From positions 261,587-325,586 of the forward strand of contig NBVN01000004.1 of NCBI GenBank assembly GCA_003056265.1: a stretch of 64,000 nt of DNA, read 5' to 3'. Of the stretch, positions 1 through 64,000 are shown one piece after another. Both the position numbers and the translations under genes were made by a program. Origin of the DNA: Zestosphaera tikiterensis. Lineage in GTDB: Archaea; Thermoproteota; Thermoprotei_A; Sulfolobales; NBVN01. The notes beneath the pieces are model-generated. The model saw only the letters and a program-made list of their open reading frames with translations. It was not told the origin of the DNA and did not search any database. Each line of letters starts with the position of its first letter. Within the stretch, counting starts at the first letter, position 1.

Positions 1-2
1 TA

Positions 3-170
3 CCGACGTATTTATCGGTGGCTTTAGTGAACGTTCAACTACTGGATTTAATCTACGTAATACCTTTAGGTCTTTTAACGGCTATGTTCTTAGCTTTAAT
101 GTATTACGTCTACACATTCATTAAGAGGATGGCTAGAGAAACTCCTTGGTTGGGAGGTGCTGTTGCCTGA
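3..170 (+). CDS. 3' end of a polytopic membrane protein, possibly the antiporter-like (HycC/EchA/NuoL-family) hydrogenase subunit; partial, runs off the window
   Basis: Frame 3 is open from the window edge to TGA at 168-170. It gives a hydrophobic tail (..LIYVIPLGLLTAMFLALMYYVYTFIKRMARETPWLGGAVA). The family guess rests only on its position upstream of hycD/E/F/G-like genes. Confidence 0.4.
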   Translation, partial: PTYLSVALVNVQLLDLIYVIPLGLLTAMFLALMYYVYTFIKRMARETPWLGGAVA

Positions 171-583
171 GCTCTGAAGCGGCTTCAATAATGACTAGGT
201 TTGAAGACTTAATGCGTAAGTACTTAAGGAAGTTAGCACCTCTAATGAGTAAAGTCGGGCTGTCTTACGACGTCGGTCAAAGCTTTGAAAGAACTGAAAG
301 GGGTTTTGCATCCAGGCTTCTTAACTTCGTGGGCAAGCTCAACGCTAAGTTCTACTTCGGGGAGAGAGATCTTTACAGATATTATTTATATATTTTTCAA
401 GCATTTTACACATTCTTTATGAAGGGGGAGAGGGGTCTTTACAGATGTTATAGGTCCTTAGTTAGGAGTTTATTAAGCCTTCAAGTAGAGCTTGAGGATG
501 CGTTATCGTTCTCATCCCTATATATGAACCTACTGCTGGTTTTCGCATTGGTTTTAATGGTGGTGTGGGCTTGGACTTCATAA
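146..583 (+). CDS. hypothetical small protein with a C-terminal TM helix (an ATG at 191 is a plausible alternative start)
   Basis: ORF track. The C-terminus NLLLVFALVLMVVWAW is hydrophobic. The ORF overlaps the start of the next gene by 19 nt, which suggests operon coupling. I recognised no family. Confidence 0.3.
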   Translation: MVGRCCCLSSEAASIMTRFEDLMRKYLRKLAPLMSKVGLSYDVGQSFERTERGFASRLLNFVGKLNAKFYFGERDLYRYYLYIFQAFYTFFMKGERGLYRCYRSLVRSLLSLQVELEDALSFSSLYMNLLLVFALVLMVVWAWTS

Positions 584-1467
584 CCATATCCTTAATTTCC
601 TTCTTTGCCGTGGTTTCCGCGTTCCTCCCACCTCTGCTTGACGGGGTTGAGAGGAAGGTAAGGGCTAAAATCCAGAGTAGGATCGGACCCCCTACGGTAA
701 TGCAGACTTGGTATGACTTAAGGAAGTTAGCGGTTAAGGAGCTTAAGATGCCTTTAGGTGGTGAGTTAGCCGTCTTAACCGTTTTCTTAAGTTTGATCAC
801 CTCAGTTTCCAGCATCGCATACCTTACGTATGTTTTAATCACCTCAACCCTCAACCCGTTAAGCATCGCTACATTGATAGTTTTAATTACCGCCTCACAT
901 AACCTAACGCTGCTTTCCTCCGTGTCGACTTCAAACCCCTTCTCTATAGTTGGGTCTTACAGGAACGTAACGCTGTTGTTAGTTAATGAGTTCGGCTTTA
1001 TGGCTGGTTTTATAGCGACGCTCTACGCCTTAGTTAGGTTGTCAACGAATCCAACGCCGTTAAGCTTTCTAGCCTACGCGTTAGGCCTCGCAGCTTTAAT
1101 CGTATCTACCTACGTAGGGTGTGGTAGGCTACCTTACGACATACATGAAGCAGAGCCTGAACTAGCTTCAGGAGCTTTAATCGAGTTTAGCGGGGTTGCT
1201 TTAGGGACGTACCTATACACGCATTTAATGATGCGTTACGTGTTTTCGCTGCTGGTTGCTTACGCTATTTCAACGCTTATCATAGGCTTTACAAACGCTT
1301 TAGTCGTTATCGCGGTTTTAGCTTTACTTACTTCAATTATCTACATACTCTACGGGGTTGTGGCTGCGATGTTGGGGAGGACTAGAGTCGATTTAGGTGT
1401 TCGAACGCTTTTTACGTTATACGTTAGCTTAACTCTCTGTTTGGTGGTAGCATGGTTGTTCGCTTAA
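565..1467 (+). CDS. membrane subunit of a group 4 [NiFe]-hydrogenase, NuoH/HycD/EchB-like
   Basis: The N-terminal motif ERKVRAKIQSRIGPP matches the NuoH/HycD signature (ERK..A..Q.R.GP). The protein is about 300 aa and multi-TM, and sits next to the catalytic subunits. Confidence 0.8.
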   Translation: MGLDFITISLISFFAVVSAFLPPLLDGVERKVRAKIQSRIGPPTVMQTWYDLRKLAVKELKMPLGGELAVLTVFLSLITSVSSIAYLTYVLITSTLNPLSIATLIVLITASHNLTLLSSVSTSNPFSIVGSYRNVTLLLVNEFGFMAGFIATLYALVRLSTNPTPLSFLAYALGLAALIVSTYVGCGRLPYDIHEAEPELASGALIEFSGVALGTYLYTHLMMRYVFSLLVAYAISTLIIGFTNALVVIAVLALLTSIIYILYGVVAAMLGRTRVDLGVRTLFTLYVSLTLCLVVAWLFA

Positions 1468-1516
1468 ATAAAACATTTATTAAGGTGTTTGTAGATTATT
1501 TTAACGGTGTTAAAGT

Positions 1517-3220
1517 ATGGTAAGCGACATCATAGAAACCTTAGCGAGTGTAGCTAGAGGTAGCAGAAGTAAGTCCATACTAACTAAAGTGGGTGAGGTA
1601 TGCGGTGATAAGCTACTGAAGGTTGAGCGCGTGAGTCCATCAACGATTAAAGTGTTGATTAAGGCTGACTGCCTTCATGAAGTGGCTGAGGTTCTCTCCG
1701 CAGAACGTGACGTATACTTTAGAACTATGGCCGCTTCCGACGAAAGACCTGCTGAAAACCTCTTTAAGCTATACTACGTGTTCGGAATAGATAGCGAAGG
1801 AACTAACATAGTAGTTGAAGTCCCGACGGACGGCGAGCGGGAAGTCCCCTCCATTTCCGATGTTGTTAAGGCTTGTGATTGGTATGAGCTTGAAGCTCAT
1901 GATTTAATGGGTGTTAAGTTTAGTGGTAGGTTTCTTAAAAGGCTTGTATTACCTGATGATTGGCCTGAAGAAATACACCCACTAAGAAAAGACATAACAA
2001 CAGAAGAAATAAAAAAACTATATCAACCACAAGTAGTTAAGAGAGCTGTGGAGTTAGGCGTTGAGGAGATTGTTAAGATTCCAATAGGTCCTTACCACCC
2101 AGCACTTCACGAACCGGAGTATTTCGAGCTATACGTTCGTGGGGAGAAGGTCGTTGACGCTAGATATGTTGGTTTTATGGTTCATAGAGGTATTGAGAAG
2201 TTAGCTGAATCTATGAAGTACGATCAAGTTCCTTTTCTTGCTGAGAGGATTTGCGGTATTTGTGGTTTTGTTCATTCTGTTTCATATACTCAAGCTGTTG
2301 AAGAAGCTTTAAACATTGAAGTACCTGAAAAAACACAATACATAAGAACAATAATACTAGAGCTGGAAAGAATACATAGCCACCTACTATGGATAGGTGT
2401 GGCTTTACACTTACTGGGTTATGACACGGGTTTCATGCACGCTTGGAGGATTAGGGAGAAGGTTATGGTTTTATCTGAGTTATTAACAGGTAGTAGGAAA
2501 ACATACGGAATAAACTTAGTAGGTGGGGTAAGAAAAGACATAAACAAAGAAAAAATAGAAAAAACAAAACAAACACTAAAGCAGGTGTTAAACGAATATA
2601 AGGAATTCGTAGATGTTGCCACAAGCGTACCTCAAGTTAGGAGGAGGTTATCGGGTACTGGTGTTTTACCTGGTGGTGAGGCTAGAGCTTATTCGTTGGT
2701 AGGGCCTACGGCTAGAGGTTCAGGACTTAGTAGGGATGTTAGGAAGGACTACACCTACGGCGCCTACCACTTCGTAAGTTTTTCAATACCAACGTATAGT
2801 GAAGGCGATAACCTAGCTAGAACGTTAGTAAGAATAGATGAGGTATACGAATCAATAAACATAATAGAACAACTACTCGACACAATACCATCGAGTAGCG
2901 AAATCAAAGTTGATTCATGGGAACCACAACCAATGAAGTTAGGACTAGGAAACGTTGAAGCACCAAGAGGTGAAGTAATACACGTGGTAATCACGGGTAA
3001 ATACGGTCCTTACAGATGGAGGGTTAGAGCACCAACATACCAGAACCTACAGGCAGTACCCACGATGTTAAGAGGTGTTGACTTAGCTGACGCACCAATA
3101 ACAATAGCAAGCATAGACCCATGCTTCTCATGCACAGACAGAGCAATAAAAATAAACATAAAAACAGGCAAGGTTGAATTCATACCTTTAGAGGTTTTGT
3201 CCAGAGGTGGTGTTAGATAG
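1517..3220 (+). CDS. [NiFe]-hydrogenase large subunit fused to an N-terminal NuoC-like domain (HycE/EchD-EchE-like, group 4)
   Basis: Both Ni-Fe ligand motifs are intact: RICGICGFVHS near the N-terminus of the catalytic domain and DPCFSCTDR at the C-terminus. The N-terminal 170 aa or so resembles NuoC/HycE-N. Confidence 0.9.
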   Translation: MVSDIIETLASVARGSRSKSILTKVGEVCGDKLLKVERVSPSTIKVLIKADCLHEVAEVLSAERDVYFRTMAASDERPAENLFKLYYVFGIDSEGTNIVVEVPTDGEREVPSISDVVKACDWYELEAHDLMGVKFSGRFLKRLVLPDDWPEEIHPLRKDITTEEIKKLYQPQVVKRAVELGVEEIVKIPIGPYHPALHEPEYFELYVRGEKVVDARYVGFMVHRGIEKLAESMKYDQVPFLAERICGICGFVHSVSYTQAVEEALNIEVPEKTQYIRTIILELERIHSHLLWIGVALHLLGYDTGFMHAWRIREKVMVLSELLTGSRKTYGINLVGGVRKDINKEKIEKTKQTLKQVLNEYKEFVDVATSVPQVRRRLSGTGVLPGGEARAYSLVGPTARGSGLSRDVRKDYTYGAYHFVSFSIPTYSEGDNLARTLVRIDEVYESINIIEQLLDTIPSSSEIKVDSWEPQPMKLGLGNVEAPRGEVIHVVITGKYGPYRWRVRAPTYQNLQAVPTMLRGVDLADAPITIASIDPCFSCTDRAIKINIKTGKVEFIPLEVLSRGGVR

Positions 3221-3318
3221 TTAAGTTCGTTAAGATTTTAGGTATTGCGTCTAAATCCGGTACTGTTACTAGGAGGTATCCTTTTGAGTCTTCTTTAGTT
3301 ACTTCTGAGTTTAGAGGT

Positions 3319-3729
3319 TTGATTGAGATCGATCCTGTTAAATGTGTTGGTTGTGGTGCGTGCGTTAGGATATGCCCGCCAAAAGCATTAACAATAGAAG
3401 TAAACGAAAAAGAAACAATACTAAAATACTTCATAGGTAGATGTATATTCTGCTGGATGTGCGTACAAACATGCCCACAAAAAGCAATAAAAACAACAAA
3501 CAAATTCGAACTAAGCGCAGTAGACGTTCATGAACTTCAGATGGAGTTAGTTCATAACACTGTTAAATGCCGTGTGTGCGGTAAGCCATTCATAACCAGT
3601 AAGTTTGTTAAGGAGGTTGGGAGGAGGTTAAACGGAGGCTTTAAGGATGACCTACTCTACGTATGCCCTACCTGCAGGAGGAAGTTAACTGCTAAGAAGA
3701 TAGCTACGAAAGTTACGGGTGTTGAGTGA
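3319..3729 (+). CDS. 2x[4Fe-4S] ferredoxin subunit (HycF/NuoI/EchF-like)
   Basis: Two cluster motifs, CVGCGACVRICP and CIFCWMCVQTCP. A C-terminal CxxC...CxxC is also present. The gene overlaps the next gene within the operon. Confidence 0.8.
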   Translation: MIEIDPVKCVGCGACVRICPPKALTIEVNEKETILKYFIGRCIFCWMCVQTCPQKAIKTTNKFELSAVDVHELQMELVHNTVKCRVCGKPFITSKFVKEVGRRLNGGFKDDLLYVCPTCRRKLTAKKIATKVTGVE

Positions 3730-4250
3730 TGGTTGAAGCACTCCCTAGAAACGGTTCTGTAGACTTAGCTAAGGCTTTCGACAAGCTTAAAAGGAGTATT
3801 TGGGTTTTCCACTTAAACACAGGTAGTTGCAACGGATGCGATATTGAAGTGTTGGACGTGCTGACCCCGTACTTCGACGTTGAGAGGTTTGGGATAAAGC
3901 TGGTTGGCTCGCCCAGACACGCTGATTTAATACTTCTTACAGGCCCTATAACCATAAAAACCTTAGATAAAGTCGTTAGAGCTATTGACGCGATGCCTAG
4001 GCCTAGGCTAGTCCTAGCCTTAGGTTCCTGCGGTGTTGGCGGAGGCATATGGTTTAACACGTACTCAACCCTCGGCGGCTACCCGAAGCTTCAGGAGTTG
4101 CTTAAGAGCTTAGGCGTTGAAGTGGATAAGGTTGTTTACGTCCCTGGATGTCCCGTAAGGCCTGAAGCCATAATATACGGCGTTGCTTTACTTTTAGGTC
4201 TTGCAGAACCTAAGGTAAGGTATGAAAGGGTGGAGGCGGTTGAGGGTTAA
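3726..4250 (+). CDS. [NiFe]-hydrogenase small subunit (NuoB/HycG/EchC-like)
   Basis: GSCNGCDIE, GSCGVGGG and PGCP supply the four Cys of the proximal [4Fe-4S] cluster typical of NuoB/HycG. Confidence 0.9.
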   Translation: MMVEALPRNGSVDLAKAFDKLKRSIWVFHLNTGSCNGCDIEVLDVLTPYFDVERFGIKLVGSPRHADLILLTGPITIKTLDKVVRAIDAMPRPRLVLALGSCGVGGGIWFNTYSTLGGYPKLQELLKSLGVEVDKVVYVPGCPVRPEAIIYGVALLLGLAEPKVRYERVEAVEG

Positions 4251-4500
4251 AGCGTATCTCTGCTTAGAACGTGAGGCTGAGTCCATAGTCTCCAGGCATC
4301 ACGTAGCTCCATACGCGATATGTGAGGAGAGGAGTGAGTTAAGCGTTGAGGAGGTTAAAGCTAGGTTAGGTGAGGAAGCCTTCAAAAAGCTAATGAAGTA
4401 CGGTGAGGTTGTGGTTTCAGACTACGAATCTATGAGGAAGTTCTTCGAAGTTAAGGATGAGGTTTCGTACGTTAAACTAATTTTAACGCCGAAAACATAA
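4222..4500 (+). CDS. hypothetical protein in the hydrogenase operon
   Basis: ORF track only. It overlaps the upstream gene, and no motif was recognised. Confidence 0.3.
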   Translation: MKGWRRLRVKAYLCLEREAESIVSRHHVAPYAICEERSELSVEEVKARLGEEAFKKLMKYGEVVVSDYESMRKFFEVKDEVSYVKLILTPKT

Positions 4501-4517
4501 GTTAGGAGGGATGGGAT

Positions 4518-5573
4518 GTGAAGTTCGCGTTTATGTGTAGGGAGAGTAGAGGCGGTGGTCGAGGGAAGGTTGCCGTAGTTGGTGGTGGGCCGGCAGGGCT
4601 TGCCGCCGCAGGATATTTAGTTTGCTACGGCTATGAAGTAGACGTTTACGAGAAACTACCCTACGCAGGGGGCTTAATGACTTTCGCCATACCCCCGTAT
4701 AGAATACCTAGGGAGAACATTATAGAGGGTGTTGAAGACCTGGAGAAGAACTTCAGCGTTAAATTCAACTACAGAACTAAGGTTTTCTGCGGTGATAAGG
4801 TTCGTCACGACGAAGGGGATGAATTCGTTCAGAATGTGTTAGACTTAACGAAGTTGGTTAACGAGTATGACGCGGTCTTAATAACGACTGGTATATGGTC
4901 GTCGAGGAAGTTGGGAGTTCCGGGTGAGGAAGCTCAAGGAGTTCTTACAGCGCTTGAATATACGTACGGTTGGTGGATTTACGACTCGGGGTTAAGCACT
5001 CATAAACCGCCCGTGGGTAAGAGGGTGGTTGTCGTTGGCGGTGGTTTCAGCGCTGTTGACGCAGCTGAAGTTTCCCATATGAAGGGTTCTAAGGAGGTTA
5101 TACTAGCGTATAGGAGGACTATTAAGGAAGCCCCCGCTGGCGAGTATGAAATACGTAGGTTAATAGCTGAGGGGATTAAATGGATGGATTTAGTGCAGCC
5201 TACGAAGATAGTCGTTGAGAACGGTAGGGTTTCAGGCGTTGAGTTCGTTAAGATGAGGTTAGGCGCTCCAGACGAGTCTGGAAGGCCGAGACCCGAACCT
5301 ATACCAGGATCTGAATTCGTGCTTGAAGCAGACTTAGTTTTAGTTGCTGCTGGTGAGATACCCACACCACCCCTTGAAGGTGAGTGCGGAGGCATTAAAG
5401 TAGATAGGGGTAGGAGGGTAGTAGTTAATAGTAGGATGCAGACCAACGTTGAGAAGGTGTTCGCGGCTGGCGACGTAGTTACAGGGCCTTCGATGGTTGG
5501 TAAAGCCATAGGCAGCGGTCTTAAAGCAGCTACGAACATAGACATGTACCTCAGGTCTAAGAAGCTTGTTTAG
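4518..5573 (+). CDS. FAD/NAD(P)H-dependent oxidoreductase, glutamate synthase small-chain (GltD)/SudA-like, without the N-terminal Fe-S domain
   Basis: Two dinucleotide-binding motifs: VAVVGGGPAGLAAAGYL and VVVVGGGFSAVDAA. The C-terminal FAAGDVVTGP is typical of this family. Confidence 0.8.
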   Translation: MKFAFMCRESRGGGRGKVAVVGGGPAGLAAAGYLVCYGYEVDVYEKLPYAGGLMTFAIPPYRIPRENIIEGVEDLEKNFSVKFNYRTKVFCGDKVRHDEGDEFVQNVLDLTKLVNEYDAVLITTGIWSSRKLGVPGEEAQGVLTALEYTYGWWIYDSGLSTHKPPVGKRVVVVGGGFSAVDAAEVSHMKGSKEVILAYRRTIKEAPAGEYEIRRLIAEGIKWMDLVQPTKIVVENGRVSGVEFVKMRLGAPDESGRPRPEPIPGSEFVLEADLVLVAAGEIPTPPLEGECGGIKVDRGRRVVVNSRMQTNVEKVFAAGDVVTGPSMVGKAIGSGLKAATNIDMYLRSKKLV

Positions 5574-5594
5574 TTTTATCCGAGGTGAGTTGAG

Positions 5595-6086
5595 GTGGAG
5601 TCCATAAGTAGGATGTACGGCGGTATGAACCGCGTGATTAACTACGAAGCATGTATAGGGTGCTTCACATGCGAGGAGGTATGTAAGTTCCTACATAACG
5701 GTGAGGCATACATAACGCTCTACGAGGTTGGGGGAGGCCTTAACAAACCTATATCGTGCTTCCACTGCGCTAAAGCACCATGCGTTACCGCATGTCCCAC
5801 AGGAGCGATGCATAGAGGGTCTGACGGGGCGGTAACCGTAGACATATCTAGATGTATAGGTTGTGGCGCATGCGTTGCCGCCTGCCCCTTCGGAATACCT
5901 ACGATCGTACCGCCTGGTTACGCAAGCAAATGCGATTTATGCGAGCCTTTAAGGAAGGAAGGCCTTAACCCAGGTTGCGTGGCTATGTGCCCAACTAAAG
6001 CGATAGTTTGGGGGGACTACACAACCATAGCTAAGGAGTTAAGAGTTAGGGCTTTAAAGAAGTTGATCTACACGTCAGCACCTTAA
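5595..6086 (+). CDS. 4x[4Fe-4S] polyferredoxin, HycB/DmsB/NrfC-like
   Basis: Four Cys clusters: CIGCFTCEEVC, CFHCAKAPCVTACP, CIGCGACVAACP and CDLC..x12..CVAMCP. Confidence 0.8.
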   Translation: MESISRMYGGMNRVINYEACIGCFTCEEVCKFLHNGEAYITLYEVGGGLNKPISCFHCAKAPCVTACPTGAMHRGSDGAVTVDISRCIGCGACVAACPFGIPTIVPPGYASKCDLCEPLRKEGLNPGCVAMCPTKAIVWGDYTTIAKELRVRALKKLIYTSAP

Positions 6087-6123
6087 GCTTACGTTCCCCC
6101 TGAAAATCAATTATTTGAATACC

Positions 6124-6933
6124 TTAACTACGGTATGCTTCAATCAACTTACTGAGTATTGCGTCGTCGTAACCCACTAGAAGGCATTCAACCTTACTTA
6201 TGTTTGTTAACGGTATGTTATTTACGGGCGTTCCATCGCAAAGCGTTGCTTTAGCGTTTAAAGCCTCAGCTATCTTAAGTGCTGCCGCAACGTCAACGTT
6301 CCTTAACTTAGCTCTTATGTCTACGAACGCTTCAGCCCTACCTAAGCCTACGTAGATAATATCTAAAGCCGCACTACCTAGAGAACGTAGCGCCGCCCTA
6401 CCCCCTCTAAACCTCCAGTACTTAGGCACTATGCTGTAAGCCTCGGGAGTTTCGAAATACCCTAAAAGCACGTTCGGAGGTTTAACCCTCCTCTCGGGCT
6501 TAACCCCATCGATTAAAACCCCCTCACCCTTAACGTATTCGTATGTGGTTTTCCTAAACACGTCTACAACTACGGCGTAGGTTACGTCGTTAAGCGTTAC
6601 ACCCTCCTCATACGGTGCTACAGCTATAGACACGGAAACCCAAGGAATTGAAGCTTCATAATTTACCGAACCGTCAACGGGGTCAACAACGAAAACCCAC
6701 CTCCAACCCTCACCACATGTTTTAACAACGCCTGACTCCTCACTAACTATAAGTAAGCACTCCCCCAACCCCCTCAAAACACCGAATATTATGTCCTCAG
6801 CCTCCTTATCGAAAGCCTTAGTGAAATCTCCTGAAGCGTTAGGTTTAAACACAGCTGAAGACCTAACACCACTCGTTAAATAATCTGAAACCTTCAAAGC
6901 AGCCTCCCTAACAACCGACCACACCTTAAACAC
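6124..6933 (-). CDS. inositol monophosphatase / fructose-1,6-bisphosphatase family protein
   Basis: Metal-site motifs EESG and VVDPVDGSVNY, followed by WVSVSIAV, match the IMPase fold signature. Confidence 0.8.
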   Translation of the reverse strand: MFKVWSVVREAALKVSDYLTSGVRSSAVFKPNASGDFTKAFDKEAEDIIFGVLRGLGECLLIVSEESGVVKTCGEGWRWVFVVDPVDGSVNYEASIPWVSVSIAVAPYEEGVTLNDVTYAVVVDVFRKTTYEYVKGEGVLIDGVKPERRVKPPNVLLGYFETPEAYSIVPKYWRFRGGRAALRSLGSAALDIIYVGLGRAEAFVDIRAKLRNVDVAAALKIAEALNAKATLCDGTPVNNIPLTNISKVECLLVGYDDAILSKLIEAYRS

Positions 6934-7138
6934 CGTTTAAAGAACGTATTGAGGCGATATTAACTTAACCACCTCGTCAACCGCTTGAATAGCCTTAGCA
7001 GTAACTCCTAAGCAACTTAAGGTAGACTTAAACCTACCGCTGACTTAAGACTTTAGACTTTAAATAGTTAACGTCTTACGTAAGTGTCTAAACACATACA
7101 TAGTTGTTTATAAGTCTTCTCGACGATGTTAATAGTAG

Positions 7139-8776
7139 GTGCATGTTTTGAGTTTTAAAGTTAGGTTGAAGTCCCTCTTTAGAAGAAGTGAGGATAAGGG
7201 TTTAAAGGGGGGTTTAGAGGGTTCCTCTGAAGTTGCTGTTGTGATGCCTGAGGTTAGACCTGCTCACGAACTCTTAAGTGTTAAGAGAGGTTTTAAAGTT
7301 GTTGAGTCTTACCCGATTCACGAACCCTTCGCATATATAAACATCGTTGAGGAGGAAGCAACCGGCAAGCTGTTTTACGAGGTTTACGAGATTTCATTAA
7401 CTGAGGAGGAGAGGAGGATCTACGAGTCTTTAAAGGAGCACATCATATGGGAGTTGAAGCCCGTAGCTTCTTTAAACGTTGACGCAAGGAATGAAATCTT
7501 AAAAACAGCTAGGAATGTGATGAGGGAGTTTCAACTTCGCTTCACTAGAACTCCATCGCTTTCGTGGAGTAAGCTAGCTTACTACATAGAGAAGGATCTA
7601 CTCGGCTACGGAGTTCTTGAGCCTGTATTTAGGGATAGGCATATAGAAGACATCTCGTGTAATGGGCCTGGAAAGCCTGTCTACGTATGGCATAGGAAGT
7701 ACGAGTCCCTACCCACCAACATAGTGTTTAAAAACGAGTTGGAGCTCGATGAATACGTGCTTAAGTTAGCTCATATGGCAGGTAAACACATATCCGTTGC
7801 CTACCCAGTTCTCGACGCCATACTTCCGGGAGGGCATCGAGTAGCCGCGACATTCACTAAGGAAGTCTCCACCTCAGGCTCTACATTCACCATAAGGAAG
7901 TTCAGCGAGTCCCCAATAACCATAGCCGACATGATAAGCTACGGAACTATATCCTCAGACTTAGCGGCTTACTTCTGGTTGGCTATGGATTATAAGATGA
8001 CGGGCCTCATACTCGGCGTGACGGGCGCTGGTAAGACATCAACGTTAAACGCCTTAGCCACTTTATTAAGGCCCACATATAAAGTCGTAACTATTGAGGA
8101 CACGCCTGAGTTGAGGCTACCCCTCGAGAATTGGGTGCAGTTGGTTTCCAGGCCTTCATACCTAGCCGGAGGTGTTGGTGAGGTCTCCCTATACCACTTA
8201 GTTAGGGTGTCGCTTAGGTATAGACCGGACGTAATCGTAGTCGGTGAGGTTAGGGGTGAGGAGGCTTACGTACTATTTCAAGCTATAGCTACAGGGCATT
8301 CAGGACTCACTACCTTACACGCGGAGAGCATTGACGCAGCTGTGAAGAGGCTTACCTCAAAACCTATGGATATTCCGGAGTCCTACATACCTTTAATTAA
8401 CTTCGCCTTAGTGATTAAGAGAGTATCCCTCGTTGATGAGAGGGGTAGGGTCAGACCCGCTAGAAAAATAACTAACGTTTGGGAGATCAGAGACTTCGGG
8501 GAGTATGAGGAGGTTGCTAGGTGGGACCCCGCTAGGAATAGGTTCGAGCTTAAGTTAGGGAGGAGTTTAGTCCTTCAGAAGATTTCAGACTTGACTGGAA
8601 AGCCTGTCGAGGCTTTAATGGATGAGTTAGCTTTAAGGAAAGCAGTTCTTGAGTGGTTAGTGGCTTCTAAGAAGACTGCCTATAGGGATGTAGCGACTTA
8701 CATTCAGAAGTACTACCTAAACCCGAAGAAGACTTTAGAGGAGTTGGGTGTGGCTCATGCCTTCACTACGGCGTAG
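7139..8776 (+). CDS. type II/IV secretion-family ATPase (archaeal type IV pilus/archaellum assembly ATPase, FlaI/UpsE/AapE-like)
   Basis: Walker A GVTGAGKTSTLNAL, Walker B/Asp box VIVVGEVRGEE and His box TGHSGLTTLHA. Confidence 0.9.
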   Translation: MHVLSFKVRLKSLFRRSEDKGLKGGLEGSSEVAVVMPEVRPAHELLSVKRGFKVVESYPIHEPFAYINIVEEEATGKLFYEVYEISLTEEERRIYESLKEHIIWELKPVASLNVDARNEILKTARNVMREFQLRFTRTPSLSWSKLAYYIEKDLLGYGVLEPVFRDRHIEDISCNGPGKPVYVWHRKYESLPTNIVFKNELELDEYVLKLAHMAGKHISVAYPVLDAILPGGHRVAATFTKEVSTSGSTFTIRKFSESPITIADMISYGTISSDLAAYFWLAMDYKMTGLILGVTGAGKTSTLNALATLLRPTYKVVTIEDTPELRLPLENWVQLVSRPSYLAGGVGEVSLYHLVRVSLRYRPDVIVVGEVRGEEAYVLFQAIATGHSGLTTLHAESIDAAVKRLTSKPMDIPESYIPLINFALVIKRVSLVDERGRVRPARKITNVWEIRDFGEYEEVARWDPARNRFELKLGRSLVLQKISDLTGKPVEALMDELALRKAVLEWLVASKKTAYRDVATYIQKYYLNPKKTLEELGVAHAFTTA

Positions 8777-10589
8777 GAAGAAGGGTAAGGAACCTAAAGC
8801 TGGTGAAGTTAGGGAAGACCTTAAGAAGGTTGCGAAGCCTTGGGTTAAAGGACCTACGTTAGACGAGATCTTCACAGCTTTATCTCTAACGTTGTTTGAA
8901 TCCTTAGGTAGGTCTTTAGCTAAGACTTTCGAGTTGGATAAAGCATTACTTAAAGCTGGTTTAAACGTCCACCCAACTATATACGCGGCTAAGACTTTAA
9001 CGTTTACTGTTTTAGCCGCTATACTGTCGTTACTTCCAACAGCTGCGTTCATAGTTTTGATTCCAGCTAACATCATAGTTAAGGTTGTGTTGGTGGTTTT
9101 CGCGGCTGTAGTTCCTATCATGGTTTTTGCTTTAAGGCTTTCCTACCCGGCTTTAATAGCTTCAGATAGGAAGTCTGGGGTTGAGAACGAGCTCCCGTTC
9201 TTCATGGCTTACGCGTCAACCATGGTTAAAGCCGGTGTTAGCTTAGATAAGATTATTGAGAGGGTTGCCGAGCTTAAGGTGTTTAAAGCTTTAAGGGATG
9301 AGGCTAGGAGGGTAGTCACTAGGGTTAGGATGTTTGGCGACGACCCTGTCTCGGCGTTGGAGTACGTGGCTTCAAACCACCCAAGCACTAAGTTTAGGGA
9401 CGTTATGTTGGGTTACACAACGACTTTAAGGAGTGGTGGTGACGTAGTCCACTATATGGAGGTTAGGACTAGGGAGTTGTTTGAGGCTAGGATGGTTGAG
9501 ACTAGGTTAATTACTGAAAGGCTTGCTTCATTTCTAGAGCTTTACATAGTTTTAGGCGTGATTATGTCCGTAACGGTCTTCGTGTTCTTCGCTGTTTCCG
9601 GAACGCTTTCGGCGGTGTCCGCCGGGAGGACTACGGGTGTTGTTAGGGTTGATATAACTATGCCTTCACTATATAACTTCCTAGTCCTGCCTACCCTAGG
9701 GTTGGCGGTCTTACTAATGATTCACTACTCCCAACCTAAAACCCCCGTTAAGGTTATGGAGCCTTACTACACTTTAATACCTTTAATACCTGTTGCTGTG
9801 TTAGCTTTCTACATAACTTTAGCGATTACCGGAGGGTTAGGTGTGTTCAGAGGTGTTTTAGGTATTTCTGAGGTTAGGTCTTTAATAATAGCTAGTACCG
9901 TAGCTACATTACTTACTTCAGTGCCTCCATGGCTTGTCTATAGGGGAGTTATGAAAGGGCATAAGGGGTTGATTAGCTCTACAGCTGATTTCCTAAGGGA
10001 CTTAAGCGAGGTTAGGAAGACTGGATTAAGCCCTGAGAAATGTTTGATATCCCTATCTACGAGAGACTATAGGAACTTAACGCCTATAGTTAGTAAGGCT
10101 GGAGCTGCTTTATCGATAGGCTTAAGCCTTGAGGAATCCTTAAGGAGGGTTATTAAAGGCGTTAAAGAATGGTTCGTCATAGCTATCTTCAGATTCTTAA
10201 CGGACTCCATAGTGGTTGGCGGCGGATCCCCCGAAATAGTTGATGCTTTAGCTAGATTCACTCAAAGCTTAAGCGAGTTGGAGGAGGAGATGAGGAGGAG
10301 GTTAAAAGCTTACGTATTCCTACCGTACTTCGGCACGGTAATGCTCGCATCAACACCTATAATGATTATAAACTTACTAGCCACGGCAGGCGGCGCAAAC
10401 CCCGAAGCCTTAGCACCGTTAATAGCTGTGTTAGGCGCTGGCAGCATGATAAACGCATACATAATGGGTTTAGTTGCTGGGAAATCCGCCGAGATGAGCA
10501 TAGCTTCAGGTTTTAAACACGCTGTCGTAATGGTAGCTTTAACTACGGCAACCACGTTAATCACTATGTACTTCTATAAGTTAATTTAA
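8748..10589 (+). CDS. polytopic platform membrane protein (FlaJ/TadC/UpsF-like)
   Basis: A 613-aa multi-TM protein that overlaps and follows the ATPase gene. It has the two-repeat cytoplasmic-domain/TM architecture typical of FlaJ/TadC. Confidence 0.75.
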   Translation: MWLMPSLRRRKKGKEPKAGEVREDLKKVAKPWVKGPTLDEIFTALSLTLFESLGRSLAKTFELDKALLKAGLNVHPTIYAAKTLTFTVLAAILSLLPTAAFIVLIPANIIVKVVLVVFAAVVPIMVFALRLSYPALIASDRKSGVENELPFFMAYASTMVKAGVSLDKIIERVAELKVFKALRDEARRVVTRVRMFGDDPVSALEYVASNHPSTKFRDVMLGYTTTLRSGGDVVHYMEVRTRELFEARMVETRLITERLASFLELYIVLGVIMSVTVFVFFAVSGTLSAVSAGRTTGVVRVDITMPSLYNFLVLPTLGLAVLLMIHYSQPKTPVKVMEPYYTLIPLIPVAVLAFYITLAITGGLGVFRGVLGISEVRSLIIASTVATLLTSVPPWLVYRGVMKGHKGLISSTADFLRDLSEVRKTGLSPEKCLISLSTRDYRNLTPIVSKAGAALSIGLSLEESLRRVIKGVKEWFVIAIFRFLTDSIVVGGGSPEIVDALARFTQSLSELEEEMRRRLKAYVFLPYFGTVMLASTPIMIINLLATAGGANPEALAPLIAVLGAGSMINAYIMGLVAGKSAEMSIASGFKHAVVMVALTTATTLITMYFYKLI

Positions 10590-10595
10590 GCGTGT

Positions 10596-10973
10596 TTAAT
10601 AACGAACTCCCAAACCCTCAAGCAATTCTTTAAAATCTTTTGAATTGTTCACAGCTTTCCGAACGGCTTCATCCAGTAAATCCAGCCTATTCAACCTAAT
10701 CAACACAGTCTTAACTAAATACGTTACTACGAAAAGCGCTACATCCTCAATCCCATAATGTTCTTTAACAGTCTTATAGAACTCCACCGAATCATAGAAG
10801 AACATCTGAAGAGCGTTTAAACCATGCCTAGACTTAAACAAGTAGTCGAGGGTCTGTAGGTAGCCGGGGAAAGCCCTCGTAAACCGTTCCTTGACGTAAT
10901 CGATTAAATCGGAAGCTTCTATACTCACCCCCCACGGAAGAACGCATAGCGATAACCGATTAATTATTGTCAT
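10596..10973 (-). CDS. hypothetical protein
   Basis: ORF track only, with host-like composition. Confidence 0.4.
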   Translation of the reverse strand: MTIINRLSLCVLPWGVSIEASDLIDYVKERFTRAFPGYLQTLDYLFKSRHGLNALQMFFYDSVEFYKTVKEHYGIEDVALFVVTYLVKTVLIRLNRLDLLDEAVRKAVNNSKDFKELLEGLGVRY

Positions 10974-11095
10974 GGAGGTTTAAAAGATTAACGCTTTTAA
11001 AACAAACGTAAAGGATAAACAAACGTTGAAGGTTGGGAAGAATATCTTAAAGAAGTCTTCGGTAATAAAGCAAGAGGGCTTCCTCCCCAGCTTCT

Positions 11096-11422
11096 TTAAG
11101 TTTTGAGGTTTTTCAACTCTTCAGAAACTTCCCTAACTTTACTTAAGTCTACAGTAATTACGTACTCATTCTTTAAAGCTCTCTTTAAAGATTCAGCGAA
11201 AGACCTACCTAAACCTTCTAAACACTCTAAAGAATTGAAGCATTCATTCAACGAATTCACGTAAGTTAAAGACTCAACCCAAACTAAAGAACCTAAAACC
11301 TCCTCAGAATCCATAGGTTCATAACAAAGAAGACCTGAATAACGGCAAACCTCCCTCAAAACATCAACCAAACCATTACGCAAGCCAGAATCAACAAACA
11401 CAACATAACCCACACAAAACAC
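11096..11422 (-). CDS. hypothetical protein
   Basis: ORF track only. Confidence 0.4.
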   Translation of the reverse strand: MFCVGYVVFVDSGLRNGLVDVLREVCRYSGLLCYEPMDSEEVLGSLVWVESLTYVNSLNECFNSLECLEGLGRSFAESLKRALKNEYVITVDLSKVREVSEELKNLKT

Positions 11423-11440
11423 CCTTCCACTACTACACTA

Positions 11441-11677
11441 AACACTAACACTAATATATGCAGGTAAAACTTTAAAAACTTTAAACACACTAAATTTGAC
11501 TACGTCAAACTCTAGAGAAATCCCGTCACGAAGCCAATCTTTTACTATAATATCGAATATCGTGAGTAGTTCTACTAAGAGTTCCTTAAAGACGTCTAGA
11601 ACTTTCTTTAAACTAACTCTTAAGTAAGCCTTAGCTTCCCCTCTTTCGCTGGAGTTAATGCCTACTCTTACATGTGA
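11441..11677 (-). pseudogene. open frame of 79 codons with no start codon; possible gene remnant at the left edge of the island
   Basis: My own translation of the minus strand gives SHVRVGINSSERGEAKAYLRVSLKKVLDVFKELLVELLTIFDIIVKDWLRDGISLEFDVVKFSVFKVFKVLPAYISVSV. There is no ATG/GTG/TTG until near the end. An open frame this long is unlikely by chance in AT-rich DNA. Confidence 0.3.
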
Positions 11678-11747
11678 TTAGATTTTCTAGTTTGATAAGC
11701 CTATCTTAGAAAGTCTAGTTGGGTTAGGTTTTCTAATTCCTCTGTGA

Positions 11748-11761
11748 GTGTAAATTTACAC
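11748..11761. repeat. perfect 14-bp palindrome GTGTAAATTTACAC (copy 1)
   Basis: Read directly from the sequence. An identical copy lies at 17957-17970, a 16-bp variant AGAGTAAATTTACTCT at 17818-17833, and a half-site in the left arm at about 13536-13543. Confidence 0.9.
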
Positions 11762-11834
11762 TTAAGTATGGATTAACTACACCACAAGAAAGTAATAACA
11801 TGTTGTTACGGGTAGGAGTGGGAGAAAAAGAACC

Positions 11835-12767
11835 TTATCTACCGAATCTGCCGAGGATGTTGGTGTGTATGTTACTCTCAATGTTGTAGAGCTCGAACCT
11901 GAACTCTGTATTGCTGAACTCTATTACCGAGTATATCTTAACCACCAAGTGAGTGGTCTCATTGTTCTTTATGTGCGATACCCACCAGTCGCTTAGCTTG
12001 GCTATATCTATCTTTGTTGCGAATGGGAGCACGGTGTCGGCTTTAGCCTTCAGTATTACTGGGTTATATGTAGTTCCCTCGCCTATCTTTATGTTGTTGA
12101 CATAGATCTCGTAATCAATCCTAGTCACAGGTATAGGCACCGCCTGGTGGTTGTATATTGTAGCCCTATGGTTAACCTCTATTACGCTAGGGGATACAGA
12201 ACCCCATATAGACTCTAGGCTCTTCAAAGTCAGCTTGACAGGTCCAACGCTCATGTCTCTCGGCTCATTAGTGTTAAGTCCAGCCAACAGGTTCGTCTCA
12301 AGCTTTGACGAGAACTCGAATGGATAGGCGAATTCCACGGCCTTCAGGTCGAATAATATATTACCAGTTATCTTTACAGTGCTTACCTCATGCTGGTTAA
12401 TGTGTGATGCCAGTCCCTCAGGTATCTTCCTGCTATTGATCAGGCTCTTCAGGACTATAGCTGACTCTGTTTTTGCTGGGAGGCTTATATTAGTGCTTGA
12501 CCCAGATACTATTTTTATATCGTTCAAGTACATGTCGAAAGCTACGCTTTTCACCGGGATAGAGAATGGATTTGGATTATACACCACAATACTTGTTACC
12601 ACTTCCGTGGTGTCGCTAGTGACTGTCCCCCATGAACTAGCAATACTTTTAACCTCAGGCTTCATAGCCTCGCTCGGGGGCTTAGCACCATAATAAAAGT
12701 AGTAGCCTACTCCTAGGGCTACAACAATTAACACGAGGATTAAGAGGACTAACACGCCCTTACTCAT
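11835..12767 (-). CDS. membrane-anchored protein with tandem LEA_2/WHy (LEA14-like) domains
   Basis: An N-terminal TM helix is followed by two repeats of the pattern VxVxNPNPFxIPVxxxxYxxYxNxxxIxxG (VVYNPNPFSIPVKSVAFDMYLNDIKIVSG and TIYNHQAVPIPVTRIDYEIYVNNIKIGEG). Confidence 0.7.
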   Translation of the reverse strand: MSKGVLVLLILVLIVVALGVGYYFYYGAKPPSEAMKPEVKSIASSWGTVTSDTTEVVTSIVVYNPNPFSIPVKSVAFDMYLNDIKIVSGSSTNISLPAKTESAIVLKSLINSRKIPEGLASHINQHEVSTVKITGNILFDLKAVEFAYPFEFSSKLETNLLAGLNTNEPRDMSVGPVKLTLKSLESIWGSVSPSVIEVNHRATIYNHQAVPIPVTRIDYEIYVNNIKIGEGTTYNPVILKAKADTVLPFATKIDIAKLSDWWVSHIKNNETTHLVVKIYSVIEFSNTEFRFELYNIESNIHTNILGRFGR

Positions 12768-12982
12768 GTTTTATCCTCCAATAATCTATAGGAGTTCCCA
12801 TATATTTTGTCAACCAACTGAACAGGATATAAGGGACTCCTGCTGTAAATAGGTTAATAAGATAGGGCAAACCTCCTACTACCCTTAGTAAATTAGCTTT
12901 CCTAAAGGGTTATCGAGTTCTGTGAGCACTTTTAAGCTTTGATACCTGAATGTCGGGTAAAACAGAACTTCAAGTTAGCTTC

Positions 12983-12998
12983 GATAAGCTTATCAAAG
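12983..12998. repeat. 16-bp direct repeat GATAAGCTTATCAAAG (copy 1; copy 2 at 13547-13562)
   Basis: Read directly. The two identical copies lie 564 bp apart and bracket the left arm. Each contains the palindrome GATAAGCTTATC. Confidence 0.9.
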
Positions 12999-13043
12999 AA
13001 GTGAAGGTGTCTCCATTTATAGCATTATCCATTTGAGAGAACT

Positions 13044-13562
13044 ACTCAGAGTAATACTCAGAGTAATGAGATTTCCTACGTAGAGCAATTAAAAAGTATT
13101 CACCTAAGACAATTAGAAAATGAAGAATTTTCAGGCCTCATGGAGATTGGGAATTCGTCAAATAAAAAAATTACGGAATGGGATAATGGGAAATTTAGGT
13201 GGGATAATGGGAAGGTGAATGAAATTCACGCATCGATTATCCCGCTGTTGATTATCCCATTATCCCGGGATATCCCGGGAAGACCACGCGTAGCTTCCCA
13301 TTATCCCATTATCCCACTCTCAAAAACAATATGGGATCCCTAGCGGGATAAACGGGAAAACTGGGAAACCCCGATCAAACAGCATGAGTTTTACATACTA
13401 CTTCATCCTACTAGAAACTAACCCTAGAAACTAGGATCCTCTTCAAACATCCTCCCTAATCCTCCCTAACACACTCTTCAACCAACCCTAACGTAAACCT
13501 AGAACGTTTAATCGGGGCTTGCTCTTTAACTGCGGATTTACACTCTGATAAGCTTATCAAAG
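13044..13562. repeat. left arm of a diverged inverted repeat of about 0.5 kb (non-coding, iteron-rich)
   Basis: By-eye alignment shows it is colinear with the reverse complement of 17945-18431. Shared blocks run from ACTCAGAGTAATACTCAGAGTA at the outer end to ATTTACAC..GAT.AGCT at the inner end. A core of about 100 bp is roughly 85-90% identical. Confidence 0.85.
13179..13370. repeat. iteron array, motif GGGATAA/TTATCCC (at least 8 exact copies on both strands), centred on the palindrome CCCGGGATATCCCGGG (13264-13279)
   Basis: Forward copies start at 13180, 13201 and 13345. Reverse copies start at 13237, 13252, 13260, 13301 and 13309. Degenerate copies also occur. Confidence 0.85.
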
Positions 13563-13579
13563 CTAAGTTTTCTAAGGAC

Positions 13580-13697
13580 TTGAAGATCTTAACAGAGATT
13601 ATCAATCAGAGAAATAGCTAGGAAGGTAGGGCTTAGTAAATCAGCAGTTCATAAAAGACTAGGGAAAATACTTAAAAAGGAAGGGATACACGTTTAA
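13580..13697 (+). pseudogene. frameshifted remnant of an Lrp/AsnC-type HTH
   Basis: Frame 2 gives KDLKILTEIINQRNS*. Frame 3 gives QRLSIREIARKVGLSKSAVHKRLGKILKKEGIHV*. Joined, they match the Lrp/AsnC N-terminal HTH pattern. There is no intact start and a 1-nt frame break near 13590. Confidence 0.35.
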
Positions 13698-13765
13698 GTA
13701 ACGATTAACCACGCTGCTTACAGATTAACTTAAGTAGTTAGTTTTACGGGGATGTTTTAGGTATA

Positions 13766-13793
13766 TCTTTTATATTCTAGGGCAATAACCTAG
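13766..13793 (+). promoter_or_regulatory. candidate TATA box plus small inverted repeat (CTAGG-N7-CCTAG) upstream of the AbrB-like gene
   Basis: TTTTATATT lies about 25 nt upstream of the TTG at 13798, which fits a leaderless transcript. The inverted repeat at 13777-13793 is flanked by TATATT on both sides. Confidence 0.3.
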
Positions 13794-13797
13794 TATA

Positions 13798-13992
13798 TTG
13801 GGGGATGCCTTGGGTTGTGTTGATTTAAGTAGGTGTGTTAAGGTTAAGATATTAAAGTTAAGGAAGAAGCAGAAGGGGGTTGACGTTAGAATACCTAAGG
13901 AAGTCGTGGAGAAGATGAATTTAAAAGGCAAGGAGAAGGTTGAGGTATACGTAGATTATGAAAACGGACTCATAATATATAAACCGTTTTAA
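13798..13992 (+). CDS. AbrB/SpoVT/MazE-type swapped-hairpin DNA-binding protein
   Basis: VRIPKEVVEKMNLKGKEKVEVYVDYENGLIIYKP matches the SpoVT-AbrB domain pattern (v.IPkev.e.lgl..Gd.v.v....g.i.i.p). Confidence 0.7.
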   Translation: MGDALGCVDLSRCVKVKILKLRKKQKGVDVRIPKEVVEKMNLKGKEKVEVYVDYENGLIIYKPF

Positions 13993-13993
13993 G

Positions 13994-14200
13994 GTGGGAA
14001 ACATGGTTAAATGCCCTTACTGTGGCTACGAATCAAACATAAACGACTTTAAACTTCTTAGAAATCCATGGAGATATAGGTTCTACGAGGTTAGGAGGCT
14101 TGAATGCCCTAAATGCCGTAAAGTATTCAACTACTACTACGAAGTAACATCTGAAGGTAAGGAAGTTAAGTTCATGATTAGAGTAAAGCCTAGAGGGTGA
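13994..14200 (+). CDS. small zinc-ribbon protein
   Basis: Two CxxC pairs (CPYC ... CPKC). The start lies 1 nt after the AbrB-like stop, which suggests translational coupling. Confidence 0.6.
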   Translation: MGNMVKCPYCGYESNINDFKLLRNPWRYRFYEVRRLECPKCRKVFNYYYEVTSEGKEVKFMIRVKPRG

Positions 14201-14296
14201 TGAAGCGTCCGAGTTTGTGATTGGGATGAGGTTTGGGGCTGTGAGTATGTTAAAGGTGATGATGAACAGATAAGAAAGGCTTTGAAGGTGTGAAAG

Positions 14297-15841
14297 TTGA
14301 GTAAGGTAGGTCTGGAATTTACTCAAATAAGCTTTGCTTCAGAGGTAAAGGATTGGATAAATGAAATCATTAAAAACGAAAGATTAAGGTTTGAATACGC
14401 TGATATTGAAATAAAGGACCCACGTCGGAAAAGGGCTGATGTAATCCTATGGGAGAAGAGGAGAGAGAAGAAACCAGCACTTTTAATTGAGATATGGGAT
14501 CCAAGCACCCCTCCTTGGGAGGATGCGTTAGATTCCGCCTTAGCTAAAGCATGGAAAAACAATATCCCTTATTTTGTTGTATGGAATTTAACGCACTTCT
14601 ACTGTTGGGATACTTTTAAAGAGGGTGAAGTGATAGATAAGCTTTGGTGGCCTCATGCAGGCGTAAGCGAAGTAGTAACTAAGGCTTTAACGTATGAAGA
14701 CGCTATTTTAAAGTATAGTGAAGGGATTAAAAACTACATTAGAAATTTCCTTAAGGAGTTTGAAGAGGTTTATTACGGTATTAAGGCTAAGCCTTTACTT
14801 GGGATTGATGAAAGATTCATCTATAGGTTAAGAGGCACGATTCACGCACTATCGATACCTGTTTTTGAGGAGTTAAAGAAGAGAACGCAGGAAGACATCC
14901 GGTTTAAGAAGGAGCTTATCAAATACTTTAAGGAACAAGGATGGACGTTTAAAGGAACGGACGAGGATTTCGAAAGAGTAGCAAGGCAATACATCTACTT
15001 ACTTACCAACAAATTACTTTTCTACAACGTTCTCCGTACAATCCCCTCATATAGAGAACTACCTAAGATCGAGATCCCCAAGGATGTCACAACCGGTGAA
15101 AAGCTAAGGGATATACTAAATTCTTACTTTGAACGTGCCTTTAAGACAACCGGAAATTACGAGACAATCCTACTTACAGATTTCTTAGACTCCATAATCC
15201 CGCCGGATGGTGTGGTTGAAGGTCTTAAGGAATTTATCCGTAAGATAAGCGATTACGACTTTTCAAAGATTACATATGAAATCTTAGGAAACATATTTCA
15301 AAGGCTAATACCGGAGGAGGAAAGGCATAAACTCGGTCAGTACTTCACGAGGTCTGATGTAGTTGACCTCATAGTAGGTTTCTGTGTAAGAAATGCCGAC
15401 GATAAAGTGTTGGATGGTAGTTGTGGTGCGGGGACGTTTCTAGTGCGGTCTTACGTGAGGAAAAAGCTACTTAACCCTAGTAAAAAGCATAAGGAGCTTA
15501 TTAAGGAACTATTCGGGATTGACATCGCGAAGTTCCCAGCTCATCTCTCAATCATAAACTTGGCTAGTAGAAACCTATCAGAGGTTGAGAACTACCCTAA
15601 CATCATTCATAAGGATTTCTTCGACGTAAGCCCAAGTGGGAAATATCCCTTAACTGATGTAAAGCATAATGAAGTAAAGCATAAAGTTGAAACTTTAGGT
15701 AAGAAAGAGTTCTTTATTGAAATACCAGAGTCTTTTGATGCTGTAGTGATGAATCCACCATACACTAGGCAGGAGGAATTGGAGGACATACTTGAGGAAG
15801 AAAGAGCAAAGCGTATGATGTATGCATTAAGGATTGGATAG
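14297..15841 (+). pseudogene. type IIG restriction-modification enzyme, fragment 1 of 3 (N-terminal nuclease-like region plus the N6-adenine methyltransferase core)
   Basis: Methyltransferase motifs GQYFTRSDVVDLIV, motif I VLDGSCGAGTFLV and motif IV VVMNPPYTRQEE. The reading frame breaks near 15796-15810, and the protein continues in frame 1. Confidence 0.8.
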
Positions 15842-15954
15842 ACCTTAGAAGCGATAAATACAGGAAAAACAACCCTCCAAAGCTTAGCAAGAGGTCAAGT
15901 ATCTACGTTTACTTCTTCATCCACGGAGCTAGGTTCTTAAAAGAAGGCGGTAGG

Positions 15955-16737
15955 TTGGGGTTGATTACTTCAAACTCTTGGCTGGACGTTGATTATGGCG
16001 GAGACTTGCAAAGATTCTTTCTTGAAAACTTCAAGATAATCGCTGTTATTGAAAGTAAGGTAGAGAGGTGGTTTGAAGACGCCGATATCAACACAGCGAT
16101 AACGATACTTGAGAGATGTAGCAATTCAGAAGAAAGAAATAACAACTTAGTCAAATTCGTCCAGCTTAAGAAACCTCTATCTGAATTCATACCTCCAACA
16201 AACGATGAAAACGAAAGGTGGAGAAACGTTGATAAATTAGTTAACTTCATAGAATCTAAAAACCAATACTTCGAAGATGAAAACATAAGGATATTTGTAA
16301 AGAAGCAGGAGGAGCTATGGGAAGAAGGTTACGATGAAGAGAAAAAAGAATACGTTGGAACAAAGTGGGGCAAATATATTAGGGCTCCAGAAATTTTTTA
16401 CAAGGTCTTGACTACCAAAAAAGATAAATTTGTGCCTCTTAAGAAACTAGCAAGAATCGGTCGAGGTTTAAGGACAGGTTTCAATTCCTTCTTTTACTTA
16501 AGTGCTCAGAAAGCTGAAAAACTCGGAATTATGAACTTTACACGTCCACTAATTAAATCTCCAAAGGATAGTGAGTACACTCTGTTAAGTAAAGCTAAAT
16601 TGCGAAATAGAATTTTTACAGTAAATGAGGAATTAAATTCTCTTATAAGGACAAAAGCTTATGACTATATAAAAATGGGCGAGAGAAAAGGGGTGCCTCA
16701 AAGACGAGGTAAAAAAAGAAAAATGGTGGTCCTTTGA
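15955..16737 (+). pseudogene. type IIG restriction-modification enzyme, fragment 2 of 3
   Basis: Frame 1 is already open from 15796 (..DLRSDKYRKNNPPKLSKRSSIYVYFFIHGARFLKEGGRLGLITSNSWLDVDYG), which is the expected continuation after NPPY. The fragment ends at a frameshift in the A7 run at 16711-16717. Confidence 0.8.
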
Positions 16738-16777
16738 GGAGGAATGTATAAGGGCTGATTTATTTATTCCAATCCAA

Positions 16778-17707
16778 TTGTGGGAAACATATAAAATATT
16801 TCTTAATGATACAAAAGAACACATACTGTTTGATCAGCAATTGAGCGGTCTTAAATTTAAGGATTTTAAGACAGCAAAGCTTGTTTGTGCAGTATTAACC
16901 TCTACCCTAGGCAACTTATTCTTGGAGATTGTAGGAAGAAGTCAGCTTGGTCAGGGGTCATTACAACTAGCGACTATAGATCTCCATAGCCTTCCTTGCT
17001 TGATTATAGCAGAGGAAAAGATAATAGAAAAAATTTTCAAGGTTTTTGAAAAACTATGTGAAAGAAAGATTTTAACTATCTATGAAGAGATCGGTGCAAG
17101 TTCGCCAGAAGGAGTTTCCCTAAATAAAGTAAAGCCTGATAGAAGGGAATTAGATAAAATCATAATGGGTGAAATCTTAGGCTTAACTGAGGAAGAGCAG
17201 TTAGAGGTTTATAGAGCAGTTGTGGATCTTGTTAGGTCGAGGCTTGAAAGAGCTAAAAGCGTTCAAAAGAAGAAGGTTAAGGAGCTGAATGTTGACGATC
17301 TTGTGGATTCTGTTTTAAAAGAATTAGAGGAAGTTCACGGTATAAAGGCTAAAGAATTCCCGGAAGAGTACATAGGGAGGTGTGAGTATAAAGTTGTTGA
17401 AGTTCCAAAGGGGTCTGAAGTTGAGGTTGGTTATGATTTAAGAGGTCCGTACGTTCGAATAGATAATGAAAAGGTTAGATGTTCTTCAATTTACGAAGCA
17501 AGGTTCATAGGATATGCTGTTTTAGCTGGTAAGACCAAGATAATGGTACCTAAAGATGAAAACATATTGAAAAAAGCTGTAGAAGAAAGAAGGAAGTTCC
17601 TAGAGGAAGCAAGGATGAAGATAGAGGAATTTATTAATGAAACGATAACGGATAAAAAGCTAAGAGAGGATGTAAAGTTTAAAGCATTTAAGAAGCTAGG
17701 CATGTAA
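16778..17707 (+). pseudogene. type IIG restriction-modification enzyme, fragment 3 of 3 (C-terminal target-recognition region)
   Basis: Frame 2 is open from 16673 and reads ..KKEKWWSFEEECIRADLFIPIQLWETYKIF.., continuing fragment 2 across the A-run. Confidence 0.75.
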
Positions 17708-17817
17708 CACTATTTATGAGAACCCTAGACGCTATAAAGTTTTCTAATTAAGAGCATATATGTGAATACCTGCAAATCTCATAAAGAGGGAAGACTTTAA
17801 AAACATTATCACTATAG

Positions 17818-17833
17818 AGAGTAAATTTACTCT
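17818..17833. repeat. 16-bp palindrome AGAGTAAATTTACTCT (variant of the GTGTAAATTTACAC family)
   Basis: Read directly from the sequence. Confidence 0.85.
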
Positions 17834-17944
17834 TAAAACACATTCCAACCTACACTAAAACCTCAGAAAAGCTAATTAAAATAAAAAACTAGATTTTCAG
17901 AGTTTATCAAGAACTGAAAATTCACTCAACCAGCTTTCTTAGTT

Positions 17945-18431
17945 AAGCTCATCAAAGTGTAAATTTACACTCAAGAACAAGCCCCGACTAAACACTCCAG
18001 GTCTGCATTAGGGTTAGTTGGGGAGGATGTTAGGGAGGATTAGGGAGGATGTTTGAGGAGGATCTAGTTTTCGAGATTAGCTTTCTAGCAGGATGAAGCA
18101 GTATGTAAAACTCATGCTGTTTGATCGGTTTTGTCCCGGTGTGTCCCACCGTCCACGCGTCTGTCCCAAGCTGTTTTAGAAAGTGGGACAGTGGGACAAT
18201 GGGACACCACGCGTGGTGTCCCGGGACAATGGGACAATCGCCGCGTGAATTTCTTTCGCTGTCCCATTGTCCCAATCAAATGTCTCATTTGTCCCAAACT
18301 AAAAGATTTTCAATTCACGAATTCGCGGTTTCCATGAGGTTCGAACGGCTTTCAGCATTTAATTGCCTTTGCCGAATGCTTTTTAATTGTCCAATGTTCA
18401 TATATATTGTACTCTGAGTATTACTCTGAGT
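17945..18431. repeat. right arm of the diverged inverted repeat (reverse orientation relative to 13044-13562)
   Basis: See the left arm. It contains the palindrome GTGTAAATTTACAC (17957-17970), the shared core (about 18021-18128) and the outer-end sequence GTACTCTGAGTATTACTCTGAGT (18409-18431). Confidence 0.85.
18132..18296. repeat. iteron array, motif GGGACA(A)/(T)TGTCCC (12 copies on both strands), centred on the 22-bp palindrome GGGACACCACGCGTGGTGTCCC (18201-18222)
   Basis: Copies start at 18132, 18142, 18172, 18185, 18193, 18201, 18217, 18223, 18231, 18260, 18268 and 18290. No GGGATAA copy occurs in this array. Confidence 0.85.
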
Positions 18432-18474
18432 GTGCGGTTTAATCATGCTTATTAATTCAGATATGTTAAGGTAG

Positions 18475-18789
18475 TTGGTGTTAAGAGTGAGAGGCGAGGG
18501 AAAGACAACCATCGAGGTATCGCTTGAGACTAGGGAACTGCTTAGGAGGGTCTCCCAGAGGGTTGGGATGACTTACGACGAGGTTCTTAAGATGCTCCTA
18601 GAATCATTCGAAAATCTGCTGAATTGCAGAGTTAGGGTTGATGAGGTCGTAGGCGACGTTATCTTGGTGTGCGACGTCGGTGAGGAGGAGCCTGAGGAGA
18701 TAAGCATAGACAGGAGGGAGTATAGAAGGCTTAGGAAGGTTTTGAAGTTCCTACTGAAGCCTAAGGAATCGCTCCACCCTACCTACTAG
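18475..18789 (+). CDS. putative ribbon-helix-helix (CopG/Arc-like) DNA-binding protein
   Basis: The N-terminus TIEVSLETRELLRRVSQRVGMTYDEVLKMLLE fits a strand-helix-helix pattern. Composition is host-like. Confidence 0.5.
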   Translation: MVLRVRGEGKTTIEVSLETRELLRRVSQRVGMTYDEVLKMLLESFENLLNCRVRVDEVVGDVILVCDVGEEEPEEISIDRREYRRLRKVLKFLLKPKESLHPTY

Positions 18790-19202
18790 AAAACTGGATG
18801 GGTTGAAAGTTTTACTTTCTAAGCAGCAGGTGGGATTCGTGCTGTTTGGTTGTGTCTTTTAAAGTGTTTTTCAATTATCTGTGGGCGGATACGCTAGGGT
18901 TGATCTTGATGATCGGATAATGTTACCAATGAAGATTAAGTTATGCGTGGCTTGTTTTGTTTTCCTATATTGCCTATAGCGGTTTTGTGGGGGTATTTTC
19001 TTAACGATAGATGGTGTTGTCTTACGGATTTATTAACTTTTCCTTACTTTACTTGCCCTAGTTGAAGATGAGGAGGTTTTAGTTTTTCAAACTTGATTTA
19101 TGGTAGGTTTAAGTCTTAAAGGAGGTGATGGGTTACTTACGTTATTACGTTATGGAGTGTTTATTAGCTTTATTTAAAGATAATATTATGGTAGTGGCGT
19201 AA

Positions 19203-19796
19203 GTGATGGTGTTCATGTATAACATACGTGGGGGGCAGGCGAACTTATTTGTGGTAGTTATGTTGGTAGGTCTTGTTTTAGTTCTTGGTGTAAGTCTTGC
19301 GGGTTATTTCTCTACCTACGTAGCTAGCGTTAGTTCTGAAAGCAGTCTTAAAAACGCAATACAGTATGAGATAGCTAATACGGTCGTATATAAGGAGTTC
19401 GATAGCGGTACGGCTGTATGGTTGGGTTTGATAAGGATAGATGGGTCTAGCACTACATACTACATGCTCGTTATAAACACCTCCTCCTGCGTATGGCAGA
19501 GGATCTCCGAAGAGAATATCGTGAGCAACCTACTAAGCAACGGTTTAGAGGGTGTTAGGGCTGGAAGATCCGTAGATTTAAACAGCGTGTATATATTAGA
19601 TCCAGACGGAAACCACATCCCCATAAAGACATACTATAGGGGGTCATCACCTATAACGATATATGAAATCTTCGTTGAAGCGGGCGGTAAGCCTAAACTC
19701 ATAGGACCGATACCGCATGGGGGAGGGTGTGTTGAGGTCGTGTTTTTAACCCTCGCAAACAATAACTATTATGAGGTAGGTAAGGTTTATGTATAG
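19203..19796 (+). CDS. pilin-like protein with a class III (type IV prepilin-like) signal peptide
   Basis: The N-terminus ..NIRGGQANLFVVVMLVGLVLVLGV has a basic residue plus Gly, followed by a hydrophobic helix. An ATG at 19218 is a plausible start. Confidence 0.6.
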   Translation: MMVFMYNIRGGQANLFVVVMLVGLVLVLGVSLAGYFSTYVASVSSESSLKNAIQYEIANTVVYKEFDSGTAVWLGLIRIDGSSTTYYMLVINTSSCVWQRISEENIVSNLLSNGLEGVRAGRSVDLNSVYILDPDGNHIPIKTYYRGSSPITIYEIFVEAGGKPKLIGPIPHGGGCVEVVFLTLANNNYYEVGKVYV

Positions 19797-20970
19797 AGTA
19801 AAACCTTCAAGAGGTCAGGCGGAGATAATAGGTGCTACCATAGCTTTAGGGTTGCTAGTCCTAGCTATAGCGTCTATGTTAGCGATAATGCAGAGAACAT
19901 CAGCAACATCAACAACAAACTTCGCAAAAAGAGTAAACTTCGAGAATGAAAGACTTTCAGAGAAGCTAAGCGTTACATACAACTCAACAAGTGGGGAATG
20001 CATCCTAAGAAACTACGGCTCACTAGACACGGTAATCATAAGAATATGGAACAACAACCAACACTACGACAGTAAATACGGCGATCACAACCTTCCAATA
20101 GTTTTAAAACCTAACGAAGAAGAAAGATTTACCTTCAGCGAAACACCACAATACATAGTTACGTCAAGAGGAAACGTAATACCGTTTAAAAACATGTGTG
20201 AAGAATTAAAACAACGTCTAACAACCCCCCCATCTGTTGGCGAAAGCTTTATAAAGTCTGAGGATGTATTGACGGGAGAAGCGAATTTTAAACCAACAAA
20301 AGATAGAGCCATAGTATGCTCTATTGAGATTGGTAATACAAGACCCACGTGTTATGTAGCATATAACTTCACTAATTACGGTAAAATATGGCGTCGATAC
20401 AATCCTGTTAACGGTTGGGAAAGTAACATTAACGCTAGACTTACTTCCGACACCGACCGTGATGGTGTTAACGAACTAACGCTTGTAGACGATGCTTGGA
20501 ATGAGATCAATTTTACAAGAGGTCAGAGCCCTACTATAAGGGTAACGTTCGTTAATTCTACGATTATAGATGACGATACAGACGTTATCTACGTTACGTA
20601 TAGACTTGCCGTTAATGCTATAGTAAGTAACGCTGCTGCACCGTTCGGGTTTAGTTTAAGTAGTTTTGTAGAATTAACGACAACCAATACTGGTGCGACA
20701 TTCCCAGCTGCGGTTAGCTTTATCTCTATACCTAGGTCTGAAAAAGTAGGGGGTTCTTATAACGTAATTGCTATCCTTGAAGCAAGTGTTGCCATACCGA
20801 GGAAGGCATATTCGTCGTTAAGTGGTTTATTACAGCCCGGGATCTATAATTTAACCATAACAGTTTTGATTAATAATCCACAACAAGGTTCTGCGGATTT
20901 TGCTAAGGCTGTACGTCTTGAGAGTGTAACGATAACGGGTGCTGAAATAAAATGGTATGAAAAGATATAG
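19789..20970 (+). CDS. large pilin-like / pilus-associated protein with a class III signal peptide
   Basis: MYRVKPSRGQAEIIGATIALGLLVLAI is a typical PibD-type processing site (RG|QAE). The gene overlaps the upstream pilin-like gene. Confidence 0.6.
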   Translation: MYRVKPSRGQAEIIGATIALGLLVLAIASMLAIMQRTSATSTTNFAKRVNFENERLSEKLSVTYNSTSGECILRNYGSLDTVIIRIWNNNQHYDSKYGDHNLPIVLKPNEEERFTFSETPQYIVTSRGNVIPFKNMCEELKQRLTTPPSVGESFIKSEDVLTGEANFKPTKDRAIVCSIEIGNTRPTCYVAYNFTNYGKIWRRYNPVNGWESNINARLTSDTDRDGVNELTLVDDAWNEINFTRGQSPTIRVTFVNSTIIDDDTDVIYVTYRLAVNAIVSNAAAPFGFSLSSFVELTTTNTGATFPAAVSFISIPRSEKVGGSYNVIAILEASVAIPRKAYSSLSGLLQPGIYNLTITVLINNPQQGSADFAKAVRLESVTITGAEIKWYEKI

Positions 20971-21437
20971 CTTAGAACTAGTAGTTTTCACATTCATCTT
21001 TAAATTAAATGGCTTAAATGTTGTTAGGTTTTTAGTAGCGTTTGTTTTAACGCCTTCAGCGGTTTAATATCGTATATTTCCTTCAATAATCTTAATATTA
21101 AAGCTTTGTTAAGCACTACCTATATTTAATGACTTGTTAATAATACGTAAATTCTTACTAAAAACATCCTCAGCTAATAATTACTTAATTTTCACGATTT
21201 CCCCTAGGTTTAAACATGCTTTATTTGAAGTTTTACGTAGTGTATGTAGTGAGTTTATGTTATTTGCTGTGAATGCATTAAGTAAGAAAGCAAGGTAGTT
21301 AAGAATATGGGAACACAGTCCTCGTAAGGTGATGTAAGTTCTTAAAGTTAAAGCTATGTGATCATGAAGTTTTAAGTTTATTAACAGTAGTGTTTATAAA
21401 GGAGTGCGATACATTATATTATTGGAGGTAATTAAAT

Positions 21438-21905
21438 ATGGATACACGTAAAGCAATATCACCTATACTTGCTACAGTAATCCTAATAGCTGTAACTCTA
21501 GTAATAGCGATAGGAGTTATAGGCTGGATAATGGGCATATGGGGCTCTCTAGGAGGACCTTCAGAAAGCCTAGTAGTTACAGGCGGAGGAACAGCAACAG
21601 GTACTACTAACAGTCTAACTTTTACTGTGACAATAGTTAATAAAGGTTCAGGTTCAGCAAAGTTATCGAGAATTGAAGTATCTGGTATAGGTTCAGTAGG
21701 TTCAAACGAGAACGTCAAAGATGATGGCACGCAGAAGCAATTGCAACAGGTAGAAATTAAACCAGGCGAATCTCATACTGTGGAAGTAACTCTTGGTAAT
21801 TTAGGAAGTTTTACATGCGTTGTTGGCGCTACTTATAACGTTAACGTATATACTCAGGCAGGTAATGTATATAGTACTGTAATACGTGTTACTAGTTGCT
21901 CGTAA
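21438..21905 (+). CDS. archaeal type IV pilin (DUF1628 / archaeal pilin N-terminal domain)
   Basis: MDTRKAISPILATVILIAVTLVIAIGV is the canonical archaeal pilin/flagellin-like N-terminus. Confidence 0.75.
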   Translation: MDTRKAISPILATVILIAVTLVIAIGVIGWIMGIWGSLGGPSESLVVTGGGTATGTTNSLTFTVTIVNKGSGSAKLSRIEVSGIGSVGSNENVKDDGTQKQLQQVEIKPGESHTVEVTLGNLGSFTCVVGATYNVNVYTQAGNVYSTVIRVTSCS

Positions 21906-21931
21906 TAAAGCTTAATGGTTTTATTTTTTAT

Positions 21932-23233
21932 TTATAGTAGCATTGGTATTTTTATTGGTGTTTTTTCTAGTTCTTCTTTGGGTATGTTGTACCCGTATTT
22001 TACTTCTACGTAGTTTTTCCTTAGTTCTATTACTTTCTTCTTTACTTGTTGTGGGTCTTTCTTATCTATTAGTACTTCACGCATTAGCTTAGCTATTTCT
22101 TTGAATGCGTCTTCCTTCATTCCGTATCTAGTCATTTCTGGTGTTCCTAACCTTATTCCTGAGGGGTCTTTAACTGCTTCCGGTGGATCCCAAGGCAGTA
22201 GGTTTTTATTTACTATTATGTTTGCCTGCTCTAGTAGTGTTGCTGCTTTGGTTCCCCCGCCTAACTCCCTTACGTCTATTACGAACATATGTGATTGCGT
22301 GAATCCTAGGTGTTCTGTAGGTACTTTAAACCCTTCTTCAACGCATGCTTGAGCGAATGCTTTAGCGTTTTTAACTATTTGCTCGGCGTATTCCCTACCG
22401 AACTCAAGCATTTCAATGGCTGTTACCGCCGTCGCAGGTAGTCTATGTAGGTGGTGGTTGCTTATGAACCACGGGAATATATACTTTGATATCTCCTTAT
22501 ATAGCTCCTCATCGTTCGTGAATATAATGCCTCCTTGAGGTCCTGGGAATGTCTTATGGGTTGATGAAGTCGCTACGTCAGCACCTTCATGTATTGGGTT
22601 AGGCCATACCTTACCAGCTATTAAACCAAGCACGTGAGCTACGTCGTGAATTAACTTAGCGCCTACGGAGTGGGCTGCGTTAGCTAACTCTTTAGTTGGG
22701 TGTGGGAACATGTAGACTGAACCGCCTAAAGTAACGAATTTAGGCTTAACCTCCTCAACCATCTTAACTGCTTTATCCACGTCTACGTTCCACCTCTCCC
22801 GATCGAACGGTAGCTCAATATGTTCGATGCCTAAAGCACCTAAAGTACCGAATTTCGTGTGGGATACGTGAGCACCTGCTTGAACGGGAGCTATTAAAGC
22901 TTTATCACCAGGCCTACCTAAAACCCTAAACACGGCTGCGTTAGCTACAGTACCGCTTATAGGCCTGGGCTCAACAAACCTAACCTCAAGAAGTTTAGAC
23001 ATTAAATCCATAACAAGCAACTCAACCTCATCAACGTACGTCAACCCTTGATAATACCTCTTCCTAGGCTTCCCCTCAGCATACCTATGCATCATATCAG
23101 TAAAGTATGCTGCCTCAGCTAAAGGAGACATAACGTTCTCCGAAGGTATTAAGTTAATAGCTTCAAACCTCCTCCACCTATTATGAGCTCTAGTCAACTC
23201 CAAAACCTTAATTAAATCCTCACGTAAACTCAT
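21932..23233 (-). CDS. glyA: serine hydroxymethyltransferase
   Basis: [10 protein letters not shown] and the PLP-lysine region [13 protein letters not shown] are present, and the length is as expected. Confidence 0.95.
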
Positions 23234-23429
23234 ACACCCACCAAAATCTAAACCTTGTTAAAGATTAATAAAAATAAAACATCCTTTAAAACGCCCCCCA
23301 CCTCCACACCTCATATTTTGAATACTGGGGGAACATACGTCTTCATATCAGTTTAAAAGCCTTCTAAACGTTTTAAGGAATGGAAAGGTTTATAGTCTGT
23401 GTAAGCGTTTAGTATGTGAGGTTTGAGGG

Positions 23430-23750
23430 ATGAGGAGGAAGGGTGAGGAGTACTTCGGTGAGGGTCAGGAGGATTTTGAGTTTGACGAATATCTTAAGTA
23501 CACGCTTTACGAGCCTATGGTTGAGGTTAGGGACGCGGGCTCATGCGTTAAGGTTTTGATTGAGGTTTCCGGCTCGTCTCAAGAAAGCGTTGTTGTGGAT
23601 TTCATAACCCCTAAAAGTATTGACGTAAGTGTTAAGTATAGAGGGAGGTTGGTTAAGAAGAGGTTGGATTTACCTCAACCTGTTAAGACTAGCAGGTATG
23701 AAGTTAAGGTTAAGAATGGTGTGGCTCAAATAATATTTCAGAAGATTTGA
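23430..23750 (+). CDS. small Hsp20/alpha-crystallin-like protein (divergent)
   Basis: The pattern EPMVEVRDAGSCVKVLIEVSG..ESVVVDF...RLDLPQPVKTSRYEVKVKNGVAQIIFQK follows the alpha-crystallin-domain layout. Confidence 0.5.
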   Translation: MRRKGEEYFGEGQEDFEFDEYLKYTLYEPMVEVRDAGSCVKVLIEVSGSSQESVVVDFITPKSIDVSVKYRGRLVKKRLDLPQPVKTSRYEVKVKNGVAQIIFQKI

Positions 23751-23759
23751 GTTTAATCT

Positions 23760-24026
23760 TTAGTAAGTTCTCTGTAGAGTTATCTCTATGTAGGATACGG
23801 CCCTACCCCCCACGCGTTCAGTCCCTATAGACACGTTAGTTAATTTTAGGTAGTCTCCAAGCCTTCTATGAAGTATGTTATATAGGTCTACAGCCTTAGA
23901 TATGTTCTCACCTTTCCCACGAATAACTACCTCCTTAACCCCCTGACTTAAGAAAGTGCTAACTAAAGCTATGTAGTTGCTTAAAGGCTTATTACCTACA
24001 GTCACCCTCCTCTGCTCACTCAACAT
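23760..24026 (-). CDS. albA: chromatin protein Alba (DNA/RNA-binding)
   Basis: NKPLSNYIALVSTFLSQGVKEVVIRGKGENISKAVDLYNIL closely parallels Sulfolobus Alba as I recall it. Confidence 0.9.
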   Translation of the reverse strand: MLSEQRRVTVGNKPLSNYIALVSTFLSQGVKEVVIRGKGENISKAVDLYNILHRRLGDYLKLTNVSIGTERVGGRAVSYIEITLQRTY

Positions 24027-24065
24027 ACATGACCTAATAAGTAATTACGGATGAAGACTATAAAC

Positions 24066-24488
24066 TTAACTACCGCGTTTAAGCCTAACCCACACGACAT
24101 TCCCAACCTTCTTAAGCTCTACAACACCCCTACCCTCCAACCTCCTCAACCTTTCAGCTATTACCCTCCTGGAAGCAGTCCCCCTCAACTTCCTCACCCT
24201 CCTTGTAAGCTCTGAAATACTTAACTCAGTGTCTGAAGCGGCTAAAACCTCCACTATAGCTCTGCTTATCGGGTCTTGAGAAGCTAAGTCCTTAAGTAAT
24301 TCAACAACCTCTCTAGCTGTTTTAACGGCTTTATGAACTGGTAGGTAGAAACTTAAAGCTAACTCCAACGCGGTTGCGGTCGTGGGGTCGTTTTGAAGGA
24401 GTAGTAGCTCCTCCAACCTCTCAAGTTTTTTCAATATCTCCTCAAGTAACTTCTCAACCCTCTTTAAACTGTCGCTCGGCATAAACAC
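24066..24488 (-). CDS. putative winged-helix transcriptional regulator
   Basis: The C-terminal SISELTRRVRKLRGTASRRVIAERLRRLEGRGVVELKKVGNVVWVRL looks like a wHTH. Confidence 0.5.
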   Translation of the reverse strand: MFMPSDSLKRVEKLLEEILKKLERLEELLLLQNDPTTATALELALSFYLPVHKAVKTAREVVELLKDLASQDPISRAIVEVLAASDTELSISELTRRVRKLRGTASRRVIAERLRRLEGRGVVELKKVGNVVWVRLKRGS

Positions 24489-24521
24489 TCAGCTTTAACT
24501 TCTTTGAAGGTTTTACGTAGG

Positions 24522-24932
24522 TTACTCCTCTTCCTTCTTTTCCTCTTCCTCCTCACCTACTTTAATCTCCGCCCCTTCCTTCGAAGGCTTTACCTTAACG
24601 GATTTCCTCCTCCACTCACCACTGCTTAGGAAGTCCGTTAAAGTCTTAATGCTTGGTAAGCTCTTCAACCTCTCCTCAAAGAATTTATTAGTCCATTCCT
24701 TAGCTGTTTGAGGGTCTACACCGCTTTCTATTAACGACTTATAGAACGTGCTCACCTCCTTAGCTAGTTTATCCCCGCTAACGCTCTCTACAAACACCTT
24801 AAGCAAGTCCTCTAAAGAAGGTTTAATCTCCTTCAGGAAGTCCGAGACCGCCTTAAGAACTTCACGTAACTCCTCAACGTCTTCCCTCTCCTCCCTCCTC
24901 CTCTCTTCAGACGTGGATATCACCTCCGACAA
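24522..24932 (-). CDS. hypothetical acidic/coiled-coil protein
   Basis: ORF track only. Both termini are Glu-rich. Confidence 0.4.
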   Translation of the reverse strand: MSEVISTSEERRREEREDVEELREVLKAVSDFLKEIKPSLEDLLKVFVESVSGDKLAKEVSTFYKSLIESGVDPQTAKEWTNKFFEERLKSLPSIKTLTDFLSSGEWRRKSVKVKPSKEGAEIKVGEEEEEKKEEE

Positions 24933-25066
24933 ACAATACGTTGACCTCCTTAATATCCTAACATATGCGGGAGTGTTCAGTTAGTGAGCGATTAGCTCAC
25001 CCACTAATTAAAGCTTTCGCTTAATCGCAAAGGTTTATAACGTAACGTTAGAATTTTAAAATGTAG

Positions 25067-25894
25067 TTGGTGATGTGTGTGTTGGTTAAACCTCCCACTC
25101 AAGCTGAGGTAGGGTTGATAGGGGGTAGCGGTCTTTACGATCCGGGAATGTTTGAAGAGGTTAAGGAGTTTAAGATATACACGCCTTACGGCCTCCCATC
25201 AGATAACGTCTTCGTCGGGTTTTATAAGGGGAGGAGGGTTGCGTTCATCCCCAGGCACGGTAGAGGGCATAAAATACCCCCGCACAGGATAAACTTCAGA
25301 GCTAATATATGGGCTTTAAAGTCTTTAGGCGTTAAGTGGGTTGTTGCAGTTTCCGCCGTAGGTTCTTTAAGGGAGGACTACATGCCTGGGGATATAGTTA
25401 TCCCAGATCAATTTATAGACATGACTAAAGGGAGGGTGTATACGTTCTTCGACGGGCCTACGGTGGCTCACGTCAGCATGGCCGACCCGTTCTGCCCTAC
25501 TTTAAGGGCTTTAGTAGCTGACGTAGCTAAGTCTTTAAACATTAAACACCACGTTAGGGGGACTTACGTATGTATTGAAGGCCCTAGATTCTCAACTAGG
25601 GCTGAGTCTAGGGTTTGGAAGGAGGTCTTCAAAGCTGATGTGGTTGGGATGACTTTAGTTCCTGAGGTTAACTTAGCTAGGGAGGCTGAACTACATTACG
25701 CAACGATAGCTTTAGTAACTGACTACGACGTTTGGGCTGAGAAGCCCGTAACGGCTGAGGAAGTATCTAAAGTTATGGCTGAAAACGTTGAGAAAGCTAA
25801 GAGAATACTTGCTGAGTTAATACCGAAGATACCTAAGCCTGAGGATAAGGTGGAATGTGCTTGCGAGAGGAGTTTAAAGGATGCTTTAGTGTAA
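25067..25894 (+). CDS. mtnP: 5'-methylthioadenosine (purine nucleoside) phosphorylase
   Basis: [38 protein letters not shown] and VGMTLVPE are characteristic of MTAP. Confidence 0.9.
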
Positions 25895-26772
25895 AGCTTA
25901 AGAAGCTGTTAAGCGAGGCTCGAAAAGTTTCAAACCTTAAAAACGAGTTAAACCTTTTTAAGGAGTTCATGCTTAACTCACGTAAGTTGATAATGACTTA
26001 CTCAGGCCCTTACTCCTCACCAGCTAGGTACGCTACCTTAACCCTCACATCCTTAACTAGTAAGGAGGTTAGGTTTTTAGAGCCTGAGGAGCTCATGTAT
26101 TACGTAGCTCCATACGATGAGGAGCGGGAGGCTGAAGTCGTCATATTCTCAAGCGTTGACGGCTTAACAACTTTAAACCTGCTTGTTGATCAGCTGCTAT
26201 GGACTAAGCATAACCTCCTCGTAATAACTCAGAAAGACTTAACCGATGAACTTAAGTATAAGTTAAGCGGTAGTTTAGTAGTGAATTTAAACACCGACGC
26301 GTGGGTTTTAACAACCCACTTACTAGTTGGGTTAGCGGTAGCTGAAGTTAGAGCTGAGGGGTTTTTAAGAAGTGATAGGTTACGTAGTGAATTCAGTAAC
26401 TTAAGTGAGGAGTTGATTAAAGACTTGATTACCGTGTATGAACCAACCATTAAGGAGTTAAGGAAGTTCCTCGAGAAGCCGGCGTTAGTTACGGCAACCC
26501 CCTCCATGTGGGGTGTTGCTGAAGAACTTACTTACAACCTACCCAACACATACTTAACGAACGTTGACTCGATATTTAAGATGGTTGATAAGCTGAATAG
26601 AGTGTTTCTAATAACTACTGATGTGGAGGAATTCGCTGTTAAGCCTGTGAAGGCCCTCTCAATAACGCGGAATGCTGAAGTGTTTACTTTAAACATACGT
26701 ACAGACCCGCTTACAGCCCCTATATACGCTTTAATCTTAACTCACTACCTACTAGACCTTATTAACTGTTGA
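25855..26772 (+). CDS. hypothetical protein (possibly SIS-like fold); the start is uncertain (alternative ATG at 25969)
   Basis: ORF track. Resemblance to sugar-isomerase-domain proteins is weak. The gene overlaps the 3' end of MTAP. Confidence 0.4.
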
Positions 26773-26786
26773 TTTAGGTGGTTTAA

Positions 26787-27521
26787 ATGAAACCCGTAAG
26801 TAAGGAAGCGGTTTTCGTTATGGGGGCTTCGGGGAAGTTAGGTAAGCGGGTTTCAGTAGCTTTAGCTAGTGATTACGAGTTAATACTTCAATGTAATAGG
26901 AGATGTGTTGAGTTAAGTAAGTATTTAAGGGAGAACTTAAGTGTTGAGCTACTTAATAATGTGCATATAGTACGGCATGACTTCCTTAAGGAAGGTGTTT
27001 CCTCGCTAACAAGTAAAATCTTTGAAGTCGTTAACGAACTTAAAGCTGCGGTTTTAATACATCCTGTCTTTAATCAAACACCAACGCATGAGTTAAGAGA
27101 TGAGGTTGTTGAGAAGGTGGTTAAGCTTAACTTAATCACACCGCTCCTAATTCTGAAGGAGTTGCTGAAGTTTATGAGGGGAGGGGATTCCATAGTGGTT
27201 TTCCTAACTGATTTAACACCTATTAAAGGTTCTAAAGCTTACTTAGGTTTAAAGCCTTCACTACCTAACATAGCCTCGGTTGCTGGGATACATGCGGTAA
27301 TTAAAAACTCAGTTAACTACGTCCCTGAAAACGTTAGGGTTGTGGGCCTAGCTTTAAATTGGGTGGATACTGAAGCGTTAACTCCAGACCTTAGGAAGGC
27401 GTTAAGTGATGCTGGGGTTAAGCTTATAAACCCCAACGACTTAGCGGGCTTCATCAAGCAGTTGATTAGAAACTCCCCCAGAGAGTTGAGGAGTGTTGTG
27501 ATAGAGTTTGGTTGTGTTTAA
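26787..27521 (+). CDS. short-chain dehydrogenase/reductase family protein
   Basis: The N-terminal VFVMGASGKLGKRV is a Rossmann motif, and an S..YLGLK (YxxxK) catalytic motif is present. Confidence 0.6.
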   Translation: MKPVSKEAVFVMGASGKLGKRVSVALASDYELILQCNRRCVELSKYLRENLSVELLNNVHIVRHDFLKEGVSSLTSKIFEVVNELKAAVLIHPVFNQTPTHELRDEVVEKVVKLNLITPLLILKELLKFMRGGDSIVVFLTDLTPIKGSKAYLGLKPSLPNIASVAGIHAVIKNSVNYVPENVRVVGLALNWVDTEALTPDLRKALSDAGVKLINPNDLAGFIKQLIRNSPRELRSVVIEFGCV

Positions 27522-27527
27522 ATATTT

Positions 27528-28280
27528 TCAACCCACTATGTAGTTGCTTAAGTACTCCAGCTGAGGTAGTTCGAAAACCCCTAAATCCTCGTCTATTATG
27601 TAGGGTTTAATCCTACGTATTAACGCGTGTTTCTTAAGGATGGGGGATATGTAGGTCTCGCTGTTTAACGTTATCCTAGAACCTGTTTGGTAGGCTCCCA
27701 CAGCAGGTAACGTTACGAATTCCCTCCCATCACTTAACTCGCCGACTAGGTAGCATGGGAACTTACCTAACTTACCTAAGCTATCTCTTAAGCTTATGCT
27801 TGGGTGTTCATGACCGAATATTAAATACCTCCACCCACTGAATTCCTCGACCACGTCTTTATGGCCGTGTATTATTAAATACTCGCCTAGGGGTAAAGCC
27901 TCCGTAAACTTAAACATATACCTCCTCTGAAGCGTTGGTAGGTAGTTATCGTGGTTTCCCCTAACCACAACAACCTCATCTACTTTAGGTAGCACGTATG
28001 TGAAGAACTTAATCAACTCAGCTTTCTCAACCTTCCCTAAACCGCTGAAGCTATGTTTTAAATCACCCGCTATAACCAACTTCGAGACATCTACGGCGTT
28101 AAACGCCTCCTCAAGCACTTTCTTAACGTGGTTTAATTGAAACCTAGGTACGTAAACCCCAGCGTTAGCTAACTCCTCCTCATAACCTAAATGCACGTCA
28201 GCTAGGACTAAAGCCTTAAAACTACGTAAGTAAACCACGGGAAGGAAGTCAACGACCTCAACACCCTTCAACAACTCCAT
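27528..28280 (-). CDS. metallophosphoesterase (calcineurin-like)
   Basis: All metal motifs are present: LADVHLG, AGDLKH, RGNHD, IIHGH and GHEHP. Confidence 0.8.
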   Translation of the reverse strand: MELLKGVEVVDFLPVVYLRSFKALVLADVHLGYEEELANAGVYVPRFQLNHVKKVLEEAFNAVDVSKLVIAGDLKHSFSGLGKVEKAELIKFFTYVLPKVDEVVVVRGNHDNYLPTLQRRYMFKFTEALPLGEYLIIHGHKDVVEEFSGWRYLIFGHEHPSISLRDSLGKLGKFPCYLVGELSDGREFVTLPAVGAYQTGSRITLNSETYISPILKKHALIRRIKPYIIDEDLGVFELPQLEYLSNYIVG

Positions 28281-28334
28281 CCAACATCAAAACCTTAAAA
28301 ACTAAGGAGCTAATATCTCTTGCAGAGCTAGTCC

Positions 28335-28383
28335 GTGATGAAACTTACAAGGGTTGATTGATGATATAAGAACCCGCGTCTGA
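28335..28383 (+). ncRNA. candidate C/D-box sRNA
   Basis: C box GTGATGA (28335-28341), a 12-nt spacer, D'-like TTGA (28354-28357), C'-like TTGATGA (28358-28364), a 15-nt spacer and D box CTGA (28380-28383). A TATA-like TTAAAAACT lies about 25 nt upstream. The D'/C' boxes are nearly adjacent and the second guide is longer than the usual 12 nt. Confidence 0.45.
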
Positions 28384-28489
28384 AAACACGTGAAGCTAAA
28401 GCAACATACGTCACCTCACCTCTTGCTTGAGGCTCCGCTTTTTAAGGCGGGTGAATGTTTATAAGTTTTTCTTGTTTAATGTTTTTTGT

Positions 28490-28675
28490 GTTGGGTGTGG
28501 GCAACCGTAGCTTGGGATGAGACCCACACCTTCCCGGAGCTGACGGCGGGAACTGATAGATGATGCACCCTCGGTGAGGGGCTCCAGAAAGGTGATGGAA
28601 GCCCTAGGGGGAGAACCCCTGTTAAAAACAACAGGGGCCGTCAGCTCGAACAACGCTTCCAAACACTACGATTTT
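28490..28675 (+). ncRNA. GC-rich structured RNA of unknown family (contains a K-loop-like CUGA-UAGA-UGAUG motif)
   Basis: A sharp GC-rich island in AT-rich intergenic DNA. TTTATAAG (28458-28465) lies about 25-30 nt upstream and ATTTT downstream. Perfect helices: GAGCUGACGGC (28537-28547) with GCCGUCAGCUC (28637-28647); CCCCUGUU (28616-28623) with AACAGGGG (28629-28636); GGUGUGGG with CCCACACC. Confidence 0.5.
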
Positions 28676-28784
28676 AGCGTCGTTTAAACGTCTCCTAACC
28701 TCCTTAAGTATGAGTTCAGCGTACTTACGCCCTCCGAAACAGTTAAATATTTGGTAGGTAATTATAGTTCTTGGTGGTTAGATC

Positions 28785-29021
28785 TCACCTCGGATGTGGA
28801 GGGGTGGTAAAGCTCCGAAGGAGGTGGGTGTGAAGCCCTAGGCTTAAGATGTGTGGCTTTCCCTAAAGCTCGAGCGTCCCCCACGTGTGGTGATTGAGGT
28901 GATCCCTCGGTGGGGAACGCGGATGAGGGCTTTAGGTGGGGTTGCCACGAATGGGGGTGAGGGCTATGATAAGCCACCGATGAACTCAAGAGGGTGGCCG
29001 AACCTAATGAACCCCAAAGCC
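28785..29021 (+). ncRNA. second GC-rich structured RNA candidate of unknown family
   Basis: A GC-rich island of about 235 nt, preceded by AT-rich TATA-like sequence (TTAAATATTT at 28743-28752). Several complementary blocks are present (CACCUC/GAGGUG, CCCUC/GAGGG, GGUGG/CCACC). Strand and ends are inferred, not proven. Confidence 0.4.
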
Positions 29022-29024
29022 TAC

Positions 29025-29044
29025 ATAGGCATACAAATGCCTAT
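29025..29044. terminator. perfect 8-bp hairpin (ATAGGCAT-ACAA-ATGCCTAT) between the convergent RNA candidate and the HEPN gene
   Basis: Read directly from the sequence. A terminator role is speculative, because archaeal termination usually relies on oligo-T tracts. Confidence 0.25.
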
Positions 29045-29084
29045 ATAGGCTGAACCCCAGTTTAGGAAGTACTCCTCCCTACGC

Positions 29085-29474
29085 TTAACGTATTCCAACC
29101 TCATTAAGGACCACCGTAGCAACTTCATAAAGTCCTTTAACCACGTCTTCACCGTAGGTTCTGGGTAAGTACCTCGCACTTATGTATGCGTCGTTCATAA
29201 CTTCCACAGCATATTTATGTTTTTCATATAGAAGCCATAGGTTAGGTTTAACTTGCTTAACCTCCTCGAATAACTCTCTTAAATTACGTGTGTGTGGGTA
29301 ATGACCTAACTCCACAGCTAGTACGTACTTTAAAGCCAGCTGAACTGCTTGCTCACAATGAAACGCTGCTAACTCATACATACCGGATTTTAAATCGTCT
29401 TCAACAGCATGTAGAAAGTCCAGCGCACGTTGTTTAAGTGCTTCAACGTCCTTTCTAGACATCCTACGCACCAA
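29085..29474 (-). CDS. HEPN domain protein
   Basis: AAFHCEQAVQLALKYVLAVELGHYPHTRNLRELF and the C-terminal AYISARYLP match the HEPN (PF05168-type) pattern. Confidence 0.75.
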   Translation of the reverse strand: MVRRMSRKDVEALKQRALDFLHAVEDDLKSGMYELAAFHCEQAVQLALKYVLAVELGHYPHTRNLRELFEEVKQVKPNLWLLYEKHKYAVEVMNDAYISARYLPRTYGEDVVKGLYEVATVVLNEVGIR

Positions 29475-29574
29475 TAACTAATTCTTTAAAAAGTTAATAA
29501 TGGATAGGATGGTGGAGTACCTGTTTTTAAGTATTTAAATACCCTTACCTATTCTTTTTAAGGGATTCGGTAAG

Positions 29575-30144
29575 TTGGAGGTTAAGCCCGTAATTAAAAT
29601 TGAGAATATAGTGGCTACGGTGACCTTAGATCAGAACTTAGACCTTCACGCCATCGCTAAGTCGGTAGCTAACATTGAATACGATCCTGAAGAGTTTCCA
29701 GGCCTGATTTACAGGCTTAGTAAGCCTAGGTTAACCGCCTTAATATTCAACTCAGGTAAGATGGTGGTTACGGGGGCTAAAAGCACTGCTCAACTTATCG
29801 ACGGTTTTAAAAAGATCATTAGAAGCTTCACTAAACATGGGATAATAATCGTTGGGAAGCCTAAAATCCAGATTCAGAATATAGTTGCTTCAGCTAACTT
29901 AGGTGTTGAAGTAGATTTGGAGAAGGCGGCGTTCCTACTGAAGAACGTTATGTACGAACCCGAGCAGTTCCCCGGCTTAATACATAGGATGGACGAACCT
30001 AAGGTAGTGTTGTTAATATTCAGTAGTGGTAAGATGGTCATTACAGGAGCTAAAAGTGAGGAGGACGTGAATTCAGCCGTATACAACATATTCAACCAAC
30101 TTAAAGAGCTTGAATGCGTTAGGGAAATAACGACAACGTTTTAA
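29575..30144 (+). CDS. tbp: TATA-box binding protein
   Basis: Two direct repeats: [42 protein letters not shown] and [42 protein letters not shown]. Confidence 0.95.
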
Positions 30145-30365
30145 AACCTGAAGTTAAACCTTTTTAAACTTACATAATCGAATCTTCTTAGTTAAGCTTG
30201 CTTATGTTGATGTAGGAGGTGTTTTCAGAGTGAACTGCGGTCTTCATCCCTTTAGAGTCTTAGGCTGCCCACCTCATCATTCAATATGTGTTACTTATCA
30301 AAGCTAAAAAGCTGGTTGGGTTTAAACCTAAAAGAATTTAAAAAGTATTCGATAATATTCTTAGG

Positions 30366-31343
30366 GTGTGTTTAGTGTCTGGGGCTGGTGACGTTCTTGA
30401 AGTTCGTGATTTGAAAGTATATTACTACACGTTAACAGGGGTTGTGAAAGCCGTTGATGAAGTTTCATTAAACGTTAAGGAGGCTGAGGTCTTAGGTATT
30501 GCCGGTGAGTCCGGATGCGGTAAGTCAACCTTAGGCTATGCTTTACTAGGTCTCATACCCCCTCCCGGACGTATTGCTGGAGGTAGTGTGGTTTTAGACG
30601 GTACGGACTTAACTAAGTTAAGTGAGGGTGAGTTAAGGAAGATTAGATGGAGTAAAGTGAGTATGATCTTCCAAGGAGCTATGAACGTTTTAAACCCTGT
30701 TTACACGGTAGGGCATCAGATGAGTGAGCCTTTAATCATTCATAAAGGCTACACACAGAAAGAAGCTCTTAACGTAGTTTCAGAAGCTTTAAAGCAGGTA
30801 GGTTTAAACCCCGAGATCGTTAAGAGATACCCGCATGAGTTAAGCGGTGGTATGAAGCAGAGGGTTGTGATAGCTATGGCTTTACTGCTGAAGCCTAAGC
30901 TAGTTATTGCGGACGAACCAACAACAGCTTTAGACGTCGTCATTCAAGCGCAGATAATAAACCTACTTAAGAAGATAAAGCAGGAGGAGAAAACCTCAAT
31001 GATCTTCATAACCCACGACTTAAGCTTAATATCCGAGATCGCCGATAAAGTAGCTGTAATGTACGCGGGGAAGATAGCTGAGGTAGGGCCTTCGGAAGAG
31101 ATATTCTACAACCCGCAACACCCCTACACTCAAGGACTGCTTAAAAGCATACCTAGATTAAGATCTAAAGAAAAGATAACTTGGATACCTGGAGTACCTC
31201 CAGACTTAAGAAGACCACCACCAGGCTGTAGGTTCTACCCAAGATGCCCATACGCGATGGATATATGCAGGCGTGAAGAACCAAAACCAATTAAAGTTGG
31301 AGACCAACACTACGTAGCTTGCTGGCTACATGCTAAGAGTTAA
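30366..31343 (+). CDS. oligopeptide/dipeptide-type ABC transporter ATP-binding protein (OppD/DppD-like)
   Basis: Walker A GESGCGKST, signature LSGGMKQRV, Walker B LVIADEPTTALD and the C-terminal Opp-type extension. Confidence 0.9.
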   Translation: MCLVSGAGDVLEVRDLKVYYYTLTGVVKAVDEVSLNVKEAEVLGIAGESGCGKSTLGYALLGLIPPPGRIAGGSVVLDGTDLTKLSEGELRKIRWSKVSMIFQGAMNVLNPVYTVGHQMSEPLIIHKGYTQKEALNVVSEALKQVGLNPEIVKRYPHELSGGMKQRVVIAMALLLKPKLVIADEPTTALDVVIQAQIINLLKKIKQEEKTSMIFITHDLSLISEIADKVAVMYAGKIAEVGPSEEIFYNPQHPYTQGLLKSIPRLRSKEKITWIPGVPPDLRRPPPGCRFYPRCPYAMDICRREEPKPIKVGDQHYVACWLHAKS

Positions 31344-31393
31344 GTAAAAATCTTTTACCTAGCACGAATTAAAATAAACCTACTCCCCACTCG

Positions 31394-31891
31394 TTAGCTG
31401 GTGATTCGCTTCCTAACCTTACCGATTACTTGATGTAGAGCCGTGTATATAAGGATGGAAGACCCAGCAATCCAAGACACTATGATGGGTAGGACTAAAT
31501 AGTCTCTATACTTATGTAAAGCAGCTTTCAAACAAACGTTTAAGGAGACGTAATCATCAGCTTTAAACACTATATGGAAAACGCTACTTCCGTTTATCAT
31601 CAACTCATACTCCCTATCTCTAACTACTTCGTAGAAGGTAGTGTTAGGGCTTACGTAAACTAACACTACGTAGGAATTCCCTACCTCCTTAACTACGTCT
31701 ATAGTTAAGCGTTCGTAAGAATATTCAGTAAGTTCCGTATAGTTAAAGGTGGAGATCGTGAACTCCTCACCACCGCTTAAGCGAACTTCAACACAACGCT
31801 TAAAATCAAGTGTTTCAGGCTGGAAAGCTATAACAGTTAAAATAAGCGATAAAACCAACACGAACACACCGACAACAGCGGCAGCCTTCAA
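31394..31891 (-). CDS. hypothetical membrane-anchored protein
   Basis: ORF track, with hydrophobic helices at both the N- and C-termini. Confidence 0.4.
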   Translation of the reverse strand: MKAAAVVGVFVLVLSLILTVIAFQPETLDFKRCVEVRLSGGEEFTISTFNYTELTEYSYERLTIDVVKEVGNSYVVLVYVSPNTTFYEVVRDREYELMINGSSVFHIVFKADDYVSLNVCLKAALHKYRDYLVLPIIVSWIAGSSILIYTALHQVIGKVRKRITS

Positions 31892-31962
31892 ATTCTTTAA
31901 AACCCTAAATAACTGCGATTTAAAACTTTATAAAACCTCAAACAATAATTATTACTTGAGGT

Positions 31963-34857
31963 GTGTATATGAACAGAATGAAAAACCTTGTAACCTTTAT
32001 AGCTCTAGCTTTAATCCTCGCCTCCATAGTAGTGGGTTACGGGAGCATAACGGTTGCGGCGCAACAGAAGAAAGGCGGTGCTTCAGACTCTATAACGTAT
32101 GTAGCGATAGCGTTAGATAAAGTCGTTGAGGAGTTTAAGGCTGGCAGGATAGACGCATACATATACGCCGTTAGACCAACTCAAGTAGATCCACTGAAGG
32201 AATTACCTAACGTTAAATTCGTTACAGCGCCCGCCGGCATGGTTGACATAATATTAAACCCAGTACCCGTTAGGACTATAGAGCTTGACGGAGATCAAAG
32301 AGGCAAGTACCTACCTGCGTTAGTTGGTTATCCGGAAAACGTAATTACTCAAGTATGGTATGACCCTGAGAAGAATAAAACATACGTTGACATCGCCGCA
32401 GACGGTCAGAGAATTAACCCACTCGCTTTAAAGGGTGTTAGGCTAGCGATAAACTACTTAGTCGATAGGGACTTCATAGTTAAAAACATATACAGAGGTT
32501 TCGCAGCACCTATGTATACCTTCCTCTCCTCATACGATCCGGACTACGCCATAGTGGCTGACATCCTAGCTCAATACGGATTTAAATACGACCCAGACTA
32601 TGCTAAGCAAATAATAACTCAGGAGATGACTAAAGCCGGCGCCGTGTTAGTAGGTGGTAAATGGTATTACGGCGGTAAACCCGTGGAGATCACATTCATC
32701 ATTAGGATTGAAGATGAGAGGAAAGACATAGGTGATTTAATAGCTACGGAGCTTGAGAGAGTAGGATTTACAGTAAATAGGATGTACTTACCGTTTGCTG
32801 AAGCTTTAGGGAAGGTTTACGATTCAGACCCGGCAGACCTACTATGGCATATCTACACAGAGGGCTGGGGTAAGAGCGCGCTCGAGAAATACGATTATGG
32901 AGCGATAAACCAGTATTGTGCCCCATGGTTTGGTGACATGCCTGGATGGCAAACTGAGGGATGGTGGTGGTATAGAAATGACGTAATAGATGACGCAGGT
33001 CAGAAGATATACTTCGGTAAGTTCAAGTCTGAAGCTGAGAGAAATGAACTCTACAGAACGGTGACTAAGCTCTGCATCGACGACTCCGTAAGGATTTGGA
33101 TAGCTACTAGAATGGACATATATCCAGTCAGCGCCAGCCTTCAAGGCATAACTCAAGACTTAGGTGCTGGGATGAGATCGCCGTTCAACCTTAAAGGTGT
33201 TTACGTACCTGGGAAACCCGACATAGTCTTCGGTCATGTATGGGTTTACACAGCTAGGACCATATGGAACGTATACGGCGGCTTCTCAGACGTTTACAGC
33301 GTGGATATCGAGAGAGCAACTTACGACCCAATGACGTGGAGGGATCCGTTCAACGGTCTACCTATAGCCGTTAGGACGTCGTACGAAGTAGTTACTGCCG
33401 GGCCAGACGGAACCTTAGACGTTCCTTCAGACGCTATAATATGGGACGCTACTCAAGGTAAGTGGGTGAACGTAGGGCCCGGGACTAAAGCTATATCCGT
33501 AGTTAAATTCGACATGAGTAAATTCGTAGGCACTAAATGGCATCACGGCATAACCATTACTTGGGCTGACATCCTAGCTACGTGGGCTACGTGGTTTGAC
33601 TTAGTGTATAACGGCACTAAAGCCTCATGGGATACGTACGTCTCAACACCGAATAAAGCATTCTTCGACACGATCAAGGGCTTAAGGATAGACACAACTA
33701 AGAACGTGCTTGAAGTTTACGTGGATTACTGGCACTTTAGCGATGCTTATATAGCTGACTACGCAACTTTAACACCCATCAACCCTGCTGAGTTACTACT
33801 GATTGAAAACCACTTAGTCTATGACTTAAACAAATACACGTTCTCACCAACGGCGGCAACAGCTAGGAAAGTACCGGCGCTTAACCCAGTGCCGTTTACA
33901 GACCACGCTAACGATATTAAATCCGTGGCTGACGCGTGGAGAACCGCTGGATACTTACCAAGTAGGTACTTCACGTTACCGGATGGTAGGAACTTAATGC
34001 CTGCGGCTGAATGGACTTCAAGGCTTCAAGCTCTGTCTACGTGGATTAACGATCATAAACACGCGTGGATATCTCAAGGACCTTATTACTTAGACACGTT
34101 CGATAAAGACAACCAGAAGGCTGTGATTAAAGCTTTTAGGGACCCGACCTACCCGTTCACAGCTGATTACTGGGTTAAAGGAGCTGTAGTAGCGCCTAAG
34201 ATGGTTGTTGCTGAAACGCCTAGGTTAATAGTCGGTAACGCTACCTCAATACCTATAACTGTATCGGGTAAAGGGCCCTTCACGGTTTACTTCCTCGTTA
34301 AAGAGATAGCTACCAACACAATAGTGCTTACTGGTAAGGGAACTCAAGTAGCTGAGAATAAATTCGTCGTTGAAATACCTCCTGAGAAGACATCGCTATT
34401 CAAGCCTTACTACGCCTACGAAATACAGATAATAGCGACTAGCGAGAGCGTTGCCGTACCAGACGTCACATCAATAAAGATAGAGGCGTTGCCAGCGTCC
34501 ACAGTTCAATACCAGCAGTACATTGAGAAGCAGTTAGAGGAGCAGAGGGCATACCTTGAGCAGCAGTTAGGCGCTATAGGCCAGACGTTAGGTGCTGCGT
34601 TACAGGAGACCTCATCCAACATAATGAAGTACATAGACTCTAAAGTCGATCCGTTAAGTAAGGCAGTTTCAGACACTAAGAGTAGGGTGGACGCCATATC
34701 AGGTACTTTAAGTGCTTTACAAGCAGACATCAGCGATATGAAGACCAGTACTGAAGGAAGCTTAGGCAACATATCCACATACGTAACTGCTGTGTTAGCG
34801 CTTTCAATAATTAACTTAATAGTAGCTATAGCTCTACCATTCCTAAAGAGGAAATAG
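31963..34857 (+). CDS. ABC transporter substrate-binding protein (family 5, peptide/oligosaccharide type) with a coiled-coil stalk and C-terminal TM anchor
   Basis: Signal/anchor helix at the N-terminus and a large SBP_bac_5-like body. A Q/E/L-rich heptad region and a terminal TM helix follow. The gene is followed by permease genes. Confidence 0.8.
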   Translation: MYMNRMKNLVTFIALALILASIVVGYGSITVAAQQKKGGASDSITYVAIALDKVVEEFKAGRIDAYIYAVRPTQVDPLKELPNVKFVTAPAGMVDIILNPVPVRTIELDGDQRGKYLPALVGYPENVITQVWYDPEKNKTYVDIAADGQRINPLALKGVRLAINYLVDRDFIVKNIYRGFAAPMYTFLSSYDPDYAIVADILAQYGFKYDPDYAKQIITQEMTKAGAVLVGGKWYYGGKPVEITFIIRIEDERKDIGDLIATELERVGFTVNRMYLPFAEALGKVYDSDPADLLWHIYTEGWGKSALEKYDYGAINQYCAPWFGDMPGWQTEGWWWYRNDVIDDAGQKIYFGKFKSEAERNELYRTVTKLCIDDSVRIWIATRMDIYPVSASLQGITQDLGAGMRSPFNLKGVYVPGKPDIVFGHVWVYTARTIWNVYGGFSDVYSVDIERATYDPMTWRDPFNGLPIAVRTSYEVVTAGPDGTLDVPSDAIIWDATQGKWVNVGPGTKAISVVKFDMSKFVGTKWHHGITITWADILATWATWFDLVYNGTKASWDTYVSTPNKAFFDTIKGLRIDTTKNVLEVYVDYWHFSDAYIADYATLTPINPAELLLIENHLVYDLNKYTFSPTAATARKVPALNPVPFTDHANDIKSVADAWRTAGYLPSRYFTLPDGRNLMPAAEWTSRLQALSTWINDHKHAWISQGPYYLDTFDKDNQKAVIKAFRDPTYPFTADYWVKGAVVAPKMVVAETPRLIVGNATSIPITVSGKGPFTVYFLVKEIATNTIVLTGKGTQVAENKFVVEIPPEKTSLFKPYYAYEIQIIATSESVAVPDVTSIKIEALPASTVQYQQYIEKQLEEQRAYLEQQLGAIGQTLGAALQETSSNIMKYIDSKVDPLSKAVSDTKSRVDAISGTLSALQADISDMKTSTEGSLGNISTYVTAVLALSIINLIVAIALPFLKRK

Positions 34858-34930
34858 CCGGAAATTCCACCTCTTTTTAATAACAAATAAATTTTTTAAC
34901 TTGAACTAAACTAATTTTAGGGTACGTTTA

Positions 34931-36007
34931 ATGGGTGTAGGCACGACTCTAGCTAGAAGGGCTGTATTCCTAGCTGCGGCATTGGTTATAGCGGTGTTTT
35001 TAACTGGGGTGATATTAGGTGCTTCCGGATATATAGATAAGGTTTTAAACGCGATAGTTTTGGAGGAGGTTAGAGCTTACAGGCAAGGCCTTTCAAAACT
35101 TTATAACTTAACTGCGGCTGAGAGGGATAGGTTGGTTGCTGAGTATGAGAAGACTTTAAGGGATTACTACCAACTCGATAAGCCGTGGATTTACAGGTTA
35201 GTGCCTACGGTTCTTTCAACTTTAACTCTAGACTTGGGTTACGTGCAGAGCGGTGGCGTTGCTGAAGTTGCTGGTTATCAACTACCGGTGAGGGTTAGTA
35301 CGGTAGTGCTTACTTGCTTGCCTAGGACTATATTCATGATTACGGTGGCTGAGGCTATAACTATCGTTATAGCGTTGTTGGTGGCTCCCTTCATAGTGTA
35401 TAGGATAGGCTCCTTAATAGATAGGGTTGTAGTTGCTTACGCAGCCGTAATGAACGCATTTCCGCTTTGGTGGATTGCTTTAGTTATGTTGTTTACTTTA
35501 GGGTATAGGTGGGGTATAGCACCCACTAGGTTGAGAGCCGTTACAGCATCTATAAACGCGTTGTTCTCAGGCAACTTACTTGCTTTAGGTGAGGTCTTCT
35601 ACTATGCTTGGCTGCCGATACTAACTATAGTTGTAGTGTCGTTGGGTCCGTGGATCTACAGCGTTAGAGCTATGTTAATACGTGTCGTTAAGGAAGACTA
35701 CGTTACCGCCGCGGTGGCTAGGGGTTTACCTGAGAAATACGTTTTAAGGAGGTATATAATGCGTCCGGCCGCTTCCCCCATCGTCACTAACGTGATTTTA
35801 GGTCTTGCCGGGACTATAGGCGGTTATATAATCACGGAGTCCGTGTTTGATTGGCCCGGTATGGGAACGCTCTACTACTCAGCGATAGTTAATGCTGACG
35901 CACCAACGATACTTGCCCTCACCTACATATTCACGTTGGTTTACGTGGTGGCGAGGTTTATTTTAGAGGTGCTTTACATAGTTTTAGATCCGAGGGTGAG
36001 ATTATGA
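34931..36007 (+). CDS. ABC transporter permease (OppB/DppB-like)
   Basis: A multi-TM protein. The EAA-like loop region VKEDYVTAAVARGLPE is typical of BPD_transp_1. Confidence 0.85.
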   Translation: MGVGTTLARRAVFLAAALVIAVFLTGVILGASGYIDKVLNAIVLEEVRAYRQGLSKLYNLTAAERDRLVAEYEKTLRDYYQLDKPWIYRLVPTVLSTLTLDLGYVQSGGVAEVAGYQLPVRVSTVVLTCLPRTIFMITVAEAITIVIALLVAPFIVYRIGSLIDRVVVAYAAVMNAFPLWWIALVMLFTLGYRWGIAPTRLRAVTASINALFSGNLLALGEVFYYAWLPILTIVVVSLGPWIYSVRAMLIRVVKEDYVTAAVARGLPEKYVLRRYIMRPAASPIVTNVILGLAGTIGGYIITESVFDWPGMGTLYYSAIVNADAPTILALTYIFTLVYVVARFILEVLYIVLDPRVRL

Positions 36008-37500
36008 GCTTCATCGCTAGGGTGTACGCAGGCTTAAGCTGGTTAAGGAGGGAGGTTTTAAGTCAATTCAGCGGTAAGGTAGCTATAGCTTTGCTAGTCG
36101 CTATAGTTGCTGTATCCATATACGCAGCCGCTACGATGCCCTCCAACTACAACGTCATATGGAATTACCCGCTTTACTGGGAAGCAAACCCTAAGAACTC
36201 CCCGCCGGAGTGGTCTACATACTTCGGAACTACATGCTTAACCAATCAAGTATATGACTTAAGGACTGCGACACCTAGAATCTCCGTAGATGAGGAGGGT
36301 AGGGTTAGGTTAACTTACAACATGACTTACACGCTCGACGTTAAATCTTACCCAAGGGCTTTAATACTGATCGTGGACTCTATGACTATACCGGCTAACG
36401 TAAGGAACGTTAGGGTATTAAACACTATAGTTAAGCCTGATGGGAAGCAAATTCAAGTATTCGATGACCTAGTGGACTTCACTAAAAACGTCACCGCAGG
36501 AAGCTTTAAATTCACTCAAACGTTCAGGCCTGAGTTGGATAAGATATACAACTCATTACTGCTGAATTACATCAACTACAACATAGATCCAAACGACGTA
36601 GGCGTTAACTACTTAAGCTATATATTCGGTGAGATAACTCAACCAGACCCTAAGTCAACGGCTAGAACTACATACCTTACGGGCAGGTACGTAATAAGTT
36701 TAACGCTGGACTTCAGGGTTGAGGGGGTTGCGCAGGAACTACTTCTTAGAAGCATTAAAAACGCCGCTAGATTTGAATATGTTGTTGTAGGTACGTGCTA
36801 CGGCCTTATGGGTACGGACTATCAAGGCAGGGACTTAGCTATGGGTCTCCTCTACGGATTCCCGATAGCTTTACTTATAGGTTTAGGTACGGCTTTGATG
36901 TCGACGGGTTTAGGGCTTTTAGCCGGTATGGTTAGCGGTTACTACGGAGGTTTTATAGATGAGTTCATTCAGAGGTTTATAGACGTTTTAGGTTCTATAC
37001 CTCTGCTTCCTATACTTATTTTAGTTGCGGCAGCAGCTCAAACAGCTTTCGGTGCTGACCCCAACAAGCCAGTTCTTATGTTGTTAACGATCTTAGGCGT
37101 TTTAGTTTTGTTTGGTTGGGGTGGTTTAGCTATAGTTGTTAGGTCCATGACTTTAAGTATTAAGAGCGAGCTATATGTAGAGGCCGCTAAATCCATAGGT
37201 GCGAGCAACTTCAGAATATTGATTAAGCATATACTACCTCAGTTAGTTCCGTACATAGCTGCTTCACTAGTTTACTCAACTCCTAACGCTATATTAACGG
37301 AAGCGGGCTTGTCGGTGTTGGGGATATACCACGGACTCCCTACGTGGGGAGGTATACTTGCTGAAGCTAGGACTCAAGGAAGGGTTGAGTACTGGTGGTG
37401 GATCTTCCCGCCAGGCCTCTTAATAGCTATAACCTCATTAACGTTTGTTTTATTAGGGTTGGCGTTAGAAAAAGTTGTGGAGCCTAGGTTGAGGAGGTGA
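36004..37500 (+). CDS. ABC transporter permease (OppC/DppC-like) with a long extracytoplasmic insert
   Basis: The C-terminal half has the OppC-type TM core (SELYVEAAKSIGASNFRILIKHILP). The start overlaps the previous gene. Confidence 0.85.
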   Translation: MSFIARVYAGLSWLRREVLSQFSGKVAIALLVAIVAVSIYAAATMPSNYNVIWNYPLYWEANPKNSPPEWSTYFGTTCLTNQVYDLRTATPRISVDEEGRVRLTYNMTYTLDVKSYPRALILIVDSMTIPANVRNVRVLNTIVKPDGKQIQVFDDLVDFTKNVTAGSFKFTQTFRPELDKIYNSLLLNYINYNIDPNDVGVNYLSYIFGEITQPDPKSTARTTYLTGRYVISLTLDFRVEGVAQELLLRSIKNAARFEYVVVGTCYGLMGTDYQGRDLAMGLLYGFPIALLIGLGTALMSTGLGLLAGMVSGYYGGFIDEFIQRFIDVLGSIPLLPILILVAAAAQTAFGADPNKPVLMLLTILGVLVLFGWGGLAIVVRSMTLSIKSELYVEAAKSIGASNFRILIKHILPQLVPYIAASLVYSTPNAILTEAGLSVLGIYHGLPTWGGILAEARTQGRVEYWWWIFPPGLLIAITSLTFVLLGLALEKVVEPRLRR

Positions 37501-38564
37501 TTTTAATGAGTGAACCTAAGTTAGTGGTTGAAGGTTTAAAGAAGTACTTCCCCATAAGAAGGGGTATCACTGAAGCATTAACTTTCAAACCTCCTAGATA
37601 CGTTAAAGCTGTTGACGGCATTAGCTTTGAGGTATTTGAGGGTGATGTTTTCTGCTTAGTTGGCGAGTCCGGATGCGGTAAAACAACTACTGGAAGACTT
37701 ATAGTTAGGCTTATTGAAGCTACTGATGGTAGGATGAGATATAAAGTTTCTGAAGAGCTTAAGAATCAAATACCTGAGGACCTCCTTCAAGACGGGAAAT
37801 ACGTTGACTTACTAGGTAAGCTACCTAAGAACGTTGATAAAGCTTTAAGGAAGGATACGCAGATAATATTTCAAGACCCCTACGGCTCTTTAAACCCGCG
37901 TATGACTTTAAAAGACATACTTAACGAGCCGCTGCAAGTGCATAACATAGGAGCTTCAGAAAGTGAGAGGTTGGAGATAATACATAGAGCGTTAAGTGAG
38001 GTTAAGCTAACACCACCTGAGGAGTTCGTGGATAGATATCCACACATGCTGTCGGGAGGTCAGAGGCAGAGGGTAGCTATAGCTAGGGCAATCATTTTAA
38101 ACCCGTCCTTAGTAGTTGCTGACGAACCTGTAAGCATGCTTGACGTCTCAATAAGAGCTGAGATACTTCAGTTAATGCTAGATTTGAAAGCTGCTAGGAA
38201 CCTCTCATACGTGTTCATAACCCACGACCTAGCGGTAGCGAACTACATATGCAATAGGATAGCGGTTATGTACTTAGGGAAGATAGTTGAGATGGGGATC
38301 ACGGATAAGGTAATAGGCAATCCTCAACACCCATACACGCAAGCGTTAGTAGCTGCGGTGCCGGAGCCAGACCCTAAAAACAGGCTTAGGATTAAGGAAG
38401 TACCTATAAAAGGCGAGATCCCAAGCGCTGCTAACATACCAAGCGGTTGTAGACTCCACCCAAGATGTCCATACGCGATGGATATATGCAGTAAGGAAGA
38501 ACCGCCTATGGTGGAAGTTGAGAAAGACCACTACGTAAGTTGTTGGTTGCATACGAAGAAGTAA
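37497..38564 (+). CDS. oligopeptide/dipeptide-type ABC transporter ATP-binding protein (OppF/DppF-like)
   Basis: Walker A GESGCGKTT, signature LSGGQRQRV and Walker B LVVADEPVSMLD. Confidence 0.9.
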   Translation: MILMSEPKLVVEGLKKYFPIRRGITEALTFKPPRYVKAVDGISFEVFEGDVFCLVGESGCGKTTTGRLIVRLIEATDGRMRYKVSEELKNQIPEDLLQDGKYVDLLGKLPKNVDKALRKDTQIIFQDPYGSLNPRMTLKDILNEPLQVHNIGASESERLEIIHRALSEVKLTPPEEFVDRYPHMLSGGQRQRVAIARAIILNPSLVVADEPVSMLDVSIRAEILQLMLDLKAARNLSYVFITHDLAVANYICNRIAVMYLGKIVEMGITDKVIGNPQHPYTQALVAAVPEPDPKNRLRIKEVPIKGEIPSAANIPSGCRLHPRCPYAMDICSKEEPPMVEVEKDHYVSCWLHTKK

Positions 38565-38704
38565 CTCTAAATCATATAGGAAGTTTTCTTCAGTAAGGTA
38601 TGGAAAGCTCTTAACCCTGAATCCCTAAATCCTCACATTATTCACGGATATAATCTTAACATCCTTAACTTAATCAACAATAAAAGCTTAACCTACTTTA
38701 ATTT

Positions 38705-39781
38705 TTGGGTTTAAAAATGAGTCGATGTTGCGTTAAGACGGGTGTCGTTGGTTGGGGTGCGTACATCCCCCTCTACCGGTTGAGGTCTAAGGAGATAGCT
38801 AGCTTGTGGGGTTTCGACCCAAACGTGGCTGACTCTATATGGATTGAGGAGAAGTCTGTAGCTTCAGTAGATGAAGACGCGATAACTATGGGGTGGTACG
38901 CAGCTAAATACGCTTTAGTTAGGGGTGGGGTTAACCCTGAAGACGTAGGTGCTGTTTTCGTAGGTACTGAATCCAAGCCGTATGCGGTTAAACCATCCTC
39001 AACAGTTATAGCGGATGCTTTAGGGATTTCCAGGAAGAAATTAGCTACGGATTTAGAGTTTGCGTGTAGAGCTGCTGCTGAGGGGATTAGGTTAGCAGTA
39101 GCTTTAGTTTCAAGCGGTAGTATCAAATACGGTTTATCTATAGGTTCCGATACAGCTCAAGCAAGCCCTGGAGACGTGCTTGAGTTAACGGCTTCTTCAG
39201 GTGCTGTTGCGTTTTTAATAGGTCCTGCCGAGGAATCGGTTGCGGTGTTTGAGGGGTTAACGACGTACGTTACTGACACACCGGATTTCTGGAGGAGGGA
39301 GGGTTCTAAATACCCATCTCATGGCGAAGGATTTACAGGTGAGCCCGCGTACTTCCATCATATAATCTCTTCAGTGACTATGTTGCTGGAGGAGTTAGGT
39401 CTGAAGCCCTCGGATTTCGACTACGCAATCTTTCACCAACCCAACGGTAAGTTCCCTCTTCAAGTGGGGAGGGCTTTAGGATTTCCTAAGGAGAAGATCA
39501 CCCCAGGTTTAGTAACGCCGTGGATTGGGAACACCTACAACGCTTCAGCTCTGTTAGGCTTAGCTAAAGTTTTAGAAATCGCTAAGCCGGGTCAGAGGAT
39601 TTTAGTCGCTCCATTCGGGTCTGGAGCCGGTAGCGATGCTATGAGCTTAGTAGTCACCGATAAAGTTTTAGATAGGGTTCATAAAGCACCTACTGTGGAG
39701 GAGTTAATTAATAGGAAGAAATACGTAAGTTATGCTGAATACGCTAAATCAAGAAACTTAATCTTACGGAATGTGGGGTGA
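38705..39781 (+). CDS. hydroxymethylglutaryl-CoA synthase (archaeal type)
   Basis: GVVGWGAYIPLYRL at the N-terminus, the catalytic Cys context LEFACRAAAEG and the His motif IFHQPNGKFP. An ATG at 38717 is the likely start. Confidence 0.85.
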   Translation: MGLKMSRCCVKTGVVGWGAYIPLYRLRSKEIASLWGFDPNVADSIWIEEKSVASVDEDAITMGWYAAKYALVRGGVNPEDVGAVFVGTESKPYAVKPSSTVIADALGISRKKLATDLEFACRAAAEGIRLAVALVSSGSIKYGLSIGSDTAQASPGDVLELTASSGAVAFLIGPAEESVAVFEGLTTYVTDTPDFWRREGSKYPSHGEGFTGEPAYFHHIISSVTMLLEELGLKPSDFDYAIFHQPNGKFPLQVGRALGFPKEKITPGLVTPWIGNTYNASALLGLAKVLEIAKPGQRILVAPFGSGAGSDAMSLVVTDKVLDRVHKAPTVEELINRKKYVSYAEYAKSRNLILRNVG

Positions 39782-40925
39782 TGGAATGTTGAAGGCTTAC
39801 ATAGCATCTGTTGAGATGCTTAAAATAGATAGACACTACGATAAAAGCTATGTAGACATGGCTTTAGAAGTTATTGACGCTGTGTTAAACGGTGTTGGCT
39901 TAACCCCCTCCGAACTGGATTACATTATAGTATCTACAGCTTTCAACAGCTTATTAACACATCAGGTAGGGTCTTCCTACATCTTAGCTCAGTACTTAGG
40001 CGTTAAAAACGTTAACGTAGCGTCTGTAGAGGCTGGTGAGGCTTCAGGCGCTGCCGCGTTAGATTACGCGGCAAGCCTGGTTAAGTCAGGCAAAGCAAGC
40101 AAAGTTTTAGTTGTTGGTTTTGAGAAGATGAGTGAATATCCCTCATGGATTGTAAATAGGGAATATTCGAAAATACTTAACTACATGGTTGAAGGTATTA
40201 AAGGTGTTACGCCACCCGACTACGCCGCCATAATTATGAAGGAATATATGAGTAAATACAACGTTACGAGGGAAGACGTGTTTAAATGGAGTGTTAAAAT
40301 GCATGAAAACGCTTCTAAAAACCCATACGCTCAACTGCCTTTCAAAATATCTAAAGACTCCTACGTAAAATCTTTAGTTATGTCAGACCCTATAACAATG
40401 CATGATTCGTTCCCCGTAGGTGATGGGGCGGCGGCAGCGTTAATTGTAGGGGATGGCTTCACAAACAACGCACCTAAAGAACTTGTTGAGTTAGTTGACG
40501 TTGAGTCAAGCGTGAATCTACCGCTGTATTTAAGGGAGGATCTTACAGTGTTTGAAGCTACGGCTAAATCCTTAAGCAAGTTAACAAGTAAGCATAGGGT
40601 AAGCGTAACTAAAGACATGGCTTTAAACGTATATGACACGTATAACATCTACGGACTTATAACGTTAGAGTCTTTAGGTGTTGCCGAAAGAGGGAAAGCA
40701 CATGAAGTCATAGATGAGATGCCGTATTTAAACGTAGGTGGTGGTTTAAAAGCTAGAGGCCATCCCGTAGGCGCTACACCCTTATATCAATTAGGTGAGC
40801 TCTATAAGTTGATGACCGAAGGTTTCGCCGGTATGAAATACGATGGGGAGTACGGCATAATTCATTCCATGTCCGGCCCCGATAATACTTCCTGGCTTGT
40901 TTTGCTTAGGAGGTGTGTGAGATGA
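39771..40925 (+). CDS. thiolase-family protein (acetyl-CoA acetyltransferase-like) lacking the canonical catalytic cysteines
   Basis: Thiolase-fold landmarks are present (VLVVGFEKMSE, VGDGAAAALIV, NVGGGLKARGHPVGATP). The nucleophile position reads VEAGEASG (Glu) and the acid-base position reads MHDSFP (Ser). Confidence 0.75.
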   Translation: MWGDGMLKAYIASVEMLKIDRHYDKSYVDMALEVIDAVLNGVGLTPSELDYIIVSTAFNSLLTHQVGSSYILAQYLGVKNVNVASVEAGEASGAAALDYAASLVKSGKASKVLVVGFEKMSEYPSWIVNREYSKILNYMVEGIKGVTPPDYAAIIMKEYMSKYNVTREDVFKWSVKMHENASKNPYAQLPFKISKDSYVKSLVMSDPITMHDSFPVGDGAAAALIVGDGFTNNAPKELVELVDVESSVNLPLYLREDLTVFEATAKSLSKLTSKHRVSVTKDMALNVYDTYNIYGLITLESLGVAERGKAHEVIDEMPYLNVGGGLKARGHPVGATPLYQLGELYKLMTEGFAGMKYDGEYGIIHSMSGPDNTSWLVLLRRCVR

Positions 40926-41335
40926 AGCACTCAATCTCTATATTCTGGAGAGATAGGGAAAACCATTACAAGCTGTTAATAACTAAATGCCGGAACTGCG
41001 GTAAGTCGTCGTATCCGAAACTGAAGAGATGCCCATACTGCGGTTCAACCAATGTCGAGGTGGTTGAGTCTAAAGGGCGTGGTACTTTAGTGAATTACAC
41101 TATAACGTACTTTAGAGTGGATGGTAGTGAAGCAATGCTTCCTAAAGTTATTGGCCTTGTAAAGTTAGATGAAGGGGTTAAAGTTCCGGCAGAGATAGTT
41201 GATGTACCAGATTTAAGTAGTTTAAAACCTGGTCTCGAGGTTGAGGCGGTTTTAAGGAAGTATTCAAGTGATGACCCGCATGGTTTAATATATTACGGGC
41301 TTAAGTTTATACCGAGTATAATTAAGAAGCAGTGA
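40913..41335 (+). CDS. DUF35 OB-fold/zinc-ribbon protein (thiolase/HMGCS complex scaffold type)
   Basis: The zinc ribbon CRNCGKSSYPKLKRCPYCGS is followed by an OB-fold-like region. The gene sits in the conserved position after the thiolase gene. Confidence 0.8.
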   Translation: MCEMKHSISIFWRDRENHYKLLITKCRNCGKSSYPKLKRCPYCGSTNVEVVESKGRGTLVNYTITYFRVDGSEAMLPKVIGLVKLDEGVKVPAEIVDVPDLSSLKPGLEVEAVLRKYSSDDPHGLIYYGLKFIPSIIKKQ

Positions 41336-41393
41336 TTTTTATACTTGAAAGCAAAAGTTTAAATAGGTTTAAGCCTTTATTATTAGGGATAAA

Positions 41394-42650
41394 ATGGTAG
41401 ATTTCGTGTCCTTACTCTCCAGCAAGTTGGAAGTTTTCAAAGCCTCCGAGATTAGAGAGTTACTTAAGTTAACTGAGGGGAAGAACGTAATAAGCTTGGC
41501 TGGAGGCATGCCCGACCCGCAGACATTTCCTAAGAAGGAATTAGCTGAGATAGCTAAGGAGGTAATCCTCGAAAGAGGTGAGAACGCTCTTCAATACGCC
41601 CCAACAGCTGGCGTAACTGAGTTTAGGAAGGAGTTAACCAGGTATTTAGAGCGTAAAGGAGTTAAAGTAAATCGTGAGGATAGCATTATAGTAACTACAG
41701 GATCGCAGCAAGCGCTTGACTTAATAAGTAGGGTTTTCATAGATCATAACGACGTGATAATAGTTGAATTACCTACTTATCTAGCGGCTTTAAACGCTTT
41801 CAACATCTCAAAACCTGAGGTTGTGGGTATACCTATAGATGAGGACGGCATGAAGACAGACCTCCTAGCTAAAGAGCTTAAGAGGATCTACAGCGAAGGT
41901 AGGAAGGTTAAGTTTATATATACGATACCAGTAGCGCATAACCCAGCTGGAGTTACGATGAGTTTAGAAAGGAAGAAGGAACTTCTGGAGCTTGCTTCAA
42001 AATACGACATACCGATAATTGAGGACGACCCCTACTCGTACTTCGTTTATGAAGATGGTGTCGACACAACACCTCTTAAAACACTGGATAGAGAGGGTAG
42101 GGTAGTATACTTAGGTACCTTTAGTAAGATATTATCGCCTGGTCTTAGGTTGGGTTGGGTTTTAGGCAATAGCTACGTTATTGACTTACTTGAAAGAGCT
42201 AAGCAGTCGGCAGACCTCCACACGGCCACGTTATCGCAGTATATAGCTATGGAAGCGATACGGAGGGGCGTTGTTGACGCTACAATTGAGAAAGCTAAAC
42301 AGATATACAGAGTTAAGAGAGACGTTATAATCGACGCATTAACGGATAACATGCCTGAAAACACTTGGTGGCCTAAGCCTGTGGGAGGGCTCTTCCTGAT
42401 GGTGTTCTTACCCTCTCTAGAGATAGACACCAAGAAGATGTTGCCTGAAGCTATAGAGAGAGGCGTGGCTTACGTTCCCGGAGCCTCATTCTTTGCTAAC
42501 GGAGGCGGTTGGAACAGCATGAGGTTAAACTTCAGCTTCCCACCGCCGGAGAAACTCAATGAAGCCATCAAGATATTAGCGGATTTAGTTAAAGAGAAGA
42601 TTAAAGGACCTACGGTTAAGATCACTCCGGAAACTTTCTATAGGGTTTAG
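41394..42650 (+). CDS. PLP-dependent aminotransferase, class I/II
   Basis: NPAGVTM, the PLP-lysine motif TFSKILSPGLRLGW, and MRLNFS near the C-terminus. Confidence 0.85.
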   Translation: MVDFVSLLSSKLEVFKASEIRELLKLTEGKNVISLAGGMPDPQTFPKKELAEIAKEVILERGENALQYAPTAGVTEFRKELTRYLERKGVKVNREDSIIVTTGSQQALDLISRVFIDHNDVIIVELPTYLAALNAFNISKPEVVGIPIDEDGMKTDLLAKELKRIYSEGRKVKFIYTIPVAHNPAGVTMSLERKKELLELASKYDIPIIEDDPYSYFVYEDGVDTTPLKTLDREGRVVYLGTFSKILSPGLRLGWVLGNSYVIDLLERAKQSADLHTATLSQYIAMEAIRRGVVDATIEKAKQIYRVKRDVIIDALTDNMPENTWWPKPVGGLFLMVFLPSLEIDTKKMLPEAIERGVAYVPGASFFANGGGWNSMRLNFSFPPPEKLNEAIKILADLVKEKIKGPTVKITPETFYRV

Positions 42651-42670
42651 CTTTAACGGTTTAACTTCAA

Positions 42671-43543
42671 CTACTGTTTAACGTTTGAAGCTACGTAAGA
42701 TACGCGTGGGAAAACCTCAACTAAGTTTTTAACTTCGTTGAAATCGTTGGTAAACGCTACGTTGGAGTCGAGTACATATTTAACTATACCGCTTAACGCC
42801 TTCCTACCTGAGCCGTAGTTAAACCTTGAAGGCCTCACTAAAGACACTTTCTTAGGTTGCCCGAAATATCTTAAAGTAATGTGAGGCTGTTTAGGCGTTA
42901 AGTAAATAATACCTGCGTTGGTTAAGTACTTAGTTATTTCGAAACGAGGGTTTTCCGTAACTATTGCTAAGTCGTAACTTCTTAACTCACTTAAGTCTTT
43001 CCTTACAGATATCCCGACCTCATGTAAAGGCTTGAAAACTTCATCGTTACAGAATGCCGTAACGTCTACTAAGGATTTGAGGGAGAGGCTTAACACATAT
43101 GACGTGAAGTCACATCCAACAATAATCGCTGAGTTTAACCTCCGAGCTATCTTAAGCAACTCTTCTACGTAGCTAAACTCTATGTATAGACTAGAGTACT
43201 TATCTATCGGCTCCCCTTTAAGCTCTATTAAACACGTTGATGGAATAACCGAATACTCACTTAATAAACCATCAACGTCTAAACCTAGGAAACCAACTCC
43301 ACAGAATGGAACTACGCCGTAGATCTTACCTACGACAACGTTGGACTCAACACCCGCTTCAACCACCCTAACTACTCCAAAACTTCCTAAAGTTACGTTA
43401 CGTATCATCACCTCAGAAAAACCCGTCAACTTGGGTGAGTACGTCATAGCAGTTAAAACCTTACCTAAAACCCACCCCTGAGGTATCGGTGGTATAGGTA
43501 CCTCCCTAACCTCAACCCCTTCATACCACTTAACGCTTTTCAA
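42671..43543 (-). CDS. degenerate medium-chain dehydrogenase/reductase-like protein
   Basis: A GroES-like N-terminal pattern is present. I could not find the Zn ligands or a GxGxxG motif. Confidence 0.3.
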   Translation of the reverse strand: MKSVKWYEGVEVREVPIPPIPQGWVLGKVLTAMTYSPKLTGFSEVMIRNVTLGSFGVVRVVEAGVESNVVVGKIYGVVPFCGVGFLGLDVDGLLSEYSVIPSTCLIELKGEPIDKYSSLYIEFSYVEELLKIARRLNSAIIVGCDFTSYVLSLSLKSLVDVTAFCNDEVFKPLHEVGISVRKDLSELRSYDLAIVTENPRFEITKYLTNAGIIYLTPKQPHITLRYFGQPKKVSLVRPSRFNYGSGRKALSGIVKYVLDSNVAFTNDFNEVKNLVEVFPRVSYVASNVKQ

Positions 43544-43676
43544 AATCCCCTCGACTATAACTTATCCTAAACTTAAAAACATCAATACATTAAGTCTAGA
43601 AGTTTTCATCGATACTCAAGAGTTAGCGAAACCCTCAGAGTTTATAAAAATTCCTGACGTTAGATAGGTTTAGGGA

Positions 43677-44093
43677 GTGATGGTGGAGGATCCTGTAATC
43701 GTTATCACAAGGTATTTAGTACTTAAAAAGTTGGTTAACGACACTACGACCTTACTCGCTATTAAAGACTACTACGTCGATGGATTATCTCCAAGCACTA
43801 TAGGATATAAATACAAAATCTCTAAGTTTAGGGTTAGAGGCTATATTCAACGAATAACGGATAAGACCAGAAATCACTTAATAGCTACTAACATTATCAG
43901 GAGGGTCTTTCCATCGATAATGAATATAGAGCCTGTCGTAATTAAAGTAAGTAATAAGTACTTATGTCTGTTATGCGATCAAACCTTCAGCACCGAGTTA
44001 ATGGCTGAAAACCACCTTAAGAAGAAACATAAAGACCTCCTTAATAACGTAGTTAATCAAATAGTTCAGTCCATTAGGAAGCAAGTGAGTTAA
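43677..44093 (+). CDS. putative DNA-binding protein with a C-terminal C2H2 zinc finger
   Basis: YLCLLCDQTFSTELMAENHLKKKH fits CX2C-X12-HX4H. The N-terminal part is HTH-like. Confidence 0.5.
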   Translation: MMVEDPVIVITRYLVLKKLVNDTTTLLAIKDYYVDGLSPSTIGYKYKISKFRVRGYIQRITDKTRNHLIATNIIRRVFPSIMNIEPVVIKVSNKYLCLLCDQTFSTELMAENHLKKKHKDLLNNVVNQIVQSIRKQVS

Positions 44094-44790
44094 CGCTTGA
44101 GTTGATTTCCTGCAACATATACGCTTTAAGCATCCCTATAACGTTTACATCCTCGGTTACGTTTATCTTCTCATTGTTTATGTAGATATCAACACCGCTT
44201 ACCTCTCCGAACCTCCGCTTTAAAACTATCTTAATATTCACGTTTCGTAAAGCCTCCCTTAAATCTGAAGCCTTTAAAACATCGTTTAGTAACGCATCAC
44301 TTAACAACCCTAGAGCTTTAGTCTTAACTATGTCACTACAGCTAGCTACGGTCAAACCTACCTTAACGTAAGCTTTAATGAATTCCCTCCCCTTATCTAA
44401 AGGTGTGTTGGCCAGCGTTACCAGATCCTCGCAACTTAAAGTTTTAAGTAGCTCTTCATAGACTTGAGAACTTAAAACCCCACGATCTTGCTTTAGTAGA
44501 TACTCTGTAAGCTTAACGATGTCCACGTAACCCTTTAAAAGCGTTAAAACCTCAATCCACTCCTTAAAACATTCAACCTCGCAAGACCTAATCACGGCGT
44601 TTGCCAGAACCTCATAACCTAAATCGCCGTTATCCAACAACGAACCTATTAAAACCAACAGCTTAAAAGGCTTTCTAAACCTTCTGAAATCCTCCAACGC
44701 CTTATAAAACACATCAAAAACATTGCCACTATCAATTAGAGTTCGAACCTCACTACCACGCTTAAGCAACTTACCATCGCTAAATATCAC
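44074..44790 (-). CDS. hypothetical protein
   Basis: ORF track only. Confidence 0.4.
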   Translation of the reverse strand: MIFSDGKLLKRGSEVRTLIDSGNVFDVFYKALEDFRRFRKPFKLLVLIGSLLDNGDLGYEVLANAVIRSCEVECFKEWIEVLTLLKGYVDIVKLTEYLLKQDRGVLSSQVYEELLKTLSCEDLVTLANTPLDKGREFIKAYVKVGLTVASCSDIVKTKALGLLSDALLNDVLKASDLREALRNVNIKIVLKRRFGEVSGVDIYINNEKINVTEDVNVIGMLKAYMLQEINSSVNSLAS

Positions 44791-44951
44791 TAACCCCTAA
44801 TTAAGTCTTGACTCAAGGAAGCTTTAAAAGCGATTGCCCAAAGTTGAGGATGCTCCGCTAATCACTACATTCATCAGCTTAAATTTTACATAACCAGTAG
44901 CTTTAGCTTAAATTATTTAGGGGTTAATGCCAGTATATAACCTATTCACTC

Positions 44952-45116
44952 TTAGATTTTATATCCTAACTTCCTTAGCTTATACATAATCGCTTCTCGA
45001 ACAAATTCACTTCTATTCCTGGAATACCCCTCCTCCACGAAGAAGTCTATTTGATCGAGCACATCCTCAGAAAGTTTAAAAGAGATAACTTTATCTGAAG
45101 CCACCCGATTCCCCAT
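44952..45116 (-). CDS. ribbon-helix-helix (CopG/NikR-N-like) protein, 54 aa; not in the supplied ORF track
   Basis: My own translation gives MGNRVASDKVISFKLSEDVLDQIDFFVEEGYSRNRSEFVREAIMYKLRKLGYKI. The ISFKL strand plus the NRSEFVREAI helix is the classic RHH pattern. Confidence 0.6.
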   Translation of the reverse strand: MGNRVASDKVISFKLSEDVLDQIDFFVEEGYSRNRSEFVREAIMYKLRKLGYKI

Positions 45117-45278
45117 GTGTTCTAGGTAATACTTATATTTAAGCTTTAGTAGTTAATATGCCTTATGTAATATTAATCAGTTATTTTTATAAGCTTTTTT
45201 AATCTCTCCATTCCCTAAATAGGAATTTTTAAACATAAATTTATTTGACACGTATAAGATAATGGCAGGCGTTGCTCG

Positions 45279-45584
45279 ATGAGTCTGTTTTGGGAGCCTA
45301 AGTGGGTTAGGATGAAGTTAACGGTGGATGACTTTATCATAGAGACGTGCGTGGATAAAACCACAAATTTAATAGCGTGTCCGTTATGTGTTGATATAGA
45401 CCTCTTATGTCCTGAAGAGGGGGCCTCAACCACTACTGAAGTAAAGGGTTCGCTTTTCTTTACAGCTGTAGACCTAGTAAACCATATGAGGACGCATGCC
45501 TCCAAGATTTCCGATAAGAAGATAAAAGTTTCTGAAGAGGAAGAAGAGGAGGAAGGTGAGGTACCTGAGGCTGAGGAAGGTTAA
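45279..45584 (+). CDS. hypothetical protein with a CxxC...HxxxH metal-binding pattern and a poly-Glu tail
   Basis: CPLC ... NHMRTH with a spacer of about 30 residues. The C-terminus is [16 protein letters not shown]. Confidence 0.4.
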   Translation: MSLFWEPKWVRMKLTVDDFIIETCVDKTTNLIACPLCVDIDLLCPEEGASTTTEVKGSLFFTAVDLVNHMRTHASKISDKKIKVSEEEEEEEGEVPEAEEG

Positions 45585-46539
45585 AACCGTCTACTTAGGT
45601 GAGTCTTTAACAACGGTTCTCTCAAAGCCTAAAGATGAAGACCTGATAATGTCGTACACAGGAAGTGAAAGTACCCTCTCTGGATGGGTTTTAAGAGATT
45701 TAACAATAGATAAAGCACCGATTTTCGTTGAGAATCCGAAGTGTGTTGAATCGCTAGGGGGACATCCTGTAGAGTTAGACTATCACGTTGAAGTTCTAGG
45801 CACTGAAGAAGACTTAAGCAGGAAGTTTAATGGTGTGGAAAACCTTCGAATGTTTTGGCTACATAGATTCAAATCTAAAGCTTATATACCGCATGAGGGT
45901 TGGTCAACAGTATTTAAAGTTATGAAGTCTAAAATCAAGACTAGTAGGCTTTATACAAGCTTAAGTGAGGTTTCAGTAAGTGATAAAACCGTTAAGTTGG
46001 AAGGAGGTGTCTTCATAAGCTACGAGAAACTCATTAATACAATACCGCAGAAACTGTTCTTAAGTATAGTTAAAAGTGATGACTTACCTAAAACCCCCTT
46101 AAACGATTACGTCCACATACCGCTCCACATAACTGCAGTCGTAACTAAAAACACTTCATCTGTTAGGGAGGGTCTTGTTAAAGTATATTCGCTAGGTAAG
46201 AAGAGATATATACCCTCACATGTAGTCCTCTATAAAACATTCGATGTTGAATATACGTTAAATTACGTGATAACTCCATTAACGAGTGAAAGCATTAAAA
46301 GCGAGCTTTTATCTCAAGCGATTTCAACGCTTAAGAAGCTAGGCGTAGAAGTTAAACCTATATACGCTATACGTACTTACTTCGAACCTTATGGGGTTTT
46401 AGCGGGTAAACCTGAAAACGTTGTAAAATCGTTGGAGAAATACGATATAGAGTTCCGCGGCCGTTACGGTATGTGGTCTGAGTTGAGTATATGTGATATC
46501 TTAAGAGGTTTTGGACTCACCACTACCGAGCTTACGTGA
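45556..46539 (+). CDS. hypothetical protein (the C-terminus resembles FAD-dependent mutase/oxidase folds); an alternative start lies at 45649
   Basis: The C-terminal [15 protein letters not shown] resembles the GR.g.Y.Y.nmd motif of UDP-galactopyranose mutase-like proteins. The N-terminal dinucleotide motif is degenerate. Confidence 0.35.
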
Positions 46540-47379
46540 AATCACTTCCTTAAACTTCTTGAGTTCGTTTTCATCCATTAACCAAAACTCGCCTTCAGAC
46601 GGGAAAGAACCTTTTTTAACGTCATCTAAGTACTTCTTTAAAGCGTTAACTACAACTTCACTTAAGTTACTATATCTCCTAGCGAAAGGAGGTGGTTCGG
46701 GGTTTACACCCAGTAAATCGTAAATCACAAGTATTTGACCATCGCACCAAGGACCGGCGCCTATACATATAGTAGGTATTTTAAGCAGTTTAGTTATTTC
46801 CTCAGCGACTTGTGCTGTAGTGTATTCAATGACTATAGAGAAAGCGCCCGCCTCCTCTAATGCTTTAGCTGATTCAACAATCTCTAAAGCGTCATCAACT
46901 TTCTTACCCCTAAGTTTATAACCGCCCAGCTCTAAATACCTCTGCGGGTTTAAACCTACGTGACCCATCACTGGAATTCCAGCTTTAATTAAAGCCTCTA
47001 CTTTATCAACAACTTCTAAACCTCCTTCAAGTTTAACCGCGTCAGCACCTAGTTTCAACATCTTACCTGCGTTTCTTACGGCTTCAGACTTACTGACTTC
47101 ATAACTTAGAAAAGGCATATCAGCAACGACTAAGGATTTAGGTTTAGCGTTAAGAACGGCTTTTAAGTGGTGAGCGATTTCATTTAAAGTGACGGGTAAC
47201 GTTGATTTATAACCCATAACCACCATACCTAAAGAATCCCCAACGAGTATACCGTCAATGCCAGCTAAGTCAGCGAAAAGAGCTTCATAGTATGAATAAG
47301 CAGTAACCATAGCTATTTTTTCACCAGCTTTCTTCTTCTTAATGAAATCGTAAGGCATTAACTTACCTACCAAGCTCAC
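46501..47379 (-). CDS. panB: 3-methyl-2-oxobutanoate hydroxymethyltransferase (ketopantoate hydroxymethyltransferase)
   Basis: [34 protein letters not shown] and KLEGG are typical of PanB. Confidence 0.9.
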
Positions 47380-47517
47380 ACCACATATAATAGGTGTGTT
47401 TAAACTATTTAACTTACTAGGTTGCTTATGAAGGTTTGTTCAGCAGGATAGGAAACTCATACTGTTGACTGCCTGTTATTGTTCTGCGGTTATTGTTTGA
47501 TATTTTGATATCTAGCT

Positions 47518-48468
47518 TTAGAGTCTATAGTGCTGTCTTTCCTTAGCCTTAACTAACATTAAGAGAGTTTCATTCACGGGCGTTTTAACATTTACCAGCC
47601 TGCCCTTCCTCACAACCTCACCATTTATGAAGTCCACCTCAGTTTTACGTTTGTTGATGATGTCTTGAAGCATTGAGGAATAGTTATCGCCTGTGGACAT
47701 GGCTATCTTAACGTATTCTTCGTAGGGGTTTGACGGAAGCTTCACACCTAATGCGTTAGCTACCTCAACAACCTCATCCACTATTTTATCTGCTAAGTTG
47801 CGGAGGACTTCATCCTCAACTAAAGCTCTATTCTTAACACCTAAAACAGCTGTTAAAGGGTTTATAGCCGCATTAACAGCTAGCTTTAACCACATATAAG
47901 ATTTAATGTCGTCAACCACCTTAACGTTTAACAAGCTTAACTTGCCGGCTAGGTTACTAAGCACCTTCTTAGGGAGTCCTTCAGATCCAACGTAGCTTTC
48001 GGAACCCCCAACCCATACGTAGTGGGTTGGTTTCTCTCTATACACGCCGTGAGAAAGCACTAAAGCCGCTACTCTCTCCTTACCTACTTCTTTAACGGCT
48101 TGCTCGTAAGCAAATAAGCCGTTCTGACACGTAACTATAAAGCCTTTAGAACTTAAACTAGTTCTAACTCTAGAGAGCGCTTCAGGGAAGTCGTAATTCT
48201 TAGTCGTTATGAAGATTAAATCAAAGACCACTCCCTTAGTAGATATTTCCTCATAACTTGTGTATGAAGCCGCTAAAGTGACTACGTCGCCTACAGGCGT
48301 TTGAAGTTTAATACCTCCCTCCCTCAAAACGGCTTCCGCCCTCCTAGAGTCTTTAAAGATTAGATATGGTTTCATACCGGCTTTGTTTAACGCGTGCGAT
48401 AACAACGCACCTATAGCTCCCGGACCCACTACAGCTACATTATCTGTCATGATAAACCCTTCCCACAA
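47518..48468 (-). CDS. panE: 2-dehydropantoate 2-reductase (ketopantoate reductase)
   Basis: The N-terminal VAVVGPGAIGALLSHAL is followed by the ApbA/PanE C-terminal region (NPLTAVLG, SSMLQDI..RKTEVD.ING). Confidence 0.8.
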   Translation of the reverse strand: MWEGFIMTDNVAVVGPGAIGALLSHALNKAGMKPYLIFKDSRRAEAVLREGGIKLQTPVGDVVTLAASYTSYEEISTKGVVFDLIFITTKNYDFPEALSRVRTSLSSKGFIVTCQNGLFAYEQAVKEVGKERVAALVLSHGVYREKPTHYVWVGGSESYVGSEGLPKKVLSNLAGKLSLLNVKVVDDIKSYMWLKLAVNAAINPLTAVLGVKNRALVEDEVLRNLADKIVDEVVEVANALGVKLPSNPYEEYVKIAMSTGDNYSSMLQDIINKRKTEVDFINGEVVRKGRLVNVKTPVNETLLMLVKAKERQHYRL

Positions 48469-48523
48469 TCATTACTTAATTAAGCTTTTATTAATCCTGC
48501 GTAGATCTTCTTAGGTGTAGATA

Positions 48524-50701
48524 ATGGGTTTAAGAGTTAAGGTAGGGGCATTTGACAAAACTAAGGTGCTTACGGTAATTTCTGTAGTTGCTTTCCTTAT
48601 AAGTGCTTTTGTAGGGAGTTACCTAAGGCTTTACCCAGTGATCAATTCGGAGTCGTTGGGTTACGAACCACTACTTAACGAGTTAGATCCCTACTCTGAG
48701 TATTGGGTTGCTGAGAAAATGCTTGAGAAAGGTTTAACATACTATTTTAGCTTAACTAGGGATAACAACGAAACACATATCTTCTGGTATCCGTGGGGTC
48801 GTGACTTCGTTAAGTCCTCCTTACCTATGCTACCCTTCTTTTCTGTACTCACGTACCAGATAGCTAAGCTCTTCAATCAAGGACTAACGCTTTTTGAATG
48901 GATGGTTTACCTACCCATACTTTTTTACTTAATGTCCTTAACGGGTATCTACTTAAGCGCTAGAGAGTTATGGGGTGATATCCCAGCAGCAACATCAGCC
49001 GTTATAACAGCTTTAATCTTTAACAGTAGGCAAATCGCGGGATTTACGGTTAAGTATTCAGTAGGCCTCGCGTTCTTCTTCATAGCTATTTACTTCTACG
49101 TTAGAACTTTAAAACATGGTAGGTATTTAGATGCCTTACTTACAGGCGTGTTCCTCGCCGCTACCGCTGCTGGTTGGGCAGGGTTTAACCTACTGCTTGC
49201 CGCTATGTTCCTACACACAGTTCTCCTTCCATTAATTAAAGAGAAAATAACGTATAAGGATGTGATCCTGTGGGCTTTAGAAACTCTACCTCTAGCTTTA
49301 ACCATATCTGTAACTCCGTTTTACGGGGTCTTATACTTAATTAAAAGTGTAGGTGTAATTATACCGTTGGGTTTCGCGACTTTAGCTATTGCTTTAGGGG
49401 TATTAAAGTTAGCTTCATCGAGGACTGTCCGCCTTAAATACCCGTTACTCACTAAGTACAAGGTAATTTACCTCCTGCTTATAGCGTTGATCGGCGTCGG
49501 AGGCCTTTTAGGCTTAGTAAGCGGTGCAATAAGCGTTAAGGGTAAGGGCTTAGCGGCTATGGGTTTAAAGGAATTAACGCATGTATTGGTTGGGACTGTT
49601 CAGGAATACGCCCCAGGGGATGCGCAAACATTCATCACAAGTGCTGGGGCGCCGTTAATCGTGTCATTACTTATGCTGATATACTTCGCTTATAGAGCTT
49701 TACTTAAGAAAGACCAACTTAATCTATTCGTGGGTATTCTACTGCTGGTTATATTCTACGCAACAGTAAATCTCTCCTACTTCTACCCATTGCTTAATTA
49801 CACAGTGGCTTTAACTCAAGCTGGGTTCGTTGCTTTACTGCTTAATCCGTTGATTAAACGCGGTGTTAGGAGGGATTGGTTCACTACGTTGTTAGCGTTG
49901 GTACTGCTTATATCGTATGTTGGAGTTACGTTAGCTCAAGGCGCCTTACTTTGGGTTAATGCTTACAGATCGCAAACACCGTTAATACTTGATTCAGGAC
50001 TTGGTGTTGGAGTTGAAGCCCCTGCGTGGTTAGACACCCTCAACTGGTTAAGGACTAACACACCTAAGGATAGTGTGGTCGTGTCTTGGTGGGACTACGG
50101 TTATTGGATATCGGTTGTTGGTGAGAGGGCCTCCGTTGCGGATGGTGCTACTTTAAACACCACGCAGATTGAGCTTCTAGCTAAAGCTTTAACTAGTGAT
50201 GAGCGTGAAGCTTATAAGATATTCACGCAGGACTTCAGGATACCTCCGGAGAAGCTTTACGTAGTCGTATATGATGTAGTCTTAGTGAGTGATTACTACT
50301 TAGCTGTCTTCCCAGGGCCTTTAGCGTTTCAAAACGCTTACTTGGGAGCCGACGCTGCTAAAGGTATTTCAGCTATTTACAGGATAGCTAATAAAACACC
50401 ACCAACGGCTGTGGCGCAAGTAAGTCAATACGTGGCTTACAGCGTTCCTGACTGGACAAGCAACGAGTTGAGGAACGCTACGCTTTACAAGATTTTACTA
50501 GACTCGATATATGAAGTCTTCGGTAGGGAAGGCTATACTGTAAGATTCCTCTACACCTCAGGTGGTTACTGGCCTGAAATACCTAGACCTAAAATGGAGG
50601 TGTTTAAACCGGCTTACATAGCCGTTAGTAAGATGTTTCAAAACCCACCGGTATATGTCATTGTTGCCGTTTATAAGGTAGGGGACTTAAGTAATGCCTG
50701 A
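48524..50701 (+). CDS. aglB: oligosaccharyltransferase AglB (STT3 family)
   Basis: A large multi-TM N-terminal domain plus the catalytic WWDYGYWI motif. Confidence 0.9.
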   Translation: MGLRVKVGAFDKTKVLTVISVVAFLISAFVGSYLRLYPVINSESLGYEPLLNELDPYSEYWVAEKMLEKGLTYYFSLTRDNNETHIFWYPWGRDFVKSSLPMLPFFSVLTYQIAKLFNQGLTLFEWMVYLPILFYLMSLTGIYLSARELWGDIPAATSAVITALIFNSRQIAGFTVKYSVGLAFFFIAIYFYVRTLKHGRYLDALLTGVFLAATAAGWAGFNLLLAAMFLHTVLLPLIKEKITYKDVILWALETLPLALTISVTPFYGVLYLIKSVGVIIPLGFATLAIALGVLKLASSRTVRLKYPLLTKYKVIYLLLIALIGVGGLLGLVSGAISVKGKGLAAMGLKELTHVLVGTVQEYAPGDAQTFITSAGAPLIVSLLMLIYFAYRALLKKDQLNLFVGILLLVIFYATVNLSYFYPLLNYTVALTQAGFVALLLNPLIKRGVRRDWFTTLLALVLLISYVGVTLAQGALLWVNAYRSQTPLILDSGLGVGVEAPAWLDTLNWLRTNTPKDSVVVSWWDYGYWISVVGERASVADGATLNTTQIELLAKALTSDEREAYKIFTQDFRIPPEKLYVVVYDVVLVSDYYLAVFPGPLAFQNAYLGADAAKGISAIYRIANKTPPTAVAQVSQYVAYSVPDWTSNELRNATLYKILLDSIYEVFGREGYTVRFLYTSGGYWPEIPRPKMEVFKPAYIAVSKMFQNPPVYVIVAVYKVGDLSNA

Positions 50702-51941
50702 GGTGTGCGGTAATTACGTGGTTTTAAACCCTTACGTATGGCTTAAGAACGCCTGCGTGGTTTTTAAGGAGAGGATAGAGGATATTTACCCGTTAGGTTC
50801 TGAGGTGGGGGAAGGCCTTAAAAACACTGTAGTTACGCATGGCTTAGCTTCAACACATACGCATTTAGGGCTGTATCAAATACGTTTAAGTGTTTCCGAA
50901 GGCTTACCGCTTGATGAGTGGGTTAAGCTTAGGGCGTGGCCCTGGGAAAAGTTTTTAAGGAGTAACCCGCAACTTACGTATTATGTTGCTTTAAACGCTT
51001 TGAAAGAGCTTCTTAAATCCGGTGTTACGTTAGTTGCTGACATGCACTTTAACGAGTTTTGGGTTTATAAGGCGTTAATTGACGTTGGAGTTAAAGGGGA
51101 TTTAAGCGTAGCTATAATGGACGGCGGCGTTTTCGAGAATTTCGAAGAGGGGCTTGAGGAGAACTTAGATCTTTCTAGGAGGGCTTCCGATCCTAAGGTA
51201 AGGGTTAGGTTAGGCCCGTGCACACCTAGGCTTCTAACTCCACTACAGTATAAGGAAGTTGTAGAGACAGCTGAAGAGTTAGGTTTAGGGATACACACCC
51301 ACATAGCTGAAGTTCTAGATGATGAGTTATGGTTAAAAAGCAGGTATGGAATGAGCCTTAGAGATTTCGCGCATTACGTAGGTTTAGGTAATGTAGATAC
51401 CTTAGCTGCTCACGTTGTTTGGGGTGAAAGCCTTATAGAATTCCTTTCTTCGAAAGGGGTTAAAGTTTCCCACCCACCTAGGTCAAACACCTTATTAGGT
51501 GATGGTAGAGCACCGATTAAAAGCTATTTAAAGAATGGCGTAAGAGTAAGCTTAGGTGTGGACGTAGCTCCAACATATAGCTTAGTTGACGACATGAAAT
51601 CCTACCTAGTTCTTCATTACGAAGGGGAAGGCATACCTCAAACACATGAAGCTTTCAAGATCGCGACGGTTAACGGCTATCAAGACCTAGGCTTCGGTTC
51701 CGGTGAGTTAACACTTAAAGAACCTGCTGATGTAGTTGTGTGGGAATTACCTAAGGACGTTAGTAAGGTTGGGTTAAACCCCATATCCAGCATTGTTTGG
51801 GGCGGTGCTAAAGTTAAGGAGGTTTATGTTAATGGTGTTAAAGTGTTTGAAGAAGGTAATTTAATTAATGTTCATGTGTCGGCAGACTCCATCAACGCTA
51901 AAATCGAGGAATATCTAAAGGACTTTAAGCGTGAGGATTAA
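50694..51941 (+). CDS. amidohydrolase-superfamily deaminase (MTA/SAH deaminase / guanine-deaminase-like)
   Basis: ASTHTHLG (the HxH metal site), GIHTHIAE and the later AHVVW..HPPRSN pattern. Confidence 0.7.
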   Translation: MPEVCGNYVVLNPYVWLKNACVVFKERIEDIYPLGSEVGEGLKNTVVTHGLASTHTHLGLYQIRLSVSEGLPLDEWVKLRAWPWEKFLRSNPQLTYYVALNALKELLKSGVTLVADMHFNEFWVYKALIDVGVKGDLSVAIMDGGVFENFEEGLEENLDLSRRASDPKVRVRLGPCTPRLLTPLQYKEVVETAEELGLGIHTHIAEVLDDELWLKSRYGMSLRDFAHYVGLGNVDTLAAHVVWGESLIEFLSSKGVKVSHPPRSNTLLGDGRAPIKSYLKNGVRVSLGVDVAPTYSLVDDMKSYLVLHYEGEGIPQTHEAFKIATVNGYQDLGFGSGELTLKEPADVVVWELPKDVSKVGLNPISSIVWGGAKVKEVYVNGVKVFEEGNLINVHVSADSINAKIEEYLKDFKRED

Positions 51942-52648
51942 TACTTAGTGGATTCGAGTTTGCTACGTTGTTTTAAGATAAGTGTTTTTATGCGGGAGCT
52001 TATATAGACAGTTACGTTACGTATCTCAGACAATAGAGCTTTTACAGAACCTTTTAATCCATGTGTTATATGTTCGTCAACAACTTTAGCCCAATTGATG
52101 TTTAATATATAGTACGCTATTACTAAAGTCACTAATACCATGGCTGGTATCACATAACTGTTCACACCCTCCAGTTCCTGAGCGAATAAACTACCGTAGA
52201 AAACAGTAATAGACGTTAGCACTAACTTACCCATTAAAACAGCTATGAAATACGCTGGAAGCGAGTATTTAACCATCCCAGTAGGTAAGTATAGCACATC
52301 ATCTGGGAGGGGAAGTGCCGCAAACACGAAAATCGCTATAAACAGAGATTTACTAGCCAACTTCCTAAACAACTCTATGTTTTCCTTTGTATGCTCGCTT
52401 ACTTTTAAGGTTAAAGCCCTGCCAACGGAGTAGATTATCAACTTACCTAAAGTAGCCCCTAAAGCAGACGAAGCAATTATAGCTACTTTAGCGAGCGGGT
52501 CTTTATAATACGTAGCGTAGCCTATTATAGCCAGCAAATACGGAAGTGAGACGAAAGGTATTGAGTTACTTATTAAACTAATGATGAAAGGCCCTAACGG
52601 AGGCGCTATCAACACATGCAGTAGCCTAGCCCAAATCATGAACGTCAT
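51938..52648 (-). CDS. DedA/VTT-domain-like membrane protein
   Basis: A multi-TM protein of about 236 aa. Resemblance to DedA family topology is weak. Confidence 0.4.
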   Translation of the reverse strand: MTFMIWARLLHVLIAPPLGPFIISLISNSIPFVSLPYLLAIIGYATYYKDPLAKVAIIASSALGATLGKLIIYSVGRALTLKVSEHTKENIELFRKLASKSLFIAIFVFAALPLPDDVLYLPTGMVKYSLPAYFIAVLMGKLVLTSITVFYGSLFAQELEGVNSYVIPAMVLVTLVIAYYILNINWAKVVDEHITHGLKGSVKALLSEIRNVTVYISSRIKTLILKQRSKLESTKY

Positions 52649-52773
52649 CCACGCTTAACAGACTTTTAACCCCGCTATTTCTTTTAATTGTTACTTAATT
52701 AAACGCATTTAAGCTTTATTAAACGGGGCTTAATCCACCTAGATTGCTTAAGGTCTTCAAACCAATCGATGAC

Positions 52774-53328
52774 TTAAGTAAGAGGTTCCTCAACTATAGG
52801 TACGTTCTCCCCTACTAAAGCACTTCTACCTAACGGGTCTTCTAATATTAGAGTAAACTTCAGTTTAGCGTTCATAGCATCAACGATCTTAACCACTACG
52901 TTATGACATTCATGGCTTTCGTTAAAGCATTCTGACGGCATATTATCTAAGATCTTTTCTAAAACACCCTCAACAGTTGTTATATATCCTTCAGCTGCAG
53001 GCCCAGGAACTACCTCAATACCTAACTCCGGTATTTCAATTCTAGCTGTTGAGGACTTAATAACTAAAGCCCTTAACTCCCTATCCGTGTTTACACTTAT
53101 CTTCAACCTCTTAGCTTTCCCAACCCCCGCTAAACCCACGTTAGACTTTCTATAACCGCAAACACCGCATTTCCATACCTCCATAACTACCTCACCCGCT
53201 AAAGGAACTACGTACGTGTAGACACTATATTTAAGAGTCTTACCACCACATACAGGACATTCAACTTCGTCTTCGTAGATGGGCTTTAACTCCTCCACAG
53301 CTTCCCACCGCCATATAATATTTACCAT
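52774..53328 (-). CDS. ZPR1-type zinc-finger protein
   Basis: CPVCGGK...CGVCGYR is followed by a beta-rich domain, as in archaeal ZPR1-like proteins. Confidence 0.65.
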   Translation of the reverse strand: MVNIIWRWEAVEELKPIYEDEVECPVCGGKTLKYSVYTYVVPLAGEVVMEVWKCGVCGYRKSNVGLAGVGKAKRLKISVNTDRELRALVIKSSTARIEIPELGIEVVPGPAAEGYITTVEGVLEKILDNMPSECFNESHECHNVVVKIVDAMNAKLKFTLILEDPLGRSALVGENVPIVEEPLT

Positions 53329-53606
53329 AGCAGGTTATTCTATTTAGCGATTTCTACAATACATTATATACTATTCCCTTCCACCTCTGAGTTATTTGAC
53401 TTTGTATCGGGTTTAAAGCCTTCAAGACCTCTTAAGACTGAGATCAGTTAGTGATGTCTAAGGGTAGGGGGCTTAGAACCGACGGAAACATAGGTGACTC
53501 GTACTTAATTATTACTACTTATTTTTAAATATTCCTACGTCAAATAATAACTTGAAAAAACAATAGAAAAGAAAAAGACTGAAAGTAAGGTTTTGGGTGA
53601 GTTAGG

Positions 53607-53852
53607 TTGTGGTTTGCTTTTTTGACTTCGCCGTTGGGTCCTAACTTACGAATTCTTAAGAAGCTCGTCTTAGCTAATGTTCACGAACGAAGCGAGTTTG
53701 AAGCCTTGAAGAGTAGGGTATCTGGGGTTTTAGATCTTACGGAGGTCTCAGTAGAGGATGTTGATATGCTTTACTTAGTTAGTTCTGTAGATCCGGATAC
53801 GGCTGATTTGATAAAGTTAGGTTTTAAAGGGTTTATAATAGCTGAGCTATAG
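53607..53852 (+). CDS. hypothetical protein
   Basis: ORF track only (TTG start). Confidence 0.3.
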   Translation: MWFAFLTSPLGPNLRILKKLVLANVHERSEFEALKSRVSGVLDLTEVSVEDVDMLYLVSSVDPDTADLIKLGFKGFIIAEL

Positions 53853-53906
53853 CTGAGCTTAAGTGAATTTTAAAGCTCTGAAAAAATCTTTAAATGGGGA
53901 TTAAGG

Positions 53907-54443
53907 ATGTCCGACAGAAGAAGGAGGAAGTCGATATTCGATATCTTCGATGAACTCTTTAGAGAGTTGGATGAGGAGATGCGTGAATTCCTAGAGGAGA
54001 GCGAGAGATTTTGGCGTATGAGACCTGAAGACTTTGAAGAACTACAACGTAAGGGTTTAGGACCCTATGTTTACGGCTTTAGAATACATATAGGGCCAGA
54101 CGGTAAAATCAAAGTAGACGAGTTTGGCAACGTTAGGAGGGAGGGACCTAAGCCTAAGATAGCTGAGGAGATAGAACCTTTAGTTGATGTTATAGATGAG
54201 GGAGATAAGGTTAGGATCATAGCTGAAGTTCCAGGTGTTGAAAAGGATAAGATAAAGCTTAAAGCCGTTGGTAAAGAACTCATTATCCAAGCAAGCAACG
54301 GTAAGAAATACTATAAGAAAGTTCAACTACCTGATGAGGTAGATGTTAAAACAGCTAAGGCGCAGTATAGAAACGGCGTCTTAGAAGTAGAGTTAAAGAA
54401 GTCAAAGAAGGAATCTGGAGAGTATGAAATAAAAATTGAATAA
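53907..54443 (+). CDS. small heat shock protein Hsp20
   Basis: The alpha-crystallin domain reads EPLVDVIDEGDKVRIIAEVPGVEKDKIKL ... VQLPDEVDVKTAKAQYRNGVLEVELKK. Confidence 0.9.
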   Translation: MSDRRRRKSIFDIFDELFRELDEEMREFLEESERFWRMRPEDFEELQRKGLGPYVYGFRIHIGPDGKIKVDEFGNVRREGPKPKIAEEIEPLVDVIDEGDKVRIIAEVPGVEKDKIKLKAVGKELIIQASNGKKYYKKVQLPDEVDVKTAKAQYRNGVLEVELKKSKKESGEYEIKIE

Positions 54444-54464
54444 ATAAATACGTGGAGATAGGAA

Positions 54465-55277
54465 TTGAGTGCCTGCGAGGATAGGGAAGAAAAAGATAAA
54501 AACGTTTTTAAAGCTTTAATACCTAAGAACCACCCACGTTATGAATCCCTACTTTTAAGGGAGAAGATAATCGAAGGTCTTAATGAAGGCTATGTTGCTC
54601 AAGCTGGGTTAATAGCTCATGGGAGGGGGGAATGCTTTGATTACTTAATAGGTGAGAAGACCATAGACCCAGCTTTAAAGGCTATAGACGCTGCTGCCGC
54701 TGCTTTAATCTTAGCTAAGCATCCAGTGATTTCAGTAAACGGTAACGTAGCTGCTTTAGTCCCTAAGGAAATAGTTGAATTAGCTAAGAAAGTCAACGCT
54801 AAGTTAGAAGTTAATTTATTCTATAGAACCGAAGAAAGAGTTAGAAAAATAGCTGATATACTTAGAAGATGCGGTGCTGACGAAGTTTTAGGGGTTGATG
54901 ACGCTACGGCTTCTATCCCAGAGTTATTTAGTGAGAGGAGGAAAGTCAGCCCTAAAGGAATATATATAGCAGATGTTGTTTTAGTTCCTTTAGAGGATGG
55001 GGATAGGACGGAAGCTTTAAGGAAGATGGGGAAAACCGTAATAGCTATAGACCTTAATCCGTTATCAAGAACCTCTAGATCAGCAAACATAACTATAGTG
55101 GATAACGTGGTTAGAGCCATACCTAAACTTACTGAACGCGTCGAAGAACTTAAAAAACTTGATAGGGAGGTGTTGCGGGACATATTAAGGAACTACGACA
55201 ACGATAGGGTTTTAGCTGAAGTCATAACATACATAATGAATAGATTGAAAGACCTAAGTAAGGAGTTAACTAAGTAA
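54465..55277 (+). CDS. phosphopantothenate synthetase (4-phosphopantoate--beta-alanine ligase, archaeal CoA pathway)
   Basis: [77 protein letters not shown] closely parallels the Thermococcus kodakarensis enzyme as I recall it. Confidence 0.85.
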
Positions 55278-55309
55278 AGCCATGCTTAAATTAACGTAAT
55301 CCCCATCCC

Positions 55310-55633
55310 TTAATATATTAAAACTCCTTCGCAGAAGTCGTTATCGTCATGTAGAGTTAAACCTAAACTACTTACCTCCTGAGTTTTAGGGCTTTCATTA
55401 CCTAAAGCTGAAAGTATTAAGTCCGTTAACTCTTCAGGCGTTAACTTCTTATTTACTGTAAACTCTATGTCGTTAATAATCAACGAAACCCTAGAGTCTT
55501 TCGAATAGTATGGTATTACGTAAACCTCAACCCCATATTCATGAAATAGCTTCTGAGCCGTATACCACGTTAACTTAAGGAGTTCCTCACCCAACAAGCT
55601 TCCATTAGTAACTACTATCACGTCAACAGGCAC
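55310..55633 (-). CDS. hypothetical small protein (paralogous to 61057-61341)
   Basis: ORF track. By-eye similarity to the 94-aa ORF at 61057-61341. Confidence 0.4.
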   Translation of the reverse strand: MPVDVIVVTNGSLLGEELLKLTWYTAQKLFHEYGVEVYVIPYYSKDSRVSLIINDIEFTVNKKLTPEELTDLILSALGNESPKTQEVSSLGLTLHDDNDFCEGVLIY

Positions 55634-56010
55634 TTTCTAACCCATGTAAAACCTGGTCTCAATATTGTTTTTAAGAACTCACTCTTAATTAAGATTGGAT
55701 CTTAACGCTATCGTAAACATGTAGGATTTTTAATGTTTGCGCAGGATTAAGTAAAGACCTTAGCTCTTAGTAATGAGTGAAACTTTAGATAGTAGCTTTA
55801 TATAGCAAGCCATCCTTTCTATACCAGAAAGTAGGGTTTGCTCTGTTGTTTAAACTTAGTGAGTAAGCAGGTATGGTAAACCCTTAAATGTTCTCGATTA
55901 ATTGAGGAGAGTTAGCTCCCGTAGAGTAATTAAGAGGTAAATAACCGTTATGAGCCTAGTTATGACAGACACGAAATGAAGACATAGCTAAGACAAACGA
56001 GATTTTTACT

Positions 56011-56904
56011 TCATGAACTAAATAGAGTTCCATGTCGGCATATTTTAAACACGCCTAGAGGTTCACTAATCTTCTTTAAAACTTCGTAGGTTTCGTTGAT
56101 GTAGTTCGCCTGAGTTAATACTGCGATAGTGCCTTTCTTTACGAAATACCCTAAGACCGCACCTTTGCTTAGGAGAGTTCGTAGGGAATCATCCACTTTA
56201 TCTTTTAATGTATTTTCCAGCATCCCCGTCTTAACGCTAAACTCATGCGCTTGCTCTATGAACGTATCCAACGAAGGATTTCTTAAAAACTTTAAATAAG
56301 ACTCTAGCCCATACTTCCGTATTTTACCGGCATAGAGCTTAAGCATTTCAGGCGTTGTTAAGCCTTTCCTAACCAATCCAACACATACAGCCACATTTTC
56401 CTTTACAGGTACGACGTCAACCTCACCTACCCCAGGAGGGCCCGGTTTTAAACGTATGACTAAACCCCCGCCAATTAATTCAGCTATAACGTCGCCAAGG
56501 CCTGTTCTTAAAGTTACCTCCGCCATGTGAGCCAATACCCCAACTTTTTTCAACGTTATAGGTATGGCTCTTTTAATTAGAGCTGATGTGGCTAACGTAA
56601 TAGATAGAGCAGCGCTTAAACCAAGTCCCTGACCTAAACCTACGGGACTCGCTACAAAAGCTCCTAAATCCTTAACTCCTGCTAAGCTCTCCATAACTTG
56701 CTTTAAATCCTGACCTACCTCAACCAAGTTTAACTTAAGAGTTTTTTCGCTGAAGTTTTTAGAAGTCACCACAGGTTCGAGGGTTAACCCAACGCCTAGG
56801 GAACCTGTGGTTATGGGGTCTGAAGTATAGTGTGGTATCCAAAACCCCGTTATGTGGAGAGGTATTTTAAGCTCTCTTACCATATGCGAGTTCATCTCTA
56901 ACAA
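56011..56904 (-). CDS. GHMP-family kinase, probably pantoate kinase (archaeal CoA pathway)
   Basis: A GHMP phosphate-binding motif, PVGLGQGLGLSAALS. The gene overlaps coaBC and lies near the phosphopantothenate synthetase gene. Confidence 0.65.
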   Translation of the reverse strand: MLEMNSHMVRELKIPLHITGFWIPHYTSDPITTGSLGVGLTLEPVVTSKNFSEKTLKLNLVEVGQDLKQVMESLAGVKDLGAFVASPVGLGQGLGLSAALSITLATSALIKRAIPITLKKVGVLAHMAEVTLRTGLGDVIAELIGGGLVIRLKPGPPGVGEVDVVPVKENVAVCVGLVRKGLTTPEMLKLYAGKIRKYGLESYLKFLRNPSLDTFIEQAHEFSVKTGMLENTLKDKVDDSLRTLLSKGAVLGYFVKKGTIAVLTQANYINETYEVLKKISEPLGVFKICRHGTLFSS

Positions 56905-58126
56905 TGTCTAATATCCTCCGTGCTACAACCTCCTTCAAAGACTTAGGTATGTGTTCTTTAAAGCCGTTCTTACCGACCACCACTACCTCATTATAATCTG
57001 AGGCGAAGCCTATCTCAGGGTTGCTAACATCGTTAGCTACTATGTAATCAAACCCTCTGCTAATTAACTTATGTTGTGCTAACTCTATGAGCTTATTTAA
57101 ATCGTTAAACACGGTTTCGGCAGCAAAACCTATAAGCAGGCCTTTGTAAACTTCCCTAACCTTAGCGGAGATCTTAGGGGTGGTTTCAAGAACTATTTGA
57201 AGTTCGTTTATGTCTGACTTTATCTTCTCCTTATAAACAGTCCTAAACCTAAAGTCTGAAGGCGCTGCCGCCATTATCACAGCGTCATATTTACGACTTC
57301 TAACCTCATTTAAAACAGCTTCCAACATCTCTTCAGTTGATTCAACAGCTATGTTCCTAGTGTAATACGGTTTAGACACAGATAAAGGTCCGTGAATTAA
57401 AGTCACGTTAGCCCCTCTGAAGTAAGCTTCTCTAGCTATAGCAACACCCATCTTACCAGAGCTTGAATTCGTTATATATCTAACGCTATCTAACCTTTCA
57501 CGCGTAGGTCCTGAAGTCACTAAGATGTTTAACCCACGTAGATCCTTACCCCTTAAAGTGACCGCTTCAACCGCTGCTATGACGTCCTCCGCATCTGGGA
57601 ATTTCGCACGGCCCTCAACTAAGTTAGGCCATAAAACCGTAACGCCTAAGCTCGTTAGAAACTCAAGTGCTTTAACTATTGGTGGGGACTTCCATAGGCC
57701 TTCATGCATAGTAGGAACTAATATTAACGGCTTTCCTAAACCAAGCATGTTAACCGCTGTTAACGTTACTGGATTATCGCCGATGCCTGCCGCTATCTTA
57801 GCTATGGCGTCAGCACTAGCTGGAGCAACTGTAAACGAACTGCCTTCAAAACTTAACGCAACATGTCCTGTCTCACCTTTAAACTCCGTGAAAACCTTAG
57901 TTCCAGTAGCCCACTCAATAAGCGTTGGGTTTATAAGTTCTGTTGCTGCTTTACTCATCACAACGTATACGTCGGCACCTCTCCTAATAAGCTCTCTCAT
58001 GATGTCGATTACTCTATATATAGAGACGGAACCCGTCAAACCAAAAACTAGCTTAACCCCTTCAAGATGCTTAGATTTAGTGCTTTTAATCTCGTCGGCA
58101 GGATGTCGTAAAGGTTCCTTCAGCAT
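56867..58126 (-). CDS. coaBC: bifunctional phosphopantothenoylcysteine decarboxylase / phosphopantothenate-cysteine ligase
   Basis: An N-terminal flavoprotein domain (LVFGLTGSVSIYR, PASADAIAK) and a C-terminal DFP domain (ILVTSGPTRE.LD.VRYITNSSSGKMG). Confidence 0.9.
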   Translation of the reverse strand: MLKEPLRHPADEIKSTKSKHLEGVKLVFGLTGSVSIYRVIDIMRELIRRGADVYVVMSKAATELINPTLIEWATGTKVFTEFKGETGHVALSFEGSSFTVAPASADAIAKIAAGIGDNPVTLTAVNMLGLGKPLILVPTMHEGLWKSPPIVKALEFLTSLGVTVLWPNLVEGRAKFPDAEDVIAAVEAVTLRGKDLRGLNILVTSGPTRERLDSVRYITNSSSGKMGVAIAREAYFRGANVTLIHGPLSVSKPYYTRNIAVESTEEMLEAVLNEVRSRKYDAVIMAAAPSDFRFRTVYKEKIKSDINELQIVLETTPKISAKVREVYKGLLIGFAAETVFNDLNKLIELAQHKLISRGFDYIVANDVSNPEIGFASDYNEVVVVGKNGFKEHIPKSLKEVVARRILDIVRDELAYGKRA

Positions 58127-58267
58127 TTTATCACCGTCTTACTTATCTTCTTTTTACTATAAAAACTAACCATCACTTTCCACTCAAGTTTAAAGAGTTA
58201 ATTATTTAAGCATAGGCGGTTTAATTCAAATTGGCCCTAATGTAGAAGGGGATGTGAGGTAAGCTCT

Positions 58268-58747
58268 ATGGCGGGATTTACGATAAGGAAAGCCAGGCTT
58301 GAAGACCTCCCTCAAGTCATCAACATTAATTTGATTTCTTTAAGGGAACACTACCCTGAAGATTTTTGGAGGCAACACCTTGAGATGTGGGGGGAGGCGT
58401 TCTTAGTTGCTGAAGCAGACTCTAAAATTGTTGGTTACGTCATGAGTAGAGTGGAGAGGGGTTTTGGCTACTTGCGTAAATCGCTATATAAGAAGCTAGG
58501 TCACATAGTAAGCATAGCGGTGATGCCTGAATATAGAGGACGTGGGATAGGCTACGCTTTAATGACGGAAGCTTTAAAAAAGCTTAAGGAGGTTTACGAT
58601 GTTAAGGAAGTTTACTTAGAAGTTAGAGTAAGTAACGAGCCAGCCATAAGACTTTATGAAAAATTAGGTTTTAAGAAAGTACAGAGGATTAAATACTACT
58701 ATCTCGACGGTGAAGACGCGTGGTTAATGTCTATAGAGTTAAGTTAA
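58268..58747 (+). CDS. GNAT N-acetyltransferase (RimI/Ard1-like)
   Basis: The acetyl-CoA motif VMPEYRGRGIGYALM, with the surrounding GNAT pattern. Confidence 0.85.
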   Translation: MAGFTIRKARLEDLPQVININLISLREHYPEDFWRQHLEMWGEAFLVAEADSKIVGYVMSRVERGFGYLRKSLYKKLGHIVSIAVMPEYRGRGIGYALMTEALKKLKEVYDVKEVYLEVRVSNEPAIRLYEKLGFKKVQRIKYYYLDGEDAWLMSIELS

Positions 58748-59297
58748 GCGATGTGGTAAAGACCTTCCTCTCGTTTAAGATTATTGCTGTAGACGTGTTT
58801 ATCATGCCTACGTAGTCTTCAAGACCTAAAGATATGAAGTAAGAGGGCTTCACCTCATATATTACTTGAGTGATTTCCGGTAATCCAACCCTTACATTAA
58901 GACTTCTTAAGCGATCTCCAAACCCTTTAGGTGGGAAGTAAGACGTTATTATAGCCTTAGATTTCCCTAAGGTAGTGTGGAGTTGGATTAAACGGGCTAT
59001 GTTTTGATACGTTTCAATACCGCCAATGCCTCCTAAGCTTACATTACCTAAATCTACGAACGTACCATCAAGTAAGATACCTAATGAACGACTTAACTTA
59101 GATATGTATATATCGTCGAACTTACTCGTAACTAAGTATACAGGTTCTTTAAATGCTTTAATTAATTCAGGCAGGGGTATTTTCGGCCCACTTAAAAGCA
59201 ACGTTAAATCGTAGTTCGTGTCATCTTCAGTAAGTTTCATTAAGTCTTTCCTAGACTTAACACGTCTACCTAAAACAACCCTTACCAACATATTCAA
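58731..59297 (-). CDS. hypothetical protein (last gene of the PRT/CitG-like operon)
   Basis: ORF track. It overlaps the upstream gene, and no motif was recognised. Confidence 0.4.
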   Translation of the reverse strand: MNMLVRVVLGRRVKSRKDLMKLTEDDTNYDLTLLLSGPKIPLPELIKAFKEPVYLVTSKFDDIYISKLSRSLGILLDGTFVDLGNVSLGGIGGIETYQNIARLIQLHTTLGKSKAIITSYFPPKGFGDRLRSLNVRVGLPEITQVIYEVKPSYFISLGLEDYVGMINTSTAIILNERKVFTTSLNLTL

Positions 59298-60189
59298 ACA
59301 CCTTATACATGGCTACAGCAGTAGCTACGATATCTGAGGTGCTTCCTGGGTTTACGCCTTGACGTCTAACCCACAGATCTAACTCTTCTTTTTCAGAGGC
59401 GTTGAAAAAACTCCATTTAGAAGCTATACTCTTAAAGAATACGGCGGTACTTAAATTCCTAGCTTTAACGATTAACGTATCTAAATACTTCGAGAGCATG
59501 TAGGTATGTACGTCTCTCAAAACTTCATAGAAATCCTCTACGGGACTTAACTCAGCGATTCTTTCGTATGCTTCAAGGGTTTTCCTATATCCGTTGATGA
59601 GTTCATACGTAACCATGTCCGTATAGCTTGAGTTTAAGAAAACGTCCCACAACGTTAACTTACTTAAATTGCTGTAGTCATTAATTGTTACTGAAGGTAT
59701 CCTACCTACATACTTACCTAGGTGTTTGATAGAGGCTTTCTTTAACGCTTCATAAAAATCTACTGGATCCTCATCCTTCAGCTCCTTAATTAAATAGGGC
59801 GAGTATGTCTTAACTAAATCAACGGGTGATTGAATTGGCTTACCATCTCTTAACATGAGGGCGGTCATGAAAGTTAATGGTATAGTAAGTATTAAAAAAC
59901 CTAATGAAGTGTTTGTCTTTATGTATGGGTGAGCCATTAAATCTGAGATAATATTTCTTAAGTTACGACCTAATTCTAACTTACTGCTTTTTAAGAACTT
60001 AATGAGCATCTCAACGTAATGTTTCTTAAGCGTTAACGAGGTGTATATAAACTGGTTTATGTTTAAGTCTTTAACGCCTTTAAGGTTGCTTACGGTACTT
60101 ATTTTGTTCGGTGCTAAAGCTTCAATAAGTATAGATGCCGATATTAAATCAGCTATTACATATATTGATTTAGTGTTAACATTAATCAC
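59266..60189 (-). CDS. CitG/MdcB-like protein (triphosphoribosyl-dephospho-CoA synthase family)
   Basis: KTNTSLGFLILTIPL resembles the CitG motif GVNTHKGSIFSLGLL. GVNPGSTSDIVATAV resembles NLSPGGSADLL. The comparison relies on my memory of E. coli CitG. Confidence 0.5.
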   Translation of the reverse strand: MINVNTKSIYVIADLISASILIEALAPNKISTVSNLKGVKDLNINQFIYTSLTLKKHYVEMLIKFLKSSKLELGRNLRNIISDLMAHPYIKTNTSLGFLILTIPLTFMTALMLRDGKPIQSPVDLVKTYSPYLIKELKDEDPVDFYEALKKASIKHLGKYVGRIPSVTINDYSNLSKLTLWDVFLNSSYTDMVTYELINGYRKTLEAYERIAELSPVEDFYEVLRDVHTYMLSKYLDTLIVKARNLSTAVFFKSIASKWSFFNASEKEELDLWVRRQGVNPGSTSDIVATAVAMYKVFEYVGKGCFR

Positions 60190-60904
60190 CTTTTAAGTTC
60201 ATAACGACGTAGATCTTCTCTACGCTATCACCTATTAACTCACGCCAAGCATTACCTAAAGCTATTATAGAGAAGAGACCCACCGTTAAAGCACCGCTCA
60301 TTCTAACGAGCTTTATTAAAGCCAGCGATGTCCTCCCAGTACTTAATAAATCATCAACTATAAGTACGCGATCATTAACTCCTAAGGCCGTTGTTGGCAG
60401 GAATAGATGCATAATGGCTGGAGGGTCTCTAGCTAGGTAGCTTGTTTGATAGTAGTCTTTAACCCCTACTTCAGGTCTTCTTCTCGCCACAACTAACTTA
60501 GCGTTTAAGACTTCCGCCACCGCCACTCCTAAAGGTATGCCATCAACTTCAACTGTAGCTACGGCTGTTATGTTGTACTTCTGAAACTCCCTAAGAGCTA
60601 TGAAGGACAATATCTTAAGCATTGGTATGTCGTAGATAATCCTCGACAAGTTATATATGTTTTTACCCGCTTCAACTATCCTCTCAGAAAGCAGCTTCTC
60701 AACTACGGTTGGGTTAAGTAGTTTCTCAACAAGCTCAGCTGCCCTCTCATGACTAGGCCTTATCCTCTTATTTATATATCTCCAAAGACCCGGAGCTGGA
60801 AGGCCTGTAAGCTTCTCAAGATCTCTATACTTCATTACTTTCTTGTAAGCTTTAAGTAACTCTACAGCTATAGTCCTTACATCTACGTCCATATTGACTA
60901 CCAT
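60182..60904 (-). CDS. phosphoribosyltransferase with an N-terminal HTH domain (PyrE-like / COG0856-type)
   Basis: PRPP-binding motif VLIVDDLLSTGRTS. The N-terminal YRDLEKLTGLPAPGLWRYINKRIRP is HTH-like. Confidence 0.75.
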   Translation of the reverse strand: MVVNMDVDVRTIAVELLKAYKKVMKYRDLEKLTGLPAPGLWRYINKRIRPSHERAAELVEKLLNPTVVEKLLSERIVEAGKNIYNLSRIIYDIPMLKILSFIALREFQKYNITAVATVEVDGIPLGVAVAEVLNAKLVVARRRPEVGVKDYYQTSYLARDPPAIMHLFLPTTALGVNDRVLIVDDLLSTGRTSLALIKLVRMSGALTVGLFSIIALGNAWRELIGDSVEKIYVVMNLKGD

Positions 60905-61056
60905 TACTAACTACCTTTTCAAGTTTATGTTAATTTAGAGTTAATAAATTTACATTAAGCTATGTAAAAAGTAGTTCACACATATATAACGTTTTTCTGA
61001 TAACAGCATCTTAAAGGAAAAACCGTTATTCGTTTTAAAGTTAGTTTGAGAGTGCG

Positions 61057-61341
61057 CTATACCTCCTCTATACCTCCAACTACTTTCTCTATGAAGTCAG
61101 GGTCTGAAACCTCATCCACAAGTACCGAGGCTATCTTCCTAACTATGTTTTGAATGCTGTCCCTTAAGTCGATTATCTCGTCTAAAGCTATGAGTCGAGG
61201 CTCTCCATTATCTGAAATAACTATCACAGATATCTCTATACCTACTTCCTCCATTAAGTAGTTTTTTAAACGCCATATCTTCCTTAGATACTCATGGTTT
61301 GAGGTCGGAGGTATTGCCGCCACTATAGTTAGGTGTTTCAA
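61057..61341 (-). CDS. hypothetical small protein (paralogous to 55310-55633)
   Basis: ORF track. Confidence 0.4.
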   Translation of the reverse strand: MKHLTIVAAIPPTSNHEYLRKIWRLKNYLMEEVGIEISVIVISDNGEPRLIALDEIIDLRDSIQNIVRKIASVLVDEVSDPDFIEKVVGGIEEV

Positions 61342-61453
61342 CGAGTACCACTTGCGAATCTTAGAATGGGAAAGTTTTTAAGACTTAATCTATATTAACG
61401 CCGTTTAAACATGTTTCACATAAAGATTTATATGCAACAAAACATATTAATAA

Positions 61454-61915
61454 ATGGGGGTGAGGATTGAGTTGAGACTCAATTCAGTTAGCGGTAAAAG
61501 TAAGAAGGTTAAAGTGATTTACGAAGACGAGGATATAGTAGTCGTTAGAGCTCCTGACGACGAGGAACTTAGCGAGTTAGTTATAAACACCATTAAGAAC
61601 GCTGGAAGACCTCTAACTTGGAAGGAACTAAGGAAAGAGTTAAGCGGCTTAGTAGGTGAGGATAGACTTAGGAAGGCCGTAATTAAGCTTATAGAGCAAG
61701 ACGTCGTTGTTGAGATGATTGACGGCACCTTCGGACTCAAAGGTATGGAGTTGACTTACGTCCCTAGGAAGTTGAAGAAGAGGGTTAGGCCTTTAGTTCC
61801 TAGGAAATTTAGAGTTAGGTGGGGTCCGTTAATAGAGGCTAGAGGCTCTATATCCGCTGCGATACAGTATTTAAGGGAAACCAGAGCTAAAGAAAAACCT
61901 AGAGCAGTTAATTAA
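61454..61915 (+). CDS. hypothetical protein with a wHTH-like middle region and a basic C-terminus
   Basis: RPLTWKELRKELSGLVGEDRLRKAVIKLIEQDVVV resembles a winged helix. The tail is Arg/Lys-rich. Confidence 0.4.
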   Translation: MGVRIELRLNSVSGKSKKVKVIYEDEDIVVVRAPDDEELSELVINTIKNAGRPLTWKELRKELSGLVGEDRLRKAVIKLIEQDVVVEMIDGTFGLKGMELTYVPRKLKKRVRPLVPRKFRVRWGPLIEARGSISAAIQYLRETRAKEKPRAVN

Positions 61916-61950
61916 ATAAATGTTTTCCGAACATACTTAAGGAGTAAGTG

Positions 61951-62103
61951 ATGTGTGAGGAAGCAGAGTTTAAGATCGTTGGGAAGTCAGTCTTCGTTAA
62001 GTTAAGGTCTGGAGCAACTGCTTTCATCCCTTTAGAGCAGATATGCAACGCCATAGTAGCTTACAACATATGCCCTCCAAAATCTGAAAGAATTAAATGT
62101 TAA
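61951..62103 (+). CDS. hypothetical 50-aa protein (not in the ORF track)
   Basis: My own translation gives MCEEAEFKIVGKSVFVKLRSGATAFIPLEQICNAIVAYNICPPKSERIKC. GGAG lies 7-10 nt upstream of the ATG. Confidence 0.3.
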   Translation: MCEEAEFKIVGKSVFVKLRSGATAFIPLEQICNAIVAYNICPPKSERIKC

Positions 62104-62153
62104 GATTAAGTTGAGATACTCCTTAATTGACGTCCTTACGTTAAGCTTAACAA

Positions 62154-63002
62154 CTAAGTTGAGAGAGCATTTATTTTTTCTTTAATTATTAAAGCATCGT
62201 ATTCCAAACTTGGGGACTCACATATAATCACTCCAGCTATTTTAAAGTCTTTAAGGGCTTTAAGCACTTCAACCCAGTTGAATCTAGACTCCTTTAAATT
62301 CAGATGTTTTTTCTCACCTCTAACCCCGTATTCAATGCCTGACATATGTATGTGCATGTTATTAAGGGCTTCCCTACCCAGCCTTTCCTCAATGAGGCTT
62401 AAAATCCTAACGTACTCTTCGTAACTATTAACTTTTCCTAAGCTCCTAGCATATATATGCGCGAAATCCACTACAGGAAGGCTTAACTCAACACCCTCCA
62501 CTATAGAGATTACCTCTTCTAACGAACCCACCTCAGCTAAGCCGCCCATAGTCTCAGGCCTGACCCAAATCTTAATCCCTTCGTTGATTAGCTCTTTAAC
62601 GATGTTTATTAAGTGTTTTCTAACGACCTCTACAGCTTTTTCTGAGTTAAGCTTACCGTAGTAACCGGGGTGGAAAGCCACAGACCAAGCACCGGCTAAA
62701 TATCCCACCCTAGCAGAATCGAGGACTCTTTTTATTGACGCTTCAACTTTGGCGGGATCTTCCGAAAGTAGGTTTACGTAATATGGTGCGTGAACCGTTA
62801 GAACAACACCTAACTCTCGAGATACGTATCTAGTCTCACTAGCTACCTCGGCACTCATCCTAACACCCCTTACGAACTCTATCTCCATAGCGTCTAGGCC
62901 TAACTCAGCAACTCTTTTAACTCCCTCAGGGGTTGATTGCTTCTTAGAAGTTAACGGTATTCCAGCAGGGCCTACGTAAATTTTATTGAGAACTTCAAGC
63001 AC
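62154..63002 (-). CDS. nfo: endonuclease IV family AP endonuclease (TIM-barrel, Nfo-like)
   Basis: Metal-ligand landmarks: VHAPYYVNL, AFHPGYY, PETMGG, DFAHIYA and HMSGIEYG..GEKKHL. Confidence 0.85.
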   Translation of the reverse strand: MLEVLNKIYVGPAGIPLTSKKQSTPEGVKRVAELGLDAMEIEFVRGVRMSAEVASETRYVSRELGVVLTVHAPYYVNLLSEDPAKVEASIKRVLDSARVGYLAGAWSVAFHPGYYGKLNSEKAVEVVRKHLINIVKELINEGIKIWVRPETMGGLAEVGSLEEVISIVEGVELSLPVVDFAHIYARSLGKVNSYEEYVRILSLIEERLGREALNNMHIHMSGIEYGVRGEKKHLNLKESRFNWVEVLKALKDFKIAGVIICESPSLEYDALIIKEKINALST

Positions 63003-63085
63003 GTTATATACCCTATTAATATACGTTACTTAAAATAAATTAACTTCTTTAAAGTTCTTCAATAAAGTTTATAGGGCTGAATCAT

Positions 63086-64000
63086 TTGAATGAATACGTG
63101 AATCCTAACGAAGGCTTAAAAGAAGTCAATCATTGGGTAGTTAAACTCAGGAATTCTAAACCTATAGTTTTAGGTGCTGGTGGTGCTGGAGACGTAATAT
63201 CTGCTTATATATTCTGTGAAGTTCTTAAAGACTTCTTCAACGTGTTGGAGTGCTTACCCGTAGGTGTTTTATGGGAGAGATGGGTTTTAGACCCTTACCC
63301 GGGACCTATACCTAAGTCCCTAGTTAGAAACGCTAGAGTAGGTAATTGCGTGTGGGTAAATCGGGACAGCTATGTAGAGAGGCCTAACTACGTCTTCAAG
63401 CCTCAAGCATCGTCTATATCAGAAGTTTTAAGTAGGGAAATCCCTACGTTAACCCTCGAATATGGTGTTGAGGGGTGTGTAAAATGTTTAGACGAGTTGA
63501 CAGGATTGGGTTACGGACCTGTAGTAGTTTTAGACGTTGGTGGAGACATACTTGCTGAAGGGCATGAAGAAAATCTCTGGTCTCCGTTAGCTGACGCAAT
63601 AAGTTTGGCGGCGGCAAGCCATTATGACTCCATAACAGCTGTCTTAGCTCCTGGCGCCGACGGAGAATTAACGCAGGACGAAGTCCTTAAGAAAGTTGAG
63701 AAGCTTTTAAAGTTGGGAGGATACGTTGGAATTCTCGGCTTATGGAATCACCATGTCAAGGCATATGAGGAGATATTAGATAAGACAGTTACTGAAGCTA
63801 GTAAAGCCCCGTACAAAGTCCTTAAGGGTGTTTTAGGCGTTGAGAGAATAAGAGGAGGTAGTAGGGAGGTAACCCTCAACCCAATAACTTTAGTAGCTTT
63901 TATATTCAAGACGCATGAAGTCCTTAAGTTAAATAAGCTAGCGGCAAGCATAACAACAACAAAAAGCTTAGCTGAAGTCGTTAAAATAGCTAAACAGCTT
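63086..64000 (+). CDS. DUF1152-like protein (partial, runs off the window)
   Basis: The frame is open from TTG 63086 / GTG 63098 to the window end. GAGGAGDVISA and LDVGGDILAEG..ENLWSPLADA resemble the DUF1152 pattern. The ORF is absent from the track because it has no stop. Confidence 0.5.
   Translation, partial: MNEYVNPNEGLKEVNHWVVKLRNSKPIVLGAGGAGDVISAYIFCEVLKDFFNVLECLPVGVLWERWVLDPYPGPIPKSLVRNARVGNCVWVNRDSYVERPNYVFKPQASSISEVLSREIPTLTLEYGVEGCVKCLDELTGLGYGPVVVLDVGGDILAEGHEENLWSPLADAISLAAASHYDSITAVLAPGADGELTQDEVLKKVEKLLKLGGYVGILGLWNHHVKAYEEILDKTVTEASKAPYKVLKGVLGVERIRGGSREVTLNPITLVAFIFKTHEVLKLNKLAASITTTKSLAEVVKIAKQL

Follow-up and report, generated by a model that had tools for sequence, protein, structure and literature searches.

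A thiolase-fold subunit lacking the catalytic cysteine in the mevalonate operon of Zestosphaera tikiterensis and related archaea

The HMGCS/ACAT/DUF35 complex is presented as the way in which nearly all archaea deal with the unfavourable first step of isoprenoid lipid synthesis. Replacement of the His of the HDxF motif abolishes thiolase activity both in the Methanothermococcus complex (H284A) and in PfACAT (H294Y) (PMC12960953). A precedent for a catalytically dead subunit exists in the same complex family, on the opposite side, in PhlA, MucA and the Pf HMGS domain (PMC12960953). In the SCP2-type proteins Ltp2 and Sal, the role of catalytic base falls to a Tyr (PMC12329534). The locus described here is in a 64,000 nt stretch of DNA from Zestosphaera tikiterensis (referred to as the window). 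One of its genes is, by position, the orthologue of the ACAT gene of the archaeal complex, and the subunit that it encodes has no catalytic Cys. The literature searches turned up no published account of an ACAT without Cys from Desulfurococcales or Acidilobales.

The thiolase-fold ORF is at positions 39771..40925 of the plus strand (384 aa). It lies between the genes for HMG-CoA synthase (38705..39781, plus strand) and a DUF35 protein (40913..41335, plus strand), the same mevalonate-operon slot as that of ACAT. The likely true start is Met6, an ATG at 39786 with GGTGAT just upstream; the nearest homologues are 379 aa in length. The HMG-CoA synthase scores 538 bits on NCBIfam NF003274 (cut-off 244) and 464 bits on TIGR00748 (cut-off 353). 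It is catalytically intact, with E89, C121, H244 and N276 retained, and this E-C-H-N tetrad is aligned across all loci examined. The DUF35 scaffold protein consists of a zinc ribbon and an OB fold (Pfam zf-ChsH2 and OB_ChsH2_C) and has the Cys residues at 26, 29, 40 and 43. Its translation probably begins at 40922, with an ATG that forms an ATGA overlap with the thiolase stop codon. It is a stand-alone protein of 140 aa, and the neighbours encode HMGCS, an Opp transporter and an aminotransferase. Both HMGCS and DUF35 are intact at every locus examined. There is no Rfam match in the window.

The thiolase-fold protein matches PF00108 (Thiolase_N) with 65.7 bits against a cut-off of 26.4, and PF22691 (Thiolase_C_1) with 38.2 bits against a cut-off of 28. 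The AF2 model has a pLDDT of 95.1 and superposes by Foldseek on the Methanothermococcus complex thiolase (6et9_C) with a TM of 0.93 and an rmsd of 1.7 A. Both Pfam domains together with this superposition place the protein, over its full length, in the thiolase superfamily (archaeal/SCP2-type, five-layer alpha-beta-alpha-beta-alpha fold). It falls under every NCBIfam cut-off, the best being NF004720 (252 vs 420), and the equivalog model NF053570 gives 181 vs 600. Proteins of the Glu type carry the automatic annotation label acetyl-CoA C-acetyltransferase.

The position of the nucleophilic Cys is occupied by Glu90 (40038..40040, plus strand, codon GAG), where the CxS motif reads E-A-S. HMMER alignments place Glu90 on the nucleophile Cys of the thiolases from P. 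furiosus (7yvy, IEAACASG) and Methanothermococcus (6esq, VEAACASG) and of the zebrafish SCP2-thiolase (6hsj, VNNNCSTG). The protein has a single Cys, at residue 382. A sequence-only reading of this DNA had described a full-length thiolase-fold protein with Glu (GAG) for the nucleophile and a single Cys three residues from the C-terminus, next to an intact HMGCS and an intact DUF35 zinc ribbon, and the alignments and the model bear out each of these points. That reading had also taken the loop around Ser213 (40407..40409, plus strand, codon TCG; MHDSFPVGDG) for the HDCF motif. Ser213 is indeed at a Cys of the 6esq and 6hsj loop, but the segment MHDSFPVGDGAAA (residues 210-222) is a different loop from HDCF, aligned with LMHCSPVSDG in 6esq and LLQCCPTSDG in 6hsj. 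Cys-type crenarchaeal orthologues and 7yvy likewise have no Cys there (LLDSSP, LFDASP). The true HDxF/HDCF equivalent is Y288-D-T-Y291 (40632..40643, plus strand, codons TAT GAC ACG TAT), which is aligned with VHDCF in 6esq, LHDCF in 6hsj and VHDAF in 7yvy, with His replaced by Tyr288 and Cys/Ala by Thr290. Since HDxF aligns with YDTY, two changes are present: Thr stands at the acid-base Cys position, and Tyr has taken the place of the essential His. The proposed loss of both catalytic Cys stands, with Glu90 at one position and Thr at the other; the loss of the His had been overlooked. His331 of the GHP motif (G330-H331-P332) is kept (40761..40763, plus strand, codon CAT).

A substitute Cys elsewhere in the protein was considered and rejected, as there is no conserved Cys column in the clade of Glu-type proteins (maximum 12/96). 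The median number of Cys per protein in this clade is one, and some members have none. As judged from the residues present, canonical thiolase chemistry by the window subunit is excluded, because there is no active-site Cys, no conserved Cys column in the clade and no HDxF His in the window's lineage.

The survey of relatives that had been proposed for the Glu variant shows that it is clade-wide, with Glu in 89 cluster representatives down to approximately 35% identity. Nearly all of the Glu sequences (90/95) are in one clade of 96 tips, none of which has Cys. Glu is present in 90 of the 96 tips, and five of the remaining six have Asp. Glu at the nucleophile position is fixed in a near-monophyletic clade. 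The clade spans Zestosphaera-like Desulfurococcaceae and Acidilobaceae, including the cultured Acidilobus saccharovorans. Just two differences from Cys-type orthologues are fixed, A89G and C90E (Glu in 89/89 clade members compared), and S92, G93, H178, D212, D218, G219, D289, GGLK and GHP are conserved. Both GAG and GAA are used as Glu codons in the clade; a change from Cys (TGY) to Glu (GAR) takes three nucleotide changes. The motif around position 288 is more variable. Only the window's sub-lineage has YDTY (14-15 representatives). HDS[YF] is the form in most of the clade, and most members retain the HDxF His. The GHP His is retained in approximately 95% of the clade. Both His are present in 89/91 Cys-type proteins vs 71/96 clade members, and the residue losses differ by sub-lineage (E/Y/H, D/H/Y and L/T/N).

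Every Glu-clade member examined is in the same mevalonate-operon slot. In the arrangement HMGCS-X-DUF35(-HMGR), X is of the Glu type in the window, in L008 (Acidilobus saccharovorans) and in L010, and of the Cys type in L009 (Hyperthermus butylicus), L012 and L015. Independent Cys-less replacements are found in the same slot, with Asp (L014), Gln (L018, protein P0061) or Gly (L019), and the HMGCS tetrad is intact in each. The Gln variants P0061 and P0072 are separate from the window protein.

The thiolase-like gene is under strong purifying selection, with a dN/dS of 0.07-0.10 (about 0.09); the values for HMGCS are 0.04-0.06. The dTHL/dHMGCS ratio is 0.96 when both members of a pair are Cys-type (three pairs) and 1.62 for Cys-less pairs (21 pairs), where the baseline is three Cys-type loci and the pairs are non-independent. 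Constraint on the thiolase-like gene is relaxed relative to HMGCS, with approximately 1.6x faster divergence than in Cys-type orthologues.

The sequence-only reading had offered either a scaffold or unconventional chemistry. This is supported in part, as canonical chemistry is excluded, the evidence favours the scaffold, and the invariance of Glu, the three nucleotide changes that it takes and the otherwise retained active-site signature leave room for the other option. The best explanation, which we judge to have an even chance of being correct, is that the protein is a pseudo-thiolase retained as a scaffold and CoA-binding partner of HMGCS. The Glu-type subunit and DUF35 would hold HMGCS dimers together, and the Glu-type subunit would complete the shared CoA-binding site with its own half. 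The source of acetoacetyl-CoA would then lie outside the Glu-type active site. Glu90 may plug the former acyl site or serve there as a hydrogen-bond partner, and in this way may also block thiolytic loss of acetoacetyl-CoA. In favour of a scaffold are the faster divergence relative to HMGCS, the additional catalytic losses, the Asp, Gln and Gly replacements in the slot, and the intact HMGCS and DUF35. Several observations point the other way. Glu appears to have been selected, since the change from Cys needs three nucleotide changes and Glu is invariant; this looks like selection for Glu specifically and not plain decay. The conserved active-site core would seem to exceed the apparent needs of a pure scaffold. 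An inactive thiolase also takes away the channelling rationale proposed for the HMGCS/ACAT/DUF35 complex. A search of the 64 kb window and of all flanks (up to 10 kb) gave no other enzyme that would form acetoacetyl-CoA, and tblastn with Cys-type thiolases detected no second thiolase in the window or the fetched flanks.

A second explanation, that the Glu form still makes acetoacetyl-CoA by cysteine-independent chemistry, is unlikely. Glu90 could be a nucleophile that forms an acetyl-glutamyl mixed anhydride, as in CoA-transferases, or a general base that drives direct Claisen condensation by enolising acetyl-CoA, comparable to the Asp/His pair of citrate synthase. The presence of Glu in 90/96 clade tips with Asp in five others, the three-nucleotide route from Cys with the selection that it implies, strong purifying selection, and the persistence of the gene in the mevalonate operon beside HMG-CoA reductase are all consistent with catalysis by Glu, and 71/96 members keep both oxyanion-hole His and the entire conserved core. 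However, the HDxF His is gone in the window's own lineage, in other sub-lineages the GHP His is missing, or Glu has itself been replaced (Leu, Gly), beside an intact HMGCS, and evolution is approximately 1.6x faster relative to HMGCS. To our knowledge there is no thiolase-fold enzyme with a Glu nucleophile, and none was found in the literature searched. A related proposal, that no conventional thiolase feeds the mevalonate pathway in the clade and that the Glu subunit makes acetoacetyl-CoA without Cys, by an acyl-glutamyl anhydride or a general-base Claisen reaction, is considered rather improbable.

More doubtful is a neofunctionalised subunit, either a malonyl-CoA decarboxylase similar to KSQ/CLF or TbSLP, or a (retro)aldolase similar to Ltp2/Sal with Tyr288 as base. 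YDTY resembles YDHF in TcLtp2, YDCY in CtSal and YDCF in TbSLP (PMC12329534). Yet YDTY is found only in the window's sub-lineage, with HDS[YF] in most of the clade, and the x position is Thr vs the catalytic His/Cys in Ltp2/Sal. Ltp2 and Sal are likewise bound to DUF35 (6ok1), but steroid, MaoC and PKS genes were not found nearby. The TbSLP decarboxylase is very slow, with a kcat of 0.005 s-1 (PMC12329534). For the KSQ/CLF type, in which Gln replaces the active-site Cys, the Gln variants that share this operon slot (such as P0061 of L018) are reminiscent of KSQ; the window protein itself has Glu. There is no obvious need for such a reaction in a mevalonate context.

A sequencing or assembly error, including the strain-specific error that had been raised earlier, or a decaying pseudogene can be rejected, as Glu occurs across the clade, the same residues are present in independent assemblies (P0001-P0003, L001-L006; P0001, from an independent metagenome and 99% identical, has identical residues at the catalytic positions) and in the finished genome of A. 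saccharovorans (CP001742), and the ORFs are intact with a dN/dS of approximately 0.09 and a high-confidence model.

Zestosphaera-like Desulfurococcaceae and Acidilobaceae conserve a thiolase half that is incapable of the known mechanism, and among them is an organism that is cultured and has a finished genome. Either these archaea have another route to acetoacetyl-CoA, with a pseudo-enzyme retained for assembly or to bind CoA, or a new chemistry operates on the thiolase fold. If the Glu subunit makes acetoacetyl-CoA, this would be a previously unknown catalytic mode of the thiolase fold at the entry to archaeal membrane-lipid synthesis. Glu-type proteins are annotated as acetyl-CoA C-acetyltransferase, and therefore reconstructions of a complete mevalonate pathway in these lineages may be in error at the first step. 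The Glu type and the mirrored bacterial cases, where HMGS is dead and ACAT is live, together suggest that the architecture can outlast the loss of function of either catalytic subunit.

Of the known systems, the Methanothermococcus complex has the same three genes in identical order. Its HMGCS (6esq_I) matches the window HMGCS with 397 bits and an identical E-C-H-N tetrad, and its DUF35 protein (6esq_E) matches with an E value of 1.2e-20. The two thiolase-fold subunits superpose closely (TM 0.93, 1.7 A) and both have the GHx His, but sequence similarity is only 144 bits (29% identity), and in the window the nucleophile Cys is replaced by Glu and HDCF by YDTY. ST0096 of Sulfolobus tokodaii (4yzo), for which a structure has been solved, is also an archaeal SCP2-type fold without the nucleophile Cys (VDNTSGSG, with Ser). 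Unlike the window protein, it belongs to a separate paralogue family in Sulfolobaceae and Thermoplasmataceae, keeps the HDxx His, and is not beside HMGCS/DUF35 but paired with an ORF of 89-96 aa near a family-III CoA-transferase. ST0096 was rejected as the Sulfolobus HMGCS partner, as it has no HMGCS linkage.

Ltp2-ChsH2(DUF35), Sal-Shy and TbSLP (6ok1, 9myr, 5ab4-7) share with the window protein an SCP2-type fold that is no longer a thiolase (PMC12329534). Ltp2 and Sal are DUF35-associated, and Tyr replaces the HDCF His in Ltp2, Sal and TbSLP as in the window. Identity to the window protein is only approximately 20%, however, and the residue after the motif Asp is a catalytic His/Cys in Ltp2/Sal but Thr in the window protein. 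In the Ltp2/Sal systems DUF35 is fused to a hydratase (MaoC-type) in a context of steroid catabolism, whereas the window has a stand-alone DUF35 and neither feature. The bacterial PhlACB, MucABC and PfACAT-HMGS-DUF35 complexes have a homologous tripartite architecture in which one catalytically dead subunit is retained (PMC12960953). There it is the HMGS-like subunit that is inactive, and the ACAT-like subunit retains its Cys, which becomes acetylated; in the window this is reversed, with the HMGCS tetrad intact and the ACAT-like Cys lost. The bacterial complexes function in secondary metabolism or have no known role, whereas the window genes are part of an essential mevalonate operon.

The thiolase-fold ORF at 39771–40925 (plus strand) encodes 384 aa and matches Pfam Thiolase_N and Thiolase_C_1 above their cut-offs; it is under all curated NCBIfam cut-offs (top score 252 bits vs 420). 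Upstream, and overlapping it by a few bases, is the HMG-CoA synthase (HMGCS) gene (38705–39781), whose product clears the cut-offs of NCBIfam NF003274 (538 bits vs 244) and TIGR00748 (464 vs 353) and aligns to the HMGCS chain of the Methanothermococcus complex (6esq_I) at 397 bits. The true thiolase start is probably the ATG at 39786 (Met6), given the Shine-Dalgarno-like GGTGAT upstream of it and the 379 aa length of the closest homologues; at this junction (39771–39786) the ATG is 5 nt past the HMGCS stop. Downstream is a DUF35 gene (40913–41335; zf-ChsH2 and OB_ChsH2_C; E = 1e-20 to 6esq_E) with a probable start ATG at 40922 that forms an ATGA overlap with the thiolase stop (40922–40925). 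The two junctions suggest translational coupling. Both flanking proteins are as the sequence-only reading described them: HMGCS keeps its catalytic residues (E-C-H-N), and the DUF35 zinc ribbon is intact, with Cys at 26, 29, 40 and 43 and the zf-ChsH2 match.

An AlphaFold2 model of the thiolase-like protein (60-sequence alignment as input) has a mean pLDDT of 95.1, and among PDB structures it is closest to the thiolase subunits of the Methanothermococcus complex (TM 0.93, rmsd 1.7 Å). HMMER alignments place Glu90 (GAG, 40038–40040) on the nucleophilic Cys of P. furiosus 7yvy, the Methanothermococcus complex 6esq and zebrafish SCP2-thiolase 6hsj, as had been proposed, and the sole Cys is indeed near the C-terminus, at residue 382. 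The earlier assignment of MHDSFP to the acid-base Cys motif is not upheld. The segment MHDSFPVGDG (210–219) pairs with LMHCSPVSDG of 6esq and LLQCCPTSDG of 6hsj; Ser213 is at a position where some members have Cys, and is little informative since Cys-type crenarchaeal orthologues and 7yvy also lack that Cys. The true HDxF equivalent is V-Y288-D-T-Y291 (40632–40643), which aligns with VHDAF (7yvy), VHDCF (6esq) and LHDCF (6hsj). The HDxF His is therefore lost (Tyr288), a change that had been overlooked, and the GHP His331 is kept. Substitutions of this His are damaging elsewhere: the Methanothermococcus complex carrying H284A forms no HMG-CoA, and a Pseudomonas ACAT with H294Y has almost no thiolysis activity left (PMC12960953).

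Among the best 120 homologues, all those down to ~38% identity have G-E-x-S-G in place of A-C-G-S-G. A strain-specific error is excluded, as a protein that is 99% identical and comes from a separate metagenome has the same Glu, as does nearly all of a whole clade. In a simple neighbour-joining tree without support values, built from those 120 homologues and 150 representatives found by exhaustive search, with the catalytic columns masked, one 96-tip clade takes in 90 of the 95 Glu sequences. Of its other six tips, five have Asp at this position and one has Leu; no tip has Cys there. Members include Zestosphaera, Ca. Zestomicrobium, Desulfurococcaceae and 'Sulfolobales' MAGs, Caldisphaeraceae, Acidilobaceae and the cultured Acidilobus saccharovorans 345-15; the closest Cys-type sequences are from Hyperthermus, Pyrodictium and Desulfurococcales. 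The only fixed differences between the two types are A89G and C90E, the remaining conserved core being common to both. The Glu codon is GAG in most loci and GAA in Acidilobus, and TGY to GAR takes three nucleotide substitutions. A search for a conserved Cys column across the Glu clade found none (maximum 12/96); clade proteins contain a median of one Cys, and some lack Cys altogether.

The Glu form has the same operon slot in other genomes: HMGCS-X-DUF35-HMGR in Acidilobus (locus L008) and, in L010, HMGCS-X-DUF35-aminotransferase preceded by an oligopeptide ABC transporter, the synteny being that of the window. The Cys form is in the identical slot in Hyperthermus (L009), L012 and L015, and the HMGCS tetrad is intact in all these loci. 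It is likewise intact beside an Asp variant nested in the Glu clade (P0126, L014; HMGCS-X-DUF35-HMGR, with GYP replacing GHP), a Gln variant outside it (P0061, L018; same operon with HMGR) and a Gly variant (P0113, L019; HMGCS-X-DUF35).

At 41394–43543 the window has a class I/II aminotransferase directly 3' of DUF35, then a ~290 aa minus-strand ORF, both syntenic with positions 7564–9747 of L010, a Glu-type locus (43% identical); other lineages have HMG-CoA reductase at the aminotransferase position. No second thiolase or obvious acetoacetyl-CoA source is present within the 64-kb window, which elsewhere contains a membrane-bound hydrogenase module, type IV pilus genes, an Opp transporter, the aminotransferase and several CoA-biosynthesis genes. 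The latter (46501–58126) are a few kb from the mevalonate operon: ketopantoate hydroxymethyltransferase (46501–47379), ketopantoate reductase (47518–48468), phosphopantothenate synthetase (54465–55277) and CoaBC (56867–58126). In Hyperthermus (L009) the first two are close to the operon as well, on its upstream side. The hydrogenase/complex-I-like module (565–6086) includes an NADHdh subunit, a fused 30 kDa + 49 kDa/NiFe large subunit (567 aa), a 20 kDa subunit, a pyridine-nucleotide disulphide oxidoreductase and a 4Fe-4S protein. A low-GC block (14000–21900; 0.35–0.40 vs ~0.43) with an N6-adenine/Eco57I-type methylase (14297–15841) and five ORFs of 155–393 aa without Pfam match may be an integrated element or defence island.

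Cys loss at the nucleophile position is common in the archaeal/SCP2-type thiolase family: among 268 homologues this column requires at least 41 state changes by parsimony, and Asp, Gly, Ser, Pro, Ala, Asn, Gln, Leu and Tyr are all seen there. The solved Ser variant ST0096 (4yzo) is not an HMGCS-linked case; it belongs to a separate family of Sulfolobaceae (including S. acidocaldarius and S. solfataricus) and Thermoplasmataceae (L016:5001–6397, L017:5001–6431), whose genes are always followed by an 89–96 aa ORF without Pfam match, with a family-III CoA-transferase nearby.

The thiolase-like gene is clearly functional, with dN/dS between close Zestosphaera-like pairs of 0.066–0.097 (HMGCS 0.037–0.064; DUF35 0.050–0.097). 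The thiolase/HMGCS amino-acid divergence ratio is 0.96 (0.84–1.03) for 3 Cys-Cys pairs and 1.62 (1.36–1.99) for 21 Cys-less pairs, the pairs being non-independent and the baseline consisting of three Cys-type loci; the subunit is ~60% freer to change after Cys loss. Both His are kept in 89/91 Cys-type proteins vs 71/96 Glu-clade members, and the catalytic residues lost vary by sub-lineage, the nucleophile, HDxF and GHP positions reading E/Y/H (that of the window), D/H/Y, L/T/N and others.

Canonical ping-pong thiolase chemistry is excluded, since it needs a Cys thiolate. The earlier choice between a scaffold and unconventional chemistry can be narrowed in part: a pseudo-enzyme subunit is the favoured reading, with about even confidence. 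In its favour are the faster evolution of the subunit, the further loss of catalytic residues in sub-lineages, the several different residues that have independently replaced the Cys, and mirror-image precedents where the inactive partner is the HMGS-like subunit (PMC12960953). A pseudo-thiolase dimer would, with DUF35, scaffold HMGCS and contribute to a fused CoA-binding site, which would explain its retention. Such a site has reportedly been described for the Methanothermococcus HMGCS/thiolase/DUF35 complex. A dead thiolase site would also block thiolytic destruction of acetoacetyl-CoA derived from catabolism. What argues against a pseudo-enzyme is the strict conservation of a Glu reached through three nucleotide changes, together with the conserved surrounding active-site signature. 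Catalysis by this Glu, with the residue acting as a nucleophile through an anhydride, as CoA-transferases do, or as a general base in the manner of citrate synthase, is nonetheless unlikely in view of the erosion and varied replacements that favour a scaffold. That the subunit carries out a new reaction, for which the resemblance of YDTY to YDHF, YDCY and YDCF of Ltp2, Sal and TbSLP (PMC12329534) could speak, is quite improbable.

The inverse arrangement is present on an archaeal contig (L013:4204–6614), where a Cys-type thiolase (VEAACGSG, HDAY) and DUF35 adjoin a 260 aa truncated HMGCS-like protein that reads K-F-H-S in place of the E-C-H-N tetrad; this resembles the bacterial PfACAT/HMGS-DUF35 case. 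No description of a Cys-less complex thiolase was found in the searchable literature; the window system differs from the archaeal HMGCS/ACAT/DUF35 complex already on record and is a new form of it.
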